Of a DNA stretch of 64,000 nucleotides, positions 1 through 64,000 are shown one piece after another (positions within the stretch are counted from its first letter, which is position 1; each line of letters begins with the position of its first letter). The stretch spans positions 53,942,001 through 54,006,000 of the forward strand of contig OZ076409.1 in assembly GCA_964187785.1 (NCBI GenBank), written 5' to 3'. The translations under genes and the position numbers were made by a program. The notes beneath the pieces were generated by a model that had not been told where the DNA came from, searched no databases, and was given only the letters and a program-made list of their open reading frames with translations. The DNA is from Amphiscolops sp. MND2022 (taxonomy: Eukaryota).

Positions 1-417
1 TTTGTATCTGAATCCTAAACTGTCACACTAAGAATAAATTTAAAACTGAACTGCTTCATTGGAAACGCAATTGAGATATAAATAATTGCAAAAACATCAT
101 CTTGAAAAGTGTGGGGGGGGGAAGGAAAAAGTTCCAAAATTCGACATCGTGTAACAAGTTGTGTTCGACGCAGATTTTACGAGGACAGGTCTGATCTGTC
201 AAAAACTCTAATTCAAACAAAGTCATGCTCATCAGAACTCACGCTGAGAGCATGCAGTGTACTGTGGTGGTGTCTAGACATACCCTAAAGTAATTGTGAG
301 TGCGAAAAAAATTAAATTGCGTAATACTAACAACCTGTCGAACTTAGCTAAAGTGACAAAACAAAACCTTTTGCCATAAATCAGATTTCATACCGCTTAC
401 AAGTTGCTAGCCAAATC

Positions 418-3400
418 TTGCTTTCATCCACACTGAGTTCGTTAGACGTTAACAGCGCGCTGCGAACAAATAACGAAGATCAATTCAATTCTCCTGTATC
501 GAGAACGAATTACTTCTGGCAAGAAGACGAAAAAGAGCATTCATATGATTGGGAACAGTGGTTGCAGCTTTTCGAAGTAGCAGTGTTAGCTCGCCATTCA
601 ATCTCAGTATTCAAGTTAACAAGATATGCAGATGAGCAGAATCCGCGAGTAGCAGCCCTGATGGTAAATATCAAAACGGTGCCAGCCGCAAAAAAAAGTG
701 ACGAGTCTGTCGTATATTTCGATTCGAATAACTGGCAAAGAAATGATTAAGGATGATTTATCACAAATCAAAACTTTTCTATATAATTGCCACAATTCAT
801 ACAATAATGCAATGAATTCTTCCAAATGCGTCGTAATAAAACCCTGGATCGACATCCCTCCTTATCCAGGAAGCAAAAGTCGACGGAGTTACTCCACGAA
901 ATTTGGAATGTCCCCAATGGACTAGCTGCAAATTGTGACTTTGGAACCCATACAGATGGATTGGTGTACGACGTTTTCGTGTTGATTATGTCAAACAAAC
1001 AGGTGAAGGAAAAACTCTGCACAGGACCGAAAGATAACACGGCCTAGGCCCTTCCATTTGCTATCGCGTTTGAGGTCGGGCCAAAAAGGCAGAAGACATA
1101 TGGAGTCACCAATCATTAAACGAAACCAAGAGAAGAGCCAATTAGCACTTTAAACGGAAGCAGATCGAACACGCTAGAAAGTTGAAGATGCGGCCTTGGT
1201 AATTTCGCGCTGGACCATTTGAAGTTCTGTGAGGGATCGACCGCAATGTGCAGCTTTTGTGGTAGAAAAGGTCATGTACGGCAATTGCCCAACCAAAAGA
1301 AGAAAGAGGCAGATTCAAAGTAATTGGCATTGGCATTAGTGAACAAACAAGCCTACGTGTGCAACTGGGTGACCAGTAAGAACAAGAGAACGACGAAAAT
1401 CCCATGTTAGTTATTGTTGAAGAAGAAGACGAAATTATCAAGCCGTAATACAATGAATCATATATAAACAGAAACAGGTTCAAAGCAATGATCGACTCTG
1501 AATTGCCGGTAACAATTTCTGCATAAGATAAACTAAAACACATCATGAGGAGAGAAATCTTTCAGGTGCCAGAGGTGATAACTGGCGAGCCTACGTGGAT
1601 TCTATTGGGAAATCATTAAATCTCCTGAGATGTGTACTCTGAGAATTACAATGTAACAATAAGGTAAGAGAACTGGGGCAAACAACGCAACAAATATAAG
1701 TTTTGGGATAGAATGGGTGTCAACGCTTCGATACATGTTTGCGCCAGAAAGTGAAGCTGAGCTAGAAGTCAGTTCAATAGCGAAGGACGAAGAACTGAAA
1801 CTCGGGATTAAGAATTAGGTAATGAAATCACGAAAAAGATTCTGTTCAAAAGATATTTTGTCCAAAGTAAATGGAAAGATAAGAGAGTCAAAGCAAAACT
1901 AAGAAGATGCGAAAACTACGCAACAAAACGAAGGCCGATTCCGATTTGACTACAAAGAAAGGTTTAGATTCGGAAAAAAACTCCTGGAAAAGGAAGGTCA
2001 TATCAAGAAAGTAAACGAGAATAGAGACGACGTCTTTATCCAGCCAACGGTGATGACGGTAAAAAAGACTGTTCCGTGGAGATAGCACTTGACGCGAGAC
2101 CGCAAAATCAAGCAATTGACAAAGACATGTACCAAATGCCAAATTTGGAAAAACAGCTAGATATGGTGGCTGAAAGAAAACATATAGCGAAATGGTATTG
2201 GTCAATAGATATGACCTATGCATACGGTCACGTTCCATTGTACTTACTAACATCAAAACACTGCAATTTTCAATTAAATGGAGGAGAATTGACGAGAAGG
2301 TATTGATATGATACGGGTGTTAAAGGTCCGAAGGTTAACCCGACAGAATTTGAAAAGTTGAGGCACCCCTCATTAGCCAAACATAAAGAGTTAAATGTCC
2401 TTATTGATGATAATTTAATTTAAGGGAACCAAGAACAACGTTTAAACAAAAAGCGGGACAGCCTTAAAGTGATGGACGGAACGGAATTACAGTTTAAGGC
2501 GTGAAAGGGCAGTTTGTAAAACAAACAATCGAATTGTTAGGCTTGAATTTGAAAAGTTCAGGCATTTCGCCTTTTAATACAAAAGTTCAAGAATCAACAG
2601 ATAAACCGACAAATCTCAAAGCCTTGAGCTCCTTCTGAGGCGCGGTAAACCGGTTTATTAGGTTTGTTCCAGACATAGCAGCAATTTGTTTTCTATTTAG
2701 ATTTTTATTCAAAAATTTGTCACCTGAATTGGAACGGAGAACATGAAAAAAGTTGACCAAAGAGTGAACCAAGAAGTGAAAAAGTAGCTGAACTTCCATC
2801 TTTTGGGAGAAATAAGCTTTGAGAACACTTTGTGACGCAATTAAGAAGGATTAGGAACGGTGCTATAGCAATGTGAAGTAGAAGGAACGAAACCCATTTC
2901 GTACGCATCGAAATTCCGAACAGAAGCAAAAATATTCGATAAAAAATAAGAGTAACTAGCTCTGATGTGGTCAATAAAACATTTTATATCTACGTTTACA
3001 ATTCAAATTGCGGAGTAGTGTCTGATCACAATGCGCTAAAAAGTGTTTTAAAGTCCAACTAAAGTAACAAAATGATTTCAAGCAGGCTAATAAGGTCAAC
3101 CTACAGATTACTACCTTTCTATTTTACAATAGTACATACACCAGACAGATTGCTAGTATTGGCAGATTATCTTTCACGCCACCCTTCTGACTACGAAGGT
3201 CCAACGGTAAAATCAAAATAATTGTTCAATAGTTGGGTTTTGATTAATGTTGTAACAGAGATCGCACCTACAATGCATAGAAAAGTGACCAAGAAGGTTG
3301 AGCCAGTCAGATTTGAGAGGAAAGATAAAAGAAAGTGAGATGTGAATGAGAGTGGTCTCACCGTGCACGCGTCTATGCAGTCATGTAGCAAAAAACAAAC

Positions 3401-5520
3401 AATAAAGCGTTTAACAGATAAATCAAATTCAAACGATCGACTTTTTTCAAATTTCAAAAGTAGCCGTGCTTTCCGGCAAGCGAAATATGAAGCAGTCAAA
3501 AACATCCGAAATTTCATCCGTTTTGTTAAAGATAACTTTGCAGCTGTAATCTCCAGATTACCACCATCATAGAGGGAGAAATTCAATTCGTTCAGCGTAG
3601 GCTCACAAGGTCTCTTATGTATGGATCAGCCCTTATTGATTTCTAAAGATATGCGCGAAAACGTGTTGACAGTGATTCACATTGGGCATGGGTGGAGAGA
3701 TGCCATGTTACGAAAGGCATCGGAGGTTTGGTGTCCAAGAATACATCGCGAGATCGTTTAAAAGGCAAATGTAGCGTAAATCGCCAAAACGCAGCTAGGA
3801 GTTCATACTTTCTTGAATCTCAAAAAAAGTTAGGACAGATCCCTGAAGCAACAAGCAAGCTAACCCAGTGATGAAGTTCCGCTTGATTTTGCCGGTCCAG
3901 CCTGAAATGCTTAAAAACAGAGAAAATATTTGTTAGTTCCAGTAGATAGATGTTCAGGAATGCTCGGCGTCCTATTTTACCAAACCCATCAGCTGAAAAT
4001 GTTTAGGAGTGTTTATTAGAAGACAGCGACAAATGAAATCCAAAAAAGAAAAAAAGAACGGATACGAGAACGATTTTCACATGTGAAAAGTTTCAACAAT
4101 TCAGCAAAAAGAGATTTTTTCAACAAGTCATTCGATCCATACGAGACCATGGAGGGAACGGGAACGTGAGAAGATTGATTAGAACAGTAAATGAACGATC
4201 GAGAATGAGCAGAAAGATCATAATACAGCGGTATTCGCGTGGAATATCGAAAAAGTTGTTTGCATTAAGAAACAAACAAGACGGGAACGTCTCAAGTCGG
4301 CGCTATATCTAAGGCTCAAAAAGCGCAAAACATTTTTTTTGGAAAAAAACTTGAACTTTTCGAAAAAAAATTCTTTCGCAAAATGTCGCACAGTGCCGAA
4401 AAATGTAAAAGGGGGACCCTTTTTGTTTTATAAACACGCATTCTGTAGCAAAATAACAAAAAACTCAAAGGGGGGACCCTTTGGGGACATTAAAAAAAAT
4501 TCGAAAAAAAGTCTCACAGCGCCGAAAAAAAATCAAAAAGGGGGGGGGGAACTTTAGTCCCGTCCGGGCTTGTATGTAACGTTTAAAAAGTAAATGAATG
4601 CGCTCCCCGTTTGCCTTCAGTGGTCCAGTAGTTTAGTACTTATTTAGTAGTTGAACGTTAATTTTAACGTTCGTCGCTTCGAGTCTGTCTTAAATAAAAA
4701 AAAACGAGTGACTGTAATAGTCGGGCTTTTTTCTTAAGAAAAACGCCGACTAAAAAGACGTATGTTAGGTCTGCGTCTGAGGAACAAACTAGTAGACAAC
4801 TGAATACGCTACAATCGATTGTGGTAAGAAAGTGTATTTTAGAAAAACACCCCGAGATAGCGATTGAGCCAAAAGATTCCAAAGTGGAGGCGGATTCAAC
4901 AATCCCAGTAAGAGAACGCGTCCGTTGTACAAAACTGGAACGTGTTTTCAAAAAAATCAAGGGGAAAGTTGCCACGAAGCGAAATTGACTATGACAGAAG
5001 GTGAAACAAGCACCAGTGGGAGCAAATTGCTAACAATGAAGAAACAAGCAAGAAAGGAGAAACAGACGAAAAAGAATAAATGGCAAAAGAGGCAATGTGA
5101 CCGTTTTGGCGGGAAATTGACAGCAGCGACGATATGGGACAACCACTAAATTGTGACAGCACTGAACGAAAAGCGGAGACAGAAGAAATAACGAAGGATA
5201 CCTGGCAAAGAGAATTGTCACCGGCACCTGAAACATTGATGGAAGAATAAAGCGGAGAAGAAACACAACCGCAAGAGAGTTGTGAACAAAACTTTGCAGA
5301 TACAGATAACAACAAAATATCACCGTTGACAGGCCAGGTGAAATTGGAGAAGCAACCGGCGGGAAGTTCAGCGAGAGCGGGAAAAAAACCTGAGCGGCTA
5401 GACAATAACATTATGGTGACAAAGGTCGAACAAACCTTAGGCGTACCAGAAACTCTTCCCAACGTCAACGAGATAGAAGCCGCGAATAACAACCAAAACA
5501 CATTGCCAATCACTCTTTAA
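418..5520 (+). pseudogene. Decayed Ty3/Gypsy gag-pol region (many stops and frameshifts), interrupted by a Helentron-type repeat
   Basis: Fragments in Gypsy order: gag-like WEQWLQLFEVAV (~550), protease-like AMIDS (~1485), RT-like IALDAR..YQMPNLE and SIDMTYAY (2076-2306), RNase H end ADYLSRHP (~3160), integrase HFGH..RDAML and LDFAGP (3680-3900). No matching LTR pair found. Confidence 0.8.
4274..4756 (-). mobile_element. Non-autonomous Helentron-type (HINE/DINE-1-like) interspersed repeat, full-length copy
   Basis: Same ends as the copy at 30967-31387 in opposite orientation: subterminal inverted repeat AGTCGGCG/CGCCGACT, terminal GACG-ttcc-CGTC hairpin followed by TTGTTT, T-rich junctions, no TSD seen. 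Confidence 0.65.
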
Positions 5521-6365
5521 TTATGTTATTGACATTTATACATCAAAGTTCACTTGAAGTCCATTCATTTAATTATTTGAACATGCATCTATGATAATGG
5601 AAAGTTTTAGTACCATTCATGTGCCGTATATGCTATCACATATATAAACTTGAAGTTCTTAAAATTGTTGTAGTAAGATGTACTTGTTTTATTTATGTAT
5701 TATATTGATAACTTGCCAGGCTCTGTAGTATGATGTTATTGGTTAACTCAGAACCAATCAAGTATGGTATAATGTACACTTTAGAGTGGTACAGTTCGTT
5801 AGACATTACCATGAACAATTACAGCTATAAAAATTTGAAAATAGACGGAATTAGTCCAGGTAGGTGTTTTACATAACCTAGTGGAAGAATAGGGATTTGT
5901 CAACTAGAAACGCGGTTTGACTTTCCTGGGTTTCTTGGGTTAAAACCTGATCTTATCGACAATCATGGGTACTATTAGTTAAAAAGAAGCAACATTTGAA
6001 CCAAAAATCCGAGAAAATATGATATTTGGAACACGGTTTTCGTAGACGGACTGTTTTCGGCACTCTATTCCGAAGTCAAAAATGGAGTCGTAGGCTAAAT
6101 CGAACTTTTGTTTGAGTTGAAAATATTAGAAAACATTACTCTAATGGGTTTTTCGTTCAGTACTCAAAAATCTGTATTTGTCATGTGCGATAAACTCCGA
6201 ACTCTTAAATTTTCTCTGCAACCTGACCTTAGAGACAGTTTTTTATATCAGCATCAATATCAACTCAAAAAGTTACTGTAAATTCGATGAATTTTTGACT
6301 GGTAGTTTTTTTTTTAACTTTCGAATTCGTGTTATAAAGGATATAACAAAAGGGACAAAGACATT

Positions 6366-6855
6366 CTTAGTCGGCTCTTCATGAAGTGAAACGCGACTAA
6401 ACTAGTGACTTTTTTTCAATCCACACGAACTGAAAAAATAGTTCTACAAAGTTCTACGAACTTTTGAGGTGTCAAATTGAACTACTTGGCCCAGGGAACT
6501 CAACCAAAAAGGTTGTTCCTTTTTTGCAGCCCAACCTACAATACCGGGCGAGACTAAAAATTCGTCCTTTCAGTTTCTCGACATTGTGAAACATTTTTAA
6601 CGAAAAACTTATTGTGTCCAAAGGGTCCCCCTTTTCACGTTTTTCGGCACTATGAGACTGTTCGAAAATTTAGTTTTGGTTTTCTTCGAAAGTTTTTTTC
6701 AAGTTTCCACAAGGTCCCCCTTTATATTTTTGGTATTTTTCAACAGAATGGATGTTAAAAAATTCGAAAGGGTCCCCCCTTTTAGCGAACCAGGGGCTTG
6801 CGCTAGCTAGCAATTTTTGTGCTATTTTTGAGCAGTGCTATTTTTGAGTCTTAGG
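6366..6855 (+). mobile_element. Related Helentron-type repeat copy (subfamily)
   Basis: Starts with an AGTCG...CGACT hairpin; shares cggcactatgagact, aagggtcccc and gaatggatgtt blocks with 10940-11320 and 30967-31387. Boundaries approximate. Confidence 0.55.
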
Positions 6856-7626
6856 AATTTTTTTGTCAGATTTTTTCTCTTGAGGGAGATACAGTTACTA
6901 ATAATTGTGACCTTCGCACTGAAGCAGTATCTATTTCAACGTGTAATTTTCAAGTTTTAAATTTTTCTTTTCATGATTTTTCTGATGTGTTCTCGTGGTA
7001 GGGTTCGCCAGTTTTGCTGCAGAGTGACTGGCTGAGGCTTGACGTATTGGATTAAGGATTCGTGTCGGAACATAAACGCTTGTATCGATCAATAGTTTTT
7101 CCGAGTTTGAAGCAATCAGATGTCTTGTAATTTTGCTTATACTTTATTGCCTTCTTCATACTTTCCGTTATCGTATTTGTGCCCATCGTTTCTCAGTCGT
7201 ATGGTTCGTTTCTCCTTACAATGTTGGCAGATGATAGAGGGGAGGTCACTACGAGCGAAATCGTCTAATTCTTCGTGCTTGATAACGTGAAACATTCTTT
7301 TACCTTGTTCCTCCAAGAAGGAACTATCTTCAGGTACTTCATTGTGTTTTAGTAAAAGGAGTTGATTCTCGGAGAGGGTGACTTATATGCTAAGAATTTA
7401 AGATAAAACAAGGTATCTTCTTGAAGTGTGGATCGTCTTCACGCTGATGAATGTGATTAAAATAATTTGATTCTTGGAGAATCGATGAGCTAGTGGGCCT
7501 TTTCTTGCCCAAAAGTATAATATCCGTTTGTGATTGCTGATGAAAGAGATTGAGAGGGACCTGAATAAATAATGTTCGGATGTTTGCAGCGCTGTGACCA
7601 CTCCACAAAACTCGCGATGCAGTGGA

Positions 7627-8672
7627 TGTCATGCCTGATGCACGAGAATGTTGAACTGAGATGTGGTTAACTACACAACATTCAATAGCCGAGACATAAA
7701 ATCAACAAACAGTACATGAACACAGACGAAGGAAAAAGAATGTAGTTAACCAAACCACATCATCAAACTTAAACTCAAACCTTTCAGATGCATCATTTAT
7801 ATTTAGTTTCCAAATGGCTTCGCTCTCTTTCAGCCATAATCATACATTTTCTACATGTACCTTTTATATCAATTTCATGATACATTATATTATTAAACAT
7901 GTAATGTGGGTGACACACCATCACCAGATTTCATTCTAATGCAGCTAACCTCGTAACCAAGGCTTATATTAACCATTAGCTCATACGATGTTGGCAACAT
8001 AGCTATATTGCAATACTAAACGAATATACCAATTGGTGAGTCATGTAACTATAGTAACACAATTACATTATATTTCGGTGCAAGATCAAGCTTAAACTCA
8101 AATTGCGCAATTACTAATCGAGGTGCGAATTACCACCACCATGATACTGCAATGCGATTGGTCGATGTGGTCACGTGACCGACATCGACATACTCAATAG
8201 CAGGTACGAGAGTGCCACCAGTGGAATTTGCGAATTTATAACGTGCAGTTGCTAACCACATTCATATTCGTATACAACTATACTCATCATGCCAATACTT
8301 GAACCCATTTATTACAATAACCCAATGAAACCTCATAAAACTTCGGTATTTTTCCTTTATGGTTAATGCTAGACAACTAAAAACAACCCATCAAGTATGA
8401 ACTGAACAGATAGATACAGTCATGCAGAAAGCGAAGACAGTGTGCCTGATGTTCTAACAAGAGAACAGATAAACGAATTTGATAATGGAGACTTACTAGA
8501 TAATCGAAATGAGATTGAACGACGTACAGTAAATTAAAGGTACCTAGAGATGAACAAACAAATTCCCGAACTGACGAACTTAGTTTTAGTACTAACAGAA
8601 AAGATTTCCTCTAGCAATAGAGAAGGGAACGAACTAAACACGGTCTCAATCGGACATGAGACCTTTCGGACA
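7627..8672 (+). repeat. 5' LTR (~1046 bp) of the decayed sister element
   Basis: TG...CA ends, PBS immediately downstream, start identical to the big element's LTR start; no partner LTR in the window. Confidence 0.7.
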
Positions 8673-10775
8673 TGGTGACAGGAGCCTCAACCAGCAACCC
8701 GCAGACGAACCCACTGCGCCCACCCACATCGCAGTACCCCCAGTCATCCGCCCACCAAATTGACATCGTCACCGAAATCCACCACCTGAGGGATACCATG
8801 ACGGATACAGTACAACATCCGAACATACTACAAACGCAAGTCCCAACTTTCCAAGCAAATTGAGAAAAAACAATGAATTTGAGCACCTTCTGCTCAACCA
8901 TCTCAGGCCACACCAACACAAATTGTCAGAAGAATAGAAACTGACATATTTTCAAAGCCTGTTACGCGATGATGACATTGAATTTTGGCAGCCATTGAAG
9001 ATAACGAATCCGACGACCCTAACACAAGTCTTGCGTTACTTCAAAAAAGAGTACGCCAGTGAGGACCTGAAACAAGTGACCAGACACAAATTTGACCAAA
9101 TGCGCTATGATCCCTCGACCGAGACATTTACCGACTTTCTCAACAATTTTAAACAAGTAGCGAAACCAGCTTTCGGAGACAAATCCAGCAACATAGCAGA
9201 CCTTTTTGTTCGCGAAACTTCCCGTTCAAATGCAGAACGAACTGGCAACGGCGGGCAAACATGACGCCACGATGCAAGAGATTAGGACATTTGTGCAGCG
9301 TAGATGTCAGTATGCACAACTCCTCCTAAAAACAGTCGGTGCGCAACCATTCAACCAAATGAGTGCATCCCAACCAAATGCAGCCACACCTCAGACGTCA
9401 AATACCCAATCCCAACAGAACAGGAAAACAAAGAGAAAGTTCGATGGACAATGCCGTCACTTCGGCATACTTGGGCACAAATGGGCGGAGTGTAGGAAAC
9501 GCCTCCGAGAAGAAGCACCGGCAAAACCCACAAACCAGAATCCACAGCAGACAACCCAATCGAACAAGACTCATGAAAACAGACCTAAATACAATTCAAA
9601 ACTCGTTTGCAAAATTTGTGGCAAGGTGGGACACTCAGCCCGAGACTGTTATCAAAGGAATACGACCAAATCAGCCTACCGAAGCGTCCCGTATCCTAAA
9701 CAGTCAACGGGGGAAAACAAACAGTTCAGAAGGGACTTTCGACAGACCAACAACAGGGTCTACAATACCAACGAACTGTCCCACACCACCAACGACGAAA
9801 TTGACAATACTGAGGAAATGGAACGACACGATGACGTAGAGGACCCAAAAAACTTCTAAAGCCACGTAATCCCCCTCAATCAAACAAAAGTGCGCACCAG
9901 AATCAACGAAAACCGACTAATACTGAAAAACGACTCACACCCCTAAACCACATGGAGTGGCAGTCCTGTCCTTCAACCTACACTAAAGAAACTACAAACT
10001 TTGTCATCACAAGACATTCAGCTGACAACCACACTTTCAAACCGAAAAAAGTGAAACAAAGACCCGAAGTCAACAACATGGAACCATTACGTCCAGACAA
10101 CACAGTGATTGAATTACCGAATGATGATGGACAACCCACATCTCCAAAACCAAACAATCCGCCGAAGGAACCAAAGTACGAAATCCGCCAGTTGAGTGCC
10201 ACCTTACAAGTCAACAGGAAGAACAAGATGTTGTACAAGCCACTTCAATTTCGCGAATACGAAAACTTTGGCCTCCTTGACACCGGCGCAATCCAAAGCG
10301 CACTCTCAGAAGTAGAACTCCGCCGCATTCTCACAGCCCACCCATCCGCCCTTCTCCTAGAACTCCCTGCCCCGGAGTTCAAAGACCAGATCACCAATGG
10401 CAACATCGTACCTGTGCGGAAACAAGTTCTACTACGATTCTTCATCGGCAGCAAAGTCTTCGAAGAAACATTCATGGTTCTCCCGACAAGGGGATCGTAC
10501 TCATCGGAATTTCATTCTTCAAGAAATACTCTTAGCCAACAACACAGTCAAATTCCCGGACATCACCCTCCAACTGCGATCAGTCAACGGGAAATTCAAA
10601 AATAAAAAACTCGAGTTGAAAACAACTCAGAAGATGGTGATCCAACCCCACCAGCAAGTGTTCGTCCCAGTGGTAATTGAACGCAACCTAGGCGACATCA
10701 CTGGTACCGTCGAAGGACTACCCGCTTTCGAGAGACGTTCACATCTGCTGGTATTCCCGGCTCTCGGCGAGACCC
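7627..10775 (+). mobile_element. Decayed, 3'-truncated Gypsy element of the same lineage as the 19 kb element (5' LTR, PBS, gag, protease)
   Basis: LTR starts TGTCATGCC like the big element and ends ..GGACA at 8672, followed by the same PBS TGGTGACAGGAGC. Gag fragments (FEHLLLNHL, CKICGKVGHSARDC) and protease LLDTGAIQSA are clearly homologous to 33350-39945. Confidence 0.9.
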
Positions 10776-10939
10776 AAAAACTGTTTGTCACAGTGTAAAC
10801 AAAATTATTGAACGCGTTTTCAGGAAGGTTTGGTAATCGACAGTACATGTAGTTCCCATTTATAAAGTTCACGCTACAAAGTTGTTCCACTTCAAATGTC
10901 GTTGTGCAATGTTTTTTTTTGGTTTTTTGTTGTGGTTTT

Positions 10940-11320
10940 CAATCGGAGCTTCATGAAGTGGAACGCGACCATAAAAGTGACTTTTTCTCAATCCACAAAA
11001 ACTGGCCAAAATAGTTCTACGAGGTCTACAAAACATTAAGGGCCAAATTGAACCAATTGGTCCAGGAATCGAAATATTATAGTTGTTTTTTTAGCTTTAC
11101 ATACAAAACCAGACGAGACTAAAAGGCGCCCCTTTCGTTTTTTCGGCATTGTGAGACTTCATTAGAAATTTTTGTCTCCAAAGAGTTCCCTTCAGTTGTT
11201 TTGATATTTTGCAACAGAATGGATGTTGAAAAAGCCCAAAGGATCCTCTTTTACATCTGCACTCGATTATTTTTTGATTATTTGGTCCCGTTTTCTTAAT
11301 TTCTTAGCTCTGAGACATCA
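10940..11320 (+). mobile_element. Related Helentron-type repeat copy (subfamily)
   Basis: Colinear with 6366-6855 (cttcatgaagtg..cgcgac, atccac, tagttctac, cgagactaaaa, cagaatggatgtt). Boundaries approximate. Confidence 0.55.
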
Positions 11321-11336
11321 TATCAATATACCGTGG

Positions 11337-11583
11337 GGATCTTTTCTGTTAATTCCCCCCACCGATTTAGTACCCCCCCCCAGTTAAGCGCGATCGGTCC
11401 CCCCCCCCCCCCCGGTATCCCCCCAGTTAAGCGATCTAGTGAAATTACATTAAATTAATAGTAACAACCAATCAAATTGCAGTATTTCATAACTCTAACG
11501 GCAGCTTACACTCATCGCTGATAGTGGTGGGGAATTGAAATTTCCGCGCTTACTGTGGAGGGGGGGATGAACAGAAAAGATCC
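11337..11583. mobile_element. MITE with ~25 bp TIRs and 8-bp TSD (Merlin/hAT-like)
   Basis: GGATCTTTTCTGTTAATTCCCCCC ... GGGGGGATGAACAGAAAAGATCC, flanked by TACCGTGG / TTCCGTGG. Confidence 0.65.
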
Positions 11584-14477
11584 TTCCGTGGAAAGGCTCG
11601 CAATGGTATTTAATATTGTCTGGAAATCTGATTCAAGAGTTAACTATTGTTTTCACCATACGGTCAGTTGGTGCGTTCAGAAGTTTGTGGAAACTAACTG
11701 GTACGAATTCAACCCTATCGTCCATTTAGGGTTAAGTCGGGACCGACCTATGCCTTTCCCGGCTTGTTTCTGTTTCTCTAAAGTTTATGCCGCACGCGAC
11801 ATTGGTCATAAGTATTCCAAAGAAAACACCGTCCAGAACTTTTTCACAAACAGAAGTATAAACAAAAATCACACTATTGTATGTGGCAGATGCGTTTTCC
11901 ATTTGCGTTTCATTTGCGTTCCATTTGCTAGCTTTTCAGATGTCACTTATTTATTGGCGGTGAAGAAAGTGAGTAGAAATCTGTCGAAATTCCTCGTGGG
12001 ACGAAATCTGTTTGGGACGAAATACCATGGAAAATGCTTGTCAATGAAAGAAATCAAATCACTGTTTAGTGAAAGCTCGTTGCGCCATTTGTTGCGAATT
12101 CTTTAACTTGTGAGTTAAGTACACTTTGTGTTGATTTACTGGGGGTCTTATTAATTTTAACTTTGCTCCTAATTGCTCATAAAAGTGTTCAACTTCTTCA
12201 TTAAACCATAATAATTAGTATTTACAAATTGATTCCACTTTTATTGCCAAATTAGGACACTTATAATCTGGAAGCATTGCAAACGAGCAGGGTGGTAATC
12301 ACCTTGTTAGTACTTTGTGGTTATCACGTCGATTATTAATAAACATCTTTAATGAGTAAAAGTTACTCAAATTTGTATTTCTCACTGTGTCTTGCTGTTA
12401 AAATTTCAAAACCAAATTTACTTTCAAGAAAAACCATTGCACCCAGCGTTGCGACAAACAATATAAATTTGTATATTAAGTTATCCAGCAAATTGTTACT
12501 TACTCCCAAAAAAGACTTCATAAAGGTTCATAATATGGACGCCTTAAGCGTCTAAATTTACAAAGATCGAAATTGCGAGCTTTTCTGCCTGATTGCTGAA
12601 GAGGTTTCAATTGCCTTTCAATATTAATAGCCCAATTCAAGTTTGACGCCTAACTAGAAGTAGCACTCTGTGCTACAGCTGTTGAAGATTCACTCAAATT
12701 ATGCAGCTGTTCAGTTGATTGTTTAATTACTAAAAGAATTTACAATTATTCCTCCGTGAATTAATTGCATGCTGGTAGTGCAAAAAGAGTTGTACATGCA
12801 TGTATTGCCAATTTATGGATCAATTTTATCATGGAGAAAACTTTCATCACAGTTCAGCCTCACAGGTAAAACAATTTTTGTAATAAACAGTTTTTCAAGA
12901 AACTTTTCAAATGAATTCTACCTCACCGTATTTATATATTAAGAAGCCCTCCTTTCTACTCGCGTATTTCCATCACAAACATTTATTAAAGTACTCGTGA
13001 ATGTGTGGACGGATTTAAGGAATTACTGCAAAAGGCTAAATGAAAGAGCATCGAAAGAGCTTCGGGTCTTTTCCCAAATTTTCATTAACCAATCCACACA
13101 TTTTTTGAGTCACACACGGTCGTACACTTTGCTATACTTTATTCTCATATATATTTGTGTTATTCTCATATTTACACATGTAATCACATAAGAATCTTAT
13201 ACAGAAATGAAATTATAATAAAAGCACGTGGGATTGTTTTTTCAGCACCTACCGAGGGGGGGGGTTGGGGGATTGGGAGCTAGTTAATGGAAAAGATCCG
13301 TTTTTTCAGAAAATATCAATTCCAAAATAATAGATAACTAGACTTGAAGTCCATACTAATACGTGCCTGTATACTTATCTAGATCTGAGTCTTTTTGAGC
13401 AAAGTCTGATACCTCTCAGATAGAATTATCACATGATCTGTACATTTTCAAGATAGCGACTACATCATTCTCAAGTGATCAATTTCAAGCTGAGGCTTTT
13501 CAACGTCTGATTTCAAGTTGTTGGAGCCAAAATCGAGCTGAGTTTTTTACTTCATTAAATTTCGCCAACCGTCGATTTTCCGGTTTAATTGTTTTTTTCT
13601 TCAATTTTGTATTCTCTCTGCTGTAGTTGATATTACACAATGATCGTGACATGAAACAAAATCAATAAATTTTGGCTCAACTTGTATTTCTTATACAATG
13701 TTACAATGTAAAATACTCGCGCTGCCAAATTAGCGTTAAATTATAAAATGCAAAAAAAAAACGATTTTAGACAGCATTCAATGTGTCTCGGTGCTCTACT
13801 ATAGTCTAATTTTCGTATTCTACGTGTGTGAGCACTTCAAAGTCACAATTCGATCATACTACTCAAAATAAGAAAATTGTTAGCCAGTATAGTTTTTATT
13901 TGCAGCTGATTTTTTCGAACGTAACTTTCACACGAAGTGTTTATCATCATGTATGCATATATGTTGAAAAGGAAGATTCGATGACGCAATCAATTGTTAC
14001 GTAATCGAGCGAGTTTCGCACTCAGCAAAAGTGTCAAATTTTTATCAGTGATTATCCCCGAATTAAATTTCACACGCCAGATTGTGCCAAAATTTCGCGT
14101 CCTCTTTTATTCACAAGTACAAGGAATACAGTAAGTCAGTGCTATAAAATTATAGTCATTACACGCAGGTGGATAAAATTATCTAACATTTCACGTGATT
14201 TATCCAGCGATTTGTCCCAGTTAAAGTATGCGGGAGTTGTTTAATACATTATGTTGCGTTTATAATGCATTTTAGTTATAATTACGGGGATAATATTTAT
14301 CCACTGTGAAAGGCCCGACAAAAATATGGGGATTTCAGCCATGGTTAATTGATTAAAGCTACACCGCCTCATAATTATGAAATACTTTTATCAGGAGTAT
14401 TTTCAATAACTTGAGATAACTTCAGTTGTTTTGTTTAAAGAAGTTATAACGAATCGAGGAAACGAAACTTGAAACAT

Positions 14478-17400
14478 ATGGGGGACGAAAGTGCCAATGC
14501 TTATGCACCCAGCATGACGTCACAAAATGAATCTCAAGCAAGTCGACAGACGCGGGAAACTTTGGGCAGCTCTTCGACTACAAGCGGGTATGTCAAACGT
14601 CGCAAGAAAAAACCGAATTTCAGCCAGCTTCAAACTATCCAGATAGAACGTGCACCGGAAGGCTTTGGCTTTTTAATAGCCGGAAACTCACCCTGTTATT
14701 TGAGCCAGGTGTTTCCGGGAACGCCAGCAGAAAAAGCGGGCCTTATGGCCGGGCAGTATATCATGACAATCAACGGTGAAAACGCTTCCACTTGGAGAGT
14801 TGACAAAGTTGTGGAATACATCGTGAACTCGGGAAACAGACTTTTATTGAATGTCGCGATGGATGACGATGATGTTTCGGCTGAAGAAGACCAAGTCCGG
14901 TCAAAACCCCCGAAACCGACGCCACTGCAGAGGGGGGCACATAACATGAGATACGGACCTGGTAACACCCCACGTAGTGTTCCCAGTTCTTGGACTAACA
15001 TTGCAAACTTTGAGATTCCGATCAATGAAAGGTTAAGCAGTAAAGTTTTTGGGTCCTATGCTTCATCTGATGCGCTGGGCTCTTGTAACTCAGATCCTTC
15101 AAATCGGGGTTCCTCCCTCTCTTCAAGTAACGATCAGTACCCGACCCCTGTGACGTCGGCGAGTTCAGGACTCAAAGAAGAATCGGGAAGTGTCTCTTCT
15201 TTGGACTGTCAAAGAGCTTCTTCCTGCTCTTCTGCATCCACAGCAAAAACCAAGTCATCTCAGGCAGAATCGACAAATCTTCATCATCCTCAAAGAATGT
15301 CAATTATGTCCGTAAGTGGCAAACTTTCTTCGGACAACGAGTGGCTCAATTCCCAGGCTTCCAGCAAGTCCTCGTTGCGTCATCTGAACAACAGCAGTGA
15401 TATTTTTTCAGCAGCTGCTTCGGGCAATTTTTATTCAGTCGTAGGCTACGTCAGATCTATCGACATACCTTCGCAGACAAAAGATCAAATTTCAATAATG
15501 ACTGCGTTGCTTAACTCAGTCAAAAAACACGACAGAAAAATAAACTTTGTTTTACTTTTGGAAGTTTCCGACACTGGCATTCGGCTGATTAACTCAAAAA
15601 AATCGACAGTTACTTCCATCAGTTTTACCTCCATTATATCCTGTATTTCTCTTGGTGATGAAAAGCAGTTTTTTGGGATCTTAGCTCGAAGGCCAAACGA
15701 AGGTGAAGGACCTAGTGGACCAGTCAGTTGCATGGTTTTGGCAATAGATCCCCAGATTGCCCATCACGAAGTACATGTGAAGGCAGCCAAGAAATTTACC
15801 CTTGCATGTACTCGAGTAACAAGTACTCTGTGTAAAGAATTTCCAGTAGAATGTGGTGCAATCATTGCCAAAATCCAGAGCAAACTTCCCAATGTTGGAA
15901 CAGGAGCTTTTGACGTCATCTGTTCACGGAGCTCTGTCAGTAACAGCGATAGTGGAATCGCCATGTGCAAAGATAAGCTCTGCAAAGTTTGCGTACACCA
16001 CTTGAATGCTGCTAAAGTACCGCATCACGCTGTGAGTATTAGAGATACCAACGTCCCTTCTTTGTCCAGCAATATCAACAACTGGTTCGAGAACCGCAAC
16101 CCCAGACCTCTCAGTGAAATGAACCCAGCCAGATACAATGACGTCATTGAAGCCACTTCATCACAGCATGCTGATGGGCGGTATGCCCAAAGACATTCAG
16201 AACATCGCCCATCTTCGGTATATCAGCCGACCACCGTTAGTCATATTAACCAAGACCCTTATTCCCAAAACTTTAACGGACCCCCATCTTTACCAGTGAA
16301 TCCCCCCTCGACTTCCATAAAATCGCCACCACCGGACCCGTCAGAAAGAGTGCGTCCTACAAGCAGGTTGAACCAAATTAACAGCTGGGCTGCTAACTTT
16401 GACAATCTTTTGAACGACCCGAAAGGAGTTGCAATTTTTACTGAGTTTCTTAAAAAAGAATTTGCAGAAGAAAACATAATTTTTTACCAACTTTGCCAAG
16501 ATTTTAAGGCACTTTTTGATTATCATGAAATGAAAGAACTGGCTTTGAAGATTTATCAACAGCACCTGGCTTCAAATTGCCCGCATCCAGTTAATTTAGA
16601 CAGCCAAGTTCTTCAGAGTGTTTATGAAAAACTGGAAAGTAATCTCATCAGCAGGGACATTTTCGATGAAGCAGTTCTACAAATTTACAAACTTATGAAA
16701 TTTGATCCTTATTCGCGGTTCCTGAAGTCTGAAGTTTATTCTGATTGCGTCAAAAACTCAGTTTGTAGTCCAAGTAAGGCAGATCCAGGAATGAAAGACG
16801 AAAAACGCGCCAACTTCAGTGTCGGGTCCAGTGAGGCAACGAGTGATGACTCGAATTGTCAAGCCGAGGGCAAGAAAGGTGCGTTCATTAAGAAGTCACT
16901 TTTACCATGGAAGAAGAAAACCAAGCCGAGAAACGACAGTACTGACTCTTCTGTGAAATCTTTGGAGAAGACTCGAGGTCTTTCGCAATCATCAGACTCC
17001 TTGCTTCTCTCAATACCCAGTCAAAGCAGTATTGAAGCGTCTAGTCAGTGCAAGGTCTACCTACCGAATGGATGTCATGTTATTGTAGAATGCGATCATT
17101 CCAAAACAGTTAGTTCGACTGTCATGACCCTTTGCATGGAATACAATCTCAACCTACGATGCTTGGATGTTGTAGACTCAGAACACCGTGCGATCCCACT
17201 GGGCGAAACTTTGCGCAAGTTTGCAGGAGGCGAAATTTATTTAGAACGGCGGGTTTACTTCAGATTGCAACTACCAACAACGCAAACAATCGGGGTTAAA
17301 TCAAAACCAAACATTTCCATAAAAGACGTGTTTCAACCTCTTTTGGTGAAATATCGGCTATCTTTAAATAACTTAATCATAAGGTTAGCAGACTCAACAA

Positions 17401-18644
17401 CCCCATTGAACCTTCAACTAGCTGTGGCTGTTTTGGATTCAAAACGTGTCATTGCAGACACCATTGAGCAGTATAACGAGCATACCCTGGGCAAGGAAAA
17501 CGCCCACACTCAATCAGTGCCCCTAACTCAGGTGAAACAAGAGCCTCAAATTTCTGCGAGCCTCGCGACTCGAAGACCTCGGAGACCCGAGCCTACCAGG
17601 CACGAATATAAACCTGCAGCTTTGTCGAGACCTTCGAACGAGGAACATCAAATTGTTTCCAGCAGACATGAAACCGATGGCGTGAATCACAGATACGAAA
17701 CAAGCGACACGACCTCCAACCAAACTGACCTCAATTCAGAACAAGGCCAATTTATCGGACTTATTGCTAAAGTGCAGGGAGACCGTTTAGATAACCAACG
17801 AGGAATAATGAGCGTATCTAAACTGGAAATGCCTACATTTTTAGAACCCAATGTGCCACGTGTACATAACCACTCAACCCCTGAAAAATGGCATGATTGT
17901 TGTTTTTCATCATCGTGCACCCATTTGAATTACGATGACGCCCACCAATGGCAAAGCACTTTGATATACCCACCTCATAATAGCAAAAACAGGCACCAAG
18001 ATGGCAGACCCCCTACAGGGCGGCACCGGAAAGTTGTTTACCCAAACGGGAACCCTGGAAGGCACCCTACCACATACGGTACTGCGTCTCAATTTCCCTC
18101 TTTATCCAGCTCAAAACATCTCTCAAGAGAAATAACCCCAATTCCTGGAAACAGTGATCAGTACTACAACATATCACCGGATGCTTCCAGTTTCGATATA
18201 TATCCTTCTGAACTCCCATCACCATCAACTACAGGGGTTTACCCTCTGACCGCGCCCCCTTCACCTTCAAACCTTGCTCCTATGTCCAGCGATGGCGAAT
18301 TTCCCAGCTACCATTCTTATGAACAAACACCTGCGGGTCCCGTAAGAAAACCGAGTCCATCACCCATGATGATGAAATCGAACAGCGCCGAATGGTATCA
18401 CAGTCCAATCTCTGGAGGAAGTTTAGACGGGATCCAGAGAAGCAATTTTGGGTCTCACAACCAGACCAGAGCCCATGGAAGTACCTTGTCATCAGCCTCC
18501 AAACCGGATACCAACCTGCATTACCCCTCTGCTGCCAGTAGCCAGTCAGTGACATCCATGAACGCCGATATCCGGACTTGTTTCAATGAAGAGCCGGATG
18601 AAGTTCCTGAAGAAATCGGCCATGTTCAAGTCTACCAAGTGTGA
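14478..18644 (+). CDS. RGS12: RGS12/loco-like regulator of G-protein signalling, single exon (~1388 aa)
   Basis: Domain order PDZ (EGFGFLIAG..PAEKAGL), PTB-like (VVGYVRSID..LEVSDTGIRL), RGS (SWAANFDNLLNDPKG..EFAEENIIF..MKFDPYSRFLKS), two Ras-binding domains (CKVYLPNG; FRLQLPT) and GoLoco (FIGLIAKVQGDRLDNQRG). First ATG is at 14478. Confidence 0.93.
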   Translation: MGDESANAYAPSMTSQNESQASRQTRETLGSSSTTSGYVKRRKKKPNFSQLQTIQIERAPEGFGFLIAGNSPCYLSQVFPGTPAEKAGLMAGQYIMTINGENASTWRVDKVVEYIVNSGNRLLLNVAMDDDDVSAEEDQVRSKPPKPTPLQRGAHNMRYGPGNTPRSVPSSWTNIANFEIPINERLSSKVFGSYASSDALGSCNSDPSNRGSSLSSSNDQYPTPVTSASSGLKEESGSVSSLDCQRASSCSSASTAKTKSSQAESTNLHHPQRMSIMSVSGKLSSDNEWLNSQASSKSSLRHLNNSSDIFSAAASGNFYSVVGYVRSIDIPSQTKDQISIMTALLNSVKKHDRKINFVLLLEVSDTGIRLINSKKSTVTSISFTSIISCISLGDEKQFFGILARRPNEGEGPSGPVSCMVLAIDPQIAHHEVHVKAAKKFTLACTRVTSTLCKEFPVECGAIIAKIQSKLPNVGTGAFDVICSRSSVSNSDSGIAMCKDKLCKVCVHHLNAAKVPHHAVSIRDTNVPSLSSNINNWFENRNPRPLSEMNPARYNDVIEATSSQHADGRYAQRHSEHRPSSVYQPTTVSHINQDPYSQNFNGPPSLPVNPPSTSIKSPPPDPSERVRPTSRLNQINSWAANFDNLLNDPKGVAIFTEFLKKEFAEENIIFYQLCQDFKALFDYHEMKELALKIYQQHLASNCPHPVNLDSQVLQSVYEKLESNLISRDIFDEAVLQIYKLMKFDPYSRFLKSEVYSDCVKNSVCSPSKADPGMKDEKRANFSVGSSEATSDDSNCQAEGKKGAFIKKSLLPWKKKTKPRNDSTDSSVKSLEKTRGLSQSSDSLLLSIPSQSSIEASSQCKVYLPNGCHVIVECDHSKTVSSTVMTLCMEYNLNLRCLDVVDSEHRAIPLGETLRKFAGGEIYLERRVYFRLQLPTTQTIGVKSKPNISIKDVFQPLLVKYRLSLNNLIIRLADSTTPLNLQLAVAVLDSKRVIADTIEQYNEHTLGKENAHTQSVPLTQVKQEPQISASLATRRPRRPEPTRHEYKPAALSRPSNEEHQIVSSRHETDGVNHRYETSDTTSNQTDLNSEQGQFIGLIAKVQGDRLDNQRGIMSVSKLEMPTFLEPNVPRVHNHSTPEKWHDCCFSSSCTHLNYDDAHQWQSTLIYPPHNSKNRHQDGRPPTGRHRKVVYPNGNPGRHPTTYGTASQFPSLSSSKHLSREITPIPGNSDQYYNISPDASSFDIYPSELPSPSTTGVYPLTAPPSPSNLAPMSSDGEFPSYHSYEQTPAGPVRKPSPSPMMMKSNSAEWYHSPISGGSLDGIQRSNFGSHNQTRAHGSTLSSASKPDTNLHYPSAASSQSVTSMNADIRTCFNEEPDEVPEEIGHVQVYQV

Positions 18645-19666
18645 CAGTGTGAGCAACTCTTAAAGTACATCTACAATTTGCTCTTTTCATTTCATTCGTT
18701 TCACGCAAAAATCCATGCTCAAAATTATCCTAATTTATGCTCCGTAGAAAACTGAGAAGTAAAATGTCAGGGAAAATGATTTCGAAGCATTTTTTGTAAT
18801 AATTCAGAAAAGTGTGCTTGCGGATAACAAAGCTGAAACGAAAAAGTTGAGTCATAAAATTATCACCTGAACAAAATTGCAGAATTAGAAATTTTAAATG
18901 CAAATCAGTGCAGTAATGATTGGTTATTACAAATTCTTGTTTATTCTATTTTTCCTTGTTCATTATAGATTTTGCACTATCATGCTGTGTATTTTTCAAA
19001 ATCAAACAATAGATTAATGTTGCTTCTTTATAAGCTCGGTGCAATTCATTTTGGTTTCATTCTTCTGTTTGACAAACTAAGTCTTTAGGCAATGCTCAAC
19101 GGAAGACTATGGAAAGATGAATCGATTGGTTATAATCTTCCTGTCTAGTAAAATTGACCATCTGAACCTTTATGATTTCTGAAATTACCACGGTTAAGTT
19201 TATTTCATGAATGTTTAAAAAAACTGAATAAACCTGTGCTGAATCACTTGTCGAACCCTCAGCTTGTGCTTGACAAAACGTATTGAGAAGACAAGAAACT
19301 TCATCCCTCAGAATGTTTAAACGCGTTTCTGAGCTTACTTCTGGCAGGCATGGTTTGACACTGCATTTCTTTGTGAAAACCTTTTCCACCAAAGGGTCCT
19401 TTTCTTTTTTCAAGACCAAAAGGTCCCCTCTAAGTAATGTTTGCCACAGATTTTTTTGCTTTTTTACGAACTGCCCCCGAGCATGTTTGAAAGATTTGGA
19501 TCTTTGAGCCTTTAGCCAGTGTCAAACCATGCCCAGAAGTAAAACTTACCCAAAACAAGAAGCTCACACACACACACAACTTGATGCTAGCGAACAGTCA
19601 GCTCTAATTCTTATTGTTACGTCATTGGATTACCACACTTGAAATATTGAAACTGCGCTGTAAGAA

Positions 19667-20566
19667 ATGCATACTACTGAGAATGCAAAAGAAATACTTT
19701 CAACTGTTCAAGAAACATTGGACTCCAAAACTGTTGCCTTATTTGAAAACCTTATCAACGCGATTCAAGAACAGTCTTCCGTCATAACAAAACTCCACAA
19801 TCGAGTTCTTTTTCTGGAAAATAAAGTCAATGAACTAGAAAGATATTCGTCAAAAGATTGCCTAATTATTAACAATTTACCATTATTGAATGGAGATTAC
19901 ACAAAAGATGTCCTGGCTCTTTTCAACGATGTACTTGGAGTGGAGGTGACGGCCTATGACCTCAAAGCAGTTCATCCACTGGGTGTCGTGAGTAAAAACA
20001 AACCTTGTACTGTGATTACAAAGTTCGTATATTTTGATATTAAAAACCGAATTTGGGGAAGGAAAAAGTTTTTGAAAAACTACGTGAATCCTGCAAATAA
20101 ACGACCAGTATTTCTCAATGAAAGGCTGACACAACGCGATTTGGAACTGAAAGATTATGCGAAAGGTCTAGGCATGTATACAACAACATTCAATTCTGCA
20201 CCTCAAGTTTTGGTTCCCAACGCCAACGGTGGATATCAAAGACATACTTTAGTTGATTTCAAAGATGCAGATGATATTTTCCAAAAGAAAAAACCTTTGT
20301 TATTTAAACAACAAATGACTGGACGAAATCCTTCAATGTTTAACATGGACAACAAAGATGCCAATTTGAAGTTGCAGAACAACAAAGATAAAAGACAGCG
20401 TGAGCAGACACCAAGGACCGCTGAGACAATGAACATTGCTGAAAAATTGAAACAACTTATGGATGACAGGGATGGTCTGGTCAATTTCATAGAATCCTTG
20501 CAAAAAGATTCGCCAGTACCCAAAATGATGAATAACAAGGAAACTGAAGGCATGGAAACTAACTAA
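19667..20566 (+). CDS. LINE ORF1 (coiled coil plus RRM-like domain)
   Basis: Heptad-rich N-terminus, then ELERYSSKDCLIINNLP ... VITKFV ... VFLNERLT, typical of LINE ORF1; lies directly upstream of ORF2. Confidence 0.85.
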   Translation: MHTTENAKEILSTVQETLDSKTVALFENLINAIQEQSSVITKLHNRVLFLENKVNELERYSSKDCLIINNLPLLNGDYTKDVLALFNDVLGVEVTAYDLKAVHPLGVVSKNKPCTVITKFVYFDIKNRIWGRKKFLKNYVNPANKRPVFLNERLTQRDLELKDYAKGLGMYTTTFNSAPQVLVPNANGGYQRHTLVDFKDADDIFQKKKPLLFKQQMTGRNPSMFNMDNKDANLKLQNNKDKRQREQTPRTAETMNIAEKLKQLMDDRDGLVNFIESLQKDSPVPKMMNNKETEGMETN

Positions 20567-20576
20567 GTGTGATCTA

Positions 20577-23450
20577 ATGACGTACATTATCATTGACTAC
20601 AGACTCATGTTAAACGATACTGAAAACCAATCCTTGGTACCCTTCGAAAATGAAAGCAAAACGATTTTAGGAATGAACATTAGATCTTTAAGCAAACATC
20701 TAAACGAACTTGAGATCCTTCTACAAACATTGGAACATAAACCAGAAATAATTGCAATAACTGAATCTTGGATGACAGAAAGCGATGACATGGAAGACTT
20801 TAACATAACAGGTTATCAACCACTTGAATCAACGCCACGGAAAAATGCCAAACGACGATCAGGCGGAGTAGCTCTTTATGCAAAAAATGGAATAGAGTAT
20901 GAGCAAATTCAAGTAGACACAAAGATTGAGTGCTGTGTTTTCGAATTTAAGATAGGAGTTCAAACTATTAATCTTTGTATTTTGTATCGAAACGAGAAAT
21001 TTTACCTGACGCAATTTTTTCCCCAATTGGAGCAACTACTTCACCAATTGAAAATGTTGAAAAATGAAACTATTATTTTTGGCGATTTCAACATCGATAC
21101 ACAAAAAAACGATAATGATAAAAAAAACTACGAGTCATTATTAGCTGCATATGATTTCAAACTCAGAAATTTTGAACCCACTAGAGTGACCGCAAAAACC
21201 GAAAGTTGTCTCGATCATTTCATTTCACTTAATGAGTTTGCAACCGATACGATCAAAACGACTATCAGTGATCATTATTCAGTTATTCTGAAACTACCTG
21301 AAAGTAAAAATGTTGAAAGTAAAAAAACAATGAAAGCAAGAAACATGAAAAAACTGAAAGGTGAAAATGCTTTGAACTTTCTATTCGTTTTGTATCAAAA
21401 ATTGAAAACAATTTCACAAAATAACGCTGCAGATATACAATTTCATGAGATATCAAGAATAATAATGGAATGTGTGGATAGATTTGCTCCTGAAAGGGAA
21501 CTCAATTCGCACTACGATCAAAACGATTGGATAACAAACAAAATTAAGAATGCAATTGTAAAACGTGATGAACTCTTCCAAAAGTGGATAAAAAGTCCGA
21601 CGACGGATAGCGAACGAGCTTACAAAACATTCAGAAACAAAGTTACATCGTTGATAAGATCTGAAAAAAAGAATGCCAATATCAAAAAATTAGGTCCAAC
21701 TCCAACGTCTAAAATGATTTATAAAAGTCTTAAAACTTTCAAACAACAGCAACAAAAACCGCGGAAAATGCCTGATTTGGATAATCTGAATATTCATTTT
21801 GCTTCTGTCGGAACGCTTCTGTCATCCAAGTTGCAATCCATTCCATTCAATTATGAGTCACGAAAGATCCTAAATTCAATGGTTATACACCCTACTGACC
21901 ATTTAGAAGTTTCAAAAATAATCAAGCAGTTAAAAAATAAGAAAAGTACTGGCCATGACGGCATCAGTAATGAAATACTCAAATGTTGTTCACCTGTAGT
22001 AGATTCTTTTTTAGCAGACGCCATCAATAAAGCTATTAATGAACATGTATTCCCTGAAACATTGAAAGTTGCAAAAGTCATTCCGCTATACAAGAAGGGG
22101 GATTATGAAAAACCTGAAAATTATCGACCGATTAGTTTGCTGAGCTCAATCAGTAAAGTTTTTGAGAAATTACTTTATAAAAGGATTTTGAAGTTTTGTA
22201 AAAAACATAAATTGATAAGTTCTGATCAATATGGATTTCGTTCAAGTAGATCATGTGTCGATGCAATATCTACGGTAACGGAATATATTAGGGAAGCCAT
22301 TGAAAAGAAACATACTGGACATGCCTGCTTCATAGATTTACAGAAAGCATTTGATACCCTTGACCATAGCATTCTTTTGAAAAAGCTAAATTTTTTAGGT
22401 TTTCGTGGACCCGTCAATGATCTTCTGAAATCTTACTTGGAAAATCGAACACAATATGTTTATCATGATGAAAAAGTAACCAAAATGCAAACACTACTAA
22501 CTGGCGTACCACAAGGTTCTGTGCTGGGTCCTTTGCTTTTTCTTATCTATATCAATGACCTCAGTGAAGGTATACACAGTAGCAAACTTGCATTGTTTGC
22601 GGATGATACCAGTGTAATAAAAGCGGGTAACAGAAATGATATTTCAATTGAAGAAGATATAAACTCACTGACTAACTGGTTTACAAAAAATAAATTATCG
22701 GTTAATTTGGATAAATGTGAAGTTGTTCCGTTTGGATCAGGAAAGCCACTTGAAATAACAATGATGTCCAAAAAGATACCGTTTAATAAATCATGCAGGT
22801 ACTTAGGTGTGCATATAGATAGTCGATTACGATTTCATGAACATATTAATCGTGTTGTGAAAAAATTAAATAAATTTTGTGGACTTATTTATAGAATTCG
22901 ACATTACTACAACAAAAAATGCTTGCTAATGTTTTACAATAGCTTTGCAAAATCTGTTATTTGTTATGGACTTTTGATATATGGAACATCAGCAAAAAGC
23001 AACCTCAGAAAAATAGAAATGGCCCAACGTAGAATTTTGAGAGGCATTTTTTTCAAAAAAAAGTATGATTCCATAAGCAACATACTACGTCGGAATGGAG
23101 TATTAACAGTTTTTGAACTGTACATTGTTGAAGTAATGAAGGAATTGTTCCGACAACTACAATCAAAATCACCTAATTTGCTCCTCTCAAACATTGAAGC
23201 TACCACGAATGACAAAATAGAAAGAAGATCTAAGCAAAAAAATCCTTTACCGCTCACCTGGAGTAGGACGATAGTGAAACAAAAATGTCTTACCAATGTT
23301 TTGATAAAATGTCATAAATGGCTTAAACAATTCAATCTTTTACCCGAAGACCTTGCGACAATGAGTAAAACTCAAACTATGAAATTAACACAGAAAATTA
23401 GTTCGTTATATGTTGTTGATAATGAGCAACTTGTGACATTATTCTTTTAG
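20577..23450 (+). CDS. LINE ORF2: AP endonuclease plus reverse transcriptase
   Basis: APE motifs NIRSL, ITESW, GDFNID, LDHF, SDHY; RT motifs NYRPISLL, QYGFR, DLQKAFD, GVPQGSVLGP, FADDT, YLGV. Confidence 0.96.
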   Translation: MTYIIIDYRLMLNDTENQSLVPFENESKTILGMNIRSLSKHLNELEILLQTLEHKPEIIAITESWMTESDDMEDFNITGYQPLESTPRKNAKRRSGGVALYAKNGIEYEQIQVDTKIECCVFEFKIGVQTINLCILYRNEKFYLTQFFPQLEQLLHQLKMLKNETIIFGDFNIDTQKNDNDKKNYESLLAAYDFKLRNFEPTRVTAKTESCLDHFISLNEFATDTIKTTISDHYSVILKLPESKNVESKKTMKARNMKKLKGENALNFLFVLYQKLKTISQNNAADIQFHEISRIIMECVDRFAPERELNSHYDQNDWITNKIKNAIVKRDELFQKWIKSPTTDSERAYKTFRNKVTSLIRSEKKNANIKKLGPTPTSKMIYKSLKTFKQQQQKPRKMPDLDNLNIHFASVGTLLSSKLQSIPFNYESRKILNSMVIHPTDHLEVSKIIKQLKNKKSTGHDGISNEILKCCSPVVDSFLADAINKAINEHVFPETLKVAKVIPLYKKGDYEKPENYRPISLLSSISKVFEKLLYKRILKFCKKHKLISSDQYGFRSSRSCVDAISTVTEYIREAIEKKHTGHACFIDLQKAFDTLDHSILLKKLNFLGFRGPVNDLLKSYLENRTQYVYHDEKVTKMQTLLTGVPQGSVLGPLLFLIYINDLSEGIHSSKLALFADDTSVIKAGNRNDISIEEDINSLTNWFTKNKLSVNLDKCEVVPFGSGKPLEITMMSKKIPFNKSCRYLGVHIDSRLRFHEHINRVVKKLNKFCGLIYRIRHYYNKKCLLMFYNSFAKSVICYGLLIYGTSAKSNLRKIEMAQRRILRGIFFKKKYDSISNILRRNGVLTVFELYIVEVMKELFRQLQSKSPNLLLSNIEATTNDKIERRSKQKNPLPLTWSRTIVKQKCLTNVLIKCHKWLKQFNLLPEDLATMSKTQTMKLTQKISSLYVVDNEQLVTLFF

Positions 23451-24457
23451 GAAGTGGTTTATCTTTCTCCTAACTGAAAGGGTACCTAACTGGTTTTCAA
23501 GGGTGGAAACTCGAAGAGCTATTAAGCTCCTTTTCCATCCCAATTGGATAATAAATCATCTTTGTATGAAATAGAATATTATTTTATTTAATATCTTTAT
23601 CCAATTAAATTAACTTATCTTATCTTATCAGTAACACGTTTAAGCATTCTGAGGAATGAAGTTTCTACAAAAAAATGAATCTTTGTTGGAGCATTACTCG
23701 TCTAACTAGAAGCGATAAAAATACACTCTTCAACACGATTACAACTTACTTCATTGGGATAATGTCTCAAATCTGGGAACTTGGTTTTTATTCCAGACTT
23801 GCACCTTGAGCAAAATTATTTTAACATTTTTTCACAATCTGTTCTGCCAGAAACATCGTCCTCAGGAAAGAAAACGTTGAAGGCCTCAAATTTTGGAAAA
23901 ATTACAAAGTGTTTTTACGTGTTGCAGTACGAAAATGTAAACTTTCAAGACTGAGTTTTTGTGCCTTTTGGTTCACACTGTAATTAAACTTACACACCCT
24001 ACTTTAAAGTTTAAAGTGTTTGAACCTTTTACATGTTTGTGTAGGTTGTAAAGCTAAATTTTCATGGTATTATAAAACGCTGATTAAACGTATGTGTAAT
24101 GAAAAATTCCAAGTTTGTGTGAAAATGGTGCATTAGTTCTGCTTTTAAACGCTGCCGCGACATCAAACTTCTGACCTTTTAATGCGAAGCAACTTCAGTC
24201 ACGTGAAAACTGCTACACAGAGTCGCCTTAAGCATGTTTATTCTAAAGCAGTGGTTACATCAGATGAATCGTAGAGAAGCCGAAATGCGACAGCAAAGTG
24301 ATCCAGCCGGTAACGAAAAGGGACAAATTCAGTTTTGATTTGAATACTGGAAGGTACACTGTAGTCTAAGAACGTTTTAGAAGCAAGACTGCAAATTTTT
24401 TATGTTTTGGTCTAGTTTTGGACTTGGGCTTCTCTTTGATTGTTTTGAAAAACCTTA

Positions 24458-25211
24458 CCCAGCGATCGAAAACATGCCAGCTAGCCTTACCAAGATCTTA
24501 TCATGATTTTCCAAGACCTTTCCAAGGATACCATGATTATGCAAGATCGTGCCAAGCGTACCATGTTTTACCATGATCTAGGCAAGGGTGCCAAGATTAA
24601 CCATGTTCTTGACAAGGGTCCCATGATAGCAAAACCGTTTTTTTGGTAACTCTTGTTTTCTAATTCTATTTATTTTTATTGCACCGGTTTCTCTCACATT
24701 CTCGAACTTCAGTAATTTCAACACGTTACCTCAATAGGTGAGGTATTAGCAAGATTAATAAATCATAGCTAGAAAAGTTGGTTTTCACACCGATATCGCA
24801 AACCCGCAAGTTGCAATAACTTGATTCGGAGTTTGCTTTGTATGATAATTTATGATAGTAGTAACGATGCCGTGCTCTCAAGTAACAAAACTCGGTCAAT
24901 AGGTGCAGCAAGTTATTGAGAAGTGTTGTTAACTTTTCAGTTTAAAAAACATTTTTCGATAAATAAAGGTCATGTCCGAAGTTATCACAACGGTTTATTC
25001 AGAAATTGGAGACGACAAGAAATATTTATGAAAAGAATAAATTATACTATTATCCAGCTCACATGTCTTACCATGGTTATCTTGCCATGATCTTGACAAG
25101 CGTTCCATGTATCATGATTAGCCATATTCTTGACAAAGGTACCATGGTTAACCATGATTTAGCAAGATTAACCATGATCTTGGCAAGCGTAGCGTGTCTT
25201 CGATCGCTGGG
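24458..25211. mobile_element. Non-autonomous DNA transposon with CCCAG termini and ~20 bp subterminal tandem repeats (EnSpm/CACTA-like)
   Basis: TA|CCCAGCGATCGAA ... TTCGATCGCTGGG|TA, with arrays of ccatgatcttgccaag-like units inside both ends. Confidence 0.7.
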
Positions 25212-27165
25212 TATTATGAAAGATGCTAGAAATAGCGTGAAATGCGGAAGTATTTGATGAAAAATACTTGTCCAATCGCGGCTATAAAAAATTACATTTT
25301 AACAAATACAATGAAGATAGAAACAATCAATCACGGTAATTCTTGTTGCCCCTGCAAAACTTGTAAACTTTGAAAATCATTTTTGTGCGGAATATTTTTG
25401 AATTTTCCTGCAACAGTTCTGCTATACTTTGCAGTGAAGATTCCTTTACTATTGCAGTGGGAAGGGCTTTGACGGAGCAATTGTAACTGCCTGAATAGTT
25501 TTTTGAACTTCTTAGGAAAATGGAGTAGTCTTTCTTTCAAAAATTTACATGCTGCACCTTCTAGAAACTATCGGAAACTATTTTACACTTTGTCACAAGA
25601 AATTCTGAAAGATTGTAGAAAGTAAAGTCATTTATACTCTTTCAACGCGTTTGAATAGGTTTCCGGGGCAAAAAATGCCGGGACTTTTTCAAGAAGCAAT
25701 TGCACTGGAGTTTCGAATAAATAGAGGCATTTACTTTTTGTACAAATCAGTAACCCCTGATTAACAGCTATTTTCTAACAGTAAACTATAATTTCTTCGA
25801 AATCAAAATTCTAAAAATAAGTATGTCAAAATGGTTGGAATAAAGAAAGTCAACCAATATGCAGTCTTCATTGTTGGGCTGGAAAAACTGATTGGCGTGT
25901 ATTGATTCATGAATTCTTGCATGCTACAAGAATCGTTGAAGTATGGTGATAGATTTAGCTGCACTATGCACTTCCACACGAACCAATTGTCCAATTGGGA
26001 GACCTTCAATATTCATCAAAAGGCCATTTATTACATAAGATTAGGAACAATTTTTTATTCTCAAATATGTAGTTTCAGCTCGTTTTCCAGCCGGTTTAAG
26101 ATTTTCAATTTTGTGACTTGTGATTTCTAGGTAGTTTGGGATATCAATAAAAATAAAGTTCGATGTGTTTTTTGTTGCGTTTTTTTTACAAATTCAGTCA
26201 AACTTAGAAGGCACAAAATGCACAGAAGAGAAAATATAAAGTACAGAGCGCGGTTGAGCTACATTAAAATCCTAAACGAGCTGGAAATCAAACTATGCTG
26301 AACTTTTGTAGTGAAAAGGACATTTTGATAAAGCTGAAGCGAGCGTTGCTCATAGTAATTTTTCCCATGTTCGGTTTTACTTTTTTAATCTATTTCTTTC
26401 TATTCCTTAGAGCTTCCATGCTTTTTTGACCATTCCATGTCACCCACCACCTGTTATAATTTTTCAAAATCAAGTAAAAAATTCGACGGGAACTATTGCA
26501 AAAAAAGCTTCAACTCGCCAAAATCTTGATTCGATAGGTGAGAGCAAAATAAGAATGAGAAACAACTTTGAGTTGTCTTTTCAAAGTTCATAATAGCGGC
26601 CTGTCGGCAAAAGACTTTGAACAATCTCTAATACAATGAGACATCCGCGGTTGCACCAATGGATAACCATTTGCTCCTATGCCAACATTTTTGGAGTAAT
26701 TACTATCAAACTGGATAAAAACAGAACACGCCGCGAAAAGACCAAAAAGGTGCCCCTTTGAATTTGCTCAAATGCTGTTTGTAAAGAAAATTCTCAAAAA
26801 CCTCACATTACCAAGGAAGTCTTATTTTTCTTACCGCTTCCATTAGTTGCAAAATATAAAAGTTGTCCATTAAATTACATTAATTTACTAAATTTCCCCT
26901 TTTGTCGTCTTCAGTTTTTGTCAAAAAGCTGCTATGCAGTCAAGTGTGTTTTATGCAGCTGATCAAAAATAAACGATAATCTGTAGCCAAAGATCGTTCA
27001 GTATTTGTCGATGATTTGAAGAAACTGAGAAAAAATAAAGAAAAAACCTCATAGTCACGGGAGAGCTGGGTTGATCAAAAACAATTCGTTAAGTTAACCC
27101 TGCTACGGTTTACTTGAAATTGGGATGTTTTCTTAGCATGACTTCACAAAATGGATAGTTGAAAA

Positions 27166-30100
27166 TTAATCTCTGGATACCTCCGGGAAATCTTCGGATC
27201 CCACATCCAAGTCAAAGAACCAGACGTCGTGGAACACCTCGTAGAAATTCGGCAGCTTCTTCGGTCTTTGGAAGCACTCGTTTTCCTTCACTTTGGGGAT
27301 CAACTCTCCAGCTGGTAAGGTGCTGAAGAAAAACCTGAAGAAGTCAGACGTGTTCAAATTGGACTTGAAATGGTTCATAAGTAGCAAAAACTGTCACATA
27401 AACTGAGACCGGAAGCATAACTGAGACCGGAATCTTTGAGCTTGATTTCAATCATTCAAAAGTGAGAAGTATTTTTAGAAAAAACGAAGTTCGTAAGTTT
27501 ATGATACTTTTTTGTTGTTTCGAAAGAATTCTTGAAAATTTGAAAAAAAAATCAAATGTCTTGATGAAAGAGAAGTGAATGTTTAAGACCAGTTACCAGG
27601 CAAACGTGCGCCAGAGAAAGAAGCGCCCCAGTCAGAAGCGCATGGATTATACAGACAAAAGCGCCTCAATAAATAGTTTTCAGTTTGAAAGCATGCATTA
27701 ACAAATTAATTCATCAAGAAATAACAAATTTTGTTCATTAATATCAAAGTTCTCAACCTGGTCGGTTTTTATTGGCAACATTGATAGCAACATTTTGATG
27801 TGATGTCATGATTGATAATGTCATAATTGGTTTTCTGACTGAGTTATTATGCTCTATCAGTACCTTCAACTCAACCAATTTTAGGAAATATAAAACAACT
27901 CAGTTATTACGAAGGCTTTTTTGATTAAGATCTTATGACTGGGCGCTTTTGTCTGTAAAAATTGAGACACTCTGGAGGCCTAAAAAGATATGCTTGTCGC
28001 TTCACTGTTTGACTGTTATTCAGACCTAGTTCGTTCAGCTGAACAAGTGTTGGGAGTTAACGAAAAGTTTCGTGAATAAAAAACACTTCCATGGAAGTAG
28101 CTGCGCATCATGCTAAAAATAGAACTGTACTTTCGACTAACTTACTCCCCGCAGTCAGGATTTTCATCAGTGGAGCAATTGACCCTGATCTTGAAGTATA
28201 TCTCGGGGTCTTGACCTTTGAAGATGCCCTCTATTTGAGAAGTGCTTCTATGGTGACACTTGAACAGCCCTATGTCCCTGGGCTCGGGCTGACAGTCCCT
28301 TAACCTGTCATCTGCGAAGTGCAAGTGCCGATCGTGTTCCCACATTTGAAGCTGAAATGGTAAGCATTTGTTTTTAATACTAATACAGTAACCTTAGTGA
28401 TGACATTAAATGATATGATCTCCTCAATGACCTCTAAAGTTGTTTCAATGTGATTGTTAGATAACTAACCTTTGATGTAGTGAAATTATGGATGAACTTA
28501 TGAATGAATCGCCTCAAACTAATTGAGGTCATATCTGACTTCAACAATAACGAAGCTTTTCCATGCCGTCATTTTAAATCATCTTAACTACGTAACTGCT
28601 ACTACAAGTTAGACTGCAATATACTTGGATGTTGTTGAAATTAGAGTGTGCCTGGTGATTCGAAAGTCGTTTTTGTGAGATCAGAAAACCGTTGAGCGGA
28701 GGACTTGAACCATTATCTTTAACCTAACTTGTCCTGAGTACAAATTTCCAGTGTATCTGAATTTTAAGACAAGGCATTCCAGAAAATCACGGCTTGAAGT
28801 CAGATAGTGTTTCATTATTTTAAGACGATCGGAATCGAGCGTTATTTATCGTGAATTTCGTGGTATCTAGAATAGTATTTCCATTTTAACGCAGTTAAAC
28901 CAGTAAAAAGCTGGTATTCACTGAAAGTAACTAGTATAAACTTTATATTCATATATGAATCTATCTCTGCGGTGAAAATTATTTTCATTTATCAAAAATT
29001 GTTTTGTTGGAAAACGCAGGTTTCTCAAATTATCTATTGAGAAGCTTAAGCTTCTCAATAGAAAATTTGGAAGGCCTGCGTTTCCGAACAAAAACAATTT
29101 TTGATAATTAACTCATGGAAAAAAATAACACTACTTTAGTCCAAAAAGCAAGTAGAAATCACAGAATTTTCAAAAACCATCTCAGAAAAACCCCTAAAAG
29201 AACAATAGTGGATATATCCAATGTTGTTCTTTTGAGGGTTTTTCTGAGATTGTTTTTGAAATTCTGTGATTTCTACTTGCTTTTTGGACTAAAGTAGCGT
29301 TTTTTTCCATGAGTTTTTTCAGCTGTGTAGCTCCGTAATTCTCTGAAATGCCTGAATAATGTGCTTGTATTGATTCAATATCTTCGAAAAATAGAGTTGC
29401 GTAATTTTCATCGTCAAAAATCTCGCCGTCCAAAGCTTTGTCGTATTTTTAGTCGTCGTGTTTTTTTCAATCCGGTTGAAGTGGCCATTCCATCCCAACT
29501 TCTTACGAAATTCCTACAAAATAGCAAATTGTTTGTGGTCCTTCTTTTCAAAACCTTGCGACTTCTTGGTTATTTCAATATCTCTGAAGAAGCAAATGTA
29601 TCTTTAAGCCCAAAGTAGCACCTTTGGTAATTTGCGGCACTATGCGATTTTTTAAATATTGACTTTTCAGAAAAGAGTTATCGTTCTGATTTTTTTGATA
29701 GTTTTAAAAATAAAAAGCAATTTTAAGCCCATTCATAGAATCCCCCATTAGGGTTTCTGGCACTGTGCGATTTTTTTTTCAAAATTTCACTATTTCAAGT
29801 GGGTCGTCCCCATGTTTTCTCGGTACGTATTGGTTTTACTTTTTACCCATATTCCATTCGGGAAAGAAAAATATATGACTCAGCCACGTTTTTTACAAAA
29901 TTGGCCATTATCCAAATTCATATTCAAAGTGAAGGGTGTCACCCATAGAATTCAAATGACATAATTTTAGTTTCGCGCGATATGTATTTGTAGAGATTTT
30001 TGGACTTTTTGGATATTACAAAAATGACCCCGAAAATTTAAATGTTGAAACGTTCAACAAAAAAGAAATCGTTGTACAGTTGGTCTTTTGTGAAGAGATA

Positions 30101-33100
30101 ATTGGTGTTTTGTGAACAAAAATTGCCTCAAATTGACCCCGAAAATGACAAAAACTCCAAAACGTTCTGATTTTCAACGTTGTTATGCAAATTTGTCAAC
30201 TCCGCGGGTTAGAATGTTGGAAACGTTCAACAAGGAAAACAGTCGACGTCAAGTAGGCTTTTGTGGAAAGATGGATGCAATTAGTCAGAGAGAAAAATGC
30301 AGTTTTTTCATTGAAAAATGCCTCGAAAAGACACCAAAAATGAAAGTTCCAAAGTTTTCCTGATTTTGTTGGTTTTCATATAATTTAGTTCAATTTTCGA
30401 AATATTTCATTGTTATATTGACAATTTGAGGTTACAATATTTGAGATTAAAATAAATTATTCAACTAGGCTCGCGCACGCTTTCAACAGAGAAATTTGCA
30501 GTTTTTTGGGAGAAAATCACCTAAAACATGCAAAAAAACTCTGAATTCTCAACCTTCTGACTTCTTAAACCGTTGTCTGGATAAGTTTTGAGCTACTTCT
30601 TACTGTGGTTCATAACACTCAGCAGCGACAAAACCTGTTATCCAGTAAGGGTTTTTGAAGGTATAGCAGCATTTTTAAAACTAAGTTTGACTTCAAAAAC
30701 ATTCAAAAGTCAAAAATACCCATAATTTTTTATCCATCTACCAACAATTTAATGGAATAGAACTTCTATTGACCTGAACGTTGCAACAATGGTGTCTTTG
30801 AAATGAAATTTGACAAACAAGGTGGGATCAAACGTTTCGAATTTGACAACAGAAGTTGGGCACTTTCCGGTCGTTTCCTTAACTAGAAATTCCATACGCC
30901 CAGGATTAAATCGTGAAGCTAACGGTAGTGTTTCCAAGAGATATCGGACAAATTATTTCGCAATATTTTTAGTCGGCGCTTTTCTAGTGAAAAAAGCCCG
31001 ACTATTACAGTGGTTAGTTTTTTTTCGTCAGACTTTTCACTCATCGCGTATGTACCACTTTATGTGAAAGATTCACTTTTACCAAAAGTACTCAGTAGTT
31101 GATTTTGAACGCATCCAAAGGCCTCTTCCTTGAAATTCAAAATCCAAAAGGTTCCCCCCTTCCAATTTTTTGGCGCTATGAGACTTTCCCCACCCCTTTT
31201 TCGGCTTTGTGAGATTTTTTTTCGAAGTTTTTAAAGTCTTCAAAGGGTCCCCTTTCTATTTTTTTGGTGTTTTGCACCTGAATGGATGTTGAAAAAGCCT
31301 AAAAAGTCCCCTTTTCTACAATTTTAAAAACTTTGCGCTTTTTGAGTTTTGAAAATGGCGCCGACTTTAGACGTTCCCGTCTTGTTTAAAACTGTATTCG
31401 AAAACGTAATATTCCTTTTCTCACATTGTTTGCGAAAAATTCATTGTTCAATGAGCTCCAGAGCTCCAAACGAAATCACCAGCTGTCATGCCAGCATGAT
31501 GGAAATATAATCTACTAAATATTTGTAATGTAAATATTATGTCTTATGTACTTAGATATGGGCAATATGATGTCATATAATAAGAGCCATGGTTGTGAGC
31601 AACCCTACGTTACTTGTACTTTAACCCCTATCCCCCCTGAGTTTGAGCTATATATATTTACTTAATACTGAGCGCTCTAATTCCGGTGTCCGCACAAATG
31701 ATCTGGCCAATAGCTTTTAATGTGCTATCTTATTCAATATTGGTTTGTCACGATAAGGGAGAGAAGTTTTCCGGTCAGACTGGACCGAGAGATGTAGAAA
31801 TAATGGAGTCTGTAACTTCTACTAGCTCCCTCGCCTCAGGACTTGTAGTCGTGACGAATTTCAGAAAAGTTCATCACTAATCCATCAGCGGACTTAGTGA
31901 TCCTACAACTTGATCTATTAATGAAATTACAGTGCTATATTATCAAGGTTCATCGCAATCACATCGCCAAGATTGCGGGTGAACAAAAATTGGGACTTCT
32001 ATTTGATTTCATTCAGTGATCCATCAGCGGATCTCACGGGACTTTAAAAATACATGAAAAACATCCTATACTCATCGTCGTTTTGTGATTATTAACCTTC
32101 AATGTGCTTCTCATTTCTTAAAAGAGCATAACACATCTATATTTCATCGTCTTGACTAGTAACTACAAGGAATGAGAAAGTACATCCTTAATTCATCCTA
32201 AAAAAGAGTGAAGTGCTGGATATCTGTTTTATTAGATTAACTCATCACTAGTTCATCGTAAATTCATCGCTAGTTCGACTTGCGTTAGAATTAGCCGAAT
32301 TTTCAGTTGAGTTCATCCTAAACTCATCGTTGGAATTTGATTCATTAGATTTTGCTGTTTTATTGAATGTATTCATCCTAAAGTCATCGTATATTTGTCT
32401 TTTTTGCAGAATTAGTTGTTTCACCTGTTTTATCGACTGAATTCATCCTGAATTCATCGTCAATTTCACTAGTGCTGGGAATTAGTTATTTTTCGAGGAG
32501 AGTTCATCCTTTTACCATCGTCGATTTAAATTGTGCTGGAAATCATTCATTTTGAAGACGAGTTCATCCTTTTATCATCGTCAGTTTATATCGTGTTGAT
32601 TTTCGAGCGAAAAGACCACCATTCATCGCATTTCCATCTTTAGGTTTGAAGTATTGATTTTAGTGCTGGAATTAGTAGGAAAACATCGTTTTCCCATCCT
32701 GTGATACAGTTTACTCTGGTTTGACTTGAAATTAGTACATTATTGAATGATTTGAGTTGCTATAGAAACCATGATACTGCGTGCAGGCAATTGCGACATT
32801 GTAAAGTGATGATTAGTCATAATTAGCGTATGTAGATGTACCATGTGGTTTGGCCAACTTGCGGCAGTTCACAACACCGGTCACGTGACTTACCAATTAG
32901 CACCAACTGGCAAAAGCCAATAAGAGTCGGCTGGTAAGAGATTTAGCGTCTTACCAGCCTGAAAAGACACGTGAACTGCTGTAGTTTGGACCGCCATTAG
33001 GGATTACTCAGACCGAAATTACGATTAGCTACTGTCCAGTTGGACGAATTACAACAGATTTGAACTAGAAAACACATCTCTTATTCATCGTAAATAACGC

Positions 33101-36100
33101 TACCTTCACGACTCTGAGTAATTTCTTGATAAATATCCAGCCGATGAAATTTGGATGAACTCTACTTAATCCTCGCTAACTATTTCCCGTTCTTTACTAG
33201 TATCCTTGCCTTACTGTAAAACTCATCGCATTTACATCTCAAGTTCAGAAATAGTGAATTTGAGTTCGAATAACAGCATAAAATAGAAAATACATCGAAA
33301 AATCATCCAGAATCCAGTCTTCACTCATAATTCCTTTTCTCCCACCTCTATGAACCCAGATCTAGGCACTGAACTCAGAAGCGGAAGAATTATTAGTTCC
33401 TCATTAGAAACACCTGTTCCAACGGATCCAGACATGGCTCAGTCCTCTGCCAATGACTCTGATAGTAACGAGACTTCTGATATCTCTTCTCAGTTGTCTG
33501 AAATAAAAGAGAGTTATGAGAGAAAAATAAACGAACTACAGAATGAGTTTAGTCAACTGAAGGACTTAATGATGGCTGTCATAAGTAAGACAGACACCGG
33601 AAACCGACAGTCAACCTCGAAAGGTCCTTCAAAGCCGACCCACACAGTAGGGCTCGACATGGTGACAGGAGCTACAGAAACCCGCTCCAACCGCCCAACA
33701 ACCAGCTTCACCAACTTCAGAAATTACCAAGAAGACGATTCAGACGAAGGAGAATCAACCCCCAGAAGCAATGAGGAACGACTACTCAATGCAATCGAGA
33801 CGATCCCCCAACGGATCAAAAACACAACCACCAACACGAAGCTTCTGCAGACACACGTGCCAAATTTCAGAGGCCAAAAAGACAAATTCGTCGAATTTGA
33901 GCACCTTCTCCTCAACCACCTTAGCCCGCTTGCCAACAAAATCACCGAGGAGAACAAACTACACTTCTTTCAAAGCCTTTTGAGAGATGACGCAATAGAA
34001 TACTGGCAATCCATCCAGATAACGCCAATGACAACACTAAAAGATGTACTCGACCTCTTCAGAAAAGAATTTGCAAAAGAGGATCTAAAGGAAGTGGCCC
34101 GTTACAAATGGGATCAAGCACGCTACGATCCCACAACAGAAACATTCGGCGATTTCCTCAAAAATCTCAAGAAGACTGCCAAACAAGCCTTCGGCAATGA
34201 GGCCGACAGAATAATCAAAATGCTCCTGTTTGGAAAACTGCCAGTCGAGATTCAACAAGAGCTCACCATGGCAAACAAAGAAGAGAGCTCCCCAGAGGAA
34301 ATCAAAACCTACCTAATGCGAAAATACCAGTACCAGCAGTACGTCGCGCCACCTACGGCAATCCAACCATTTAACGCGGTCACCTCCTCAGCACCACCTA
34401 CGATTACAACGACGAAGCCCACAACAACAACAACGACCGCACAACCGACAGAACGAAAACGATTTGAGGGACAATGTTTCTACTGCGGAAAGACAGGACA
34501 CCGCAAAACGGAATGTCGCGCCCGACAACGAGACGAAGCGAACGGCATAAAGAAGGAGGATGCAATCCCAATGAAGAAAGCAGCCGATCCAGATAAGCCG
34601 AAATACAATCCAAAATTGGTCTGCCAGATTTGCGGTTACACAGGCCACTCAGCAAGGGATTGCAGACGACGTGTCCCTAAAGAAAGCAGTTCTGCATATG
34701 GAAAGATTCCATACGCAACGAATTCACAAGATGACAACAGAACTAGAAGACAAGATTTAAAACGACAACAAAAGCCGATGAACCCTATGCAAGCAGTTGC
34801 CGAAGAAGAAGACCAAGAAAGCTACTCTGATGAAGACATAAATCAGGGTTTTTGATTCCGCCACGATTTCCACCCGCTAGAAACACAACGCGCGACCAAC
34901 GACTTTCGACTCAACCGACTACACACGACCGTCCAATGAAGAAATGGCAGCCTTCACTGGACAAACGACCAAAAGCTGACGACGTCTATCAGCGAAGACT
35001 TTCCAACGATGAAAAAGCGATGAGAAATGCACGTCAACTCAACGGCAGCCGCTTTTCTCCACTCGCTGAAATCAAAGATGATCAAACGATGAACTGGCAA
35101 CCAAACACCATGAGGCAGGTGGAAGATGCCAAAGAGATGGAAACCCACCATCTAGACGACGACTCGACTTCACACTCAACAATCGACAAACGGCTTAGTA
35201 TTAAAAAACATGCAAAACAGAGTAGTATTAACGTTTCAAAAGCTAAAAAACATGCAATTAAAACAGAAATTCACGTTCTCAGTCCCACTTTACATTTAAA
35301 CAAGAAAGATAAAATGCTGTACGTCCCTCTTCAGTTTGACAAATACGAAAACAGCGCACTTTTAGACACAGGCGCAATACAAAGTGCAATGTCTGAAGCC
35401 GAATTGCGAAAAATAACAACGGCTCATCCAGAAGCCATCCTTCAAGAATTCCCCCCTCCGAATTTCAAAATTCAAATAGCAAACGGGAACTTAGTCCCAG
35501 TGCGTAAGCAAGTCTTACTTAGATTTTACGTTGCTGGAAAAGTATTCGAAGAAACGTTCCTAATCCTTCCAACAATGGGAACAATTTTAATTGGAATGTC
35601 CTTTTTTGAAAAGTACTCAGTCAACTTAGACATCAAAAACCACCTTGTCCACTTCCCTAATCACATGATGTCTATGCAAGTTAGACAGCAAAAGAACAAC
35701 AGATTCAAAACTGGTTTAATTGATTTGTGTTCCAGTACCAGAACAGTGATCCCTCCTCTCCATCAAGTGATGATACAGGTCCACAGTGACGCGGACATCT
35801 CACTTACAACCGGTACAGTTGAGGGCTCACCTGGATTCATGCGAAAGACGTGTTTGCTTGTTTCTCCAGCTTTGGTTGACCTAGACGAGGGCAAGACGAC
35901 AATCCAGGTCACCAACCCAAACACCCACACGTACACACTTGAAGCTAACACCACTCTGGCACACTTTCGCATCCCGACACCACACCAGGCGGCAAACATC
36001 ACGCCCATGCCAGTGGAACACTTGAATTTGATCACCAAGTACCCAGATGAAGCCGAAGCAGTGATCAACCAACTGTTCGTGAACCCTGAAATGAAGTCAA

Positions 36101-39100
36101 CCAAGTGGTACCCAACTCCCGAGACGTGCAGTGAGCCAGACAAACTCAACGCAATTGAGCGACGGATTTATGATGAGATTCTGGCACTGCGAGAGCTCGA
36201 GAAGCTTGACCCGTCCCAATCCGATGAACAACGGATGAACTTCCTGAAGAACTTCAACTGGGACGACTCGCTTCTTACTCCGTCTCAACGGTTACAGGTA
36301 GAGGAGTTGCTGGTAAAGTACAACTCCATTTTTGCTAGACATCGTTTTGATATTGGCATGAACACTGATTTTAAAGTTGAGCTAACACCACAACATGAAG
36401 AACCTGTTTGTTCACAAAGTCTCCCTACTCCGACAAATTTGAAGGACGATTTGCTCGTGGAGTTAGCTTTAATGCAAGAGTACGGGATTATAACTACTTT
36501 GCCTCACAGCAAATACTCTTCCCCAATATTTGCTCAGCGTAAACCTAATGGTAAATTGAGGATTTTAGTTGACTTGAGAAGAATAAACCACCTGATCAAA
36601 AATGATTACGGTGAGCACAATCATCCCGTAACAACAATTGCTGACGCTGCCCAACACATGGCCGGGAAAAAGTACTTCTGCAAACTTGATTGTTCCCAGG
36701 CCTACCATTGCATTCCAATGGCCGATGAGCAATCTGTCCAACTGTTATCGTTTAATTTTGGATCTAGAACTTTTGCATTTTTACGTCTAGCACAAGGTCT
36801 TAATCGTTCTTTGTCAGCATTTACAGGAGTAATCCGTGAGTATTTGGACCCCTTGGTCAAAGCGGACCGCTGTGCCCAATATGTTGACGATATTGGAATT
36901 GCAGCACACTCACCCGAAGAATTGATTACCAACCTTGAACTTGTTTTTCAACAATTGCACAAAGCTGGTCTTAAACTTAGCATGAGTAAATGTGAATTTG
37001 GACAAAAACAAATTGAGTACTTGGGAAAAACCATTTCTAGCACTGGTATTGCTCCCATTGAAAAACGCGTAACAGACTATTTAACCAAGTTGAAACCCCC
37101 CAATTCAGTGAAAGCGTTGCAACGTTATCTTGGTTTTGTAAACTTTTACAGGTCTTACATTCCCCGTCTAGCTGATAAAACTTGTTGTTTACAGGAACTC
37201 ATCAAGAAAGACGTCCCTTTCAAGTTGAACCAACAACATAAAGATGCTATTTTTGAAATTAATGAAAGTTTGTTAAAAGCAACAAAAGTGTCTCTGAAAT
37301 TGCCACTACCAGATAAACAACTGGTAATCATGTGTGACGCCAGCGAACACGCTGCAGGCTATGTGTTGTTAATCGAGGATTATGCAGACCCGTCAGTCAA
37401 ACATACATACGCCCCTGTTGCATTTGGCTCTAAGAAATTTCAGGGCGGCCAGATGTCTCTAACAATGTATGCCAAAGAGTTTTTAGCTATGCACTTTGCC
37501 TTCGATGAATTTGGCCACATTTTGTGGGGTGCGAAAAAACCCATCATTGTTATGACTGACAATAAGGCCTTGACTAGATTTTTCCAGGCGAAACATATCC
37601 CGCCTTCACTTTGGAATTTTTGCGATCAAACCCTTCAGTTCAATTTTCTATTAGCACATGTTCCAGGAGTTGAAAATCCCGCAGCGGATTACTTATCTCG
37701 GCTTGAGATTAGACCTGAAGATCGTGTACATTTAAAATTGACTGATACTATTCCAATTCACAGGATCGAGATCGACATCGCCTCCCGTACACCAAAACAG
37801 GAGGAGGACGAGCCTGATTACTTCCCCGCGAGCGAACCACTCAGATGCAAACGCCAGAAGGATGTCAAAGAGATGAAATTGGCAACTGGCACTGACGTGG
37901 CTCATGACGATGGGAAAGGGATGAAGTTCACCAACTGTGAGAGAACAGCGGCCTCAGATGACTTCGCGACTGACAACCATCTGACGTACCGCCTCACAGA
38001 CGTGGACGAGCCGATTCAACTCTCGCAATTCATCCGTAAAGTATCATTATCACACCCGGTAATGAGTCAGGTTAGCCCCGCCGAGGGGATCGATCTAATT
38101 CAGGTCCAGAAAAATAACTGGGTGATCCAAAAAATGATTAGATTTTTAGAAGGTACTGAAATTTTGCAACACCCAGTTAATATGCAAGACCAGTTTTTTC
38201 AAAAGTTGTACAAAAATCGAAAACGCCTACAAGTTGTAAACGGTGTCTTGTACAGACAGTTTTTTGATCACACGGGACTAGAGTCTCACAAGCAGTTAGT
38301 CGTTCCTGAAGACTGTATTTTGAAAATAATTAGGACTCTACATAACAGCCCGGTACAAGGACACCCTGGTTTAAAGAAAATGTTGTATGAACTTCGTAAA
38401 AGATATTACTCTCCTAACTTAGCCTGTAAAGTTCAAAAGGTCCTTGACGGATGCGAAAACTGCATGAAGTCTAAAAGTGTAAAAGAAACACAACTTCGTC
38501 CACCGTTACAAAAAATCTACGACCCGTGCGACGGACCAGAAGACCTGTTGGAAATAGACATCGTTGGTCCACTCCCGGCATCGAACGGTTTTACACACAT
38601 TCTGACGGCTGTTGACGTTTTTTCTCGCTACCTGTTCGCCGTTCCGCTGAAGAGACCTGATACACATTCCGTAGTCAGAGGATTACTGTCGATCTTCACA
38701 AAACATGCGTATGTGCCCAAACACATTCTGACGGACAAGGGCACGGCGTTTACGGCTGAACTTCTGTCTGAAATCGCGAAAGCGGCTGACATTCACATCT
38801 CCCATGCCACGATAAAGCACGCGCAGACAATAGGCATGGTGGAGAGAACGCACGCGAAATTGAAAAAGATCCTTAAAATTAGTATAAACGCAGACAGACC
38901 ACAATGGGACCGCTATGTCGACATAGCAATCATGGCCCATAACACGACGTATCATGATTCACTGAAATGTTCACCAACTGAAATTTTCCACGGAAGAACA
39001 CCATACAACTCACTAGATCTGCAATTCAGAAACGCAAACAAACCGGCTGAAACAAAGTGCAAGGACGTGAACGAAATTCTAGACAAAATGAATTTTATCT

Positions 39101-42100
39101 TCAGAGACAATCTAGATAACATCATTTCCGCCTATCACAAGTACAAAACGTACTATGATAGAAAAGCACGAGCTCAGCCACTGAAGGTGAATGAATTTGT
39201 GTTCCTACTAGATCCTAAGTACGACTCTCAGAGAAGCAAAGAAGAGTTTAAAACTTTCCATTGGAAAGGACCGTACAAGGTGATTAAAGTGCTATCCGAT
39301 AGCAACTATATCATCCGCAAAGTAGGCACACACCAAACTCAGTGCGTACATCGCATGCGACTGAGATTGTTCAAACCGGAATTTCCGATTGATGACATCA
39401 ACGTGTCCAAACATCTTTACCCGGACACTGAAAGGGTTGAAGATACGGACATATTCGATTCGAATATTCCGACAACCGACGAAGTAGATCAGAACGAGAA
39501 CGACAATATAGATCAAGACTTAGTCGAAGATGAACCTTCAGCAGAAATAGTTCCACCAGTACAAGAGCGACACAGTCCACAAGTATTTCCACCAGAAATA
39601 ACCACGAGAATAGAATATCAACAAGTAGAAACTGACCACAACAACTTTAGACCACCTATAGTTAGATTTGGAACGCGAGAAGAAATTATTCTACCGCCTC
39701 CCCGCGATGAGAGTAGGATAAGAGTACCTCTGAGAGACGAACAACACGAAAATCAGTCACAACAGCCAAACACGCAAAACGAAGATGAAGAAAGGATGAG
39801 TTCTAGACCGTCTAGATCAAATCAAAGTAGGTACAGGTTACGTGAGAACCCTACACCGAAAACGTATCCAGACTTCCTCATTCATGAGATTACTTCAGCT
39901 AGAAACGCACTGAGAAAGACCAACAAAATAGACGTACCGATTTAGCCAAGAAAAGTCTCACTTTAAATCTGAGATGTGTTACGGATGAACAAATCACAGA
40001 AACGAACGAATTACATGCAATTTTAACTTAAAAAACACATGAAGATGTAAAATGGATGAAAAGTTACTAAAAATCACATGAAAAACGCATACAAACAAAA
40101 CGCGATGTAAAACGGATGGAAAACGATCAAAAAACCAGGAAAAACAACACACAAAAATTTGAGATGAAAAAAGGATGAAACCACATGAAAATTTAGCTCA
40201 GACACACGAGAGATGAAAAAGTGATGAACTCAGTCAAGATTTCGACTAATCTACATGCAACATTTACTAGCGATGCATTTGAGATGGTAAATACCATCAG
40301 AATGCAAACGCACCCACGTTCATGCTATCATAAGACTCTAGCTCGGCTAGAGGATGAAATAGCGATGAACTTGAAACAATTATTCATAAAATACATGAAA
40401 TCAATCAACAAGATGAATTTGTGATGGACACTACCATCAAATCGTGACCGAATTTATCGTTAACCGGACACAATACTCTAGCTTCGCTGGAGGATGTCAA
40501 AACGATGAATTTAGTCTAAATGGAAATTCGAAAATATTAAATGACTTACCAACACCTCCTTGTGATGGGAAACACCATCAACATAACATCACAATAAATC
40601 AGCTAATTCTCAAACAACATGTAACTCCACGAAACGATAAAAAACAACCGACCTTATTCCGAATCATGCAACGAAATTATGCGACACAAAAATGAAATGA
40701 TCAATACATGTAAAGTTCAAAGACCTGCCAAATCAATGACGTCACGAAAGCAATTAACAATTCCAAACTACATGCAATACAAATGAGCAACGCACGGAAA
40801 TATACATGTACCGTTCAAAAATGAATGAGATAATATATGCAATTCACACCAAAACCATCCGAACCTAGACGAATAAAAATGAAACAAACAAACGAAAATA
40901 CATGAAGTCTACTAACTTACATGCAAAATATAAGAACTGACGAAACACCTACAAAACTAATAAAGGAGTGAGCACCACCCCAGTAAACATCAGCTCATAA
41001 CATACAAAACACCCCTATCGAAAAGCTAAAAACATTCCTTCGTGCTGGCTGGCATTTCTCTGAAAAGAGTGCTGGTTAGTTGAGGCGGGGAGCTCACAAC
41101 CATATTCGGATGAAGCTTGCTGCGTTGGTTATCCAGCGGCTAGTGGATTCTCAGTTAGTTTTGTAGGGGCTTTGTGACGACAAAGCCCTGTCCAAATGAA
41201 CGAAAATAAAATTAAAAAACATGAAACTAACACCGAACATATAACGACATGTCAATAATGGGGCAACCCATTTAAAAGAACACATCATGTAACAATCCAT
41301 ACATGCAAATACAAGAAACAGATAGTCTAAAACTGGACACATGCATAACCGTAGTTGTCAATCATATTAATTGATCGGACTGACCGTCAAATGGACAAAC
41401 CCATTTCGACGAATAATGGCAAACAACCAACCGAAAAAATGACATATAGACTATATATAGCCCGAAACTACGAGATTCCATTCATCTGAAAGGAGCGGAG
41501 CAGCTCCACTCACCCAGCTCTGGACTGAAGCCACTAGTACCTCGCACGCCTACAGGCTATCAGTACCACTGCTGAGTGAACCTATTTTCGACTGCCACGC
41601 AAGCGGCGGTCACCAGAATTCGAACTAAAAATACATGCTATGACGTTCCGAAGATGACAAATTAGAAAAATGACGACGATGATCAAAACACATGTACCAT
41701 AAAATTCATGCAAATTCAAAAACACGACAAACGGTTATAACCGTATAACGCTAAAATACATGAAGAAAATACTTCGAAACACCGCAATATTAATAAAAAT
41801 TTCCCCCAGACATGCAAAATGCAACCCCCGATTACGTTATAGCCAAATAACATCGAAAACACGCAAAAATTCATACATTTCAAAACCACGATGAAAAGAA
41901 GATGAACTATACAGCAAAATGAGCAAAAACTTGCCAAGTCAAACTTGCGATGCAAAAACGATGAATTACACCAAAAAACTAGCAAAAATGCAAAAATTCA
42001 AAGGCAAGATGAAAAAACGATGAACTATGTAGAAAAATCACATGTAACAAACATGCAACGAATCGCATATAACAAACGATGTAAAAAAGATGAAAAATCA

Positions 42101-45100
42101 CTTTTCGCGACGTCGCTCGGCCGACCGAGGAAAACGTGATGAAAATACGATGAGAAATCAAAATCGAAGCATTACTGAAATATCTTCACATACACGCGAT
42201 GTCCTAAAGGATGAACAACGTTAGAAAAGAACACATAAGCGATGCGAAAAAGACGACAAATGAAAATAGAGACGCTGAGTACTGCGACCTACAAAAGAAC
42301 CCCATTACCGTAAACCTAACCGACCGCTACCTGCACAATTAATCACTAGTATCTCAAGAGAAAAAATATTCGGGCGCCAAATAATTCTTCTGTAAATACA
42401 ACCTGCCACCGATTTTTCCGACGCAGCAGTTACCCCCCCACCACTTGCAGTGGCACATTGACTTGGTCACCCACTAAAACTATACTATAATGTAATATAA
42501 AGCACTACTTCAAGTAAACGAAAAAATGAAATAAAATAATCCACAATCAAAAGTTCAACAGACTAGAATTCTCAAATCTCCGGACTCGGAGCACGTTCTC
42601 CTTCTTCAGTAAATCCTAGCAGTTCGTACAGGGATTGGCGATAATCCTCGGCAGCCACCACACCGACGTCGTCCCATGGCATGTCGTCCGTTACATCAGA
42701 CAGCGTCGTAAATCGTCCAAATGATTCAGCGATTTCCTCCAAGAAAGGTCCACTGACACTCTCGTATCTCCGTATACGATGAGCCTTGAGAAAACTCAGA
42801 ACACTCGAACACACGCTGGTCGTGATGTCACTCCGTAAATGGCCCACACTACCACAAGGTGTTCTCAGCGGCAAGAGTGGACTCTCGTTCAAGCACATTA
42901 GAAACCTGAACAACCGCTGCGCAGATACACCATCACACGCTCGGAGAATTTCGACAGCAGAACTCGCACTATCTGAAGTCACTCCAGTAGCAATCCGCCG
43001 ATAGTTATCCAAGAATACAGGGAAACTTCTATCCATCCGCCTTTTCTCCACAGCGGTGACTCGTCTCAGCTCCATTAGCAACTCAGTAAACTGTGCAACT
43101 TCCGCTGACAAAACATCAGGATCACAAGACAATAGCAGGGCCGGACAGCAAACGCTCAGATGGAAAGTTACCTCTTCTTTCACTCCTCGTACACTCAAGA
43201 ACTCCTCCACGACCATCAACAGAAAGTCTTTCACTAGAATGACATTCCCTTCAAACACGTCAGGGCGCTCGAAACAGTCCAGATGGGCAGCAAACTCCTC
43301 ACGAAGAGAATTTAACTTGGCATCCGAAACCACTAGCCCATTGAGGTCAATGCACAAACAAGCTCGTACATCCAACACGGCAGGAAGATCTGACTCTTCA
43401 ACGACATAGGACAAAATAGTGTGCACGAAGCATGAACTTTCATATGACCAATGTGCAGTCCTCAGTTCGCAGCCACTGAAGCTCCAACGAAAGGTAGTAA
43501 CGACTAAAATCAAACAAAATTTCATTGAGAAGTGTATATAATAGCCCCCCCCCGCTACAAACACCGACAATCAAACCAAACTTCATAGATAAGTGTATAT
43601 AACAGCCCCCCCTACAAAATAGATTACTAAACATTAAACTGTACATACGAGCACGAAACACCAGCGACAAAGCATGAAGACGAAGAGACACACTAGGGTC
43701 ACCACACAGCACAATGTCCAAAGTGTCAGGCACACCAGAATTACCAGGAACCCTCAGTAGCACAACGATGTCCAACCAATTCGTATGGAGCTCTGTCAGT
43801 ACGTCGGGAACATCCCACAGAGTGACCTCTCCCTCCAGTACAGCCTAGAAAAACATCGAGTTGGATAATAACAATTTACCAAGATCCACCACTCGCCCAA
43901 CTTAAAAGCACACGATCTCCAACAAATAAACATGCAATTAGAAACACTGATATAGAACACATATTCACCTGCAATAGTTTCGGACAAGATAGTAGAACGG
44001 CATCATGCACAAAGTCCTTCAGCCTTGTCTGCAAATGATTAAGCAGTGTATGCACATCAACACCGCCCATAACGCGCACACTCGCGTCAACAAGCACTTT
44101 ATTCAGGTCGCTGATCCGCAGAGGAATGAGTGAAACAGCTCCTAGTCCAGAACCCCTCAACAGCGCACGCTCTAGCCTGGGTAACAAACTGCAGTTGACA
44201 CCAATAGGAGAGACCTGCCCCACAGCACAACAGAGCAAGTTGACCATCCAGGAGACCACACGCTGTTCCCATTCTTGCGAGTAATTGAAGGATAGAACCA
44301 CATAACTTGCGAGTCCCTCCACAGTACACACGCTCACGGTGCCCACCACCCTGTCCGCCACAATAGACACACCAAAACTAGTGAACTCGGTCTCAGTCCA
44401 CAAACTCAGTACTCGCCGCATGACATAGGGCCACAACCCCAAAAGGACCACACTCTAAACATAAAAATCGGAATCATTTAAAAGACATTTAGCTCATTTT
44501 CAGGTACACCCCCAACCCAGAATAACAAAAAAATAAAAGAAAAAACGCCCTAATTGTTGATTACTAGTGCACGCAAAACATGAAACATATCATATGACAT
44601 ACAACACATGAAAATATAATAACCAGTACATCAGCCTCTCGACACGCCGAACCAAACAAAACAGCATGCTGGGAATTCGAAGACACCATCAGGTCCCAAA
44701 GATGACGCACACTCGAGAAATCACAGTCGCGATATATAGCATCCACGACCAGGCACACGAACAGCTTCACACTTTCAACCTGTGCACTGTCGCTCGATGC
44801 GCATATGTCGCCCCACACCGATCTGCCAGTCGCCTCAATCTGTAGAGCCTCGATCACGGTCACATTGGGACATGACTCAACTACCGGCACTGCTTCGCCA
44901 GCTAACGTCGTCGTACATACATCGCACTCAGCTTCGGACATGAGCGTCCCATCCCGTTTCCGCAGTGCGAGCCCACGTCGCAATCGCACCAAGCAATCCA
45001 GACGATGATGCCTCATTCCGCGGCAGTGCTCAAGAAATGTCGTTATGCCGCGGCTACCGATCTTTACATCCTGCTTGCAAAGTAGGCACCGCGCGTACGA

Positions 45101-48100
45101 ATCACGTGTCAGGTGATCTTTTGGAAAACCTAACGCCAATCCACAATAAGCATGGTCGAACCACGCTGACTTGAGAACTTTCCTTCCTGAAATAAAAAGA
45201 AAACAAATCTACAAAAATCATCCTTTCAAAACTGAAAAATGAAAATACCACGAAAAACTTCCAAAAAGTCACCCGGAGTGATGAAAAAATGATGTAAAAT
45301 AATATTTTCATCGGGAAATATAAGCGAAAAACGAAGAGAAAACGAAAAGATGAAAACGAGATGTGTTTGCAGACCACCAGAATGGAAATTGAAACCTTTA
45401 AAGACGAAAACTCGAACGATGAAAAAGAGATGTATAGAACGACTTTAAACCAAATTTGAGATATTCTAGAGCGAAAAACAACTTAACGATGAAAAAGAGA
45501 TGTAAACTGAAAAGAAAACACTGAAAGATAGTGAAAACCGAAAACGAGAAATTTTAAAGATGTAAAAGAGATGGAAAGTGGCTAAAATAGTTAGAATGCA
45601 AGACAAAAGAGAAAAACGCCATGTTTGAAAACTTTTTACGATGAGAAAATGATGAAAAAACATAACTTGCAAAATTGAACAGCGGAAAAAACTAAAACGA
45701 TGGAAAATAGATGAAAAAGACGAAAAATCTGAATTGCTAGCAAAAATGAAAAAAAAGGGAAAATGAATGAATGCAGGTACTGATCAGATACTTCACATGT
45801 TTTAAAGCTGTTTAGGTAACCTGGGAGATGGGAAGCAATTGGCTCATCGTCTGAGTCTAGTAGGCTAGGCCCCATCGGAGAAGTTACTGCAAGCTCAAGC
45901 TCCAGATGAAGTGGAACTGTCTCCGAATCAAGTGCGGCAGACGAGGGATCAGCAATCGTGATGCCTGCTGGAGCGTCAGAAAGAGTCCCTGTGCCGATGG
46001 CAGGATCCTCAGGAATGATCGCCTCAGGGTGAACAGAAGCAAAAGTAACAGTCTGATTGGCATCAGGGGTGAGCAGTTCAGTATCATCGACGACTGGAGG
46101 AGAAGCAGACAGGGAAGTCTCCACCTGGGGTTCATAACATGTGGAACCATCAGCAGTCTCAATAACGGCTTGGACCTCCTTGTCCACAGTATCCACACAG
46201 GCATTCAAAGAAGCGTCACTGCAGCAGACGACAGCATTGACACCCGACTCAATTGTAAGTCGGGGACGGCGTGGACTGACAACTGAGAAAGTTCGCTGCA
46301 AAACCGGCGACAACACCGAAACCGGCGTCCACCTGACTGGAGAACTGGTATCGGCGGCAGACAGATCGTTGAGGAACGACGAGACGTTCAGTTGTGGTGG
46401 CCCTCCGGAAGTGTTGACAGTTACGCCCTCGTCTGGGTAGTCACTGGTCCCAATCCCGATCGAATACACGATGGGACGTGGGACAGGCGCATGAATCGGA
46501 GTAGGGCCTACAAAAAATAACACTCAAACAGAAATGGGCCTGAAAAGAAGAAACAGTTACTGGACGACGACGATTAGAGAAGAAAGAGCGCGTACGCCGC
46601 GCGAAGAAAGAAGACCGGAGAAGAATTCATCCAAAACTCATCTTCAGAAATGGGATTCACAGCGAGATCAGTCATGAAGAGCTGTGAATGTTCATGACAC
46701 ATCCTAAATTCATCTTAAAAATGAATTACATGGGTAATCGACCGCAAAGGACACTACATGCAGATGAGATGTTTACATCGGAATCACATCGGAGTGTTCG
46801 GACGATAGCTTAGAGGAGTGAAAAGGAAATTGACAAATTCACTGTACTGCTGGATGCTGTCCCGCAGCATGTCCCGCATGTGGCGGTCATACCACCCGAA
46901 GGTGATGCTGCCCAGGGAGGCATACCAAGGGTAGTGGTCTGAAACACCGAACGAAAAGGGGTAAGCTACTGGACGAAGTAAGGATGAGATATGAGGGATT
47001 CGAAGACTGAACTGAAGAATGGAAGGATAGTACTTACACTGCGGAAGATACGGGACGTTAGGGGCCTGTTCAATTTGCTGCTCGGGTTGATACTGAGGTG
47101 CGTGAGATGCTGCAGGGATCGGAGCCTCTTGAGGCGGAACTGTCTGCAATGTAGTCAGTTCGGAAATTATGCCGACAGAGTGAACGGAGTCCGCTAAAAC
47201 CAAGACACGCCTTCAATTCCTAATTGTTCCCCGGCCCGTTTGTGAAGAAGAGAAAAATAGTGCACTTACTTTCTGTGGCCTCGGTCTCCGGTAACGAATA
47301 GACGGAATTGATATCCGACATCGCGAAGAATTGCAAAAACAATCTGAAAAGAATGGAAGACGGTGAAAGAAGGAAAGAAATCGAAGAAATCCAGGAGCAG
47401 AGAATTTGATCAGTAATTAAATGGCCTGATCAACCATGATTACAGAAGAACAAATTCAATAGAAGATTTCAAAGAGCGCGACGCAGCTTGAATGCCATGT
47501 TAATCAAACACTTGAATTCAGAAGATGAAAAATCGATGAAAATTCTCCGATTTCAAATACTGACATCACTTTTCTTCCCAGTACAACCAACTCAAGCTTT
47601 CTCTGAAAATGGATCGTCCTCTCCTAGGACTTGACAAAAAACTTCAAGTATTTGATTTGTTGACAGCTGCCAGTCTCAGATCAATACCGACGAAGTTGAG
47701 CGGAAACGCGCGAAGGAAATCGTGGCGATTTTCAAACCGACTTGAATGGAGGATGATTTATGGATGAGAATGCGGCTGACAACCGGTTGTAATTTCCTTC
47801 AGTTATAAATTCAGTCTCAACCAATCAGATCGAGCAACAGTTGCTATGGCGACGAATTCATCTCTTTCTCATCCACTCAAAAGTCGAGCAGCGGAAGTAA
47901 CTTTTGACAGTTGCTATGGCGACGATTCATCTTCTTTCCATCGCGAGTAAACAAAGCAAACGGCGCCAGCCATTCCGCTAAACAGCATCGATGTCTCGCT
48001 GAGCAAACAATTCATCGTTCATTCATCCCGACTCGCTGCCAATTTGTCAATGAAGCCAATCGAATTGTTTATTCAGCGTAGGCGTTTTGGAGGGAAACTT

Positions 48101-51100
48101 TTCTCCGAGAAATCAGCTTCTACCGAAAATAACCAGCCGAAACTCCCGTCAAAAGCATGACAACCAATAAAATGCAGATCAGCGGACATTCGATGGACCA
48201 AGAATTAGAGTTGCCGCGTCGAAAATTTTAACCGAAATCACCCAGGATGATGCCAGAAAAGACGGTTACCGAAGGTCCTCTTCTCAGAGAAGCTCTCACA
48301 GGACAGAACAAACGAAGGACATACCAGTTCAGAACTAACGAAGGCCATTTTTCCCCAACTAAACGAAGGACCAGTCGAAGCCAACGCCGAGACAACCATC
48401 CTCTGCACATTTGGCCCCTGCACTCTCAGTCCAAATCCCGCCCCGGGGAGTGTCATGCCAGCATGATGGAAATATAATCTACTAAATATTTGTAATGTAA
48501 ATATTATGTCTTATGTACTTAGATATGGGCAATATGATGTCATATAATAAGAGCCATGGTTGTGAGCAACCCTACGTTACTTGTACTTTAATCCCTATCC
48601 CCCCTGAGTTTGAGCTATATATATTTACTTAATACTGAGCGCTCTAATTCCGGTGTCCGCACAAATGATCTGGCCAATAGCTTTTAATGTGCTATCTTAT
48701 TCAATATTGGTTTGTCACGATAAGGGAGAGAAGTTTTCCGGTCAGACTGGACCGAGAGATGTAGAAATAATGGAGTCTGTAACTTCTACTAGCTCCCTCG
48801 CCTCAGGACTTGTAGTCGTGACGAATTTCAGAAAAGTTCATCACTAATCCATCAGCGGACTTAGTGATCCTACAACTTGATCTAATAATGAAATTACAGT
48901 GCTATATTATCAAGGTTCATCGCAATCACATCGCCAAGATTGCGGGTGAACAAAAATTGGGACTTCTATTTGATTTCATTCAGTGATCCATCAGCGGATC
49001 TCACGGGACTTTAAAAATACATGAAAAACATCCTATACTCATCGTCGTTTTGTGATTATTAACCTTCAATGTGCTTCTCATTTCTTAAAAGAGCATAACA
49101 CATCTATATTTCATCGTCCTGACTAGTAACTACAAGGAATGAGAAAGTACATCCTTAATTCATCCTAAAAAAGAGTGAAGTGCTGGATATCTGTTTTATT
49201 AGATTAACTCATCACTAGATCATCGTAAATTCATCGCTAGTTCGACTTGCGTTAGAATTAGCCGAATTTTCAGTTGAGTTCATCCTAAACTCATCGTTGG
49301 AATTTGATTCATTAGATTTTGCTGTTTTATTGAATGTATTCATCCTAAAGTCATCGTATATTTGTCTTTATTGCAGAATTAGTTGTTTCACCTGTTTTAT
49401 CGACTGAATTCATCCTGAATTCATCGTCAATTTCACTAGTGCTAGGAATTAGTTATTTTTCGAGGAGAGTTCATCCTTTTACCATCGTCGATTTAAATTG
49501 TGCTGGAAATCATTCATTTTGAAGACGAGTTCATCCTTTTATCATCGTCAGTTTATATCGTGTTGATTTTCGAGCGAAAAGACCACCATTCATCGCATTT
49601 CCATCTTTAGGTTTGAAGTATTGATTTTAGTGCTGGAATTAGTAGGAAAACATCGTTTTCCCATCCTGTGATACAGTTTACTCTGGTTTGACTTGAAATT
49701 AGTACATTATTGAATGATTTGAGTTGCTATAGAAACCATGATACTGCGTGCAGGCAATTGCGACATTGTAAAGTGATGATTAGTCATAATTAGCGTATGT
49801 AGATGTACCATGTGGTTTGGCCAACTTGCGGCAGTTCACAACACCGGTCACGTGACTTACCAATTAGCACCAACTGGCAAAAGCCAATAAGAGTCGGCTG
49901 GTAAGAGATTTAGCGTCTTACCAGCCTGAAAAGACACGTGAACTGCTGTAGTTTGGACCGCCATTAGGGATTACTCAGACCGAAATTACGATTAGCTACT
50001 GTCCAGTTGGACGAATTACAACAGATTTGAACTAGAAAACACATCTCTTATTCATCGTAAATAACGCTACCTTCACGACTCTGAGTAATTTCTTAATAAA
50101 TATCCAGCCGATGAAATTTGGATGAACTCTACTTAATCCTCGCTAACTATTTCCCGTTCTTTACTAGTATCCTTGCCTTACTGTAAAACTCATCGCATTT
50201 ACATCTCAAGTTCAGAAATAGTGAATTTGAGTTCGAATAACAGCATAAAATAGAAAATACATCGAAAAATCATCCAGAATCCAGTCTTCACTCATAATTC
50301 CTTTTCTCCCACCTCTATGAACCCAGATCTAGGCACTGAACTCAGAAGCGGAAGAATTATTAGTTCCTCATTAGAAACACCTGTTCCAACGGATCCAGAC
50401 ATGGCTCAGTCCTCTGCCAATGACTCTGATAGTAACGAGACTTCTGATATCTCTTCTCAGTTGTCTGAAATAAAAGAGAGTTATGAGAGAAAAATAAACG
50501 AACTACAGAATGAGTTTAGTCAACTGAAGGACTTAATGATGGCTGTCATAAGTAAGACAGACACCGGAAACCGACAGTCAACCTCGAAAGGTCCTTCAAA
50601 GCCGACCCACACAGTAGGGCTCGACACCAGCTAAACATTACGTCCTCCAAAAAATCGTTATGCAGTTTCCCAAATAGTCAGAAACCCTCCGAATGACCAA
50701 AAATCAAAATGATTTAGACGTTGTGGTGCAAACTTGTAAATTTTTTGAGCTATTTCGTAAATTAGAATGGTGTAAGCATTCAACAACGTCTGAACTCGGT
50801 ATCCAGTAGGTTTTTAGAAGAGATAGTTTATTTTGTGAACAAATTTACGAACTGACCCCAACGATGTCGAGAATAACAAATTTTCCCACTTTTTGACACT
50901 TCTTGTGACGTTTCGTGGAAATTATTAAATTCTTTGTGTATTACGTACTGGTATCCACATAGTTCAAGAACGAAACAATTAGGCACCTAGCGTGTTCATA
51001 AATTAGGCGTTTCCTCTAGAAATGGGCTGAGATATATCGAATTTGTCTCTTCTTTGAACGTCTATGGGTTTTCAAAGTGCATTTGCTGTTCATGAGTCTC

Positions 51101-53423
51101 AAATTTTTGTCGTTGTAGAACATTCTCGCTGGTCAGTGGGGGTCTTGTTTGAAAATCTTTTCAAAATTAAAAGGTATTTACTTTTAATTTTTCGGCACAT
51201 AGCGATTTTTTAGGAACGTTTCCATTTCAGAAAAAGGTTCTCGCTTTGAACTTTCTCTGATGTTTCAGGTGGAAAAAGAAACAAATTTTCATTTTTCCCA
51301 TGTTTCTGGTGAGAATAAATATGGAAAAAGCACTTTTAAGTCCTTTTTTGGTAATGTGAAATTGAGAATTCATTCAAAAAAGAATCCTTGACGATTCGAA
51401 GTACTTTGCTGTTTTGATCCCTACGTGGTGGCGTCTGGCGTCGACGTAGTCTTGTTTAAAGTATATTCGAAACCTGCTCGCAAAATACACCTGTCTGGAA
51501 GTAATGAGTAGAAAAATTTGATATTATATGATTCACAAAAACAGCTAGAATTAGGTTTTGATTATTTCTCAAAACCAAAATTCAAATTAGTAGTCAATGA
51601 TAGCACTTTTTGCACAGTCATCGACATACACGTATAGTATGATAAGTACCCTGGTTGGAACTGCTTGAACTTTTTACAAGTTTTTGTAGGTTACCAAGCT
51701 AATTTTTCATGATTTTATAAAATTCTTAAGGAAACCTCCATGCCTTAAAACTTCACTGATGCAATTTAAATTTATCAAGCTGCCTATAAGATGCATCCTA
51801 AATTTGGCGGCAATTCTGATCCGCGAAGTTTTACAGTTTTCATAAAGACGCCGTTCAAATTTTGAAAGCAGCTGAGACCTTCGTCAATTTTACCGCGGTT
51901 TCAATGAAAATAAATTTCAGTCGTATTATAAGTTTCAAAGAAGCGTCATATTCAGCGTGCTAATTTACTAACGGTGTTTACATAAGGTACTTACTTGAGA
52001 AACTTACGCGTGAAAACAAAGTGATCGCGGTGGCGAAGAAGTGGAAATGTTTTCAGTTTTAACTCAAATAGTGAAAGCTGCATAGTAATCCTACAAAATG
52101 TTTCCATGCATGGTCCCTGAATTTTCCATGTTTTATAAAAAATTAGCCGGAATTTTTTGAAGGTGCCTGTAAAACTTCGCGGCAACTTCGACTAGGGTAG
52201 ACTCAACATAAATTAATTCATTTGCGATTCTTACTTAATTAGCAAGCTAAAATCCGACAAAGGTTTATGGAACTTAATTCGCGACGACGAACTTTCTGAC
52301 GACGAAATCTCTAGTAATGCGAAATTTATGTAATTGAAAGGTTATGTAATGCAAGTGAAAGGCATCTGATTCATCTCAAGATCTTTATTCCATATGTTTC
52401 CGCCCAATTGATGCCTATCCAAGCATTCAGGAAAAATGTGTCCCATCTATGGAAATCCCCATATCACTGGAACTGCCCATAACCTTTGCACGATGACTCA
52501 TTCCAAAAAACTAACCTCAGTGACGTAGGGGAAAAGGTCATCACAGAGGCCGATCCACACGAACATGTGCACGTGGTACTCTGGGGAATCACTGACATAG
52601 TTGCAAGTGTAGTTGTTCATGTCAGTGCAATAGAGGGACACTTTGGGGGGACAGTCCTTTGACAGGGGCCAGAAACATGTCCAGCTACCTGCAATTCATT
52701 CACTTGCAACTAACAAAAAACGTTTAACCCCATCAAATGAGTTTTCAGAACAAGCAACTTTCTTGGGACAATCCAAAAATAACAGTTACCAACCACGTTG
52801 AATCGTTTTCGTTGACATTTCTAACTTTTTCACTCTTAATCAACGACCCAATAGAGATTTAGAATCTGTCGAAAAATCGCCTATTTCAAAAGGCAACCTG
52901 CAAAAGCGTAAAAAATGTAGACCATGCATTCTACATTTAAAATGCCTTCTGTGTTTTCCAAAAGTTGTTTTACAAATCAGAGAATGGAATTCGAGAAAAA
53001 TGCTTGTAGGAAGAATTACTCCTTTGAAGTTCGTGAAAAAACATCTGCAGCTATTCTTCTGACGACACTTCTAAATTGGTGTCCTAGAGCTAATTCATTT
53101 AGCTTTTACTCATCTCGAATCATAAATGATCACTTTCTAAATTTAGTACCTATCAAAAAGGGGAAAGTTACAATTTTGATAAAGCATCCATTCCAAGAAT
53201 TAGAAGAGCAAAGATTTTCTCACCAGTCCTACACTCCTGTAAATTTTTGAATGAACTACGAACCTGCTTCATTGAGTTCCTCGGCGCATTCCTGAGTTAA
53301 ACATATGAGGGAATAAAGAAAAAGTAGGAAAAGAATCAAAACAATAGAAGCAAAAACTATGGTTTTATTGACCGGAGTTTTCACATGAGGTTTTGGGAAG
53401 TTTTGTTTTCTCTCCTCTGTCAT
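27166..53423 (-). CDS. Predicted 4-exon host gene, ~231 aa type II membrane/secreted Cys-rich protein (exons 53423-53264, 52688-52516, 28351-28146, 27322-27166)
   Basis: All three introns are GT-AG with matching phases (1, 0, 2). They join to MTEERKQ..IVFASIVLILFLLFLYSLICL..EA/GSWTCFWP..PYVTE/LQMWEHDRH..YFKIRVNC..CG/DTLPAG..SRD*. The last exon may instead splice on at 27181. Confidence 0.6.
28989..29107. repeat. Long imperfect palindrome centred on AAGCTTAAGCTT
   Basis: Arms of about 58 bp are reverse-complementary with no spacer. Confidence 0.9.
29110..29315. repeat. Second long imperfect palindrome centred on GGATATATCC
   Basis: Arms of about 100 bp are reverse-complementary (ctactttagtccaaaaagcaagtagaaatcacagaattt / aaattctgtgatttctacttgctttttggactaaagtag). 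Confidence 0.9.
30967..31387 (+). mobile_element. Non-autonomous Helentron-type repeat, full-length copy
   Basis: TTTT-AGTCGGCGC..CCCGACT 5' hairpin, 3' subterminal GCGCCGACT, GACGTTCCCGTC hairpin, then TTGTTT. Confidence 0.65.
31484..33659 (+). repeat. 5' LTR
   Basis: Direct repeat of 48451-50626; about 7 substitutions counted by eye. Confidence 0.98.
33350..34855 (+). CDS. gag: Gag (capsid-like region plus two CCHC zinc knuckles); starts inside the 5' LTR
   Basis: 501 aa open frame with CFYCGKTGHRKTEC and CQICGYTGHSARDC. Confidence 0.95.
   Translation: MNPDLGTELRSGRIISSSLETPVPTDPDMAQSSANDSDSNETSDISSQLSEIKESYERKINELQNEFSQLKDLMMAVISKTDTGNRQSTSKGPSKPTHTVGLDMVTGATETRSNRPTTSFTNFRNYQEDDSDEGESTPRSNEERLLNAIETIPQRIKNTTTNTKLLQTHVPNFRGQKDKFVEFEHLLLNHLSPLANKITEENKLHFFQSLLRDDAIEYWQSIQITPMTTLKDVLDLFRKEFAKEDLKEVARYKWDQARYDPTTETFGDFLKNLKKTAKQAFGNEADRIIKMLLFGKLPVEIQQELTMANKEESSPEEIKTYLMRKYQYQQYVAPPTAIQPFNAVTSSAPPTITTTKPTTTTTTAQPTERKRFEGQCFYCGKTGHRKTECRARQRDEANGIKKEDAIPMKKAADPDKPKYNPKLVCQICGYTGHSARDCRRRVPKESSSAYGKIPYATNSQDDNRTRRQDLKRQQKPMNPMQAVAEEEDQESYSDEDINQGF
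33660..33671 (+). other. Primer-binding site TGGTGACAGGAG (probably tRNA-Leu type)
   Basis: Begins TGG directly after the LTR's CA; identical in the sister element at 8673. It is one base different from the Leu-type TGGTGTCAGGAG; the tRNA identity is inferred. Confidence 0.8.
34846..34852 (+). other. -1 ribosomal frameshift slippery heptamer G GGT TTT
   Basis: X XXY YYZ heptamer immediately before the gag stop; pol is in the -1 frame and is open across this site. Confidence 0.75.
34852..39945 (+). CDS. pol: Pol polyprotein: protease, RT, RNase H, integrase
   Basis: LLDTGA; LVDLRRIN and YVDD; CDAS..KEFLAM..TDNKAL..ADYLSR; HNSPVQGH..CENC; IDIVGP..TDKG..MVER; WKGPY. No chromodomain recognised. 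Confidence 0.98.
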   Translation: MIPPRFPPARNTTRDQRLSTQPTTHDRPMKKWQPSLDKRPKADDVYQRRLSNDEKAMRNARQLNGSRFSPLAEIKDDQTMNWQPNTMRQVEDAKEMETHHLDDDSTSHSTIDKRLSIKKHAKQSSINVSKAKKHAIKTEIHVLSPTLHLNKKDKMLYVPLQFDKYENSALLDTGAIQSAMSEAELRKITTAHPEAILQEFPPPNFKIQIANGNLVPVRKQVLLRFYVAGKVFEETFLILPTMGTILIGMSFFEKYSVNLDIKNHLVHFPNHMMSMQVRQQKNNRFKTGLIDLCSSTRTVIPPLHQVMIQVHSDADISLTTGTVEGSPGFMRKTCLLVSPALVDLDEGKTTIQVTNPNTHTYTLEANTTLAHFRIPTPHQAANITPMPVEHLNLITKYPDEAEAVINQLFVNPEMKSTKWYPTPETCSEPDKLNAIERRIYDEILALRELEKLDPSQSDEQRMNFLKNFNWDDSLLTPSQRLQVEELLVKYNSIFARHRFDIGMNTDFKVELTPQHEEPVCSQSLPTPTNLKDDLLVELALMQEYGIITTLPHSKYSSPIFAQRKPNGKLRILVDLRRINHLIKNDYGEHNHPVTTIADAAQHMAGKKYFCKLDCSQAYHCIPMADEQSVQLLSFNFGSRTFAFLRLAQGLNRSLSAFTGVIREYLDPLVKADRCAQYVDDIGIAAHSPEELITNLELVFQQLHKAGLKLSMSKCEFGQKQIEYLGKTISSTGIAPIEKRVTDYLTKLKPPNSVKALQRYLGFVNFYRSYIPRLADKTCCLQELIKKDVPFKLNQQHKDAIFEINESLLKATKVSLKLPLPDKQLVIMCDASEHAAGYVLLIEDYADPSVKHTYAPVAFGSKKFQGGQMSLTMYAKEFLAMHFAFDEFGHILWGAKKPIIVMTDNKALTRFFQAKHIPPSLWNFCDQTLQFNFLLAHVPGVENPAADYLSRLEIRPEDRVHLKLTDTIPIHRIEIDIASRTPKQEEDEPDYFPASEPLRCKRQKDVKEMKLATGTDVAHDDGKGMKFTNCERTAASDDFATDNHLTYRLTDVDEPIQLSQFIRKVSLSHPVMSQVSPAEGIDLIQVQKNNWVIQKMIRFLEGTEILQHPVNMQDQFFQKLYKNRKRLQVVNGVLYRQFFDHTGLESHKQLVVPEDCILKIIRTLHNSPVQGHPGLKKMLYELRKRYYSPNLACKVQKVLDGCENCMKSKSVKETQLRPPLQKIYDPCDGPEDLLEIDIVGPLPASNGFTHILTAVDVFSRYLFAVPLKRPDTHSVVRGLLSIFTKHAYVPKHILTDKGTAFTAELLSEIAKAADIHISHATIKHAQTIGMVERTHAKLKKILKISINADRPQWDRYVDIAIMAHNTTYHDSLKCSPTEIFHGRTPYNSLDLQFRNANKPAETKCKDVNEILDKMNFIFRDNLDNIISAYHKYKTYYDRKARAQPLKVNEFVFLLDPKYDSQRSKEEFKTFHWKGPYKVIKVLSDSNYIIRKVGTHQTQCVHRMRLRLFKPEFPIDDINVSKHLYPDTERVEDTDIFDSNIPTTDEVDQNENDNIDQDLVEDEPSAEIVPPVQERHSPQVFPPEITTRIEYQQVETDHNNFRPPIVRFGTREEIILPPPRDESRIRVPLRDEQHENQSQQPNTQNEDEERMSSRPSRSNQSRYRLRENPTPKTYPDFLIHEITSARNALRKTNKIDVPI
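42572..47321 (-). CDS. Spliced antisense cargo gene (~1055 aa): low-complexity N-terminus, BED-like zinc finger, degenerate hAT-transposase-like body. Exons 47321-47270, 47193-47038, 46938-46843, 46507-45821, 45186-44624, 44454-43969, 43844-43649, 43503-42572
   Basis: Seven GT-AG introns with pyrimidine-rich acceptors and matching phases join six separate minus-strand ORFs of the track into one stop-free frame. Zinc finger: ARCLLCKQDVKIGSRGITTFLEHCRGMRH. The 3' five exons are the most secure; the 46843/46507 junction is least certain. Confidence 0.8.
47820..48170 (-). promoter_or_regulatory. Putative promoter of the antisense gene
   Basis: Two copies of GTTGCTATGGCGAC (RFX X-box-like; 47840 and 47910), CCAAT boxes (47821, 48056, 48164) and an ETS-like CGGAAGT (47892), 0.5-0.85 kb upstream of the ATG. 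Confidence 0.45.
48451..50626 (+). repeat. 3' LTR (contains the first 103 codons of gag)
   Basis: Direct repeat of 31484-33659, preceded by GGGGAG and followed by the TSD. Confidence 0.98.
51649..52197. mobile_element. Probable degenerate MITE
   Basis: TA|CCCTGGTTGGAACTGC ... GCAACTTCGACTAGGG|TA imperfect terminal inverted repeats. Confidence 0.4.
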
Positions 53424-54115
53424 GTTGAATTGTTTTATGTTCACTCGTTCACACTTTCGTTTACGCTGCAAATACAAAAAGAATTGACTTTTCAATTTTC
53501 AAAAACACTTAACGGCACATGTTTCTCGAGTTTGCCTCAGGCGCTTCAAAAGCCTACTCCAAAGATGTCCAAATATTGCTGAAAAGCAAAGCGAATTGCT
53601 TACACCAATGTGGTTTGAAAACTATTCACTGGAAAAACCAAATCTTTCATTACGCTGCAGGAAAAGTCACGCATGGTTAGTTTGGTTTGATCGAAGAATT
53701 ACTTTTATTAAACGGATAAATACTACCGTCCAGTGCACAATCGCGGGAGTTGAGAAGTCTTTCAGACATTTTGGAGCAGCCATTTGAAGTCCCTTTCTTT
53801 GACTGAAACCACCGGACTATTGCATTGTTATCAACCAAAGTAGGATTATCGTAAAATTGTAAAGAATAGGATTTCAAACATTTTTGTCCGAAACATTCCA
53901 AGTTGTGAATGATTTCTGCCAATTCGAAATTCATCTTTCGAATAACTAGTTCGTTCGTCACTGTTGTGAACAGAGTTCAGCAAAAGTAAGTTAGATAAGT
54001 TATGGAGAATGGGAAAAATGAAGCCTGTCTAGAATGCTTAATGTCTAATAGTTCTAGGAAAAGTTCAGCGGTATAAACAGAACGGGCGAATCAATACGGA
54101 ACATAAAAATTCAAA

Positions 54116-55590
54116 GAAGAAGAAGAAGAAGAAGAAGAAGAAGAATACTTTTATTTGATATGACTCAAATAAAAACGAAAGGCTCGAAAGCCTTCTGATA
54201 ATACAATAATAACAACATTTTAGGCTCAAACAGAAAATTAATCAAAAGTTCCAACAGAAAATGCAATAGTTAGTTACGGCGCTCAGTAAATTAGTTCAAG
54301 CAAATTAGGATTGCCTTTTATAAAGTTAGCAATAATCTTCTTAGTAAAGCTCTTTTTTTGTAATGTCCAAGTTTGGAAATCAGCTGGAAAAATTTCTTCC
54401 TCTTCAGATTGCTCCACAGTAATTGAACTTCAAGATGCTAGGCGAAGCGACTTTCCCTGTCACAATCTTCTTAGGTGAACATCATCCGGTAGTGACGCGG
54501 AGTCAATGGTTTTCTCAAATTGGTCGTACCATTTGTGCAATTGAATAGCATGGCCATTATATTGCGCCTGTTTGGCTTCAGACTGACACTTTTTCTTGAT
54601 TGAAACAAACAAAAATGCAAGATGGTGTTCTGTGTTTCTGCATTGAAGTAGTTCCGGCCGGCTACGGAGATCGTTTCGGTAGTGTTGTGATGCTGTACAC
54701 AGTTGATTTATCAACAGTTGCTGGTGGGACGTAGTAAACAGTTGTTCCACTGGCAAAATGCCTGTCCGGTCGTGAAAATTACGTCGGCGTGCGATCAGTA
54801 TAATTGTGAAGACTCTTGACAGTATCGGAAGTATAACTGTTTTTATATCCGGCGTTGGATTGACATTTGGTGTAGGAATTGTCCATAAGGAGCATTTCAG
54901 GAGCTTATGGTGATGCATTGATATTGTTGACGGTAAAACTGGTGTGATAACTGTTGTTGCTTAATTCAATGTTCTTGTTTGCCGAGACCATCGTGTCCGA
55001 TGGTTCAAAGGTAACTAAGATGCTTTGTCATAGGATATTCTTTTTTGTAGACTGGGAACCAACAAAAGGTATACTTTTTACGGAGTGCGCAACAGTTACT
55101 GTTAAATGGAATACCGTTAGTGCATGCTTCGGCGTCTGTGTAAAAAGAAATGTAATTTGAAGAACATCCAATGCTGTGGTTTTATTATTGACCTAAATGA
55201 ACAAGCGAAGGAAATGCTGATCTAGTCATTAACCCGTTGAGTATCGCTGACCGAACTTGGCCCACTCAACTGTGAAAACTTTCAATAAATCCTATGTCGC
55301 AACAAACATGTCCTCTTCAAACTTTAATTCAAGCTAGAAAGGGTTTTCAAGTGTTCACTATTTTCAAGTTGCAGCTCTTTAAAATGGAATTCTGACATCC
55401 CATCAGCCAGTCGGGATTCAGTTTTGTTCTGTTTTCTAATCCTTCCTCGGTTGTCTTTAGCATTAAACTCGCACTGCCACTCAACTTTGAAACTATACAG
55501 TTTCCGCTGTTTTGACCGACATTTGTGATGATTGCTCGGTTTTTCGTTGGTGTTCTCCTTTGCGTTCTAGAGAATATCAAACTTTTGAAT
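54116..55590 (-). pseudogene. Decayed 3' part of a CR1/L2-group LINE with a (TTC)n tail
   Basis: On the minus strand AATAAAAGTA is followed by about ten TTC units. Upstream frames give eroded RT C-terminal-like text (IQRRI*KQLYFR, compare AQRRILRGIFFK in ORF2). The 5' limit is uncertain. Confidence 0.5.
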
Positions 55591-55599
55591 AGTTGTATC

Positions 55600-58500
55600 A
55601 TTAATTGTTTTTCAAATCCGAAGTACTAGAAGGAAAGGAAAGGAAAGGAAAGGAAAGTTTATTTGGCTGCATACTCGAAAAGATACAATTTCATCTCATG
55701 TTATTGAAGAAATTCTAAATTTACATCCAGCCAGGAGGGGAGCCAAGATGTCATCGTTGATTTTCTTGGCAAGCTTCCGAAGCTGTTGTTCTTCGCGGAC
55801 ATCTAATTCATGGATACTTCTCAAAAAGTTACGGAACGTTTCAAAGGGACGTCCCTTGCCATTTCCACATCATCTTCTTCAAATCTCTGTAAAAAGATTT
55901 CGTTTTTTGCACTGCTATGTAACAACGTTTGTACATTTTCTTACACGCTACAGACCATAACAATCTTCAACAAACGGGAATGTCTATAGTCGGAGCTACA
56001 CTTACGGCTCAAAAAGGGCATATTTTTGTTTTCTTGTGTAATTCCTGTTGGGCAAAAAGTAGTTTCCCTGTCTCAGGCGTAATTTTGGAGGTTGTTGTTC
56101 ACACTGAGAAAATGATAAAAGCATGAAACTAGAACCTTTGCAATTTTAGGAAAGTTGAGCGATCTCGGTTTGTTAAATTATTGCACATATTTTCACCAGA
56201 AGTGTCAAACATTGGAAAAATTTTCGACAACCTTGGGGTCAATTTGAGAAACTTTTTTTAAACATGAATCTACAGATATCTTTTCAAATATAAGCGTAGT
56301 GGACACCGAGTTTAGCTGTTGTTGAGTATTTACACCATTTTAACCCGAGAAGTAGCTCGAAACATTTTCCTTTGAAAGGTAAACCCCATATCTAGTGATT
56401 TTGCTTGGAGATTTTTGAAACATAAATACTGGAAAAATGAGGTCGAAATTTACGTTTTCATGCAAAGGTTTTGAAAATTTAGCAATAAATTTGTCTGATA
56501 ACTTTTCGAAATACAACCGGTAGCTACAAGTTTCAATCTGAACCTTTGATATTTCTGATTGAAGAAAATGTTTGGAAAGGGTCCAAAATTGGGACTATGT
56601 TGTCTGAAAAAAAGAAAGTTCGGAAAATTTGACACCTTTGTTTTAAACTTTATCTCATTTTCCCCCCAATTGCATTTTGAATACATTATTGTATAAACGA
56701 TCAGGTCATTGGAAGTTCTATTCTTCGAACATTTTCGTGGGTTGAACAAAAACTGAGATTAGTTTGCCAAACGAGGTGATTTTTGTTGTTTCAGAGGTTT
56801 TAGGGTGTTTTCAAGGCCAATTAAAATGCAGTTATCGTTTTCAAATTGCCTACTGGAAATACCCGGATTAGTAATTGTTGAGTTTTCAAAACCATTTTCA
56901 AACCCGAAGTACTAGAAGATGTCAGATTGTTGATTTTCATGGCATGCTTCCAAAGCTGGTTTTTCGCGGATATCTAATTCATTGATACTTCTCAAGAAGG
57001 TACGAATCGTTTCAAACGGACGTTCTTTGCCATTTCCACATCATCTTTTTCAAATCTCTGTAATAAAATTTCGTTTTTTGCACTGCTGTGTAACAACGTT
57101 TGTACATTTTCTTACACGCTGCAGCCCTTACCAATCGTCAACAAACGGGAATGTCTATAGTCGGTGCTACACTTAAGGCTCAAAAAGAGCAAAGTTTTGT
57201 TTTCTTTTGTAATTCCGGTTGGGCAAAAAGTGGTTTCCTAGTCTCAGGCGTACTTTTTGAAGTAACTTTTGGCACTGAGAAAATGGTTAAAGCATGAAAC
57301 TAGGTCCTTTGCAATTTTAGGAAAGTTGAGGGATCTCGGTTTGTTAAATTATTGCACATAGTTTCACCAGAAGTGTCAAACATTGGAAAAAGTTTCGACA
57401 ACCTTGGGGTCAATTTGAGAAACTTTTTTTAAACATGAATCTACAGATATCTCTTCAAATATAAGCGTAGTGGACACCGAGTTTAGCTGTTGTTGAGTAT
57501 TTACACCATTTTAACCCGAGAAGTAGCTCGAAACATTTTCCTTTGAAAGGTAAACCCCATATCTAGTGATTTTGTTTGTAGATTTTTGAAACATAAATAC
57601 TGGAAAAATGAAGTCGAAATTTACGTTTCCAAGCAAAGTTTTCAAAAGTTTTGCATATAAATTTGTCTGATAACTTTTCGAAACACAACCGGTTGCTACA
57701 AGATTCAATCTTGAGCCTACGATATTTCTGATTGAAGAAAATTTTTGGAAAGGGTCCAAAATTGGACAATGTTGTCTGAAATAGAGAAAGTTTGGAAATT
57801 TTGACACCTTTGTTGTAAATTTTATCTCATTTCCCCCCCAATTGCGTTTTGAATACATTAGTGTTTAAACGCTCAGGTCATTAGAAGTTTTTTTCTTCGA
57901 ACATTTTCATGGGTTTAAAAAAATTGAGATTATTTTGCCAAACGATTTTGGGGTGTTTTTGATGCCACTTCCAACAACAAAATGCAGTTATTGTGTCAAA
58001 ATTGCCTACTGGAGATACCCGGATTAGTAATTGTTGAGTTTTTAAAATGATTTTCAAATCCGAAGTACTAGAAGATGTCAGATTGTTGATTTTCATGGCA
58101 TGCTTCCGAAGCTGTTGTTCTTCGCGCACATCTTATTCAATGATACTTCTCAAAAGGTTACGAACCGTTTCAAACGGACGTCCCTGCCGTTTCCACATCA
58201 TCTGCTTCAGATCTCTGTAAAAAGATTTCGTTTTTTGCAATGCTGTGTAACAACGTTTGTACATTTTCTTACACGCTGCAGACCATACCAATCGTCAACA
58301 AACGGGAATGTCTATAGTCGGTGCTTCACTTAAGGCTCAAAACCTAAAAAGAGCAAAGTTTTGTTTTCTTTTGTATTTCCGGTTGGGCAAAAAGTGGTTT
58401 CCTAGTCTCAGGCGTACTTTTTGAGGTAACTTTTGGCACTGAGAAAATGGTTAAAGCATGAAACTAGGTCCTTTGCAATTTTAGGAAAGTTGAGCGATCT

Positions 58501-60665
58501 CGGTTTGTTAAATTATTGCACATAGTTTCACCAGAAGTGTCAAACATTGGAAAAAGTTTCGACAACCTTGGGGTCATTTTGAGAAACTTTTTTTAAACAT
58601 GAATCTACAGATATCTCTTCAAATATAAGCGTAGTGGACACCGAGTTTAGCTGTTGTTGAGTATTTACACCATTTTAACCCGAGAAGTAGCTCGAAACAT
58701 TTTCCTTTGAAAGGTAAACCCCATATCTAGTGATTTTGCTTGGACATTTTTGAAACATAAATACTGGAAAATTGAGGTCGAAATTTACGTTTTCATGCAA
58801 AGGTTTTGAAAATTTAGCAAAAAATTTGTCTGATAACTTTTCGAAATACAACCGGTAGCTACAAGTTTCGATCTGAACCTATGATATTTCTGATTGAAGA
58901 AAATGTTTGGAAAGGGTCCAAAATTGGGACTATGTTGTCTGAAAAAAAGAAAGTTCGGAAAATTTGACACCTTTGTTTTAAACTTTATCTCATTTTCCCC
59001 CCAATTGCATTTTGAATACATTATTGTATAAACGATCTGGTCATTGGAAGTTCTATTCTTCGAACATTTTCGTGGGTTGAACAAAAACTGAGATTAGTTT
59101 GCCAAACGAGGTGATTTTTGTTGTTTCAGAGGTTTTAGGGTGTTTTCAAGGCCAATTCCAACAAAAAAAATGCAGTTATCGTTTTCAAATTGACTACTGG
59201 AAATACCCGGATTAGTAATTGTTGAGTTTTCAAAACCATTTTCAAACCCGAAGTACTAGAAGATGTCAGATTGTTGATTTTCATGGCAAGCATCCGAAGC
59301 TGTTGTTTTTCGCGGATATCTAATTCATTGATACTTCTCAAGAAGGTACGAATCGTTTCAAACGGACGTCCTTTGCCATTTCCACATCATCTTTTTCAAA
59401 TCTCTGTAATAAAATTTCGTTTTTTGCACTGCTGTGTAACAACGTTTGTACATTTTTTTACACGCTGCAGCCCTTACCAATCGTCAACAAACGGGAATGT
59501 CTATAGTCGGCGCTACACTTAAGGCTCAAAAAGAGCAAAGTTTTGTTTTCTTTTGTAATTCCGGTTGGGCAAAAAGTGGTTTCCTAGTCTCAGGTGTACT
59601 TTTTGAGGTAACTTTTGGCACTGAGAAAAAGGTTAAAGCATGAAACGAGGTCCTTTGCAATTTTAGGAAAGTTGAGTGATCTCGGTTTGTTAAATTATTG
59701 CACATAGTTTCACCAGAAGTGTCAAACATTGGAAAAAGTTTCGACAACCTTGGGGTCAATTTGAGAAACTTTTTTTAAACATGAATCTACAGATATCTCT
59801 TCAAATATAAGCGTAGTGGACACCGAGTTTAGCTGTTGTTGAGTATTTACACCATTTTAACCCGAGAAGTAGCTCGAAACATTTTCCTTTGAAAGGTAAA
59901 CCCCATATCTAGTGATTTTGCTTGGAGATATTTGAAACATAAATACTGGAAAAATGAAGTCGAAATTTACGTTTTCAAGCAAAGTTTTCAAAGGTTTTGC
60001 ATATAAATTTGTCTGATAACTTTTCGAAACACAACCGGTAGCTACAAGATTCAATCTTGAGCCTATGATATTTCTGATTGAAGAAAATGTTTGGAAAGGG
60101 TCCAAAATTGGGACTATGTTGTCTGACAAAAAAGAAAGTTCGGAAAATTTGACACCTTTGTTTTAAACTTTATCTAATTTCCCCCAAATGCATTTTGAAT
60201 ACATTATTGTATAAACGATCAGGTCATTGGAAGTTCTATTCTTCGGACATTTTCGTGGGTTGAACAAAAACTGAGATTAGTTTGCCAAACGAGGTGATTT
60301 TTGTTGTTTCAGAGGTTTTAGGGTGTTTTCAAGGCCAATTAAAATGCAGTTATCGTTTTCAAATTGCCTACTGGAAATACCCGGATTAGTAATTGTTGAG
60401 TTTTTAAAACCATTTTCAAACCCGAAGTACTAGAAGATGTCAGATTGTTGATTTTCATGGCATGCTTCCGAAGCTGTTGTTCTTCGCGCACATCTTATTC
60501 AATGATACTTCTCAAAAGGTTACGAACCGTTTCAAACGGACGTCCCTGCCATTTCCACATCATCTGCTTCAGATCTCTGTAAAAAGATTTCGTTTTTTGC
60601 ACTGCTGTGAACGAAAGTTTGTACATTTTCTTCCACGCTACAGACCAAAACAATTGTCAAAAAAC
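55600..60665. repeat. Tandem repeat, ~1.17 kb unit, ~4.3 copies
   Basis: Marker CCGAAGTACTAGAAG recurs at about 55618, 56903, 58060, 59248 and 60422, and the ORFs in the track recur with it. Confidence 0.95.
55633..55748 (-). mobile_element. ~116 bp 5'-truncated LINE/SINE tail inserted in the first tandem unit
   Basis: Splits GAAGTACTAGAAG|ATGTC; minus-strand AATAAA followed by (CTTTC)5; AAG duplicated at the junctions. Confidence 0.6.
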
Positions 60666-60707
60666 AGGAAAATCAAAAATTGAATAAAGTTATGCCGGCT
60701 GTATGTC

Positions 60708-61045
60708 TAGAACAAATTGAAAACAAAAAATGAAAAATTTGAAGCAGTCTCTCAGTGTAGAAAAATGTAAAAGGAGGGGACCTTTTGGACTTTTTTGACA
60801 TTCATTTGTTGCAACAAAATTGAAACGGAGGACCCTTTAGTCTTGTCCGGTTCTGTATGTTACGTTAGATGTGGATTAAATGAAAAAAATTAACTTAGAT
60901 GCGTTTCCGCTGGTCGGTCCAGTAGTTTAGTAGTTTCTGTAAAAAGAGTTCAATACGCATAACTTTTCCTATCTGACGGAAAAAAAAAGAAAACATTCGC
61001 ACTGTAACCGTCGCGCTCTTTTTGTTAAAATGCGCCGTCTAAAAA
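60708..61045 (-). mobile_element. Helentron-type repeat copy (partial); near-duplicate at 63648-63985
   Basis: Shares ggggacc, ctttagtc..gtccgg, ggtccagtagtttagt and the actgtaa..gtcg..cgccg.ctaaaa end with 4274-4756. Confidence 0.6.
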
Positions 61046-61362
61046 CGACTCAGGAGCAAAGTTACGATTCGGGATTTCTCTAGTGTGAACCTCAAAATTA
61101 TGTCTTGACACAATCTGACAAGCCAGCGGTTTGTATAAAGCGAGATGAATCCTCAATGCGGGACAGATATAGTACTTTCTCTTCGTGAAGTCTAAAAGAT
61201 TTGTAGGGTTTTTGAAAAGAGTGAAATACTCCGTCTTAGTGAAGAATCGGTTTAGCTGGTGGGTTTGCATAGTATCCACTAGTCATCTAAGACTGGTCAC
61301 AGCCATGGAATTGGTAGAGAAGCTACAGAGAATTTAACTTAACAATGAAGTTCGAGCACTGT

Positions 61363-61364
<2 letters not shown>

Positions 61365-61424
<60 letters not shown>
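61365..61424. repeat. (CAG)20 microsatellite
   Basis: 20 uninterrupted CAG units. Confidence 0.97.
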
Positions 61425-61425
<1 letters not shown>

Positions 61426-62314
61426 TGAGATAATCGAGGGAAGCTCACCGAAATATAATATTAAACAAGGGTTCTAAATGGCGTTGCAAGCACGTCTATT
61501 GGGTTTTCTCGAGCCGCTTTTATGTAGTTTTACTCTCAGTTGACACTTTACAGTTGATTCATGACAGAATGTAATAATTCGAGTTCCAGAAACAAGTTTT
61601 TGACGATGCTTAACATTTTTTAAAATGCAATCACTTCCTAAGAATTTCACGTCATCACACATGTACGGTGTACGGTAACTCTGACATTACACCAGAGCAC
61701 AAAACTCGTCAAAAACTTTCCATTGTTTCAATGATCACTATCGCTGATGATTTTATAAAAATCTTGATATCGTCGTTAAACCTGTCGTTATTCAAGATTT
61801 CAAGGATTTTGAAAACCTTTGAGATATTGGCAGTTTTTGTTTTTGACCTTGACTTCTGGTTTTAGGGTTTCTGTTCACACTTTAGCCTGGGATCGATAAA
61901 ATTTTGTTCTTATAACGTTCGTTTCTTCCGGGGGACAAATTTCCTAAAACTTGATTCGTTGTGAATCTGGAAAGCATGCGTTTTTTGGCAGAATAATTCA
62001 TTCGAAACATTTTCTCTCCTTGCTGAGAAAGGCTACTGCAAACAATTGTCTTTTGAACATTCTTTACGAACTGGAAGACTTTGCTATCTCAAAAATATTA
62101 GCACCAGAAGACCGAAAGATTGTTATGATTGAAATTAATCCTGTGTATTTCGTTTTGCTCACGAAAACCAGGCGGTTGCTTTGCAAACTGGAACATCAAT
62201 ACTACAAGACGCCCGCTGAGCAACGAGATATTTTCTGCCCCAAACTGTTCTACAACTACATAAATTTGAGGGCCAAGAATACCCAATGCTTATGAAAATG
62301 CAAAAAAATTCGCA

Positions 62315-63430
62315 GAAACTAGATCCTTTGCAAGTTTAGTAAAGCTGAGCAATCCCTGTTTGTTAAATTAATGCACATAGTTTCACCAGAAGTGTCAAAC
62401 ATTGGAAATAGTTTCGACAACTTTGGGGTCAATATTGAACTTTTTCAACAGAAATCTACAGATGTCTCTTCAAATATGAGCGTACTGGACACCGAGTTCA
62501 GCTGTTGTTGAATATTCACACCATTCTAACCCACGAAGTAGCTCGAAACATTTTCCTTTGAAAGGTGTACCCCATATTTGATGATTTTGCTTGGAGGTTT
62601 TTGAATAGTAAATATTGGACAAATGAGATCGAAAGTTGTGTTTTCAAGCAAAGTTTCTGAAAGTTGTGCAAACAAACTTGTCTGATATCTTTTTGAAACA
62701 CTACCGGTAGCTACAAGTTACAATCTTGAGCCTACGATAATTTTGATTGAAGTAAAGTTTGGGAAAGTGTCCAGAATTGAGACTATGTTGTCTGAAATAA
62801 AGAAAGATCGGAAATTTTGACACCTTTGTTGTAAACTTTATCCCATTTTCCCCCCAATTGCGCTTTGAATACATGAATGTTTAAACTGGAAGTTCTAAAT
62901 GACTAACTAAAGTTCTATTTTTCGAGACTAAATGTCACTGGAAATTCTGTTTTTCGGAAATTTTTGTGGGTTGAACAACAATTGAGAATAGTTTGCAAAA
63001 CGAGGTGATTTTTGTTGTTTCAGAGCTTTTAAAGTGTTTTTAAGGCGAATTTCAGCAACAAAATGCAGTTATCGTTTCAGAATTGCCTACTGGAGATACC
63101 CGGATTATTAATTGTTGAGTTTTTGAAACCATTTTCAAACCCGAAGTACTAGAAGATGTCAGGTCGTTGATTTTCTTGGCAAGCTTCCGAAGCTGTTGTT
63201 CTTCGCGCACATCTTATTCATTGATACTTCTCAAAAAGTCACGAATCGTTTCAAACGGATGTCTCTTGCTATTTCCATATCATCTTCTTCAAATCTCTGT
63301 AAAAAGATTGCGATTTTTGCACTGCTGTGTAACAACGTTTGAACAATTTCTTGCACGCTACAGACCATAACAATAGCCAAAAACCAGAAAATCTAAAGTC
63401 GACTCTTTAGTTAAGGCTCAAAAAGAGCAT
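62315..63430. repeat. Diverged further copy of the 1.17 kb unit
   Basis: Colinear with the array (caccagaagtgtcaaacattgg; ccgaagtactagaagatgtc at ~63141) but more diverged. Confidence 0.9.
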
Positions 63431-63647
63431 AGTTTTATAAATTTGCCTAAAACTTTTTAAATGAAACCTCACGAAGGGTCGAAACACACAAAGGAAGCTC
63501 AGAAAACGCTTCAAAAATTCGTATATAGCATGCTGGGCCACGTGGGAACCCTTTTAGTGAACCTCGGCCTTCTCAAGGAATTTCACTACGGAGTTAACCT
63601 CAGAAGGTTGGCTAGCATTGAACAAATTTATGGTGGCTGTATATTGA

Positions 63648-63985
63648 GAACAAATTGAAAACAAAAAATGAACATTTTGAAGCAGTCTCACAGTGTAGAA
63701 AATTGTAAAAGGAGGGGACCTTTTGAACTTTTTTGACATCCCATTTAATGCAACAAAATTGAAACAGGGGACCCTTTAGTCTTGTCCGGTTTTGTATGTT
63801 ACGTTAGAAGGGGATTAAATGAAAAAATTAACTTAGATGCGTTTCCGCTGGTCGGTCCAGTAGTTTAGTCGTTTCTGTAAAAAGTGTTCACTACGCATAA
63901 ATTTTCCCATCTGACGGAAAAAAAAAGAAAACATTCGCACTGTAACCGTCGCGCTCATTTTGTTAAAATGCGCCGTCTAAAAACG
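63648..63985 (-). mobile_element. Helentron-type repeat copy (partial)
   Basis: Near-identical to 60708-61045, including the flank aacgactcaggagcaaagt. Confidence 0.6.
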
Positions 63986-64000
63986 ACTCAGGAGCAAAGT

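Follow-up and report, generated by a model that had tools for sequence, protein, structure and literature searches.

The 19.1-kb Ty3/gypsy LTR retrotransposon found in the analyzed window (the whole 64-kb stretch of DNA under study) is densely marked with strictly spaced GATG-N7-GATG dyads. On balance, we lean towards reading these dyads as conserved family-specific tags, likely the sites of a zinc-finger protein encoded by the element itself in antisense, probably a captured and dead hAT transposase, that would coat the copies of the element to keep them transcribed.

Structure of the Element

The element occupies positions 31484–50626. It carries paired TG...CA LTRs, a short target-site duplication (CCAGC at 31479–31483 and 50627–50631), a tRNA primer site, and gag followed by protease, RT, RNase H and integrase in this order (Pfam), the features of Ty3/gypsy membership (Table 1). 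The two LTRs are 99.68% identical, with 7 differences, and the element is young. The CpG observed/expected ratio in the element is 0.99, and C>T changes are no more frequent at CpG (20/340) than elsewhere (84/1298); apparently, there is no footprint of CpG methylation.

Table 1. Coordinates of the element's features in the window.
Feature	Position	Strand	Description
5' LTR	31484–33659	+	2,176 bp, TG...CA; 18 dyads; contains gag start
Main LTR array	31872–32698	-	14 dyads, CATC-N7-CATC on +; one triple at 32243/32254
Second LTR group	33075–33307		4 dyads: 3 minus, 1 plus
gag ORF	33349–34855	+	begins within LTR; zinc knuckles
Primer-binding site	33660–33672	+	complementary to tRNA-Leu(CAG) 3' end; matching tRNA genes in genome
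pol ORF	34834–39945	+	protease, RT, RNase H, integrase (Pfam); 8 dyads in N-terminal region, linkers and tail
Array 3' of pol	39973–40590	+	9 plus-strand and 1 minus-strand dyad
Array past cargo gene 3' end	41890–42152	+	5 dyads
Cargo gene	42572–47321	- (antisense)	7 predicted coding exons; splice sites read from sequence
Predicted cargo exons	about 47321–47270, 47193–46843, 46507–45821, 45186–44630, 44454–43969, 43844–43649, 43503–42572	-	
Zinc-finger cargo exon	44630–45186	-	C-x2-C-x16-H-x5-H and following helices; alignment, weak zf-BED match, model
Dyads in large cargo intron	45280–45713	+	7 dyads
Dyads in cargo intron 46508–46842	46628–46790	-	3 dyads
Dyads upstream of cargo gene	47524–48027		5 dyads: 2 plus, 3 minus
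3' LTR	48451–50626	+	same 18 dyads, at 48839–49665 and 50042–50274

Distribution of the Dyads

A total of 74 dyads were found in the window on both strands (32 GATG-N7-GATG and 42 CATC-N7-CATC). All of them lie at 31872–50274, that is, within the element, and the 44.9 kb of flanking DNA contain none. The arrays are real and stronger than in the original prediction, which had put them at about 60 dyads. At each of the other spacers between 0 and 15, only 0–4 same-orientation pairs occur in the window. The element counted with one LTR has 56 dyads; 200 dinucleotide shuffles averaged 0.65 and reached 4 at most. The anticipated enrichment at spacer 7 is borne out. When all direct pairs of 4-mers with spacers of 0–20 were scanned without bias, GATG-N7-GATG ranked first among the word pairs. 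The match is strict, since dyads with one mismatch are hardly enriched (21 in the element, 1.10 per kb, vs. 0.85 per kb outside).

By region, there are 18 dyads per LTR, 8 in pol and 15 in the interval that separates pol from the cargo gene; two introns of this gene hold 7 and 3, and 5 lie upstream of it. The earlier counts for the array past the cargo gene, both introns and the upstream group agree with these numbers. For the LTR, about 16 had been given, the dyad at 33075 having been missed and that at 32444 having been placed at 32445; the nine GATG dyads recognized after pol are joined by an overlooked one at 40576. The motif had also been thought to be confined to non-coding DNA. It is indeed absent from gag downstream of its ATG, the cargo exons and the flanks, but eight dyads are located in pol (35008, 35077, 35125, 35425, 36223, 37861, 37909 and 39784); shuffling of synonymous codons gave 0.76 on average, and eight was reached in none of the 2,000 shuffles.

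Density outside the element, a point on which the prediction could have failed, spoke in its favor: beside the empty flanks, the paired dyads gave 30,780 matches genome-wide vs. 205 for the reversed-pattern control. The spacer-6 pattern gave 1,204, mostly from other repeats among the matches listed. Of the first 100 genome matches listed for the dyad, 99 were within clade-A-type clusters, an assignment made from three retrieved clusters with the remainder judged by eye.

Conservation and Phasing

Among sister families, conservation is restricted to the eight core bases (95–98% vs. 72–88%), so that motif and spacing are retained while the flanks diverge, as had been proposed. The two GATG cores form a base-exact conservation footprint, and the 11-bp period is invariant. 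Spacing from dyad to dyad changes in steps of ~10.5 bp (about one helical turn), and length changes of 3–8 bp are avoided. In family A2, same-orientation phasing was not seen (R = 0.16 at 10.5 bp); its LTR is alignable only in two short parts, and 39 dyads are kept in a different layout. Selection seems to operate on lineages that replicate, not on inserted copies. The footprint, the period, the helical steps and the presence of both orientations lend indirect support to the predicted arrays of binding sites for a dimeric or multimeric protein. The binder had not been named; the cargo protein of the element itself is the candidate to which the evidence points.

Antisense Cargo Gene

Homologues of the cargo ORF were identified in 10/10 sister elements. 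The dN/dS ratio is 0.05–0.13 in the three exons where it was measurable; judged by these values, the gene is under purifying selection. The C, C, H and H of the zinc finger are invariant in 15/15 aligned rows. The zf-BED profile matched three of the 15 rows (best E 0.012), and its match to the exon of the window was weak (E 0.06; 13.8 bits, below the 20.6 cut-off); a BED-type finger was also indicated by Atlas (0.77), as a lead only. Pfam scans of the cargo exons gave nothing over the cut-off. In particular, neither plant mobile domain/MAIN-like VANC homology nor Transposase_28 (PF04195) was detected in the exons scanned, and the hAT dimerisation domain (PF05699) had no match in 19 last-exon rows. 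According to the profile comparison, the last exon was unmatched with a thin five-row hAT alignment (probability 0.1).

Modeling of a clade-E-like homologue, not of the exons of the window itself (pLDDT 56), suggested an RNase-H-like fold. The top Foldseek matches of this model were with the Hermes hAT transposase, at a weak E of 0.02 and with no match at E ≤ 0.001, and by VIA Z hAT was tied with unrelated RNase-H folds. As for the DDE triad, the last-exon alignment inspected by eye contains no invariant acidic residue, its one near-invariant E being far from the expected place, and the middle-exon sequences seen have no constant Asp at the expected strands. The cargo is likely a captured, catalytically dead hAT transposase; for the hAT origin, two tests on homologues agree with each other, although both are weak.

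Motifs of Related Clades

Related clades with a homologous cargo gene have no GATG dyad and carry other motifs instead, namely, ATGY-N13-RCAT, GGAC-N5-GTCC, GCCG-N5-GGC and TATGCGG pairs. Clades B, C and E have inverted motifs, whereas the dyads of clade A are direct repeats; the motifs of clade N are part of distinct 32- and 40-bp tandem arrays. In the cargo-less controls, only three distant gypsy elements with RT about 30% identical, none of the five scored motifs was present, except for one looser pattern, GCC-N6-GGC, found 11 times vs. 1.4 in L082-83, a signal that probably comes from its tandem repeats.

The RT and zinc-finger trees show the same clade grouping, so motif and cargo covary through shared descent, and there are only about five or six independent motif shifts. 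In the mosaic element L084, the cargo is L056-like and the backbone is L098-like, and the tags go with the backbone (E-type 9, C-type 6). In L098 itself, the tags lean to the E motif, and the cargo groups with clade C. Gag diverges rapidly between clades. The massing of a family-specific motif in non-coding parts of the element, characteristic of VANC-type systems, is present.

Proposed Mechanism and Alternatives

The cargo protein would bind the dyads across copies of its own element, presumably with one finger per 4-bp half-site and as a dimer or oligomer, and phasing between neighboring dyads may be cooperative. The bound protein would then activate the copies or protect them from silencing, which is the least secure step; because no sign of CpG methylation was found, it would act via chromatin or promoter access and not via DNA demethylation. 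A point against this reading is that half-sites are direct in some clades and inverted in others, for which the protein would need a flexible tether. Taken together, self-recognition of a VANC-like kind by an animal retrotransposon would be the best reading.

It is rather improbable that the dyads are bound by host transcription or chromatin factors, a different one in each clade, with the cargo doing something else. LTRs often gather host-factor sites, the covariation of motif and cargo is confounded with descent, and the mosaic L084 retains backbone-type tags, all of which would suit such binders. However, five or six factors would be needed, all reading spaced half-sites and each accompanying the diverging zinc-finger gene of its clade. 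Moreover, the sites extend beyond the LTR into introns, the post-pol region and pol codons, and the empty flanks and the concentration of genome matches in clade-A-type clusters also argue against host factors. Even with a host binder, strict, phased and clade-specific tags would be an unusual cis-code. Binding by the cargo for self-repression and copy-number control, or for cDNA handling (nuclear entry, compaction, integration) in the manner of a transposase wrapping subterminal repeats, is quite improbable. It is favored by phased sites spanning the whole element and by hAT transposases, described as placing multiple BED fingers on subterminal repeats in a nucleoprotein complex (PMC10368747), but selection on replicating lineages would favor an aid to copying over repression, and it is in the LTR and near the cargo gene, the expected places of promoters, that the arrays reach their highest density.

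Use of the motif by Gag, integrase or the RNA itself, for packaging or RNA structure, is very improbable. Gag, too, diverges fast, and hairpins could arise in clades B, C and E from their inverted motifs; the clade-A dyads, however, are direct repeats on both strands and thus neither a sense-RNA signal nor a hairpin, and their fixed 11-bp period suits duplex DNA. Hardly credible is a neutral leftover of an old tandem duplication with a ~60-bp unit, despite the weak 60–70 bp period still seen in the LTR, the tandem arrays of clade N and the capacity of 11-bp unit slippage to yield 11-bp steps. Conservation limited to the core bases largely refutes it, lone dyads persist in pol, and A2 keeps its dyads in another layout; duplication accounts for the multiplication of sites, not for their retention.

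As to the history of the preferred self-recognition system, we suggest only tentatively that a hAT transposase was taken up a single time by a lineage of animal LTR retrotransposons, which disarmed it and made it a private, sequence-specific self-activator. Over the radiation to thousands of copies, protein and site may have co-diverged into at least five to six orthogonal lock-and-key pairs, direct and inverted; anti-silencing by a VANC-like code would thereby be known for the first time from a retrotransposon and from an animal, and the zinc-finger proteins would form a natural library of dyad readers. If true, a gene captured from class II by class I would have been reused as counter-defence, which would help explain how one lineage fills so much of a 1.07-Gb genome and would leave a transposon protein with dispersed binding sites in the tens of thousands. 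The genome offers a direct test bed, with several clades that each have a predicted site of their own and a particular version of the one protein.

Comparison with Known Systems

Foamy-virus Tas and HTLV Tax are retroelement-encoded regulators of their own LTR. Tas and Tax/HBZ differ from the present case in that they come from retroviruses of vertebrates, have few LTR sites and no transposase origin, and to our knowledge have no clade-by-clade motif code. HBZ of HTLV is described as an antisense-encoded regulator (PMC11963269).

In the literature searched, sequence-specific self-encoded anti-silencing is established for plant DNA transposons only. VANC proteins of Arabidopsis VANDAL (Mutator-like) elements are anti-silencing proteins that bind a contiguous 8–9 bp motif and remove DNA methylation, according to the cited text (PMC5735166); VANC is reported to be probably MAIN-derived (PMC13547354). 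As here, an accessory gene is encoded by the element, a short motif is massed in introns, intergenic and terminal non-coding parts, related families have different motifs, and arrays are enlarged by tandem repeats. Unlike VANDAL, the present element is an animal LTR retrotransposon with a hAT-looking protein and gapped dyads also in pol, and it apparently has no CpG-methylation signature, as judged from the sequence. In Spm/CACTA, TnpA and transposase-derived activators are regulators within their own DNA transposon that act at its termini (bioRxiv 10.64898/2026.08.24.746577); the main text of that preprint does not contain the words retrotransposon or LTR. A transposase-derived DNA-binding module activating cognate copies via dense motif clusters would be the likeness, whereas here a probable class II transposase would have been captured by a class I element.

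What conserved antisense genes do in LTR retrotransposons is named in the literature as an open question (PMC7264820, PMC11963269). The plant gypsy elements Retand, Grande and RIRE2 have antisense extra ORFs with a TRP28 domain and of unknown function (PMC11963269, PMC7264820). Like the present element, they have a conserved ORF, antisense and placed between pol and the 3' LTR, with predicted DNA binding, and family-specific repeat arrays nearby; the present gene differs in having no Transposase_28 match, predicted introns and a BED-like finger. The cited text of both papers ties no motif to the ORF. In comparison with Hermes/hAT, the alignments obtained here show no conservation of the catalytic acidic residues, and the sites are spread across 19 kb of a retroelement. 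The predicted order of finger, helices, RNase-H-like half and long helical region would be the same as in Hermes, and in both cases a 4-bp site is followed by AT-rich DNA and occurs in pairs (PMC10368747).

Occurrence of the Dyads

GATG-N7-GATG dyads number 74 in the window: 32 have plus orientation and 42 minus, the latter appearing as CATC-N7-CATC when read along the plus strand. Any other spacer of 0–15 nt gives 0–4 pairs. All 74 are located inside the LTR element, and none was found in the 44.9 kb of the window flanking it. With one LTR counted, there are 56 dyads, compared with a mean of 0.65 and a maximum of 4 in 200 shuffles; one-mismatch dyads show hardly any enrichment. Two dyads 33–60 bp apart occur at 30,780 places genome-wide; the reversed pattern gives 205 and spacer 6 gives 1,204. 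Since a full element carries ~36 such matches, the genome-wide count suggests, as an estimate, on the order of 800 element-equivalents. The 7-nt spacer and the absence from flanking DNA noted in the original prediction are borne out by these counts, and its site lists are correct apart from small slips. Its statement that pol lacks dyads did not hold: pol contains 8, compared with 0.76 under synonymous shuffling, and 0 of 2,000 shuffles were as high.

The gag and pol frames of the element are open and in Ty3/gypsy order, and its primer site matches tRNA-Leu(CAG) genes of the same genome.

Conservation and Phasing

Ten sister elements, picked among 150 matches listed to cover 73–83% finger-exon identity, contain 60–78 dyads each (20 kb fetched per element). 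Aligned pair by pair, these elements agree at 95–98% in the eight core bases and at 72–88% in each neighbouring position. Same-strand steps in the window measure 48–49, 59–61, 69–72 or 81 bp in 34 of 38 cases (R = 0.78 at a 10.5-bp period), although similar lengths could also come from slippage of an 11-bp unit. Length changes of 3–8 bp affect 5 of 249 dyad intervals versus 38 of 317 control intervals, the rows sharing ancestry. The more distant family A2 lacks same-strand phasing. The dyads are a real cis-code under strong selection.

Among 29 close copies, private substitutions occur in cores at the background rate (10/64 versus 149/919), whereas shared ones are depleted (2/64 versus 125/919); numbers are small. 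This pattern suggests that the tags would aid element replication and receive no upkeep after insertion. The element and its close copies show neither CpG depletion nor CpG hypermutation.

Tags of Related Clades

Every clade has a tag of its own; the counts for B, C and N are partly post hoc, because the elements counted are those in which these motifs were discovered. Family A2, with ~70% identity in pol, 46% in the finger exon and an LTR that for the most part cannot be aligned, has the window's dyad in 39 copies with another layout. Clade B (pol ~58%; finger exon 30–41% where detected, in 6/8 elements) has 0–1 GATG dyads per element and instead carries inverted ATGY-N13-RCAT, with 9–19 copies in 7/8 elements and 3 in the oldest; its strict form occurs genome-wide 233 times versus 17. 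The clade C tag GGAC-N5-GTCC, scored as GGAC-N6-TCC, is present 8–12 times in 8/10 elements and 6 and 4 times in the other two (background ~2).

Eight more elements were fetched through two divergent-finger searches. The clade E motif was known beforehand from loci L078 and L084; GCCG-N5-GGCC is the top word pair in 4/4 clade E elements, each with 8–12 GCCG-N5-GGC sites versus 0.4–0.6. In two clade N elements, direct TATGCGG pairs recur at a period of 10 bp within tandem arrays of 32 bp; like the arrays of the window, these are situated in the LTR, behind pol and close to the cargo. Two others have 40-bp arrays with a pair of the inverted TATGC type. Three distant cargo-less gypsy elements score 0–3 on all five motifs, although one of them has tandem repeats of its own and matches a looser E-like pattern 11 times. 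Clade C, in which one element has a second extra ORF (L056), is also mildly enriched in the E-type motif, perhaps a sign of two binders.

Possible Role of the Cargo

On the most economical account, the cargo protein would be a transposase remnant retaining its finger and oligomerisation ability, predicted to recognise paired half-sites of 4–5 bp at fixed spacing. The Hermes BED finger, which is reported to read AAGT plus AT-rich DNA cooperatively in pairs (PMC10368747), offers a model. Phased arrays would place several complexes on the same helix face. Because replication falls to the lineages that keep the tags, repression is a less likely role than activation or protection from silencing. 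That the cargo binds its own tags and activates the element is, judging from sequence, somewhat more probable than the remaining readings together; a binding cargo with another role, for example on cDNA, is unlikely.

The RT tree and the finger tree recover the same grouping of clades, which suggests a single cargo capture followed by co-inheritance; any element trait would co-vary with the motif. The cargo-less controls are few and distant. Binding of the dyads by host factors is a minor but credible prospect. Two loci count against simple self-binding: in the mosaic L084 the tags go with the backbone, not the cargo, and L098 leans towards the E motif though its cargo is C-type. Use of the motif by Gag, integrase or RNA is very unlikely, and a neutral by-product, to which slippage might contribute step lengths, is extremely improbable given the core conservation.

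Self-binding with activation would work like VANC/VANDAL (PMC5735166) and transposase-derived activators such as TnpA (10.64898/2026.08.24.746577). Membership in these systems was rejected (no VANC homology, retrotransposon carrier, gapped dyads, no methylation signature). In plant Retand elements (PMC11963269, PMC7264820), antisense ORFs of unknown function occupy the same place as the window cargo, but contain a TRP28 domain that the latter lacks. Searches of one literature library listed no report of such a system.

Other Observations

Cargo exons are mosaic among clade A families (L031–L050 versus the window): L039 matches at 98% in pol and 95% in exon 2, dropping to 59–72% in the last exons, and L043 is 94% identical in exon 3 only. 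These mosaics suggest that the cargo would recombine frequently.

Coordinates of features in the window and in other loci (L) of the same genome, the latter numbered within each locus
Feature	Position	Strand	Observation
Clade B gag-protease fragment	8875–10800	+	Decayed, without GATG dyads; pointed the way to clade B
RGS12/14-type host gene	14439–18644	+	Unbroken frame of 1,401 codons; PDZ, RGS, Ras-binding domains; apparently intron-free over this stretch; marks the host as an animal
LINE	19664–23450	+	Looks intact; ORF1 300 codons, endonuclease-RT ORF2 972 codons
Palindromes	28994–29306		Nested, with inverted repeats, 47–54 bp
LTR element	31484–50626		LTRs 2,176 bp, 99.68% identical, TG...CA ends; target duplication CCAGC
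gag start	33349–33672		Inside LTR by ~310 bp; frame crosses tRNA-Leu primer site, hence ~104 gag codons on every 3' LTR and solo LTR
Cargo gene	42572–47321	-	Antisense, predicted spliced
~1.17-kb repeat	55750–63900		About five copies, 60–99% alike
Related repeat pieces	4281; 31197–31387; 50738–50908		Both sides of element
Second extra ORF, clade C	L056:2921–3811	-	297 codons, gag-pol strand, near 3' LTR; CxxC motif, no Pfam match
Clade C copy	L114:862–4863		First large cargo exon duplicated in tandem, in frame; 1,334-codon frame, two fingers
Separate MITE family, presumably CACTA-like	L116:950–1397; L117:996–2142; L118; L119		Short terminal inverted repeats; dense CATCGATG subterminal arrays, 10–11 bp period; apparent 2-bp target duplication
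tRNA-Leu(CAG) genes	L138:123–2847		At least 12 in tandem array, ~220-bp spacing

Follow-up and report, generated by a model that had tools for sequence, protein, structure and literature searches.

Some LTR retrotransposons carry conserved extra genes in antisense orientation, the origin and function of which are described as unknown (PMC7264820, PMC11963269). The present locus raises the question of what such a gene does. We analysed a window of 64,000 nucleotides from Amphiscolops sp. MND2022 (contig OZ076409.1), in which an element spanning 31484-50626 carries an antisense gene, hereafter the cargo, together with many copies of CATC-N7-CATC, a direct repeat and not a palindrome, referred to here as a dyad. 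The first-pass annotation had read this arrangement as a retrotransposon-encoded, hAT-like regulator acting on its own motif arrays.

The element is a Ty3/Gypsy LTR retrotransposon with open gag and pol frames. Its pol has the order protease-RT-RNase H-integrase with gag upstream, and the paired LTRs have TG..CA ends, a purine tract and a short target duplication (CCAGC on either side of the element), as in Ty3/Gypsy elements. The two LTRs differ by 7 mismatches and no indels (0.3% divergence), and all 150 of 150 RT matches, among the matches listed, are 99-100% identical; the family is young and abundant. The features of the window are as follows.

7628..8673, + strand: LTR of a decayed sister (clade B1), an in-window control with inverted dyads of the ATGT-N13-ACAT type
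31484..33659, + strand: 5′ LTR, 2176 bp, 17 dyads on + and 1 on −
33287..34855, + strand: gag frame, 522 aa stop to stop, with CCHC knuckles; starts within the 5′ LTR
33660..33672, + strand: putative primer-binding site, immediately 3′ of the 5′ LTR
34834..39945, + strand: pol, 1703 aa, 8 dyads
39946..42571, − strand: non-coding spacer from pol to cargo, 14 dyads on − and 1 on +
42572..43503, − strand: cargo exon 8, helical
43649..43844, − strand: cargo exon 7
43969..44454, − strand: cargo exon 6, with a strand/helix pattern resembling an RNase H-like core
44624..45186, − strand: cargo exon 5, a finger and then helices
45187..45820, − strand: cargo intron 4, 7 dyads, on −
45821..46507, − strand: cargo exon 4, acidic and Pro/Ser/Thr-rich, the fastest evolving of all parts
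46508..46842, dyads on +: cargo intron 3, 3 dyads
47321-47270, 47193-47038 and 46938-46843, − strand: cargo exons 1-3, with the ATG at 47321
47322..48450, no strand assigned: region upstream of the cargo and likely its promoter, 5 dyads; a short purine tract at its end, before the 3′ LTR
48451..50626, + strand: 3′ LTR, 2176 bp, 17 dyads on + and 1 on −

The putative primer-binding word recurs at about 8674, after the LTR of the older sister; a scan of the whole window gave no tRNA and no Rfam match.

The predicted cargo gene (47321-42572, antisense) has eight exons, seven introns and one uninterrupted reading frame encoding 1055 aa. All 14 splice sites are conserved, each in no fewer than 18 of the 22 copies aligned. 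An exon-4 donor at 45792 was rejected because it broke the frame and gave a dN/dS near 1 downstream, and the conserved donor at 45821 was adopted. All cargo exons are under purifying selection, which is strongest on the finger (dN/dS 0.03-0.07 where dS was measurable), and an antisense finger exon lies 6.6-8.2 kb from RT in at least 25 of the first 30 RT-identical copies. The cargo protein begins with an acidic stretch of 330 aa, with 43 D/E against 10 K/R. Pfam scans of single clade-A cargo exons, the clade of the window element, initially gave no match; the search for longer cargo homologues found none, the ESM Atlas gave no usable match, and no related loci were found in the viral and metagenome contigs searched. 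The listed matches to the cargo included no RNA record, which speaks neither for nor against its expression. More distant cargo clades are known from protein fragments alone (P0043, P0048, P0053 and P0055).

The exon that the first-pass annotation had named as carrying an intact finger, 45186-44624, is exon 5 of this eight-exon model. The finger is C-x2-C-x16-H-x5-H (C at 45088 and 45079, H at 45028 and 45010), with putative recognition residues T/T at 45043 and 45040, and we found its CCHH ligands in 89 of 93 pattern-matched loci (94 loci examined). It has the CC-HH/HC ligand arrangement of BED fingers around a hairpin and recognition helix, as placed by a low-confidence model of the exon (pLDDT 56), for which fold searches returned nothing informative. 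Pfam zf-BED scored 13.7 bits against a cut-off of 20.6; at E≤1, 6 of the 36 rows matched (best E 0.013). The top of four PDB profile matches to the finger was the BED finger of ZBED2 (weak, E=0.022), and PDB sequence searches with the clade-A finger profile gave no match. These results weakly suggest that the CCHH finger is BED-like. Homodimer prediction for the finger exon gave a score of 0.25 (mark 0.32).

As for the likeness to hAT transposases, the ZBED2 match and a second weak, collinear one to Hermes speak for it, whereas the Pfam domain Dimer_Tnp_hAT had no match in the last exons of clade A or B. A model of the clade-B1 last exon, the homologue of exon 8 of the window, resembles Hermes weakly (Z 5.0, rmsd 5.8, 156 aligned, rank 4); its residues 1-229 align to Hermes 367-583, the collinear region, in the longest alignment among the best 50 rows, and the Z of 5.0 is tied with those of unrelated helical bundles. 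Foldseek with re-alignment found nothing for exon 8, and PDB sequence searches gave no match with the exon-6 profile and three chance-level matches with the exon-8 profile. Compared with Hermes and ZBED2 (PMC10368747; PDB 8EDG, 2DJR), the cargo has a finger, helices, a probable RNase H-like core and a probable helical insertion region in the same order over about 725 aa. Unlike Hermes, it has an additional acidic N-terminus of 330 aa, has no evident catalytic triad and resides inside a retrotransposon, and sequence similarity between the two is very low. Acidic residues common to both clades occupy 3 columns in exon 6 and 7 in exon 8, with none in the stretches predicted to be strands 1 and 4. 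The strand/helix pattern of exon 6 suggests an RNase H-like core, one that would lack conserved acids where catalytic strands are expected. A hAT origin may be read from these partial likenesses, and the earlier description of the protein as catalysis-dead would follow from the predicted topology. The genome also carries its own hAT transposases.

We observed 74 dyads in the element and none in the 44.9 kb of flank in the window, so that the first-pass description of LTRs, introns and spacers tiled with one motif was borne out. The LTRs hold 18 each, pol 8, the pol-cargo spacer 15, the cargo 10, its upstream region 5 and gag 0; all ten cargo dyads are intronic, and six of the eight in pol lie in pre-protease, pre-integrase and C-terminal linker stretches. 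In the element with one LTR, 56 dyads were counted; 200 simulations under a third-order Markov null yielded 1.5 on average and never more than 5. Twenty unrelated integrase-bearing loci without the array have 0-5 dyads per 10 kb, compared with 32-49. The dyad cores are 97% conserved, the spacers 76% and the flanks 72%, and 55 of 56 spacers are distinct. Gaps between dyads cluster at about 49/60/70/81 bp, in steps of roughly one helical turn (about 11 bp), and dyads occur in both orientations; these two properties together suggest double-stranded DNA as the target, and slippage between half-sites could be an alternative source of the steps.

The first-pass annotation had asked whether a different finger goes with a different motif, and we observed that it does. 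The genome also contains sister lineages that have a related pol and a homologous cargo; these are without CATC-N7-CATC and have other, inverted dyads instead, and the direct dyad is absent from the clade B1 sister LTR at 7628..8673. We counted direct (A) and inverted (B1, B2) motifs, the B1 and B2 patterns having been defined post hoc from the data themselves. The A/B1/B2 counts were 1075/5/0 at 61 loci with the helix SRGITTF (TT), 5/64/3 at 16 loci with GRGLSSL (SS) and 6/6/27 at 14 loci with GRGLHNL (HN). All six B1-type sites of the GRGLHNL loci are in a neighbouring LTR outside element L113, and one exception, L100, has the B1 helix, yet three B2-type sites within 10 kb. Motif class tracks two helix residues (TT, SS or HN), located 5 and 4 residues N-terminal to the first His; S66/N67, with which the Hermes BED domain reads bases, have the same placement (PMC10368747). 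Clade A exons that are 56-58% identical to those of the window (L083-L088, L114) keep both helix and motif, whereas B1 and B2, with similar exon divergence, differ in both. The B1 and B2 dyads both cover 21 bp in an inverted arrangement around a 7-bp centre, and only their inner bases differ; the arrays of clade B are sparse, with 3-9 dyads per 10 kb. As there are only three clades, the comparison amounts to just two independent contrasts, and the physical linkage of cargo and LTR makes co-variation partly expected.

LTR families often differ in their sites for host factors. The arrays might therefore be bound by host transcription factors, a different one per clade, with the cargo doing another job; linkage by itself would yield clade-wise co-variation, and a GATG/CATC-like core is common to all three motif classes. 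However, the inner-base differences between B1 and B2 go in step with the two-residue helix change, and the motif extends beyond the promoter into introns, spacer and pol linkers while being absent from host flanks. We consider host factors unlikely to account for the arrays.

The co-variation of finger and motif rather suggests that the element may make its own on-switch. In the mechanism that we propose, the antisense gene would encode a sequence-specific DNA binder derived from a hAT-type transposase, which kept a BED-like finger and a multimeric scaffold and lost cutting. Two fingers of a presumed multimer would read two CATC half-sites one helical turn apart, and the dense phased arrays would label all copies that belong to the element's clade. 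The protein would maintain or switch on transcription of the integrated element, with the acidic N-terminus (330 aa) as the putative effector and with possible feedback on the cargo's own promoter; the antisense orientation would let the introns survive reverse transcription. Judged from sequence and comparison, the cargo protein probably binds its own dyads, and an activating or anti-silencing effect on the element is an evenly balanced judgement. The comparative check, the purifying selection and the missing array at the 20 unrelated integrase-bearing loci partly support the first-pass reading of a regulator, which may act as activator, repressor or cDNA factor.

Self-targeting regulators of other elements provide precedents. 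As in these, a dense family-specific motif occupies the element's own non-coding DNA and diverges with the protein across families, here in three classes with L100 as a partial exception. VANC of the Mutator-like Arabidopsis VANDAL elements is likewise an element-encoded accessory protein with a short family-specific motif, dense in non-coding DNA including the gene's own introns, and related VANDAL families have different motifs (PMC5735166); a MAIN-related origin has been proposed for it (PMC13547354). VANC differs in belonging to a plant DNA transposon and acting on DNA methylation (PMC5735166), whereas the element here is an LTR retrotransposon from an animal, its motif a dyad with a spacer, its protein BED/hAT-like and the binding putative. 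CpG is not depleted here (o/e 0.79-1.23 in element and flanks), which makes VANC-like action against DNA methylation doubtful. Spm/CACTA TnpA and transposase-derived regulators resemble our proposal as catalysis-free, sequence-specific activators on dense cognate clusters, with motif classes mirroring element phylogeny (bioRxiv 10.64898/2026.08.24.746577). TnpA stays within its own DNA-transposon superfamily, whereas here a transposase-like gene sits in a class I element; the words 'retrotransposon' and 'LTR' do not occur in the main text of that preprint. Pfam scans of the cargo gave no VANC or TnpA family match. We would place the cargo among such self-targeting DNA-binding regulators, probably as an activator or anti-silencer working like VANC or TnpA, with middling confidence.

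Retroviruses are known to have antisense regulators, and truncated transposases that act as repressors are known as well. The protein might bind the same dyads and repress or limit the element, as a means of copy-number control, of excluding rival copies or of timing, which all binding-related evidence fits equally. The young, abundant family (150 of 150 listed RT matches at 99-100%, LTR divergence 0.3%) argues against repression, as may the N-terminal 330 aa, acidic as in activation domains, and we regard it as rather improbable. Binding to linear cDNA or the pre-integration complex, for nuclear import, end pairing or chromatin tethering instead of transcription, would suit the hAT BED domains that natively bind subterminal repeats in building the transpososome (PMC10368747), and half of the dyads are in LTRs; however, 38 of 74 are internal, some 390 bp separate the left end from the first part of the LTR array and several dyads are found 5′ of the cargo start, so that we give this role a small chance. 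Most improbable, and already disfavoured, are arrays as a by-product of tandem duplication or slippage of ~60-bp units (TRF reports 60-70-bp units in about 2 copies in the LTRs) or as RNA pairing signals between LTR and opposite-orientation internal copies (short inverted similarities, best E 0.004), as cores outlast units (97% versus 72-76%), spacers are nearly all different (55/56) and arrays occupy non-homologous sites, coding linkers included.

The foamy virus protein Bel1/Tas, which differs from the cargo in being a sense-strand gene of a retrovirus, has few response elements. It resembles the activator that we propose in being retroelement-encoded and in directly binding and activating the LTR and an internal promoter (PMC517496). 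The plant Gypsy elements Retand, Grande and RIRE2 have a conserved antisense gene between pol and the 3′ LTR and repeat arrays in the same region, as here; DNA binding and a regulatory role have been suspected for these genes, an own promoter and nuclear location are reported for that of Grande, and in the available text their TRP28 domain has no described origin and no target motif is given (PMC11963269, PMC7264820). The cargo differs in its seven introns and its candidate target, and TRP28 (Transposase_28) had no Pfam match in it. The half-sites resemble the 4-bp site beside AT-rich DNA that the Hermes BED domain reads in pairs (PMC10368747).

Self-encoded, sequence-specific counter-silencing is known from plant DNA transposons and direct LTR activators from foamy viruses; the literature covered, with most subscription papers and Repbase outside its scope, describes no LTR retrotransposon that pairs cognate arrays with a DNA binder of hAT origin. 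We put forward, as a proposition on which we are evenly poised, that an animal Gypsy lineage captured a hAT transposase, made it a sequence-specific activator or anti-silencer of its own and then split into clades that coexist, each with an orthogonal protein-motif pair, in which two helix residues would set the bases and the scaffold would set direct versus inverted geometry. The case offers candidates for the origin and the target of such a gene, along with three natural protein-motif pairs from a single genome, and turns the question of what antisense extra genes do into a simple cross-binding experiment. If true, it would be a hand-over of a regulator from class II to class I elements and a natural recognition code for BED fingers, which could yield a compact programmable DNA-binding scaffold and would be relevant to how a retrotransposon family can evade silencing while leaving its neighbours silent.

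The 1.07-Gb genome to which the window belongs contains, at 31484-50626 of the window, a complete Ty3/Gypsy element with TG..CA termini, a CCAGC target duplication and two LTRs of 2176 bp each that differ by 7 mismatches. It has a gag frame, and its pol, of 1703 aa, follows the Gypsy domain order. As every one of the 150 reverse transcriptase (RT) matches listed from 25,929 first-look candidates, RTs of every kind included, was 99-100% identical, the family is young and large. The gag frame starts inside the LTR (33287-33659; 3' LTR equivalent, 50254-50626) and runs across the primer-binding site; therefore its first ~100 codons are also present in the 3' LTR and in solo LTRs. A similar gag start was seen at the LTR ends of clade B, which comprises the sister lineages B1 and B2 of the main element's lineage, clade A.

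Eight exons that join into a single open frame of 1055 aa (the cargo) lie on the opposite strand in the interval from pol to the 3' LTR. Of the candidate splice combinations tried, twelve were open; our model is the one whose sites are best conserved, every splice site being retained in 18 or more of the 22 copies aligned. Against 21 relatives, dN/dS was 0.03-0.07 in the 75-aa zinc finger where dS was measurable, and 0.07-0.28 outside it with near-identical exon pairs excluded. The cargo was present, with deletions in some, in 20/20 sampled relatives having 73-83% finger identity, and the finger exon occupied its expected position in at least 25 of the first 30 RT-identical copies. The alleles are mosaic, identical RTs being paired with finger exons of 56% to 100% identity. 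At four other loci (L048, L049, L050 and L086), LTR, gag or N-terminal exons near-identical to those of the window accompany finger/C-terminal modules only 56-74% identical, and this exon-level mosaicism suggests that clade-A subfamilies frequently recombine. No A/B hybrid was seen among 94 loci.

The first-pass annotation had described a finger-intact, catalysis-dead hAT-like protein. The finger is indeed whole: C-x2-C-x16-H-x5-H in exon 5 is intact in 89/93 matched loci and nearly invariant over 36 diverse rows. The hAT-like and catalysis-dead part was upheld less fully. The profile of the 36 rows has the ZBED2 BED finger as its first match (E=0.022), while Pfam zf-BED matched weakly in 6/36 rows, below cut-off. 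The last exon, modelled from a clade-B1 copy with a 52-row alignment (pLDDT 68, residues 21-200 mostly high), aligns with Hermes transposase residues 367-583 (rank 4 of 48,161 chains, rmsd 5.8, 156 residues) in the longest of the alignments shown, its Z of 5.0 being tied with unrelated bundles. By eye, exon 6 reads as three strands, helix, strand, helix, strand, and in strands one and four no acid is common to both clades. Order and size fit, and the cargo is probably a hAT transposase that has lost catalysis. Exons 1-4 are acidic and Pro/Ser/Thr-rich. Beyond this genome the homologues are nameless fragments only (84 matches in one search, 66 in another).

That the element is tiled with one dyad motif, as also claimed earlier, was borne out. 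CATC-N7-CATC occurs 74 times in it and not once in 44.9 kb of flank, and 56 were observed against at most 5 in Markov simulations. In the LTR, 33/34 plus-strand CATC words belong to a dyad; inside the cargo, all 10 dyads lie in introns. Others stand in pol linker regions (35022-35139, 37875-37923 and 39798), in codons of the Asp-Glu/Asp-Asp-Met type. With sites set on the window copy, dyad cores aligned across 18 diverged relatives were 96.9% identical; identity was 76.3% in the spacers and 71.5% in the flanks, and the remaining non-coding DNA had 79.2%. Gaps between successive dyads are at most 90 bp in 37/40 cases and cluster at 48-49, 59-61, 69-72 and 79-81 (R 0.79, null maximum 0.44), a phasing compatible with a protein that would sit on one face of double-stranded DNA. 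Half-site slippage, a rival origin of the arrays, could likewise produce steps of ~11 bp between dyads; the spacers are T/A-rich, and 55/56 of them differ.

Dyad density was 32-49 per 10 kb in clade A versus 0-5 in 20 integrase-bearing loci of other families, where the top count (5) is a clade-A LTR inserted there. Among other loci, L051 (1578-4880) has a different integrase-bearing family followed by a 1101-aa ORF on the opposite strand with no Pfam family, and L052 has 7 GACC-N3-GGTC dyads and, on the opposite strand, a Gypsy pol that includes a dUTPase domain. At L054-L056, L060, L061, L063-L066 and L068-L070, an integrase is followed by several long ORFs on the same strand, a layout we take to be that of Maverick/Polinton elements.

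Clade B, a second large clade in this genome, was reached via a distant homologue (P0061), and 19 regions of 10 kb share the layout and LTR start word, with shorter LTRs. Its fingers are 26-41% identical to that of the window, and in two extended regions the pol is related (integrase 58-59% identical). The first-pass annotation had proposed asking whether a different finger goes with a different motif, and here it does: clade-B elements have 0-2 clade-A dyads and carry inverted sites with a 21-bp footprint, of ATGT-N13-ACAT type in B1 and ATGACTG-N7-CAGTCRT type in B2.

Finger helices and motif sites, counted over all 94 finger loci, many of them near-identical copies
SRGITTF, 61 loci: A 1075, B1 5, B2 0 sites
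GRGLSSL, 16 loci: A 5, B1 64, B2 3 sites
GRGLHNL, 14 loci: A 6, B1 6, B2 27 sites

Three single-locus helix variants have the motif of their own clade. In 12/12 B elements tested (12 of the 19), sites of the cognate class outnumbered the null maximum, with patterns picked after the data were viewed. The three clades amount to two contrasts on the tree, and L100 is a partial exception, its B1 helix occurring with three B2-type sites, one within the tested span. Its cargo is duplicated in inverted arrangement, with some B2-type dyads in the spacer. The varying helix residues, 5 and 4 positions ahead of the first His, fall at the positions of Hermes S66 and N67, and the near-invariant Arg corresponds to R63; S66 and N67 are base-reading residues according to PMC10368747.

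As an in-window control, a decayed B1 LTR (7628-8673) has B1-type and 0 A-type sites. It belongs to a decayed element (7628-10938) with a pol start and a broken gag that shares 39% identity with the main element's gag across 187 aa. Elsewhere, five clade-B finger exons lie ~10.4-11.6 kb apart (G000 C1:55531779-55575623), the elements forming a run in tandem. The window also contains an intronless 1401-aa RGS12/14-like frame (14439-18644; PDZ, RGS, two RBD, weak GoLoco), which points to an animal host, followed by a LINE-like element (19664-23450) with open ORF1 and endonuclease-RT frames. Its other repeats are degenerate 30-40-bp tandem units (24502-25187), 47-54-bp inverted repeats, nested and hairpin-like (28994-29306), and a tandem array (55745-64000; unit ~1.17 kb), a ~55-bp word of which recurs in dispersed repeats at 4274-4360 and, inverted, at 31301-31387.

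We propose that the spliced antisense product would bind the dyads of its own clade as a multimer and, once bound, would promote transcription or block silencing of integrated copies. We prefer this reading because the dyads are element-wide and promoter-proximal, the N-terminus is acidic and the family is successful. Besides slippage, the rivals are that the cargo is a repressor, that it is a cDNA factor, or that the dyads are host-factor sites. If the cargo opposes silencing, the latter is more likely histone- or small-RNA-based, since CpG is not depleted here.

VANC (PMC5735166) and TnpA (bioRxiv 10.64898/2026.08.24.746577) resemble the cargo in its proposed way of working, its binding being predicted; the Retand/Grande antisense ORFs (PMC11963269, PMC7264820) share its location, and foamy virus Tas (PMC517496) is a parallel. 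Extra ORFs of bdelloids are covered in PMC5408684. The cargo is likened to these by way of working or position, and is at most a candidate member of any of them. No published description of such a combination was found in the literature searched, supplements being outside that scope, and we found no self-targeting regulator of this kind described for this class of element or in an animal. The cargo and its arrays are real and unusual, a proposed variant of the transposon-encoded self-targeting regulators.

Follow-up and report, generated by a model that had tools for sequence, protein, structure and literature searches.

The young Ty3/Gypsy LTR retrotransposon that spans positions 31484-50626 of the window (the whole 64,000-nucleotide stretch of Amphiscolops sp. 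MND2022 DNA analysed here) carries, antisense between pol and its 3′ LTR, an intron-containing gene whose predicted product is homologous with a family of hAT-type transposases. We propose, with a probability of roughly 0.5, that this transposase was domesticated by the retrotransposon as a sequence-specific self-regulator, by analogy with the plant VANC and TnpA proteins.

The carrier has paired LTRs, a target-site duplication (TSD), a primer-binding site (PBS), gag, and a pol with protease, reverse transcriptase, RNase H and integrase (PR-RT-RH-IN). Its LTRs are 99.7% identical (7 mismatches in 2176 nt), and repeats of ∼60 nt in the 5′ LTR contain CATC-N7-CATC dyads. The first ATG of gag, at 33350, lies within the LTR, and a second arises at the LTR/PBS junction. 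The features of the element, in window coordinates, are as follows.

31484-33659, plus strand: 5′ LTR, 2176 nt, TG...CA, with a 5-nt TSD outside
33287-34855, plus strand: gag frame with two zinc knuckles
34834-39945, plus strand: pol, PR-RT-RH-IN order, Ty3/Gypsy type
39950-42570, no strand: non-coding spacer with 15 CATC-N7-CATC dyads, 14 of the 15 on the minus strand
42572-43503, minus strand: exon 8, predicted helical insertion domain with a C-terminal helix; no conservation at the position of the catalytic Glu
43649-43844, minus strand: exon 7, RW-helix region by profile alignment, register uncertain
43969-44454, minus strand: exon 6, putative RNase H-like core, degenerate, lacking CxxH and any conserved Asp
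44624-45186, minus strand: exon 5, BED-type C2H2 finger followed by a helical region that matches the N-terminal part of the transposase
45187-45820, minus strand: intron 4, 7 dyads
45821-46507, minus strand: exon 4, variable (dN/dS 0.16-0.41), of Pro/Ser/acidic composition, with no transposase homology seen
46508-46842, minus strand: intron 3, 3 dyads, orientation opposite to those of intron 4
46843-46938, minus strand: exon 3, a short segment rich in aromatic residues and strongly conserved (pN 0.00-0.07)
47038-47193, minus strand: exon 2, Pro/Gln-rich
47270-47321, minus strand: exon 1 with the start codon
47322-48450, no strand: region upstream of the antisense gene and likely its promoter side, with 5 dyads and a short purine tract 5′ of the 3′ LTR
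48451-50626, plus strand: 3′ LTR, pairing with the 5′ LTR

The first-pass annotation had placed a minus-strand gene at 42572-47321, and these limits are exact, with the ATG at 47321 and the stop codon ending at 42572. The single frame across seven GT-AG introns that it had described was also recovered: eight exons (3168 nt, 1055 amino acids) are joined with zero internal stops across introns 1-7 of 76, 99, 335, 634, 169, 124 and 145 nt. Acceptor 2 and donor 5 of the splice model were set with the copy alignment in view, and an alternative acceptor at 46969 was rejected because it does not keep phase in three of five copies. The gene model is confirmed, with the splicing of its seven introns predicted from the sequence and from the copies. 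Introns on the antisense strand stay in genomic RNA, and an intron-containing gene can survive reverse transcription intact in this orientation; the gene would therefore pass through reverse transcription and need an antisense promoter of its own. Among the matches listed (longest 489 amino acids), no intron-less processed copy was found as a long open frame.

Five divergent copies (L051-L055), in which exon 8 is 59-78% identical to that of the window at the amino-acid level, served as the comparison set. All 35 aligned introns (seven in each copy) are GT-AG, and the frame is open in four of the five copies, the exception (L051) having no start codon and a frameshift in exon 4. Exons 6-8 align with the window without a gap in all five, against 7-80 gap columns in introns 5-7. 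Three deep lineages carry the gene, one of them with a pol only 40-42% identical, and introns 5-7 have the same position and phase in the two lineages other than that of the window; between lineages 1 and 3, exons 6 and 8 are only 23-27% identical. Selection on other copies had been proposed as a check, and dN/dS in exons 5-8 is 0.04-0.20 for pairs with estimable dS, dS being saturated in most pairs. At the level of sequence, these comparisons establish a protein-coding antisense gene under purifying selection. The gene is tail-to-tail with pol in each of the 10 loci having enough flank and lies between two LTR matches in 18 of 18 near-identical, full-size young elements of lineage 2, so that it is a fixed feature of the family and, as the annotation had surmised, not a recent nested insertion; nor was any candidate for terminal inverted repeats (TIRs) with a TSD found around it in the window copy. 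It is present in hundreds to thousands of copies. Exons 5-8 differ from the window at pS 0.53-0.91 in copies whose pol tail has a pS of 0.04-0.29, and L055 and L059, which have the closest pol of the lineage-1 copies tested for both, have the most distant exon 8. These values indicate that old alleles circulate on young backbones. Two metagenome scans confirmed no locus for relatives outside this genome.

The suspected hAT origin was borne out by profile comparison. A profile of exons 5-8 matched one built from 43 full-length transposases, which carry a motif named in the first-pass annotation, from end to end over 627 columns (HH probability 96.4%, E 1.1e-9), compared with 0.2% for a reversed control and at most 0.4% for 30 shuffles; each lineage alone reached a probability of only 4-33%. 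With HMMER, 41 of the 43 transposases scored at P<0.01 (best P 2.8e-17) and none of the 43 reversed sequences did. These alignments show that exons 5-8 are homologous, over their full extent, with a family of hAT-type transposases. This donor family is a hAT in its own right, as judged from its DDE triad, CxxH, RW, BED and dimerisation-domain features: D, D, CxxH and E are invariant in its 43 sequences and RW is near-invariant, Pfam finds zf-BED in 6 of the 43 members and Dimer_Tnp_hAT in one (E 0.01), and one UniRef name reads Dimer_Tnp_hAT. Its profile link to canonical Ac/Hermes-like hATs is weak (11.5%, E 0.0026), the catalytic motifs being in register with those of Ac-like hATs at low probability. 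The antisense gene compared directly with Ac-like host hATs gave no match (0.1%), and a match was seen only with the closer donor family. Global HH alignment exon by exon was not informative for exons 6 and 7, Pfam found no family on six exon frames at E up to 1, a PDB sequence search with 6-row profiles gave no match, and single-sequence and shallow searches of the protein collection found no relatives of greater length. The ESM Atlas offered leads at 0.81 and 0.86 only.

Remnants of donor-type transposases are present in the same genome, and their frames run uninterrupted over the positions of introns 5-7 (query 7-411 and 411-759), so that these introns need another source. One such source would be a ZBED-type host gene that contained introns and was already domesticated when it was captured in place of a live transposon. 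This variant of the origin is compatible with any of the functions considered below; no single-copy host version was found among the best 121-150 of thousands of candidates, and we regard it as rather improbable.

The BED finger that had been recognized in the product is retained. Its four zinc ligands, C33, C36, H53 and H59, are present in 47, 44, 45 and 45 of 61 rows, respectively, with gaps in 9-10 rows, and the family matches are individually weak: zf-BED, the family matched by most members, was found in 5 of 61 (E 0.013 or worse), and the top PDB match of the finger was ZBED2 (2djr, E 0.13). Loss of catalytic residues is more extensive than the annotation had supposed. CxxH is absent in the alignment with the donor family, and the column of the catalytic Glu is occupied by L, G, M, V, N, A, I or T, as anticipated; the FGVSIVAD strand had been taken to match the first Asp, which is not conserved either. 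Exon 6 has a single invariant residue, one Gly, among 19 sequences. It has no conserved second Asp, as had been suggested, and exon 7 does correspond to the RW-helix region, but in both cases HH-align and MAFFT differ and the proposed register was not consistently reproduced. Two rows, L058 and L068, were disregarded in this core alignment because each lacks an exon and is misaligned in the core. Pfam did not detect in the gene the C-terminal dimerisation domain that had been read there, and fold searches, suggested as a check against Hermes, listed neither Hermes nor any hAT structure. The models searched were of single exons: that of exon 6, of low confidence (pLDDT 40), has a helix, three strands and a helix (best Z 3.5), and that of exon 8 (pLDDT 68) is all helical (best Z 5.4). 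The conserved DDE triad, CxxH and transposon ends have been lost and the BED zinc finger kept, and the gene lacks both the DDE/CxxH residues and, in the window copy, any candidate for the TIRs with 8-bp TSD of an active hAT transposon.

The element has family-specific arrays of a short motif in its own non-coding DNA. It contains 56 CATC-N7-CATC dyads, mostly non-coding, compared with a Markov mean of 0.66; the flanking DNA (44.9 kb), the span of exons 5-8 and the hAT loci (97 kb) have none. Of 54 CATC pairs lying close together on the same strand, 47 have a spacing of exactly 11 nt, which is about one helical turn. The LTR dyads are dense (17 in 1.8 kb), the internal spacer and introns equally so, and dyads are also present in pol, far from the element ends. 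Their direction flips between introns 3 and 4. An origin of the dyads as leftover hAT ends was rejected, since intron 4 and the spacer share orientation. Lineages 1 and 3 have a common finger (25 of 33 residues, counted by eye) and a common dyad (7 in 6.4 kb), whereas in lineage 2 the finger differs (13 of 33) and so does the dyad, which is palindromic and occurs 6-7 times per 8.5 kb versus 0-1 direct dyads, the palindrome having been found post hoc in the loci where it was counted. This covariation of finger and motif is one contrast. An extended form of the site has ∼19,000 matches genome-wide, a number inflated by copy number.

On the proposal of self-regulation, an ancestral Gypsy element would have acquired a gene for a hAT-type transposase, antisense, in the interval from pol to the 3′ LTR. 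Its product would be a nuclear, sequence-specific DNA binder whose BED finger may read the phased dyads across LTRs, spacer and introns, and whose acidic, proline-rich N-terminal third could recruit host chromatin or transcription factors; in this way it might act in trans to activate copies of the family or to protect them from silencing, in the manner of VANC and TnpA. The BED domain of Hermes is described, in part of one report, as binding 4-nt subterminal motifs in a cooperative, phase-dependent manner (PMC10368747), and TnpA, in part of another, as being of transposase origin, with dead transposases becoming regulators (10.64898/2026.08.24.746577). The fuller version, in which the protein is the element's own transcription or anti-silencing factor, with cognate sites in LTRs, spacer and introns, finger-site co-evolution between lineages and old alleles exchanged among young backbones, is tentative and falls somewhat short of even odds. 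Several points count against self-regulation. Motif arrays in LTRs are equally producible by host transcription factors, and the dyad flip between introns 3 and 4 is unexplained by any model considered. Lineage-1 alleles that differ by 40-50% in the folded part share the same dyad array, which means that most of the divergence is not tied to motif change. The alignment of the catalytic core is unstable, and Hermes was matched by neither fold model.

Alternatively, the captured, dead transposase could act by contacting proteins, for instance by decoying or antagonising a restriction or small-RNA factor of the host, with the dyads being sites of host transcription factors. Such a role would account for the retention of many old alleles as well, and old alleles on young backbones (exon 5-8 versus pol-tail pS; L055 and L059) do resemble an arms race. 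However, dN/dS is low throughout, a pairwise test gives no sign of positive selection, the zinc ligands are kept in all lineages and dyad type tracks finger type, and we consider protein contacts unlikely to be the main function. It is less likely again that the protein binds element DNA and acts at the stage of cDNA or of integration, as a tether or escort of the pre-integration complex or by bringing the ends together as a hAT oligomer does. Both LTRs are dyad-dense and selection extends over the whole transposase scaffold beyond the finger, which speaks for such a role, but the spacer and introns are equally dense, pol dyads lie far from the ends and a protein made from a separate antisense mRNA would have no obvious route into the particle. 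A self-limiting repressor, with the element dampened and harm to the host limited by the protein or by double-stranded RNA that the antisense transcript forms, is marginally more doubtful still: a protein that binds its own element could repress it as readily as activate it, and one study proposes antisense RNA control for plant antisense ORFs (PMC7264820), but cheater copies would easily lose a trans repressor, yet the gene is kept in 18 of 18 full-size young lineage-2 elements, and a role of the RNA alone leaves the low dN/dS unexplained. A nested hAT transposon, as a functionless hitchhiker or still self-mobile, is already largely refuted and scarcely credible: donor-type remnants do exist in this genome, but there is no TIR with TSD, catalytic residues are not conserved, purifying selection is strong, and position and intron phases are the same despite pol being only 40-42% identical.

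Plant Ty3/Gypsy elements (maize Grande gene23, rice RIRE2, Retand TRP28/PF04195) and fungal Boty likewise have antisense ORFs between pol and the 3′ LTR; in the parts of two reports that bear on them these are, as here, conserved and found in most copies, often close to repeat arrays, and are suggested to be nuclear or DNA-binding (PMC7264820; PMC11963269). The present gene has this aORF-3R placement in all 10 loci with enough flank and all 18 full-size young lineage-2 elements. The same parts of those reports leave the origin and role of such genes open and give no support for a nested-transposon origin, which is not favoured by their dissimilarity to other transposable elements (PMC7264820; PMC11963269). 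The gene described here differs in its hAT-type transposase origin, its animal host and its seven introns; the word 'intron' is absent from the main text of the Retand paper. VANC of Arabidopsis VANDAL and TnpA of En/Spm are also, in the part of the source cited, accessory proteins accompanied by family-specific motif arrays in the element's own non-coding DNA (PMC5735166), and TnpA, like the product here, derives from a transposase (10.64898/2026.08.24.746577, in part). They belong to plant DNA transposons and stand beside a live transposase, whereas the carrier here is a retrotransposon, of the other class. VANC and TnpA bind and counter silencing; here a likeness of action is predicted from sequence, and Pfam, applied to six exon frames with E up to 1, found no VANC/PMD domain.

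With hAT transposases such as Hermes and Ac the product shares a BED finger and colinear helical, core and insertion regions over the 627 aligned columns, its closest relatives being an uncharacterised family of P0116 and relatives. Unlike them, it has no conserved DDE/CxxH, no TIR or TSD, seven introns, an extra N-terminal region of ∼330 amino acids and movement only as a passenger. The ZBED family consists of host-domesticated transposases in which catalysis was lost, the DNA-binding domain kept and purifying selection imposed. FAR1 and MUSTANG, also domesticated by hosts, are likewise described, in part of one report, as having lost catalysis and kept a DNA-binding domain under purifying selection (10.64898/2026.08.24.746577). 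In contrast to all of these, the domesticator here would be a selfish element, with hundreds to thousands of gene copies and not one. Third ORFs of animal LTR elements are sense-strand genes. Like this gene, they are captured accessory genes of Gypsy-type elements (env, the bdelloid GDSL and DEDDy ORF3s, C. elegans CERV), and the part of the report covering the bdelloid ORF3s has them expressed from spliced messages and none transposase-derived, the word 'transposase' being absent from it (PMC5408684). The literature search found no precedent for a spliced, transposase-derived antisense gene in an animal Gypsy element.

With this gene, the origin of one antisense accessory gene has been traced and a candidate for its DNA target named. 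It is also a probable case of one transposon class domesticating the enzyme of another, and an indication that intron-containing genes can persist in a retroelement. If the protein does open or activate its own family, it would represent a sequence-specific counter-silencing system in an animal, with the ∼19,000 copy-number-inflated extended-site matches as its potential targets, and an animal, Class I counterpart of the plant VANC and TnpA systems.

The antisense gene lies between pol and the 3′ LTR of a complete retrotransposon:
31484–50626: complete Ty3/Gypsy element with paired LTRs, a 5-nt duplication, PBS, gag and pol
47321–42572, minus strand: antisense gene of eight exons
The LTRs, each of 2176 nt with 7 mismatches between them, are flanked by the duplication, the PBS follows the 5′ LTR, gag has zinc knuckles, and pol has the order PR-RT-RH-IN. 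A frame scan of the element found no plus-strand frame longer than 140 aa between pol and the 3′ LTR, and therefore no gene of env size. At 33287–33680, the gag frame is already open within the 5′ LTR, with its first ATG (33350) ~100 codons upstream of the end of the LTR; another ATG is created where the LTR end meets the PBS. Elsewhere, the window contains an RGS12/14-like gene (PDZ, RGS, RBD, GoLoco; 14439–18644) with one 1401-aa frame that is intron-free, an apparently intact LINE (19664–23450) with ORF1 and an endonuclease-RT ORF2, a cluster of near-perfect inverted repeats of hairpin type (28994–29306), and a tandem array (55750–64000) of ~1.17-kb units, with short sub-repeats common to 4274–4496, 6364–6782 and 30966–31387. 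The RGS12-like neighbour indicates an animal host.

The antisense gene is almost certainly a real coding gene. The first-pass annotation had joined minus-strand ORFs through seven GT-AG introns into one frame of ~1055 aa; the eight-exon model is stop-free over 1055 aa, the seven GT-AG introns stand at aligned columns in all five divergent copies (L051–L055), and the frame is open in four of the five. From this conservation of introns and frame among copies we infer that the gene is spliced. Relative to the window, the divergent copies have no indels in exons 6–8 and many in introns 5–7. The dN/dS below 1 anticipated across genomic copies was observed, at 0.04–0.20 in exons 5–8 and 0.16–0.41 in the low-complexity exon 4, in both cases for pairs with estimable synonymous divergence only, most exon 5–8 pairs being saturated. 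Within the non-transposase N-terminal part, conservation is highest in exon 3 (46843–46938), which has a short aromatic-rich motif.

A hAT-type origin of the gene can be assigned with very high confidence. Single-exon queries against Pfam, PDB and Atlas returned nothing informative, and an exon-5 alignment of 61 rows gave weak matches, with zf-BED the commonest Pfam family (5/61 rows) and ZBED2 the top PDB match. A genome search with the motif named in the first-pass annotation gave nine matches versus none for a control. Three of these nine loci were taken, and one remnant used as query retrieved 59 proteins, and the 43 with a length of 650 aa or more were aligned; these 43 donors were picked independently of the antisense gene. 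The exon profiles matched them colinearly (exon 5, 68%; exon 8, 92%). Exons 6 and 7 alone gave a non-significant 5% and 0.4% against the donor profile, and exons 5–8 jointly gave 96.4% (E 1.1e-9, 627 columns), versus 0.2% for the reversed control and ≤0.4% for 30 shuffles. With HMMER, P<0.01 was obtained for 41/43 donors (reversed, 0/43), and values <3e-5 for 12/13 rows of the antisense-gene profile (best control, 0.024). Descent from a hAT-type transposase, as proposed in the first-pass annotation, is borne out by the joint match. Across the 43 donors D, D, CxxH and E are invariant and RW is near-invariant, in register with Ac-like hATs; the profile link is weak (11.5%), Pfam support for hAT domains is sparse, and the antisense-gene profile had no direct match to Ac-like hATs. 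Judged by sequence, the donor family is hAT-type, and is so named without a subgroup. Structure models shed little light on the expected Hermes/hAT fold: the exon-8 model matched generic helical bundles only, and the exon-6 model was of low confidence. Donor-type copies in the host (62 matches; L060–L062) mostly look internally deleted, with the BED and C-terminal parts remaining, and none of the 62 genome matches listed has a full-length donor-type frame.

The encoded protein is regarded with high confidence as catalytically dead. Among 19 exon-6 sequences there is no invariant acidic residue, Cys-x-x-His or His, irrespective of register, which for the exon-6 core differs by alignment method, and every row covering the catalytic Glu column has another residue there. 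The reported absence of CxxH and of the catalytic Glu holds, and the first Asp, like the second, is not conserved. The BED-like finger in exon 5 was correctly recognized, with four zinc ligands present in 44–47 of the 51–52 rows having a residue, and, as first noted, no TIR with TSD was found around the gene. Donor-type frames in this genome run unbroken across the positions of introns 5–7, so these introns would have been gained after capture or brought by an already domesticated host gene.

Copies were sought in the 1.07-Gb genome. At least 37 full-length matches to exon 8 at 96–100% were found among the best 121 of 1007 first-look candidates scored, and at least 39 to exon 5 at 97–100% among the best 150 of 2903. 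Exon 8 also occurs as four tandem copies with open frames at ~1.1-kb spacing (G000:C7:2716039-2720333). When 1.84 billion proteins were searched by profile, 91 matches were obtained, almost all frames of exon size; one (P0054) was a false match to repetitive sequence. Two others have best counterparts of just 48% and 34% in this genome among the matches listed, which suggests that they may represent lineages from other genomes. Querying with these protein matches uncovered two further deep groups of elements in this genome, lineages 2 and 3, besides the window's lineage 1. Compared with the window, lineage 2 has 27–30% identity in exon 5 and just 40–42% in the pol tail, and lineage 3 has ~23–27% in exons 6 and 8 and 64–92% in pol. 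The gene is tail-to-tail with pol in all ten loci having enough flank (nine other loci were too short to count), and all 18 copies of a young lineage-2 subfamily (99%) are flanked by two LTR matches, 17 in direct pairs 12–14 kb apart and one in an inverted pair; the sole further LTR pair at 100% is spaced 2.7 kb, too short for a full element. The antisense gene is a family feature of these LTR elements, present in all three lineages as predicted for other copies and sister families, and the view that it is not a recent insertion is upheld by its fixed placement. Introns 5–7 share position and phase across lineages, which points to a single capture. The lineage-2 protein (L056–L058, L063) has an acidic, apparently unrelated N-terminal part with no match to window exons 1–4. 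It ends in a long C-terminal tail, basic and Ser-rich, that lineage 1 lacks.

Pol tails differ at 4–29% of synonymous sites, and exons 5–8 of the same pairs at 53–91%. At L059, another lineage-1 locus, a pol-spacer stretch is 95% identical, yet exons 5–8 have just 50–56% protein identity. Introns 2–4 are 80–98% identical in four of five copies. Old alleles of the gene are thus carried by young backbones, presumably through template switching. Introns 1–4 (45187–47269 versus L052–L055) are 75–98% alike, in most pairs far above synonymous sites of the adjoining exons 2 and 4, which suggests intron constraint or patchwork recombination.

A candidate target of the protein is the dyad CATC-N7-CATC, with 56 copies in the element (Markov mean 0.66, maximum 4). 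Forty-seven lie in the LTR, spacer, introns 3–4 and upstream region, eight in gag-pol and one in the part of the gag frame that the LTR contains, with none in the exon 5–8 span, 44.9 kb of flank or 97 kb around 30 hAT loci. Spacing is 11 nt in 47/54 close same-strand pairs. Seven of the eight dyads in gag-pol coding DNA (35022–39798) are on the minus strand. Six long lineage-1 loci have 25–30 dyads each; in 6.4 kb of lineage 3 there are 7, and lineage 2 has just 0–1 per 8.5 kb. Lineage 2 has a palindrome recognized post hoc, GACTG-N7-CAGTC, at 6–7 copies per 8.5 kb (one mismatch allowed; simulated mean 0.3–0.5, maximum 4), which did not occur in the loci of lineages 1 and 3. Finger type and dyad type split the lineages alike, 1 and 3 versus 2, with 25/33 finger residues common to lineages 1 and 3 and 13/33 common with lineage 2 (by eye), a covariation that constitutes one evolutionary contrast. 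An extended dyad had 19,088 genome matches versus 230 for its reversed control, mostly due to copy number.

We propose, at a probability of roughly one half, that the protein is a positive self-regulator that would act by binding its own element's dyads. The dyad binder could be a host factor, and a role as protein-level antagonist, with the dyads bound by the host, is a possible but unlikely alternative. A helper role at the cDNA or integration step is improbable, self-repression a little more so, and a mere passenger scarcely credible. For the proposed self-regulator there are parallels: the Hermes BED is reported to bind 4-nt motifs cooperatively, with exact phasing required (PMC10368747), and the targets of VANC are reported to be repeats specific to each family (PMC5735166). 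TnpA and host factors are described as descending from transposases through catalytic loss, in an account whose passages covered here do not mention retrotransposons (10.64898/2026.08.24.746577). In the largely open-access literature covered, no LTR element was found with an antisense gene that is spliced or descends from a transposase, nor was one in passages of PMC5408684, PMC13547354 and PMC8721813. Antisense ORFs in the same position are known from plants and a fungus (PMC7264820, PMC11963269), with no origin assigned to them, whereas here a hAT-type origin is traced. What is new in this family is an antisense gene whose cross-class origin is traced and whose candidate target can be tested.
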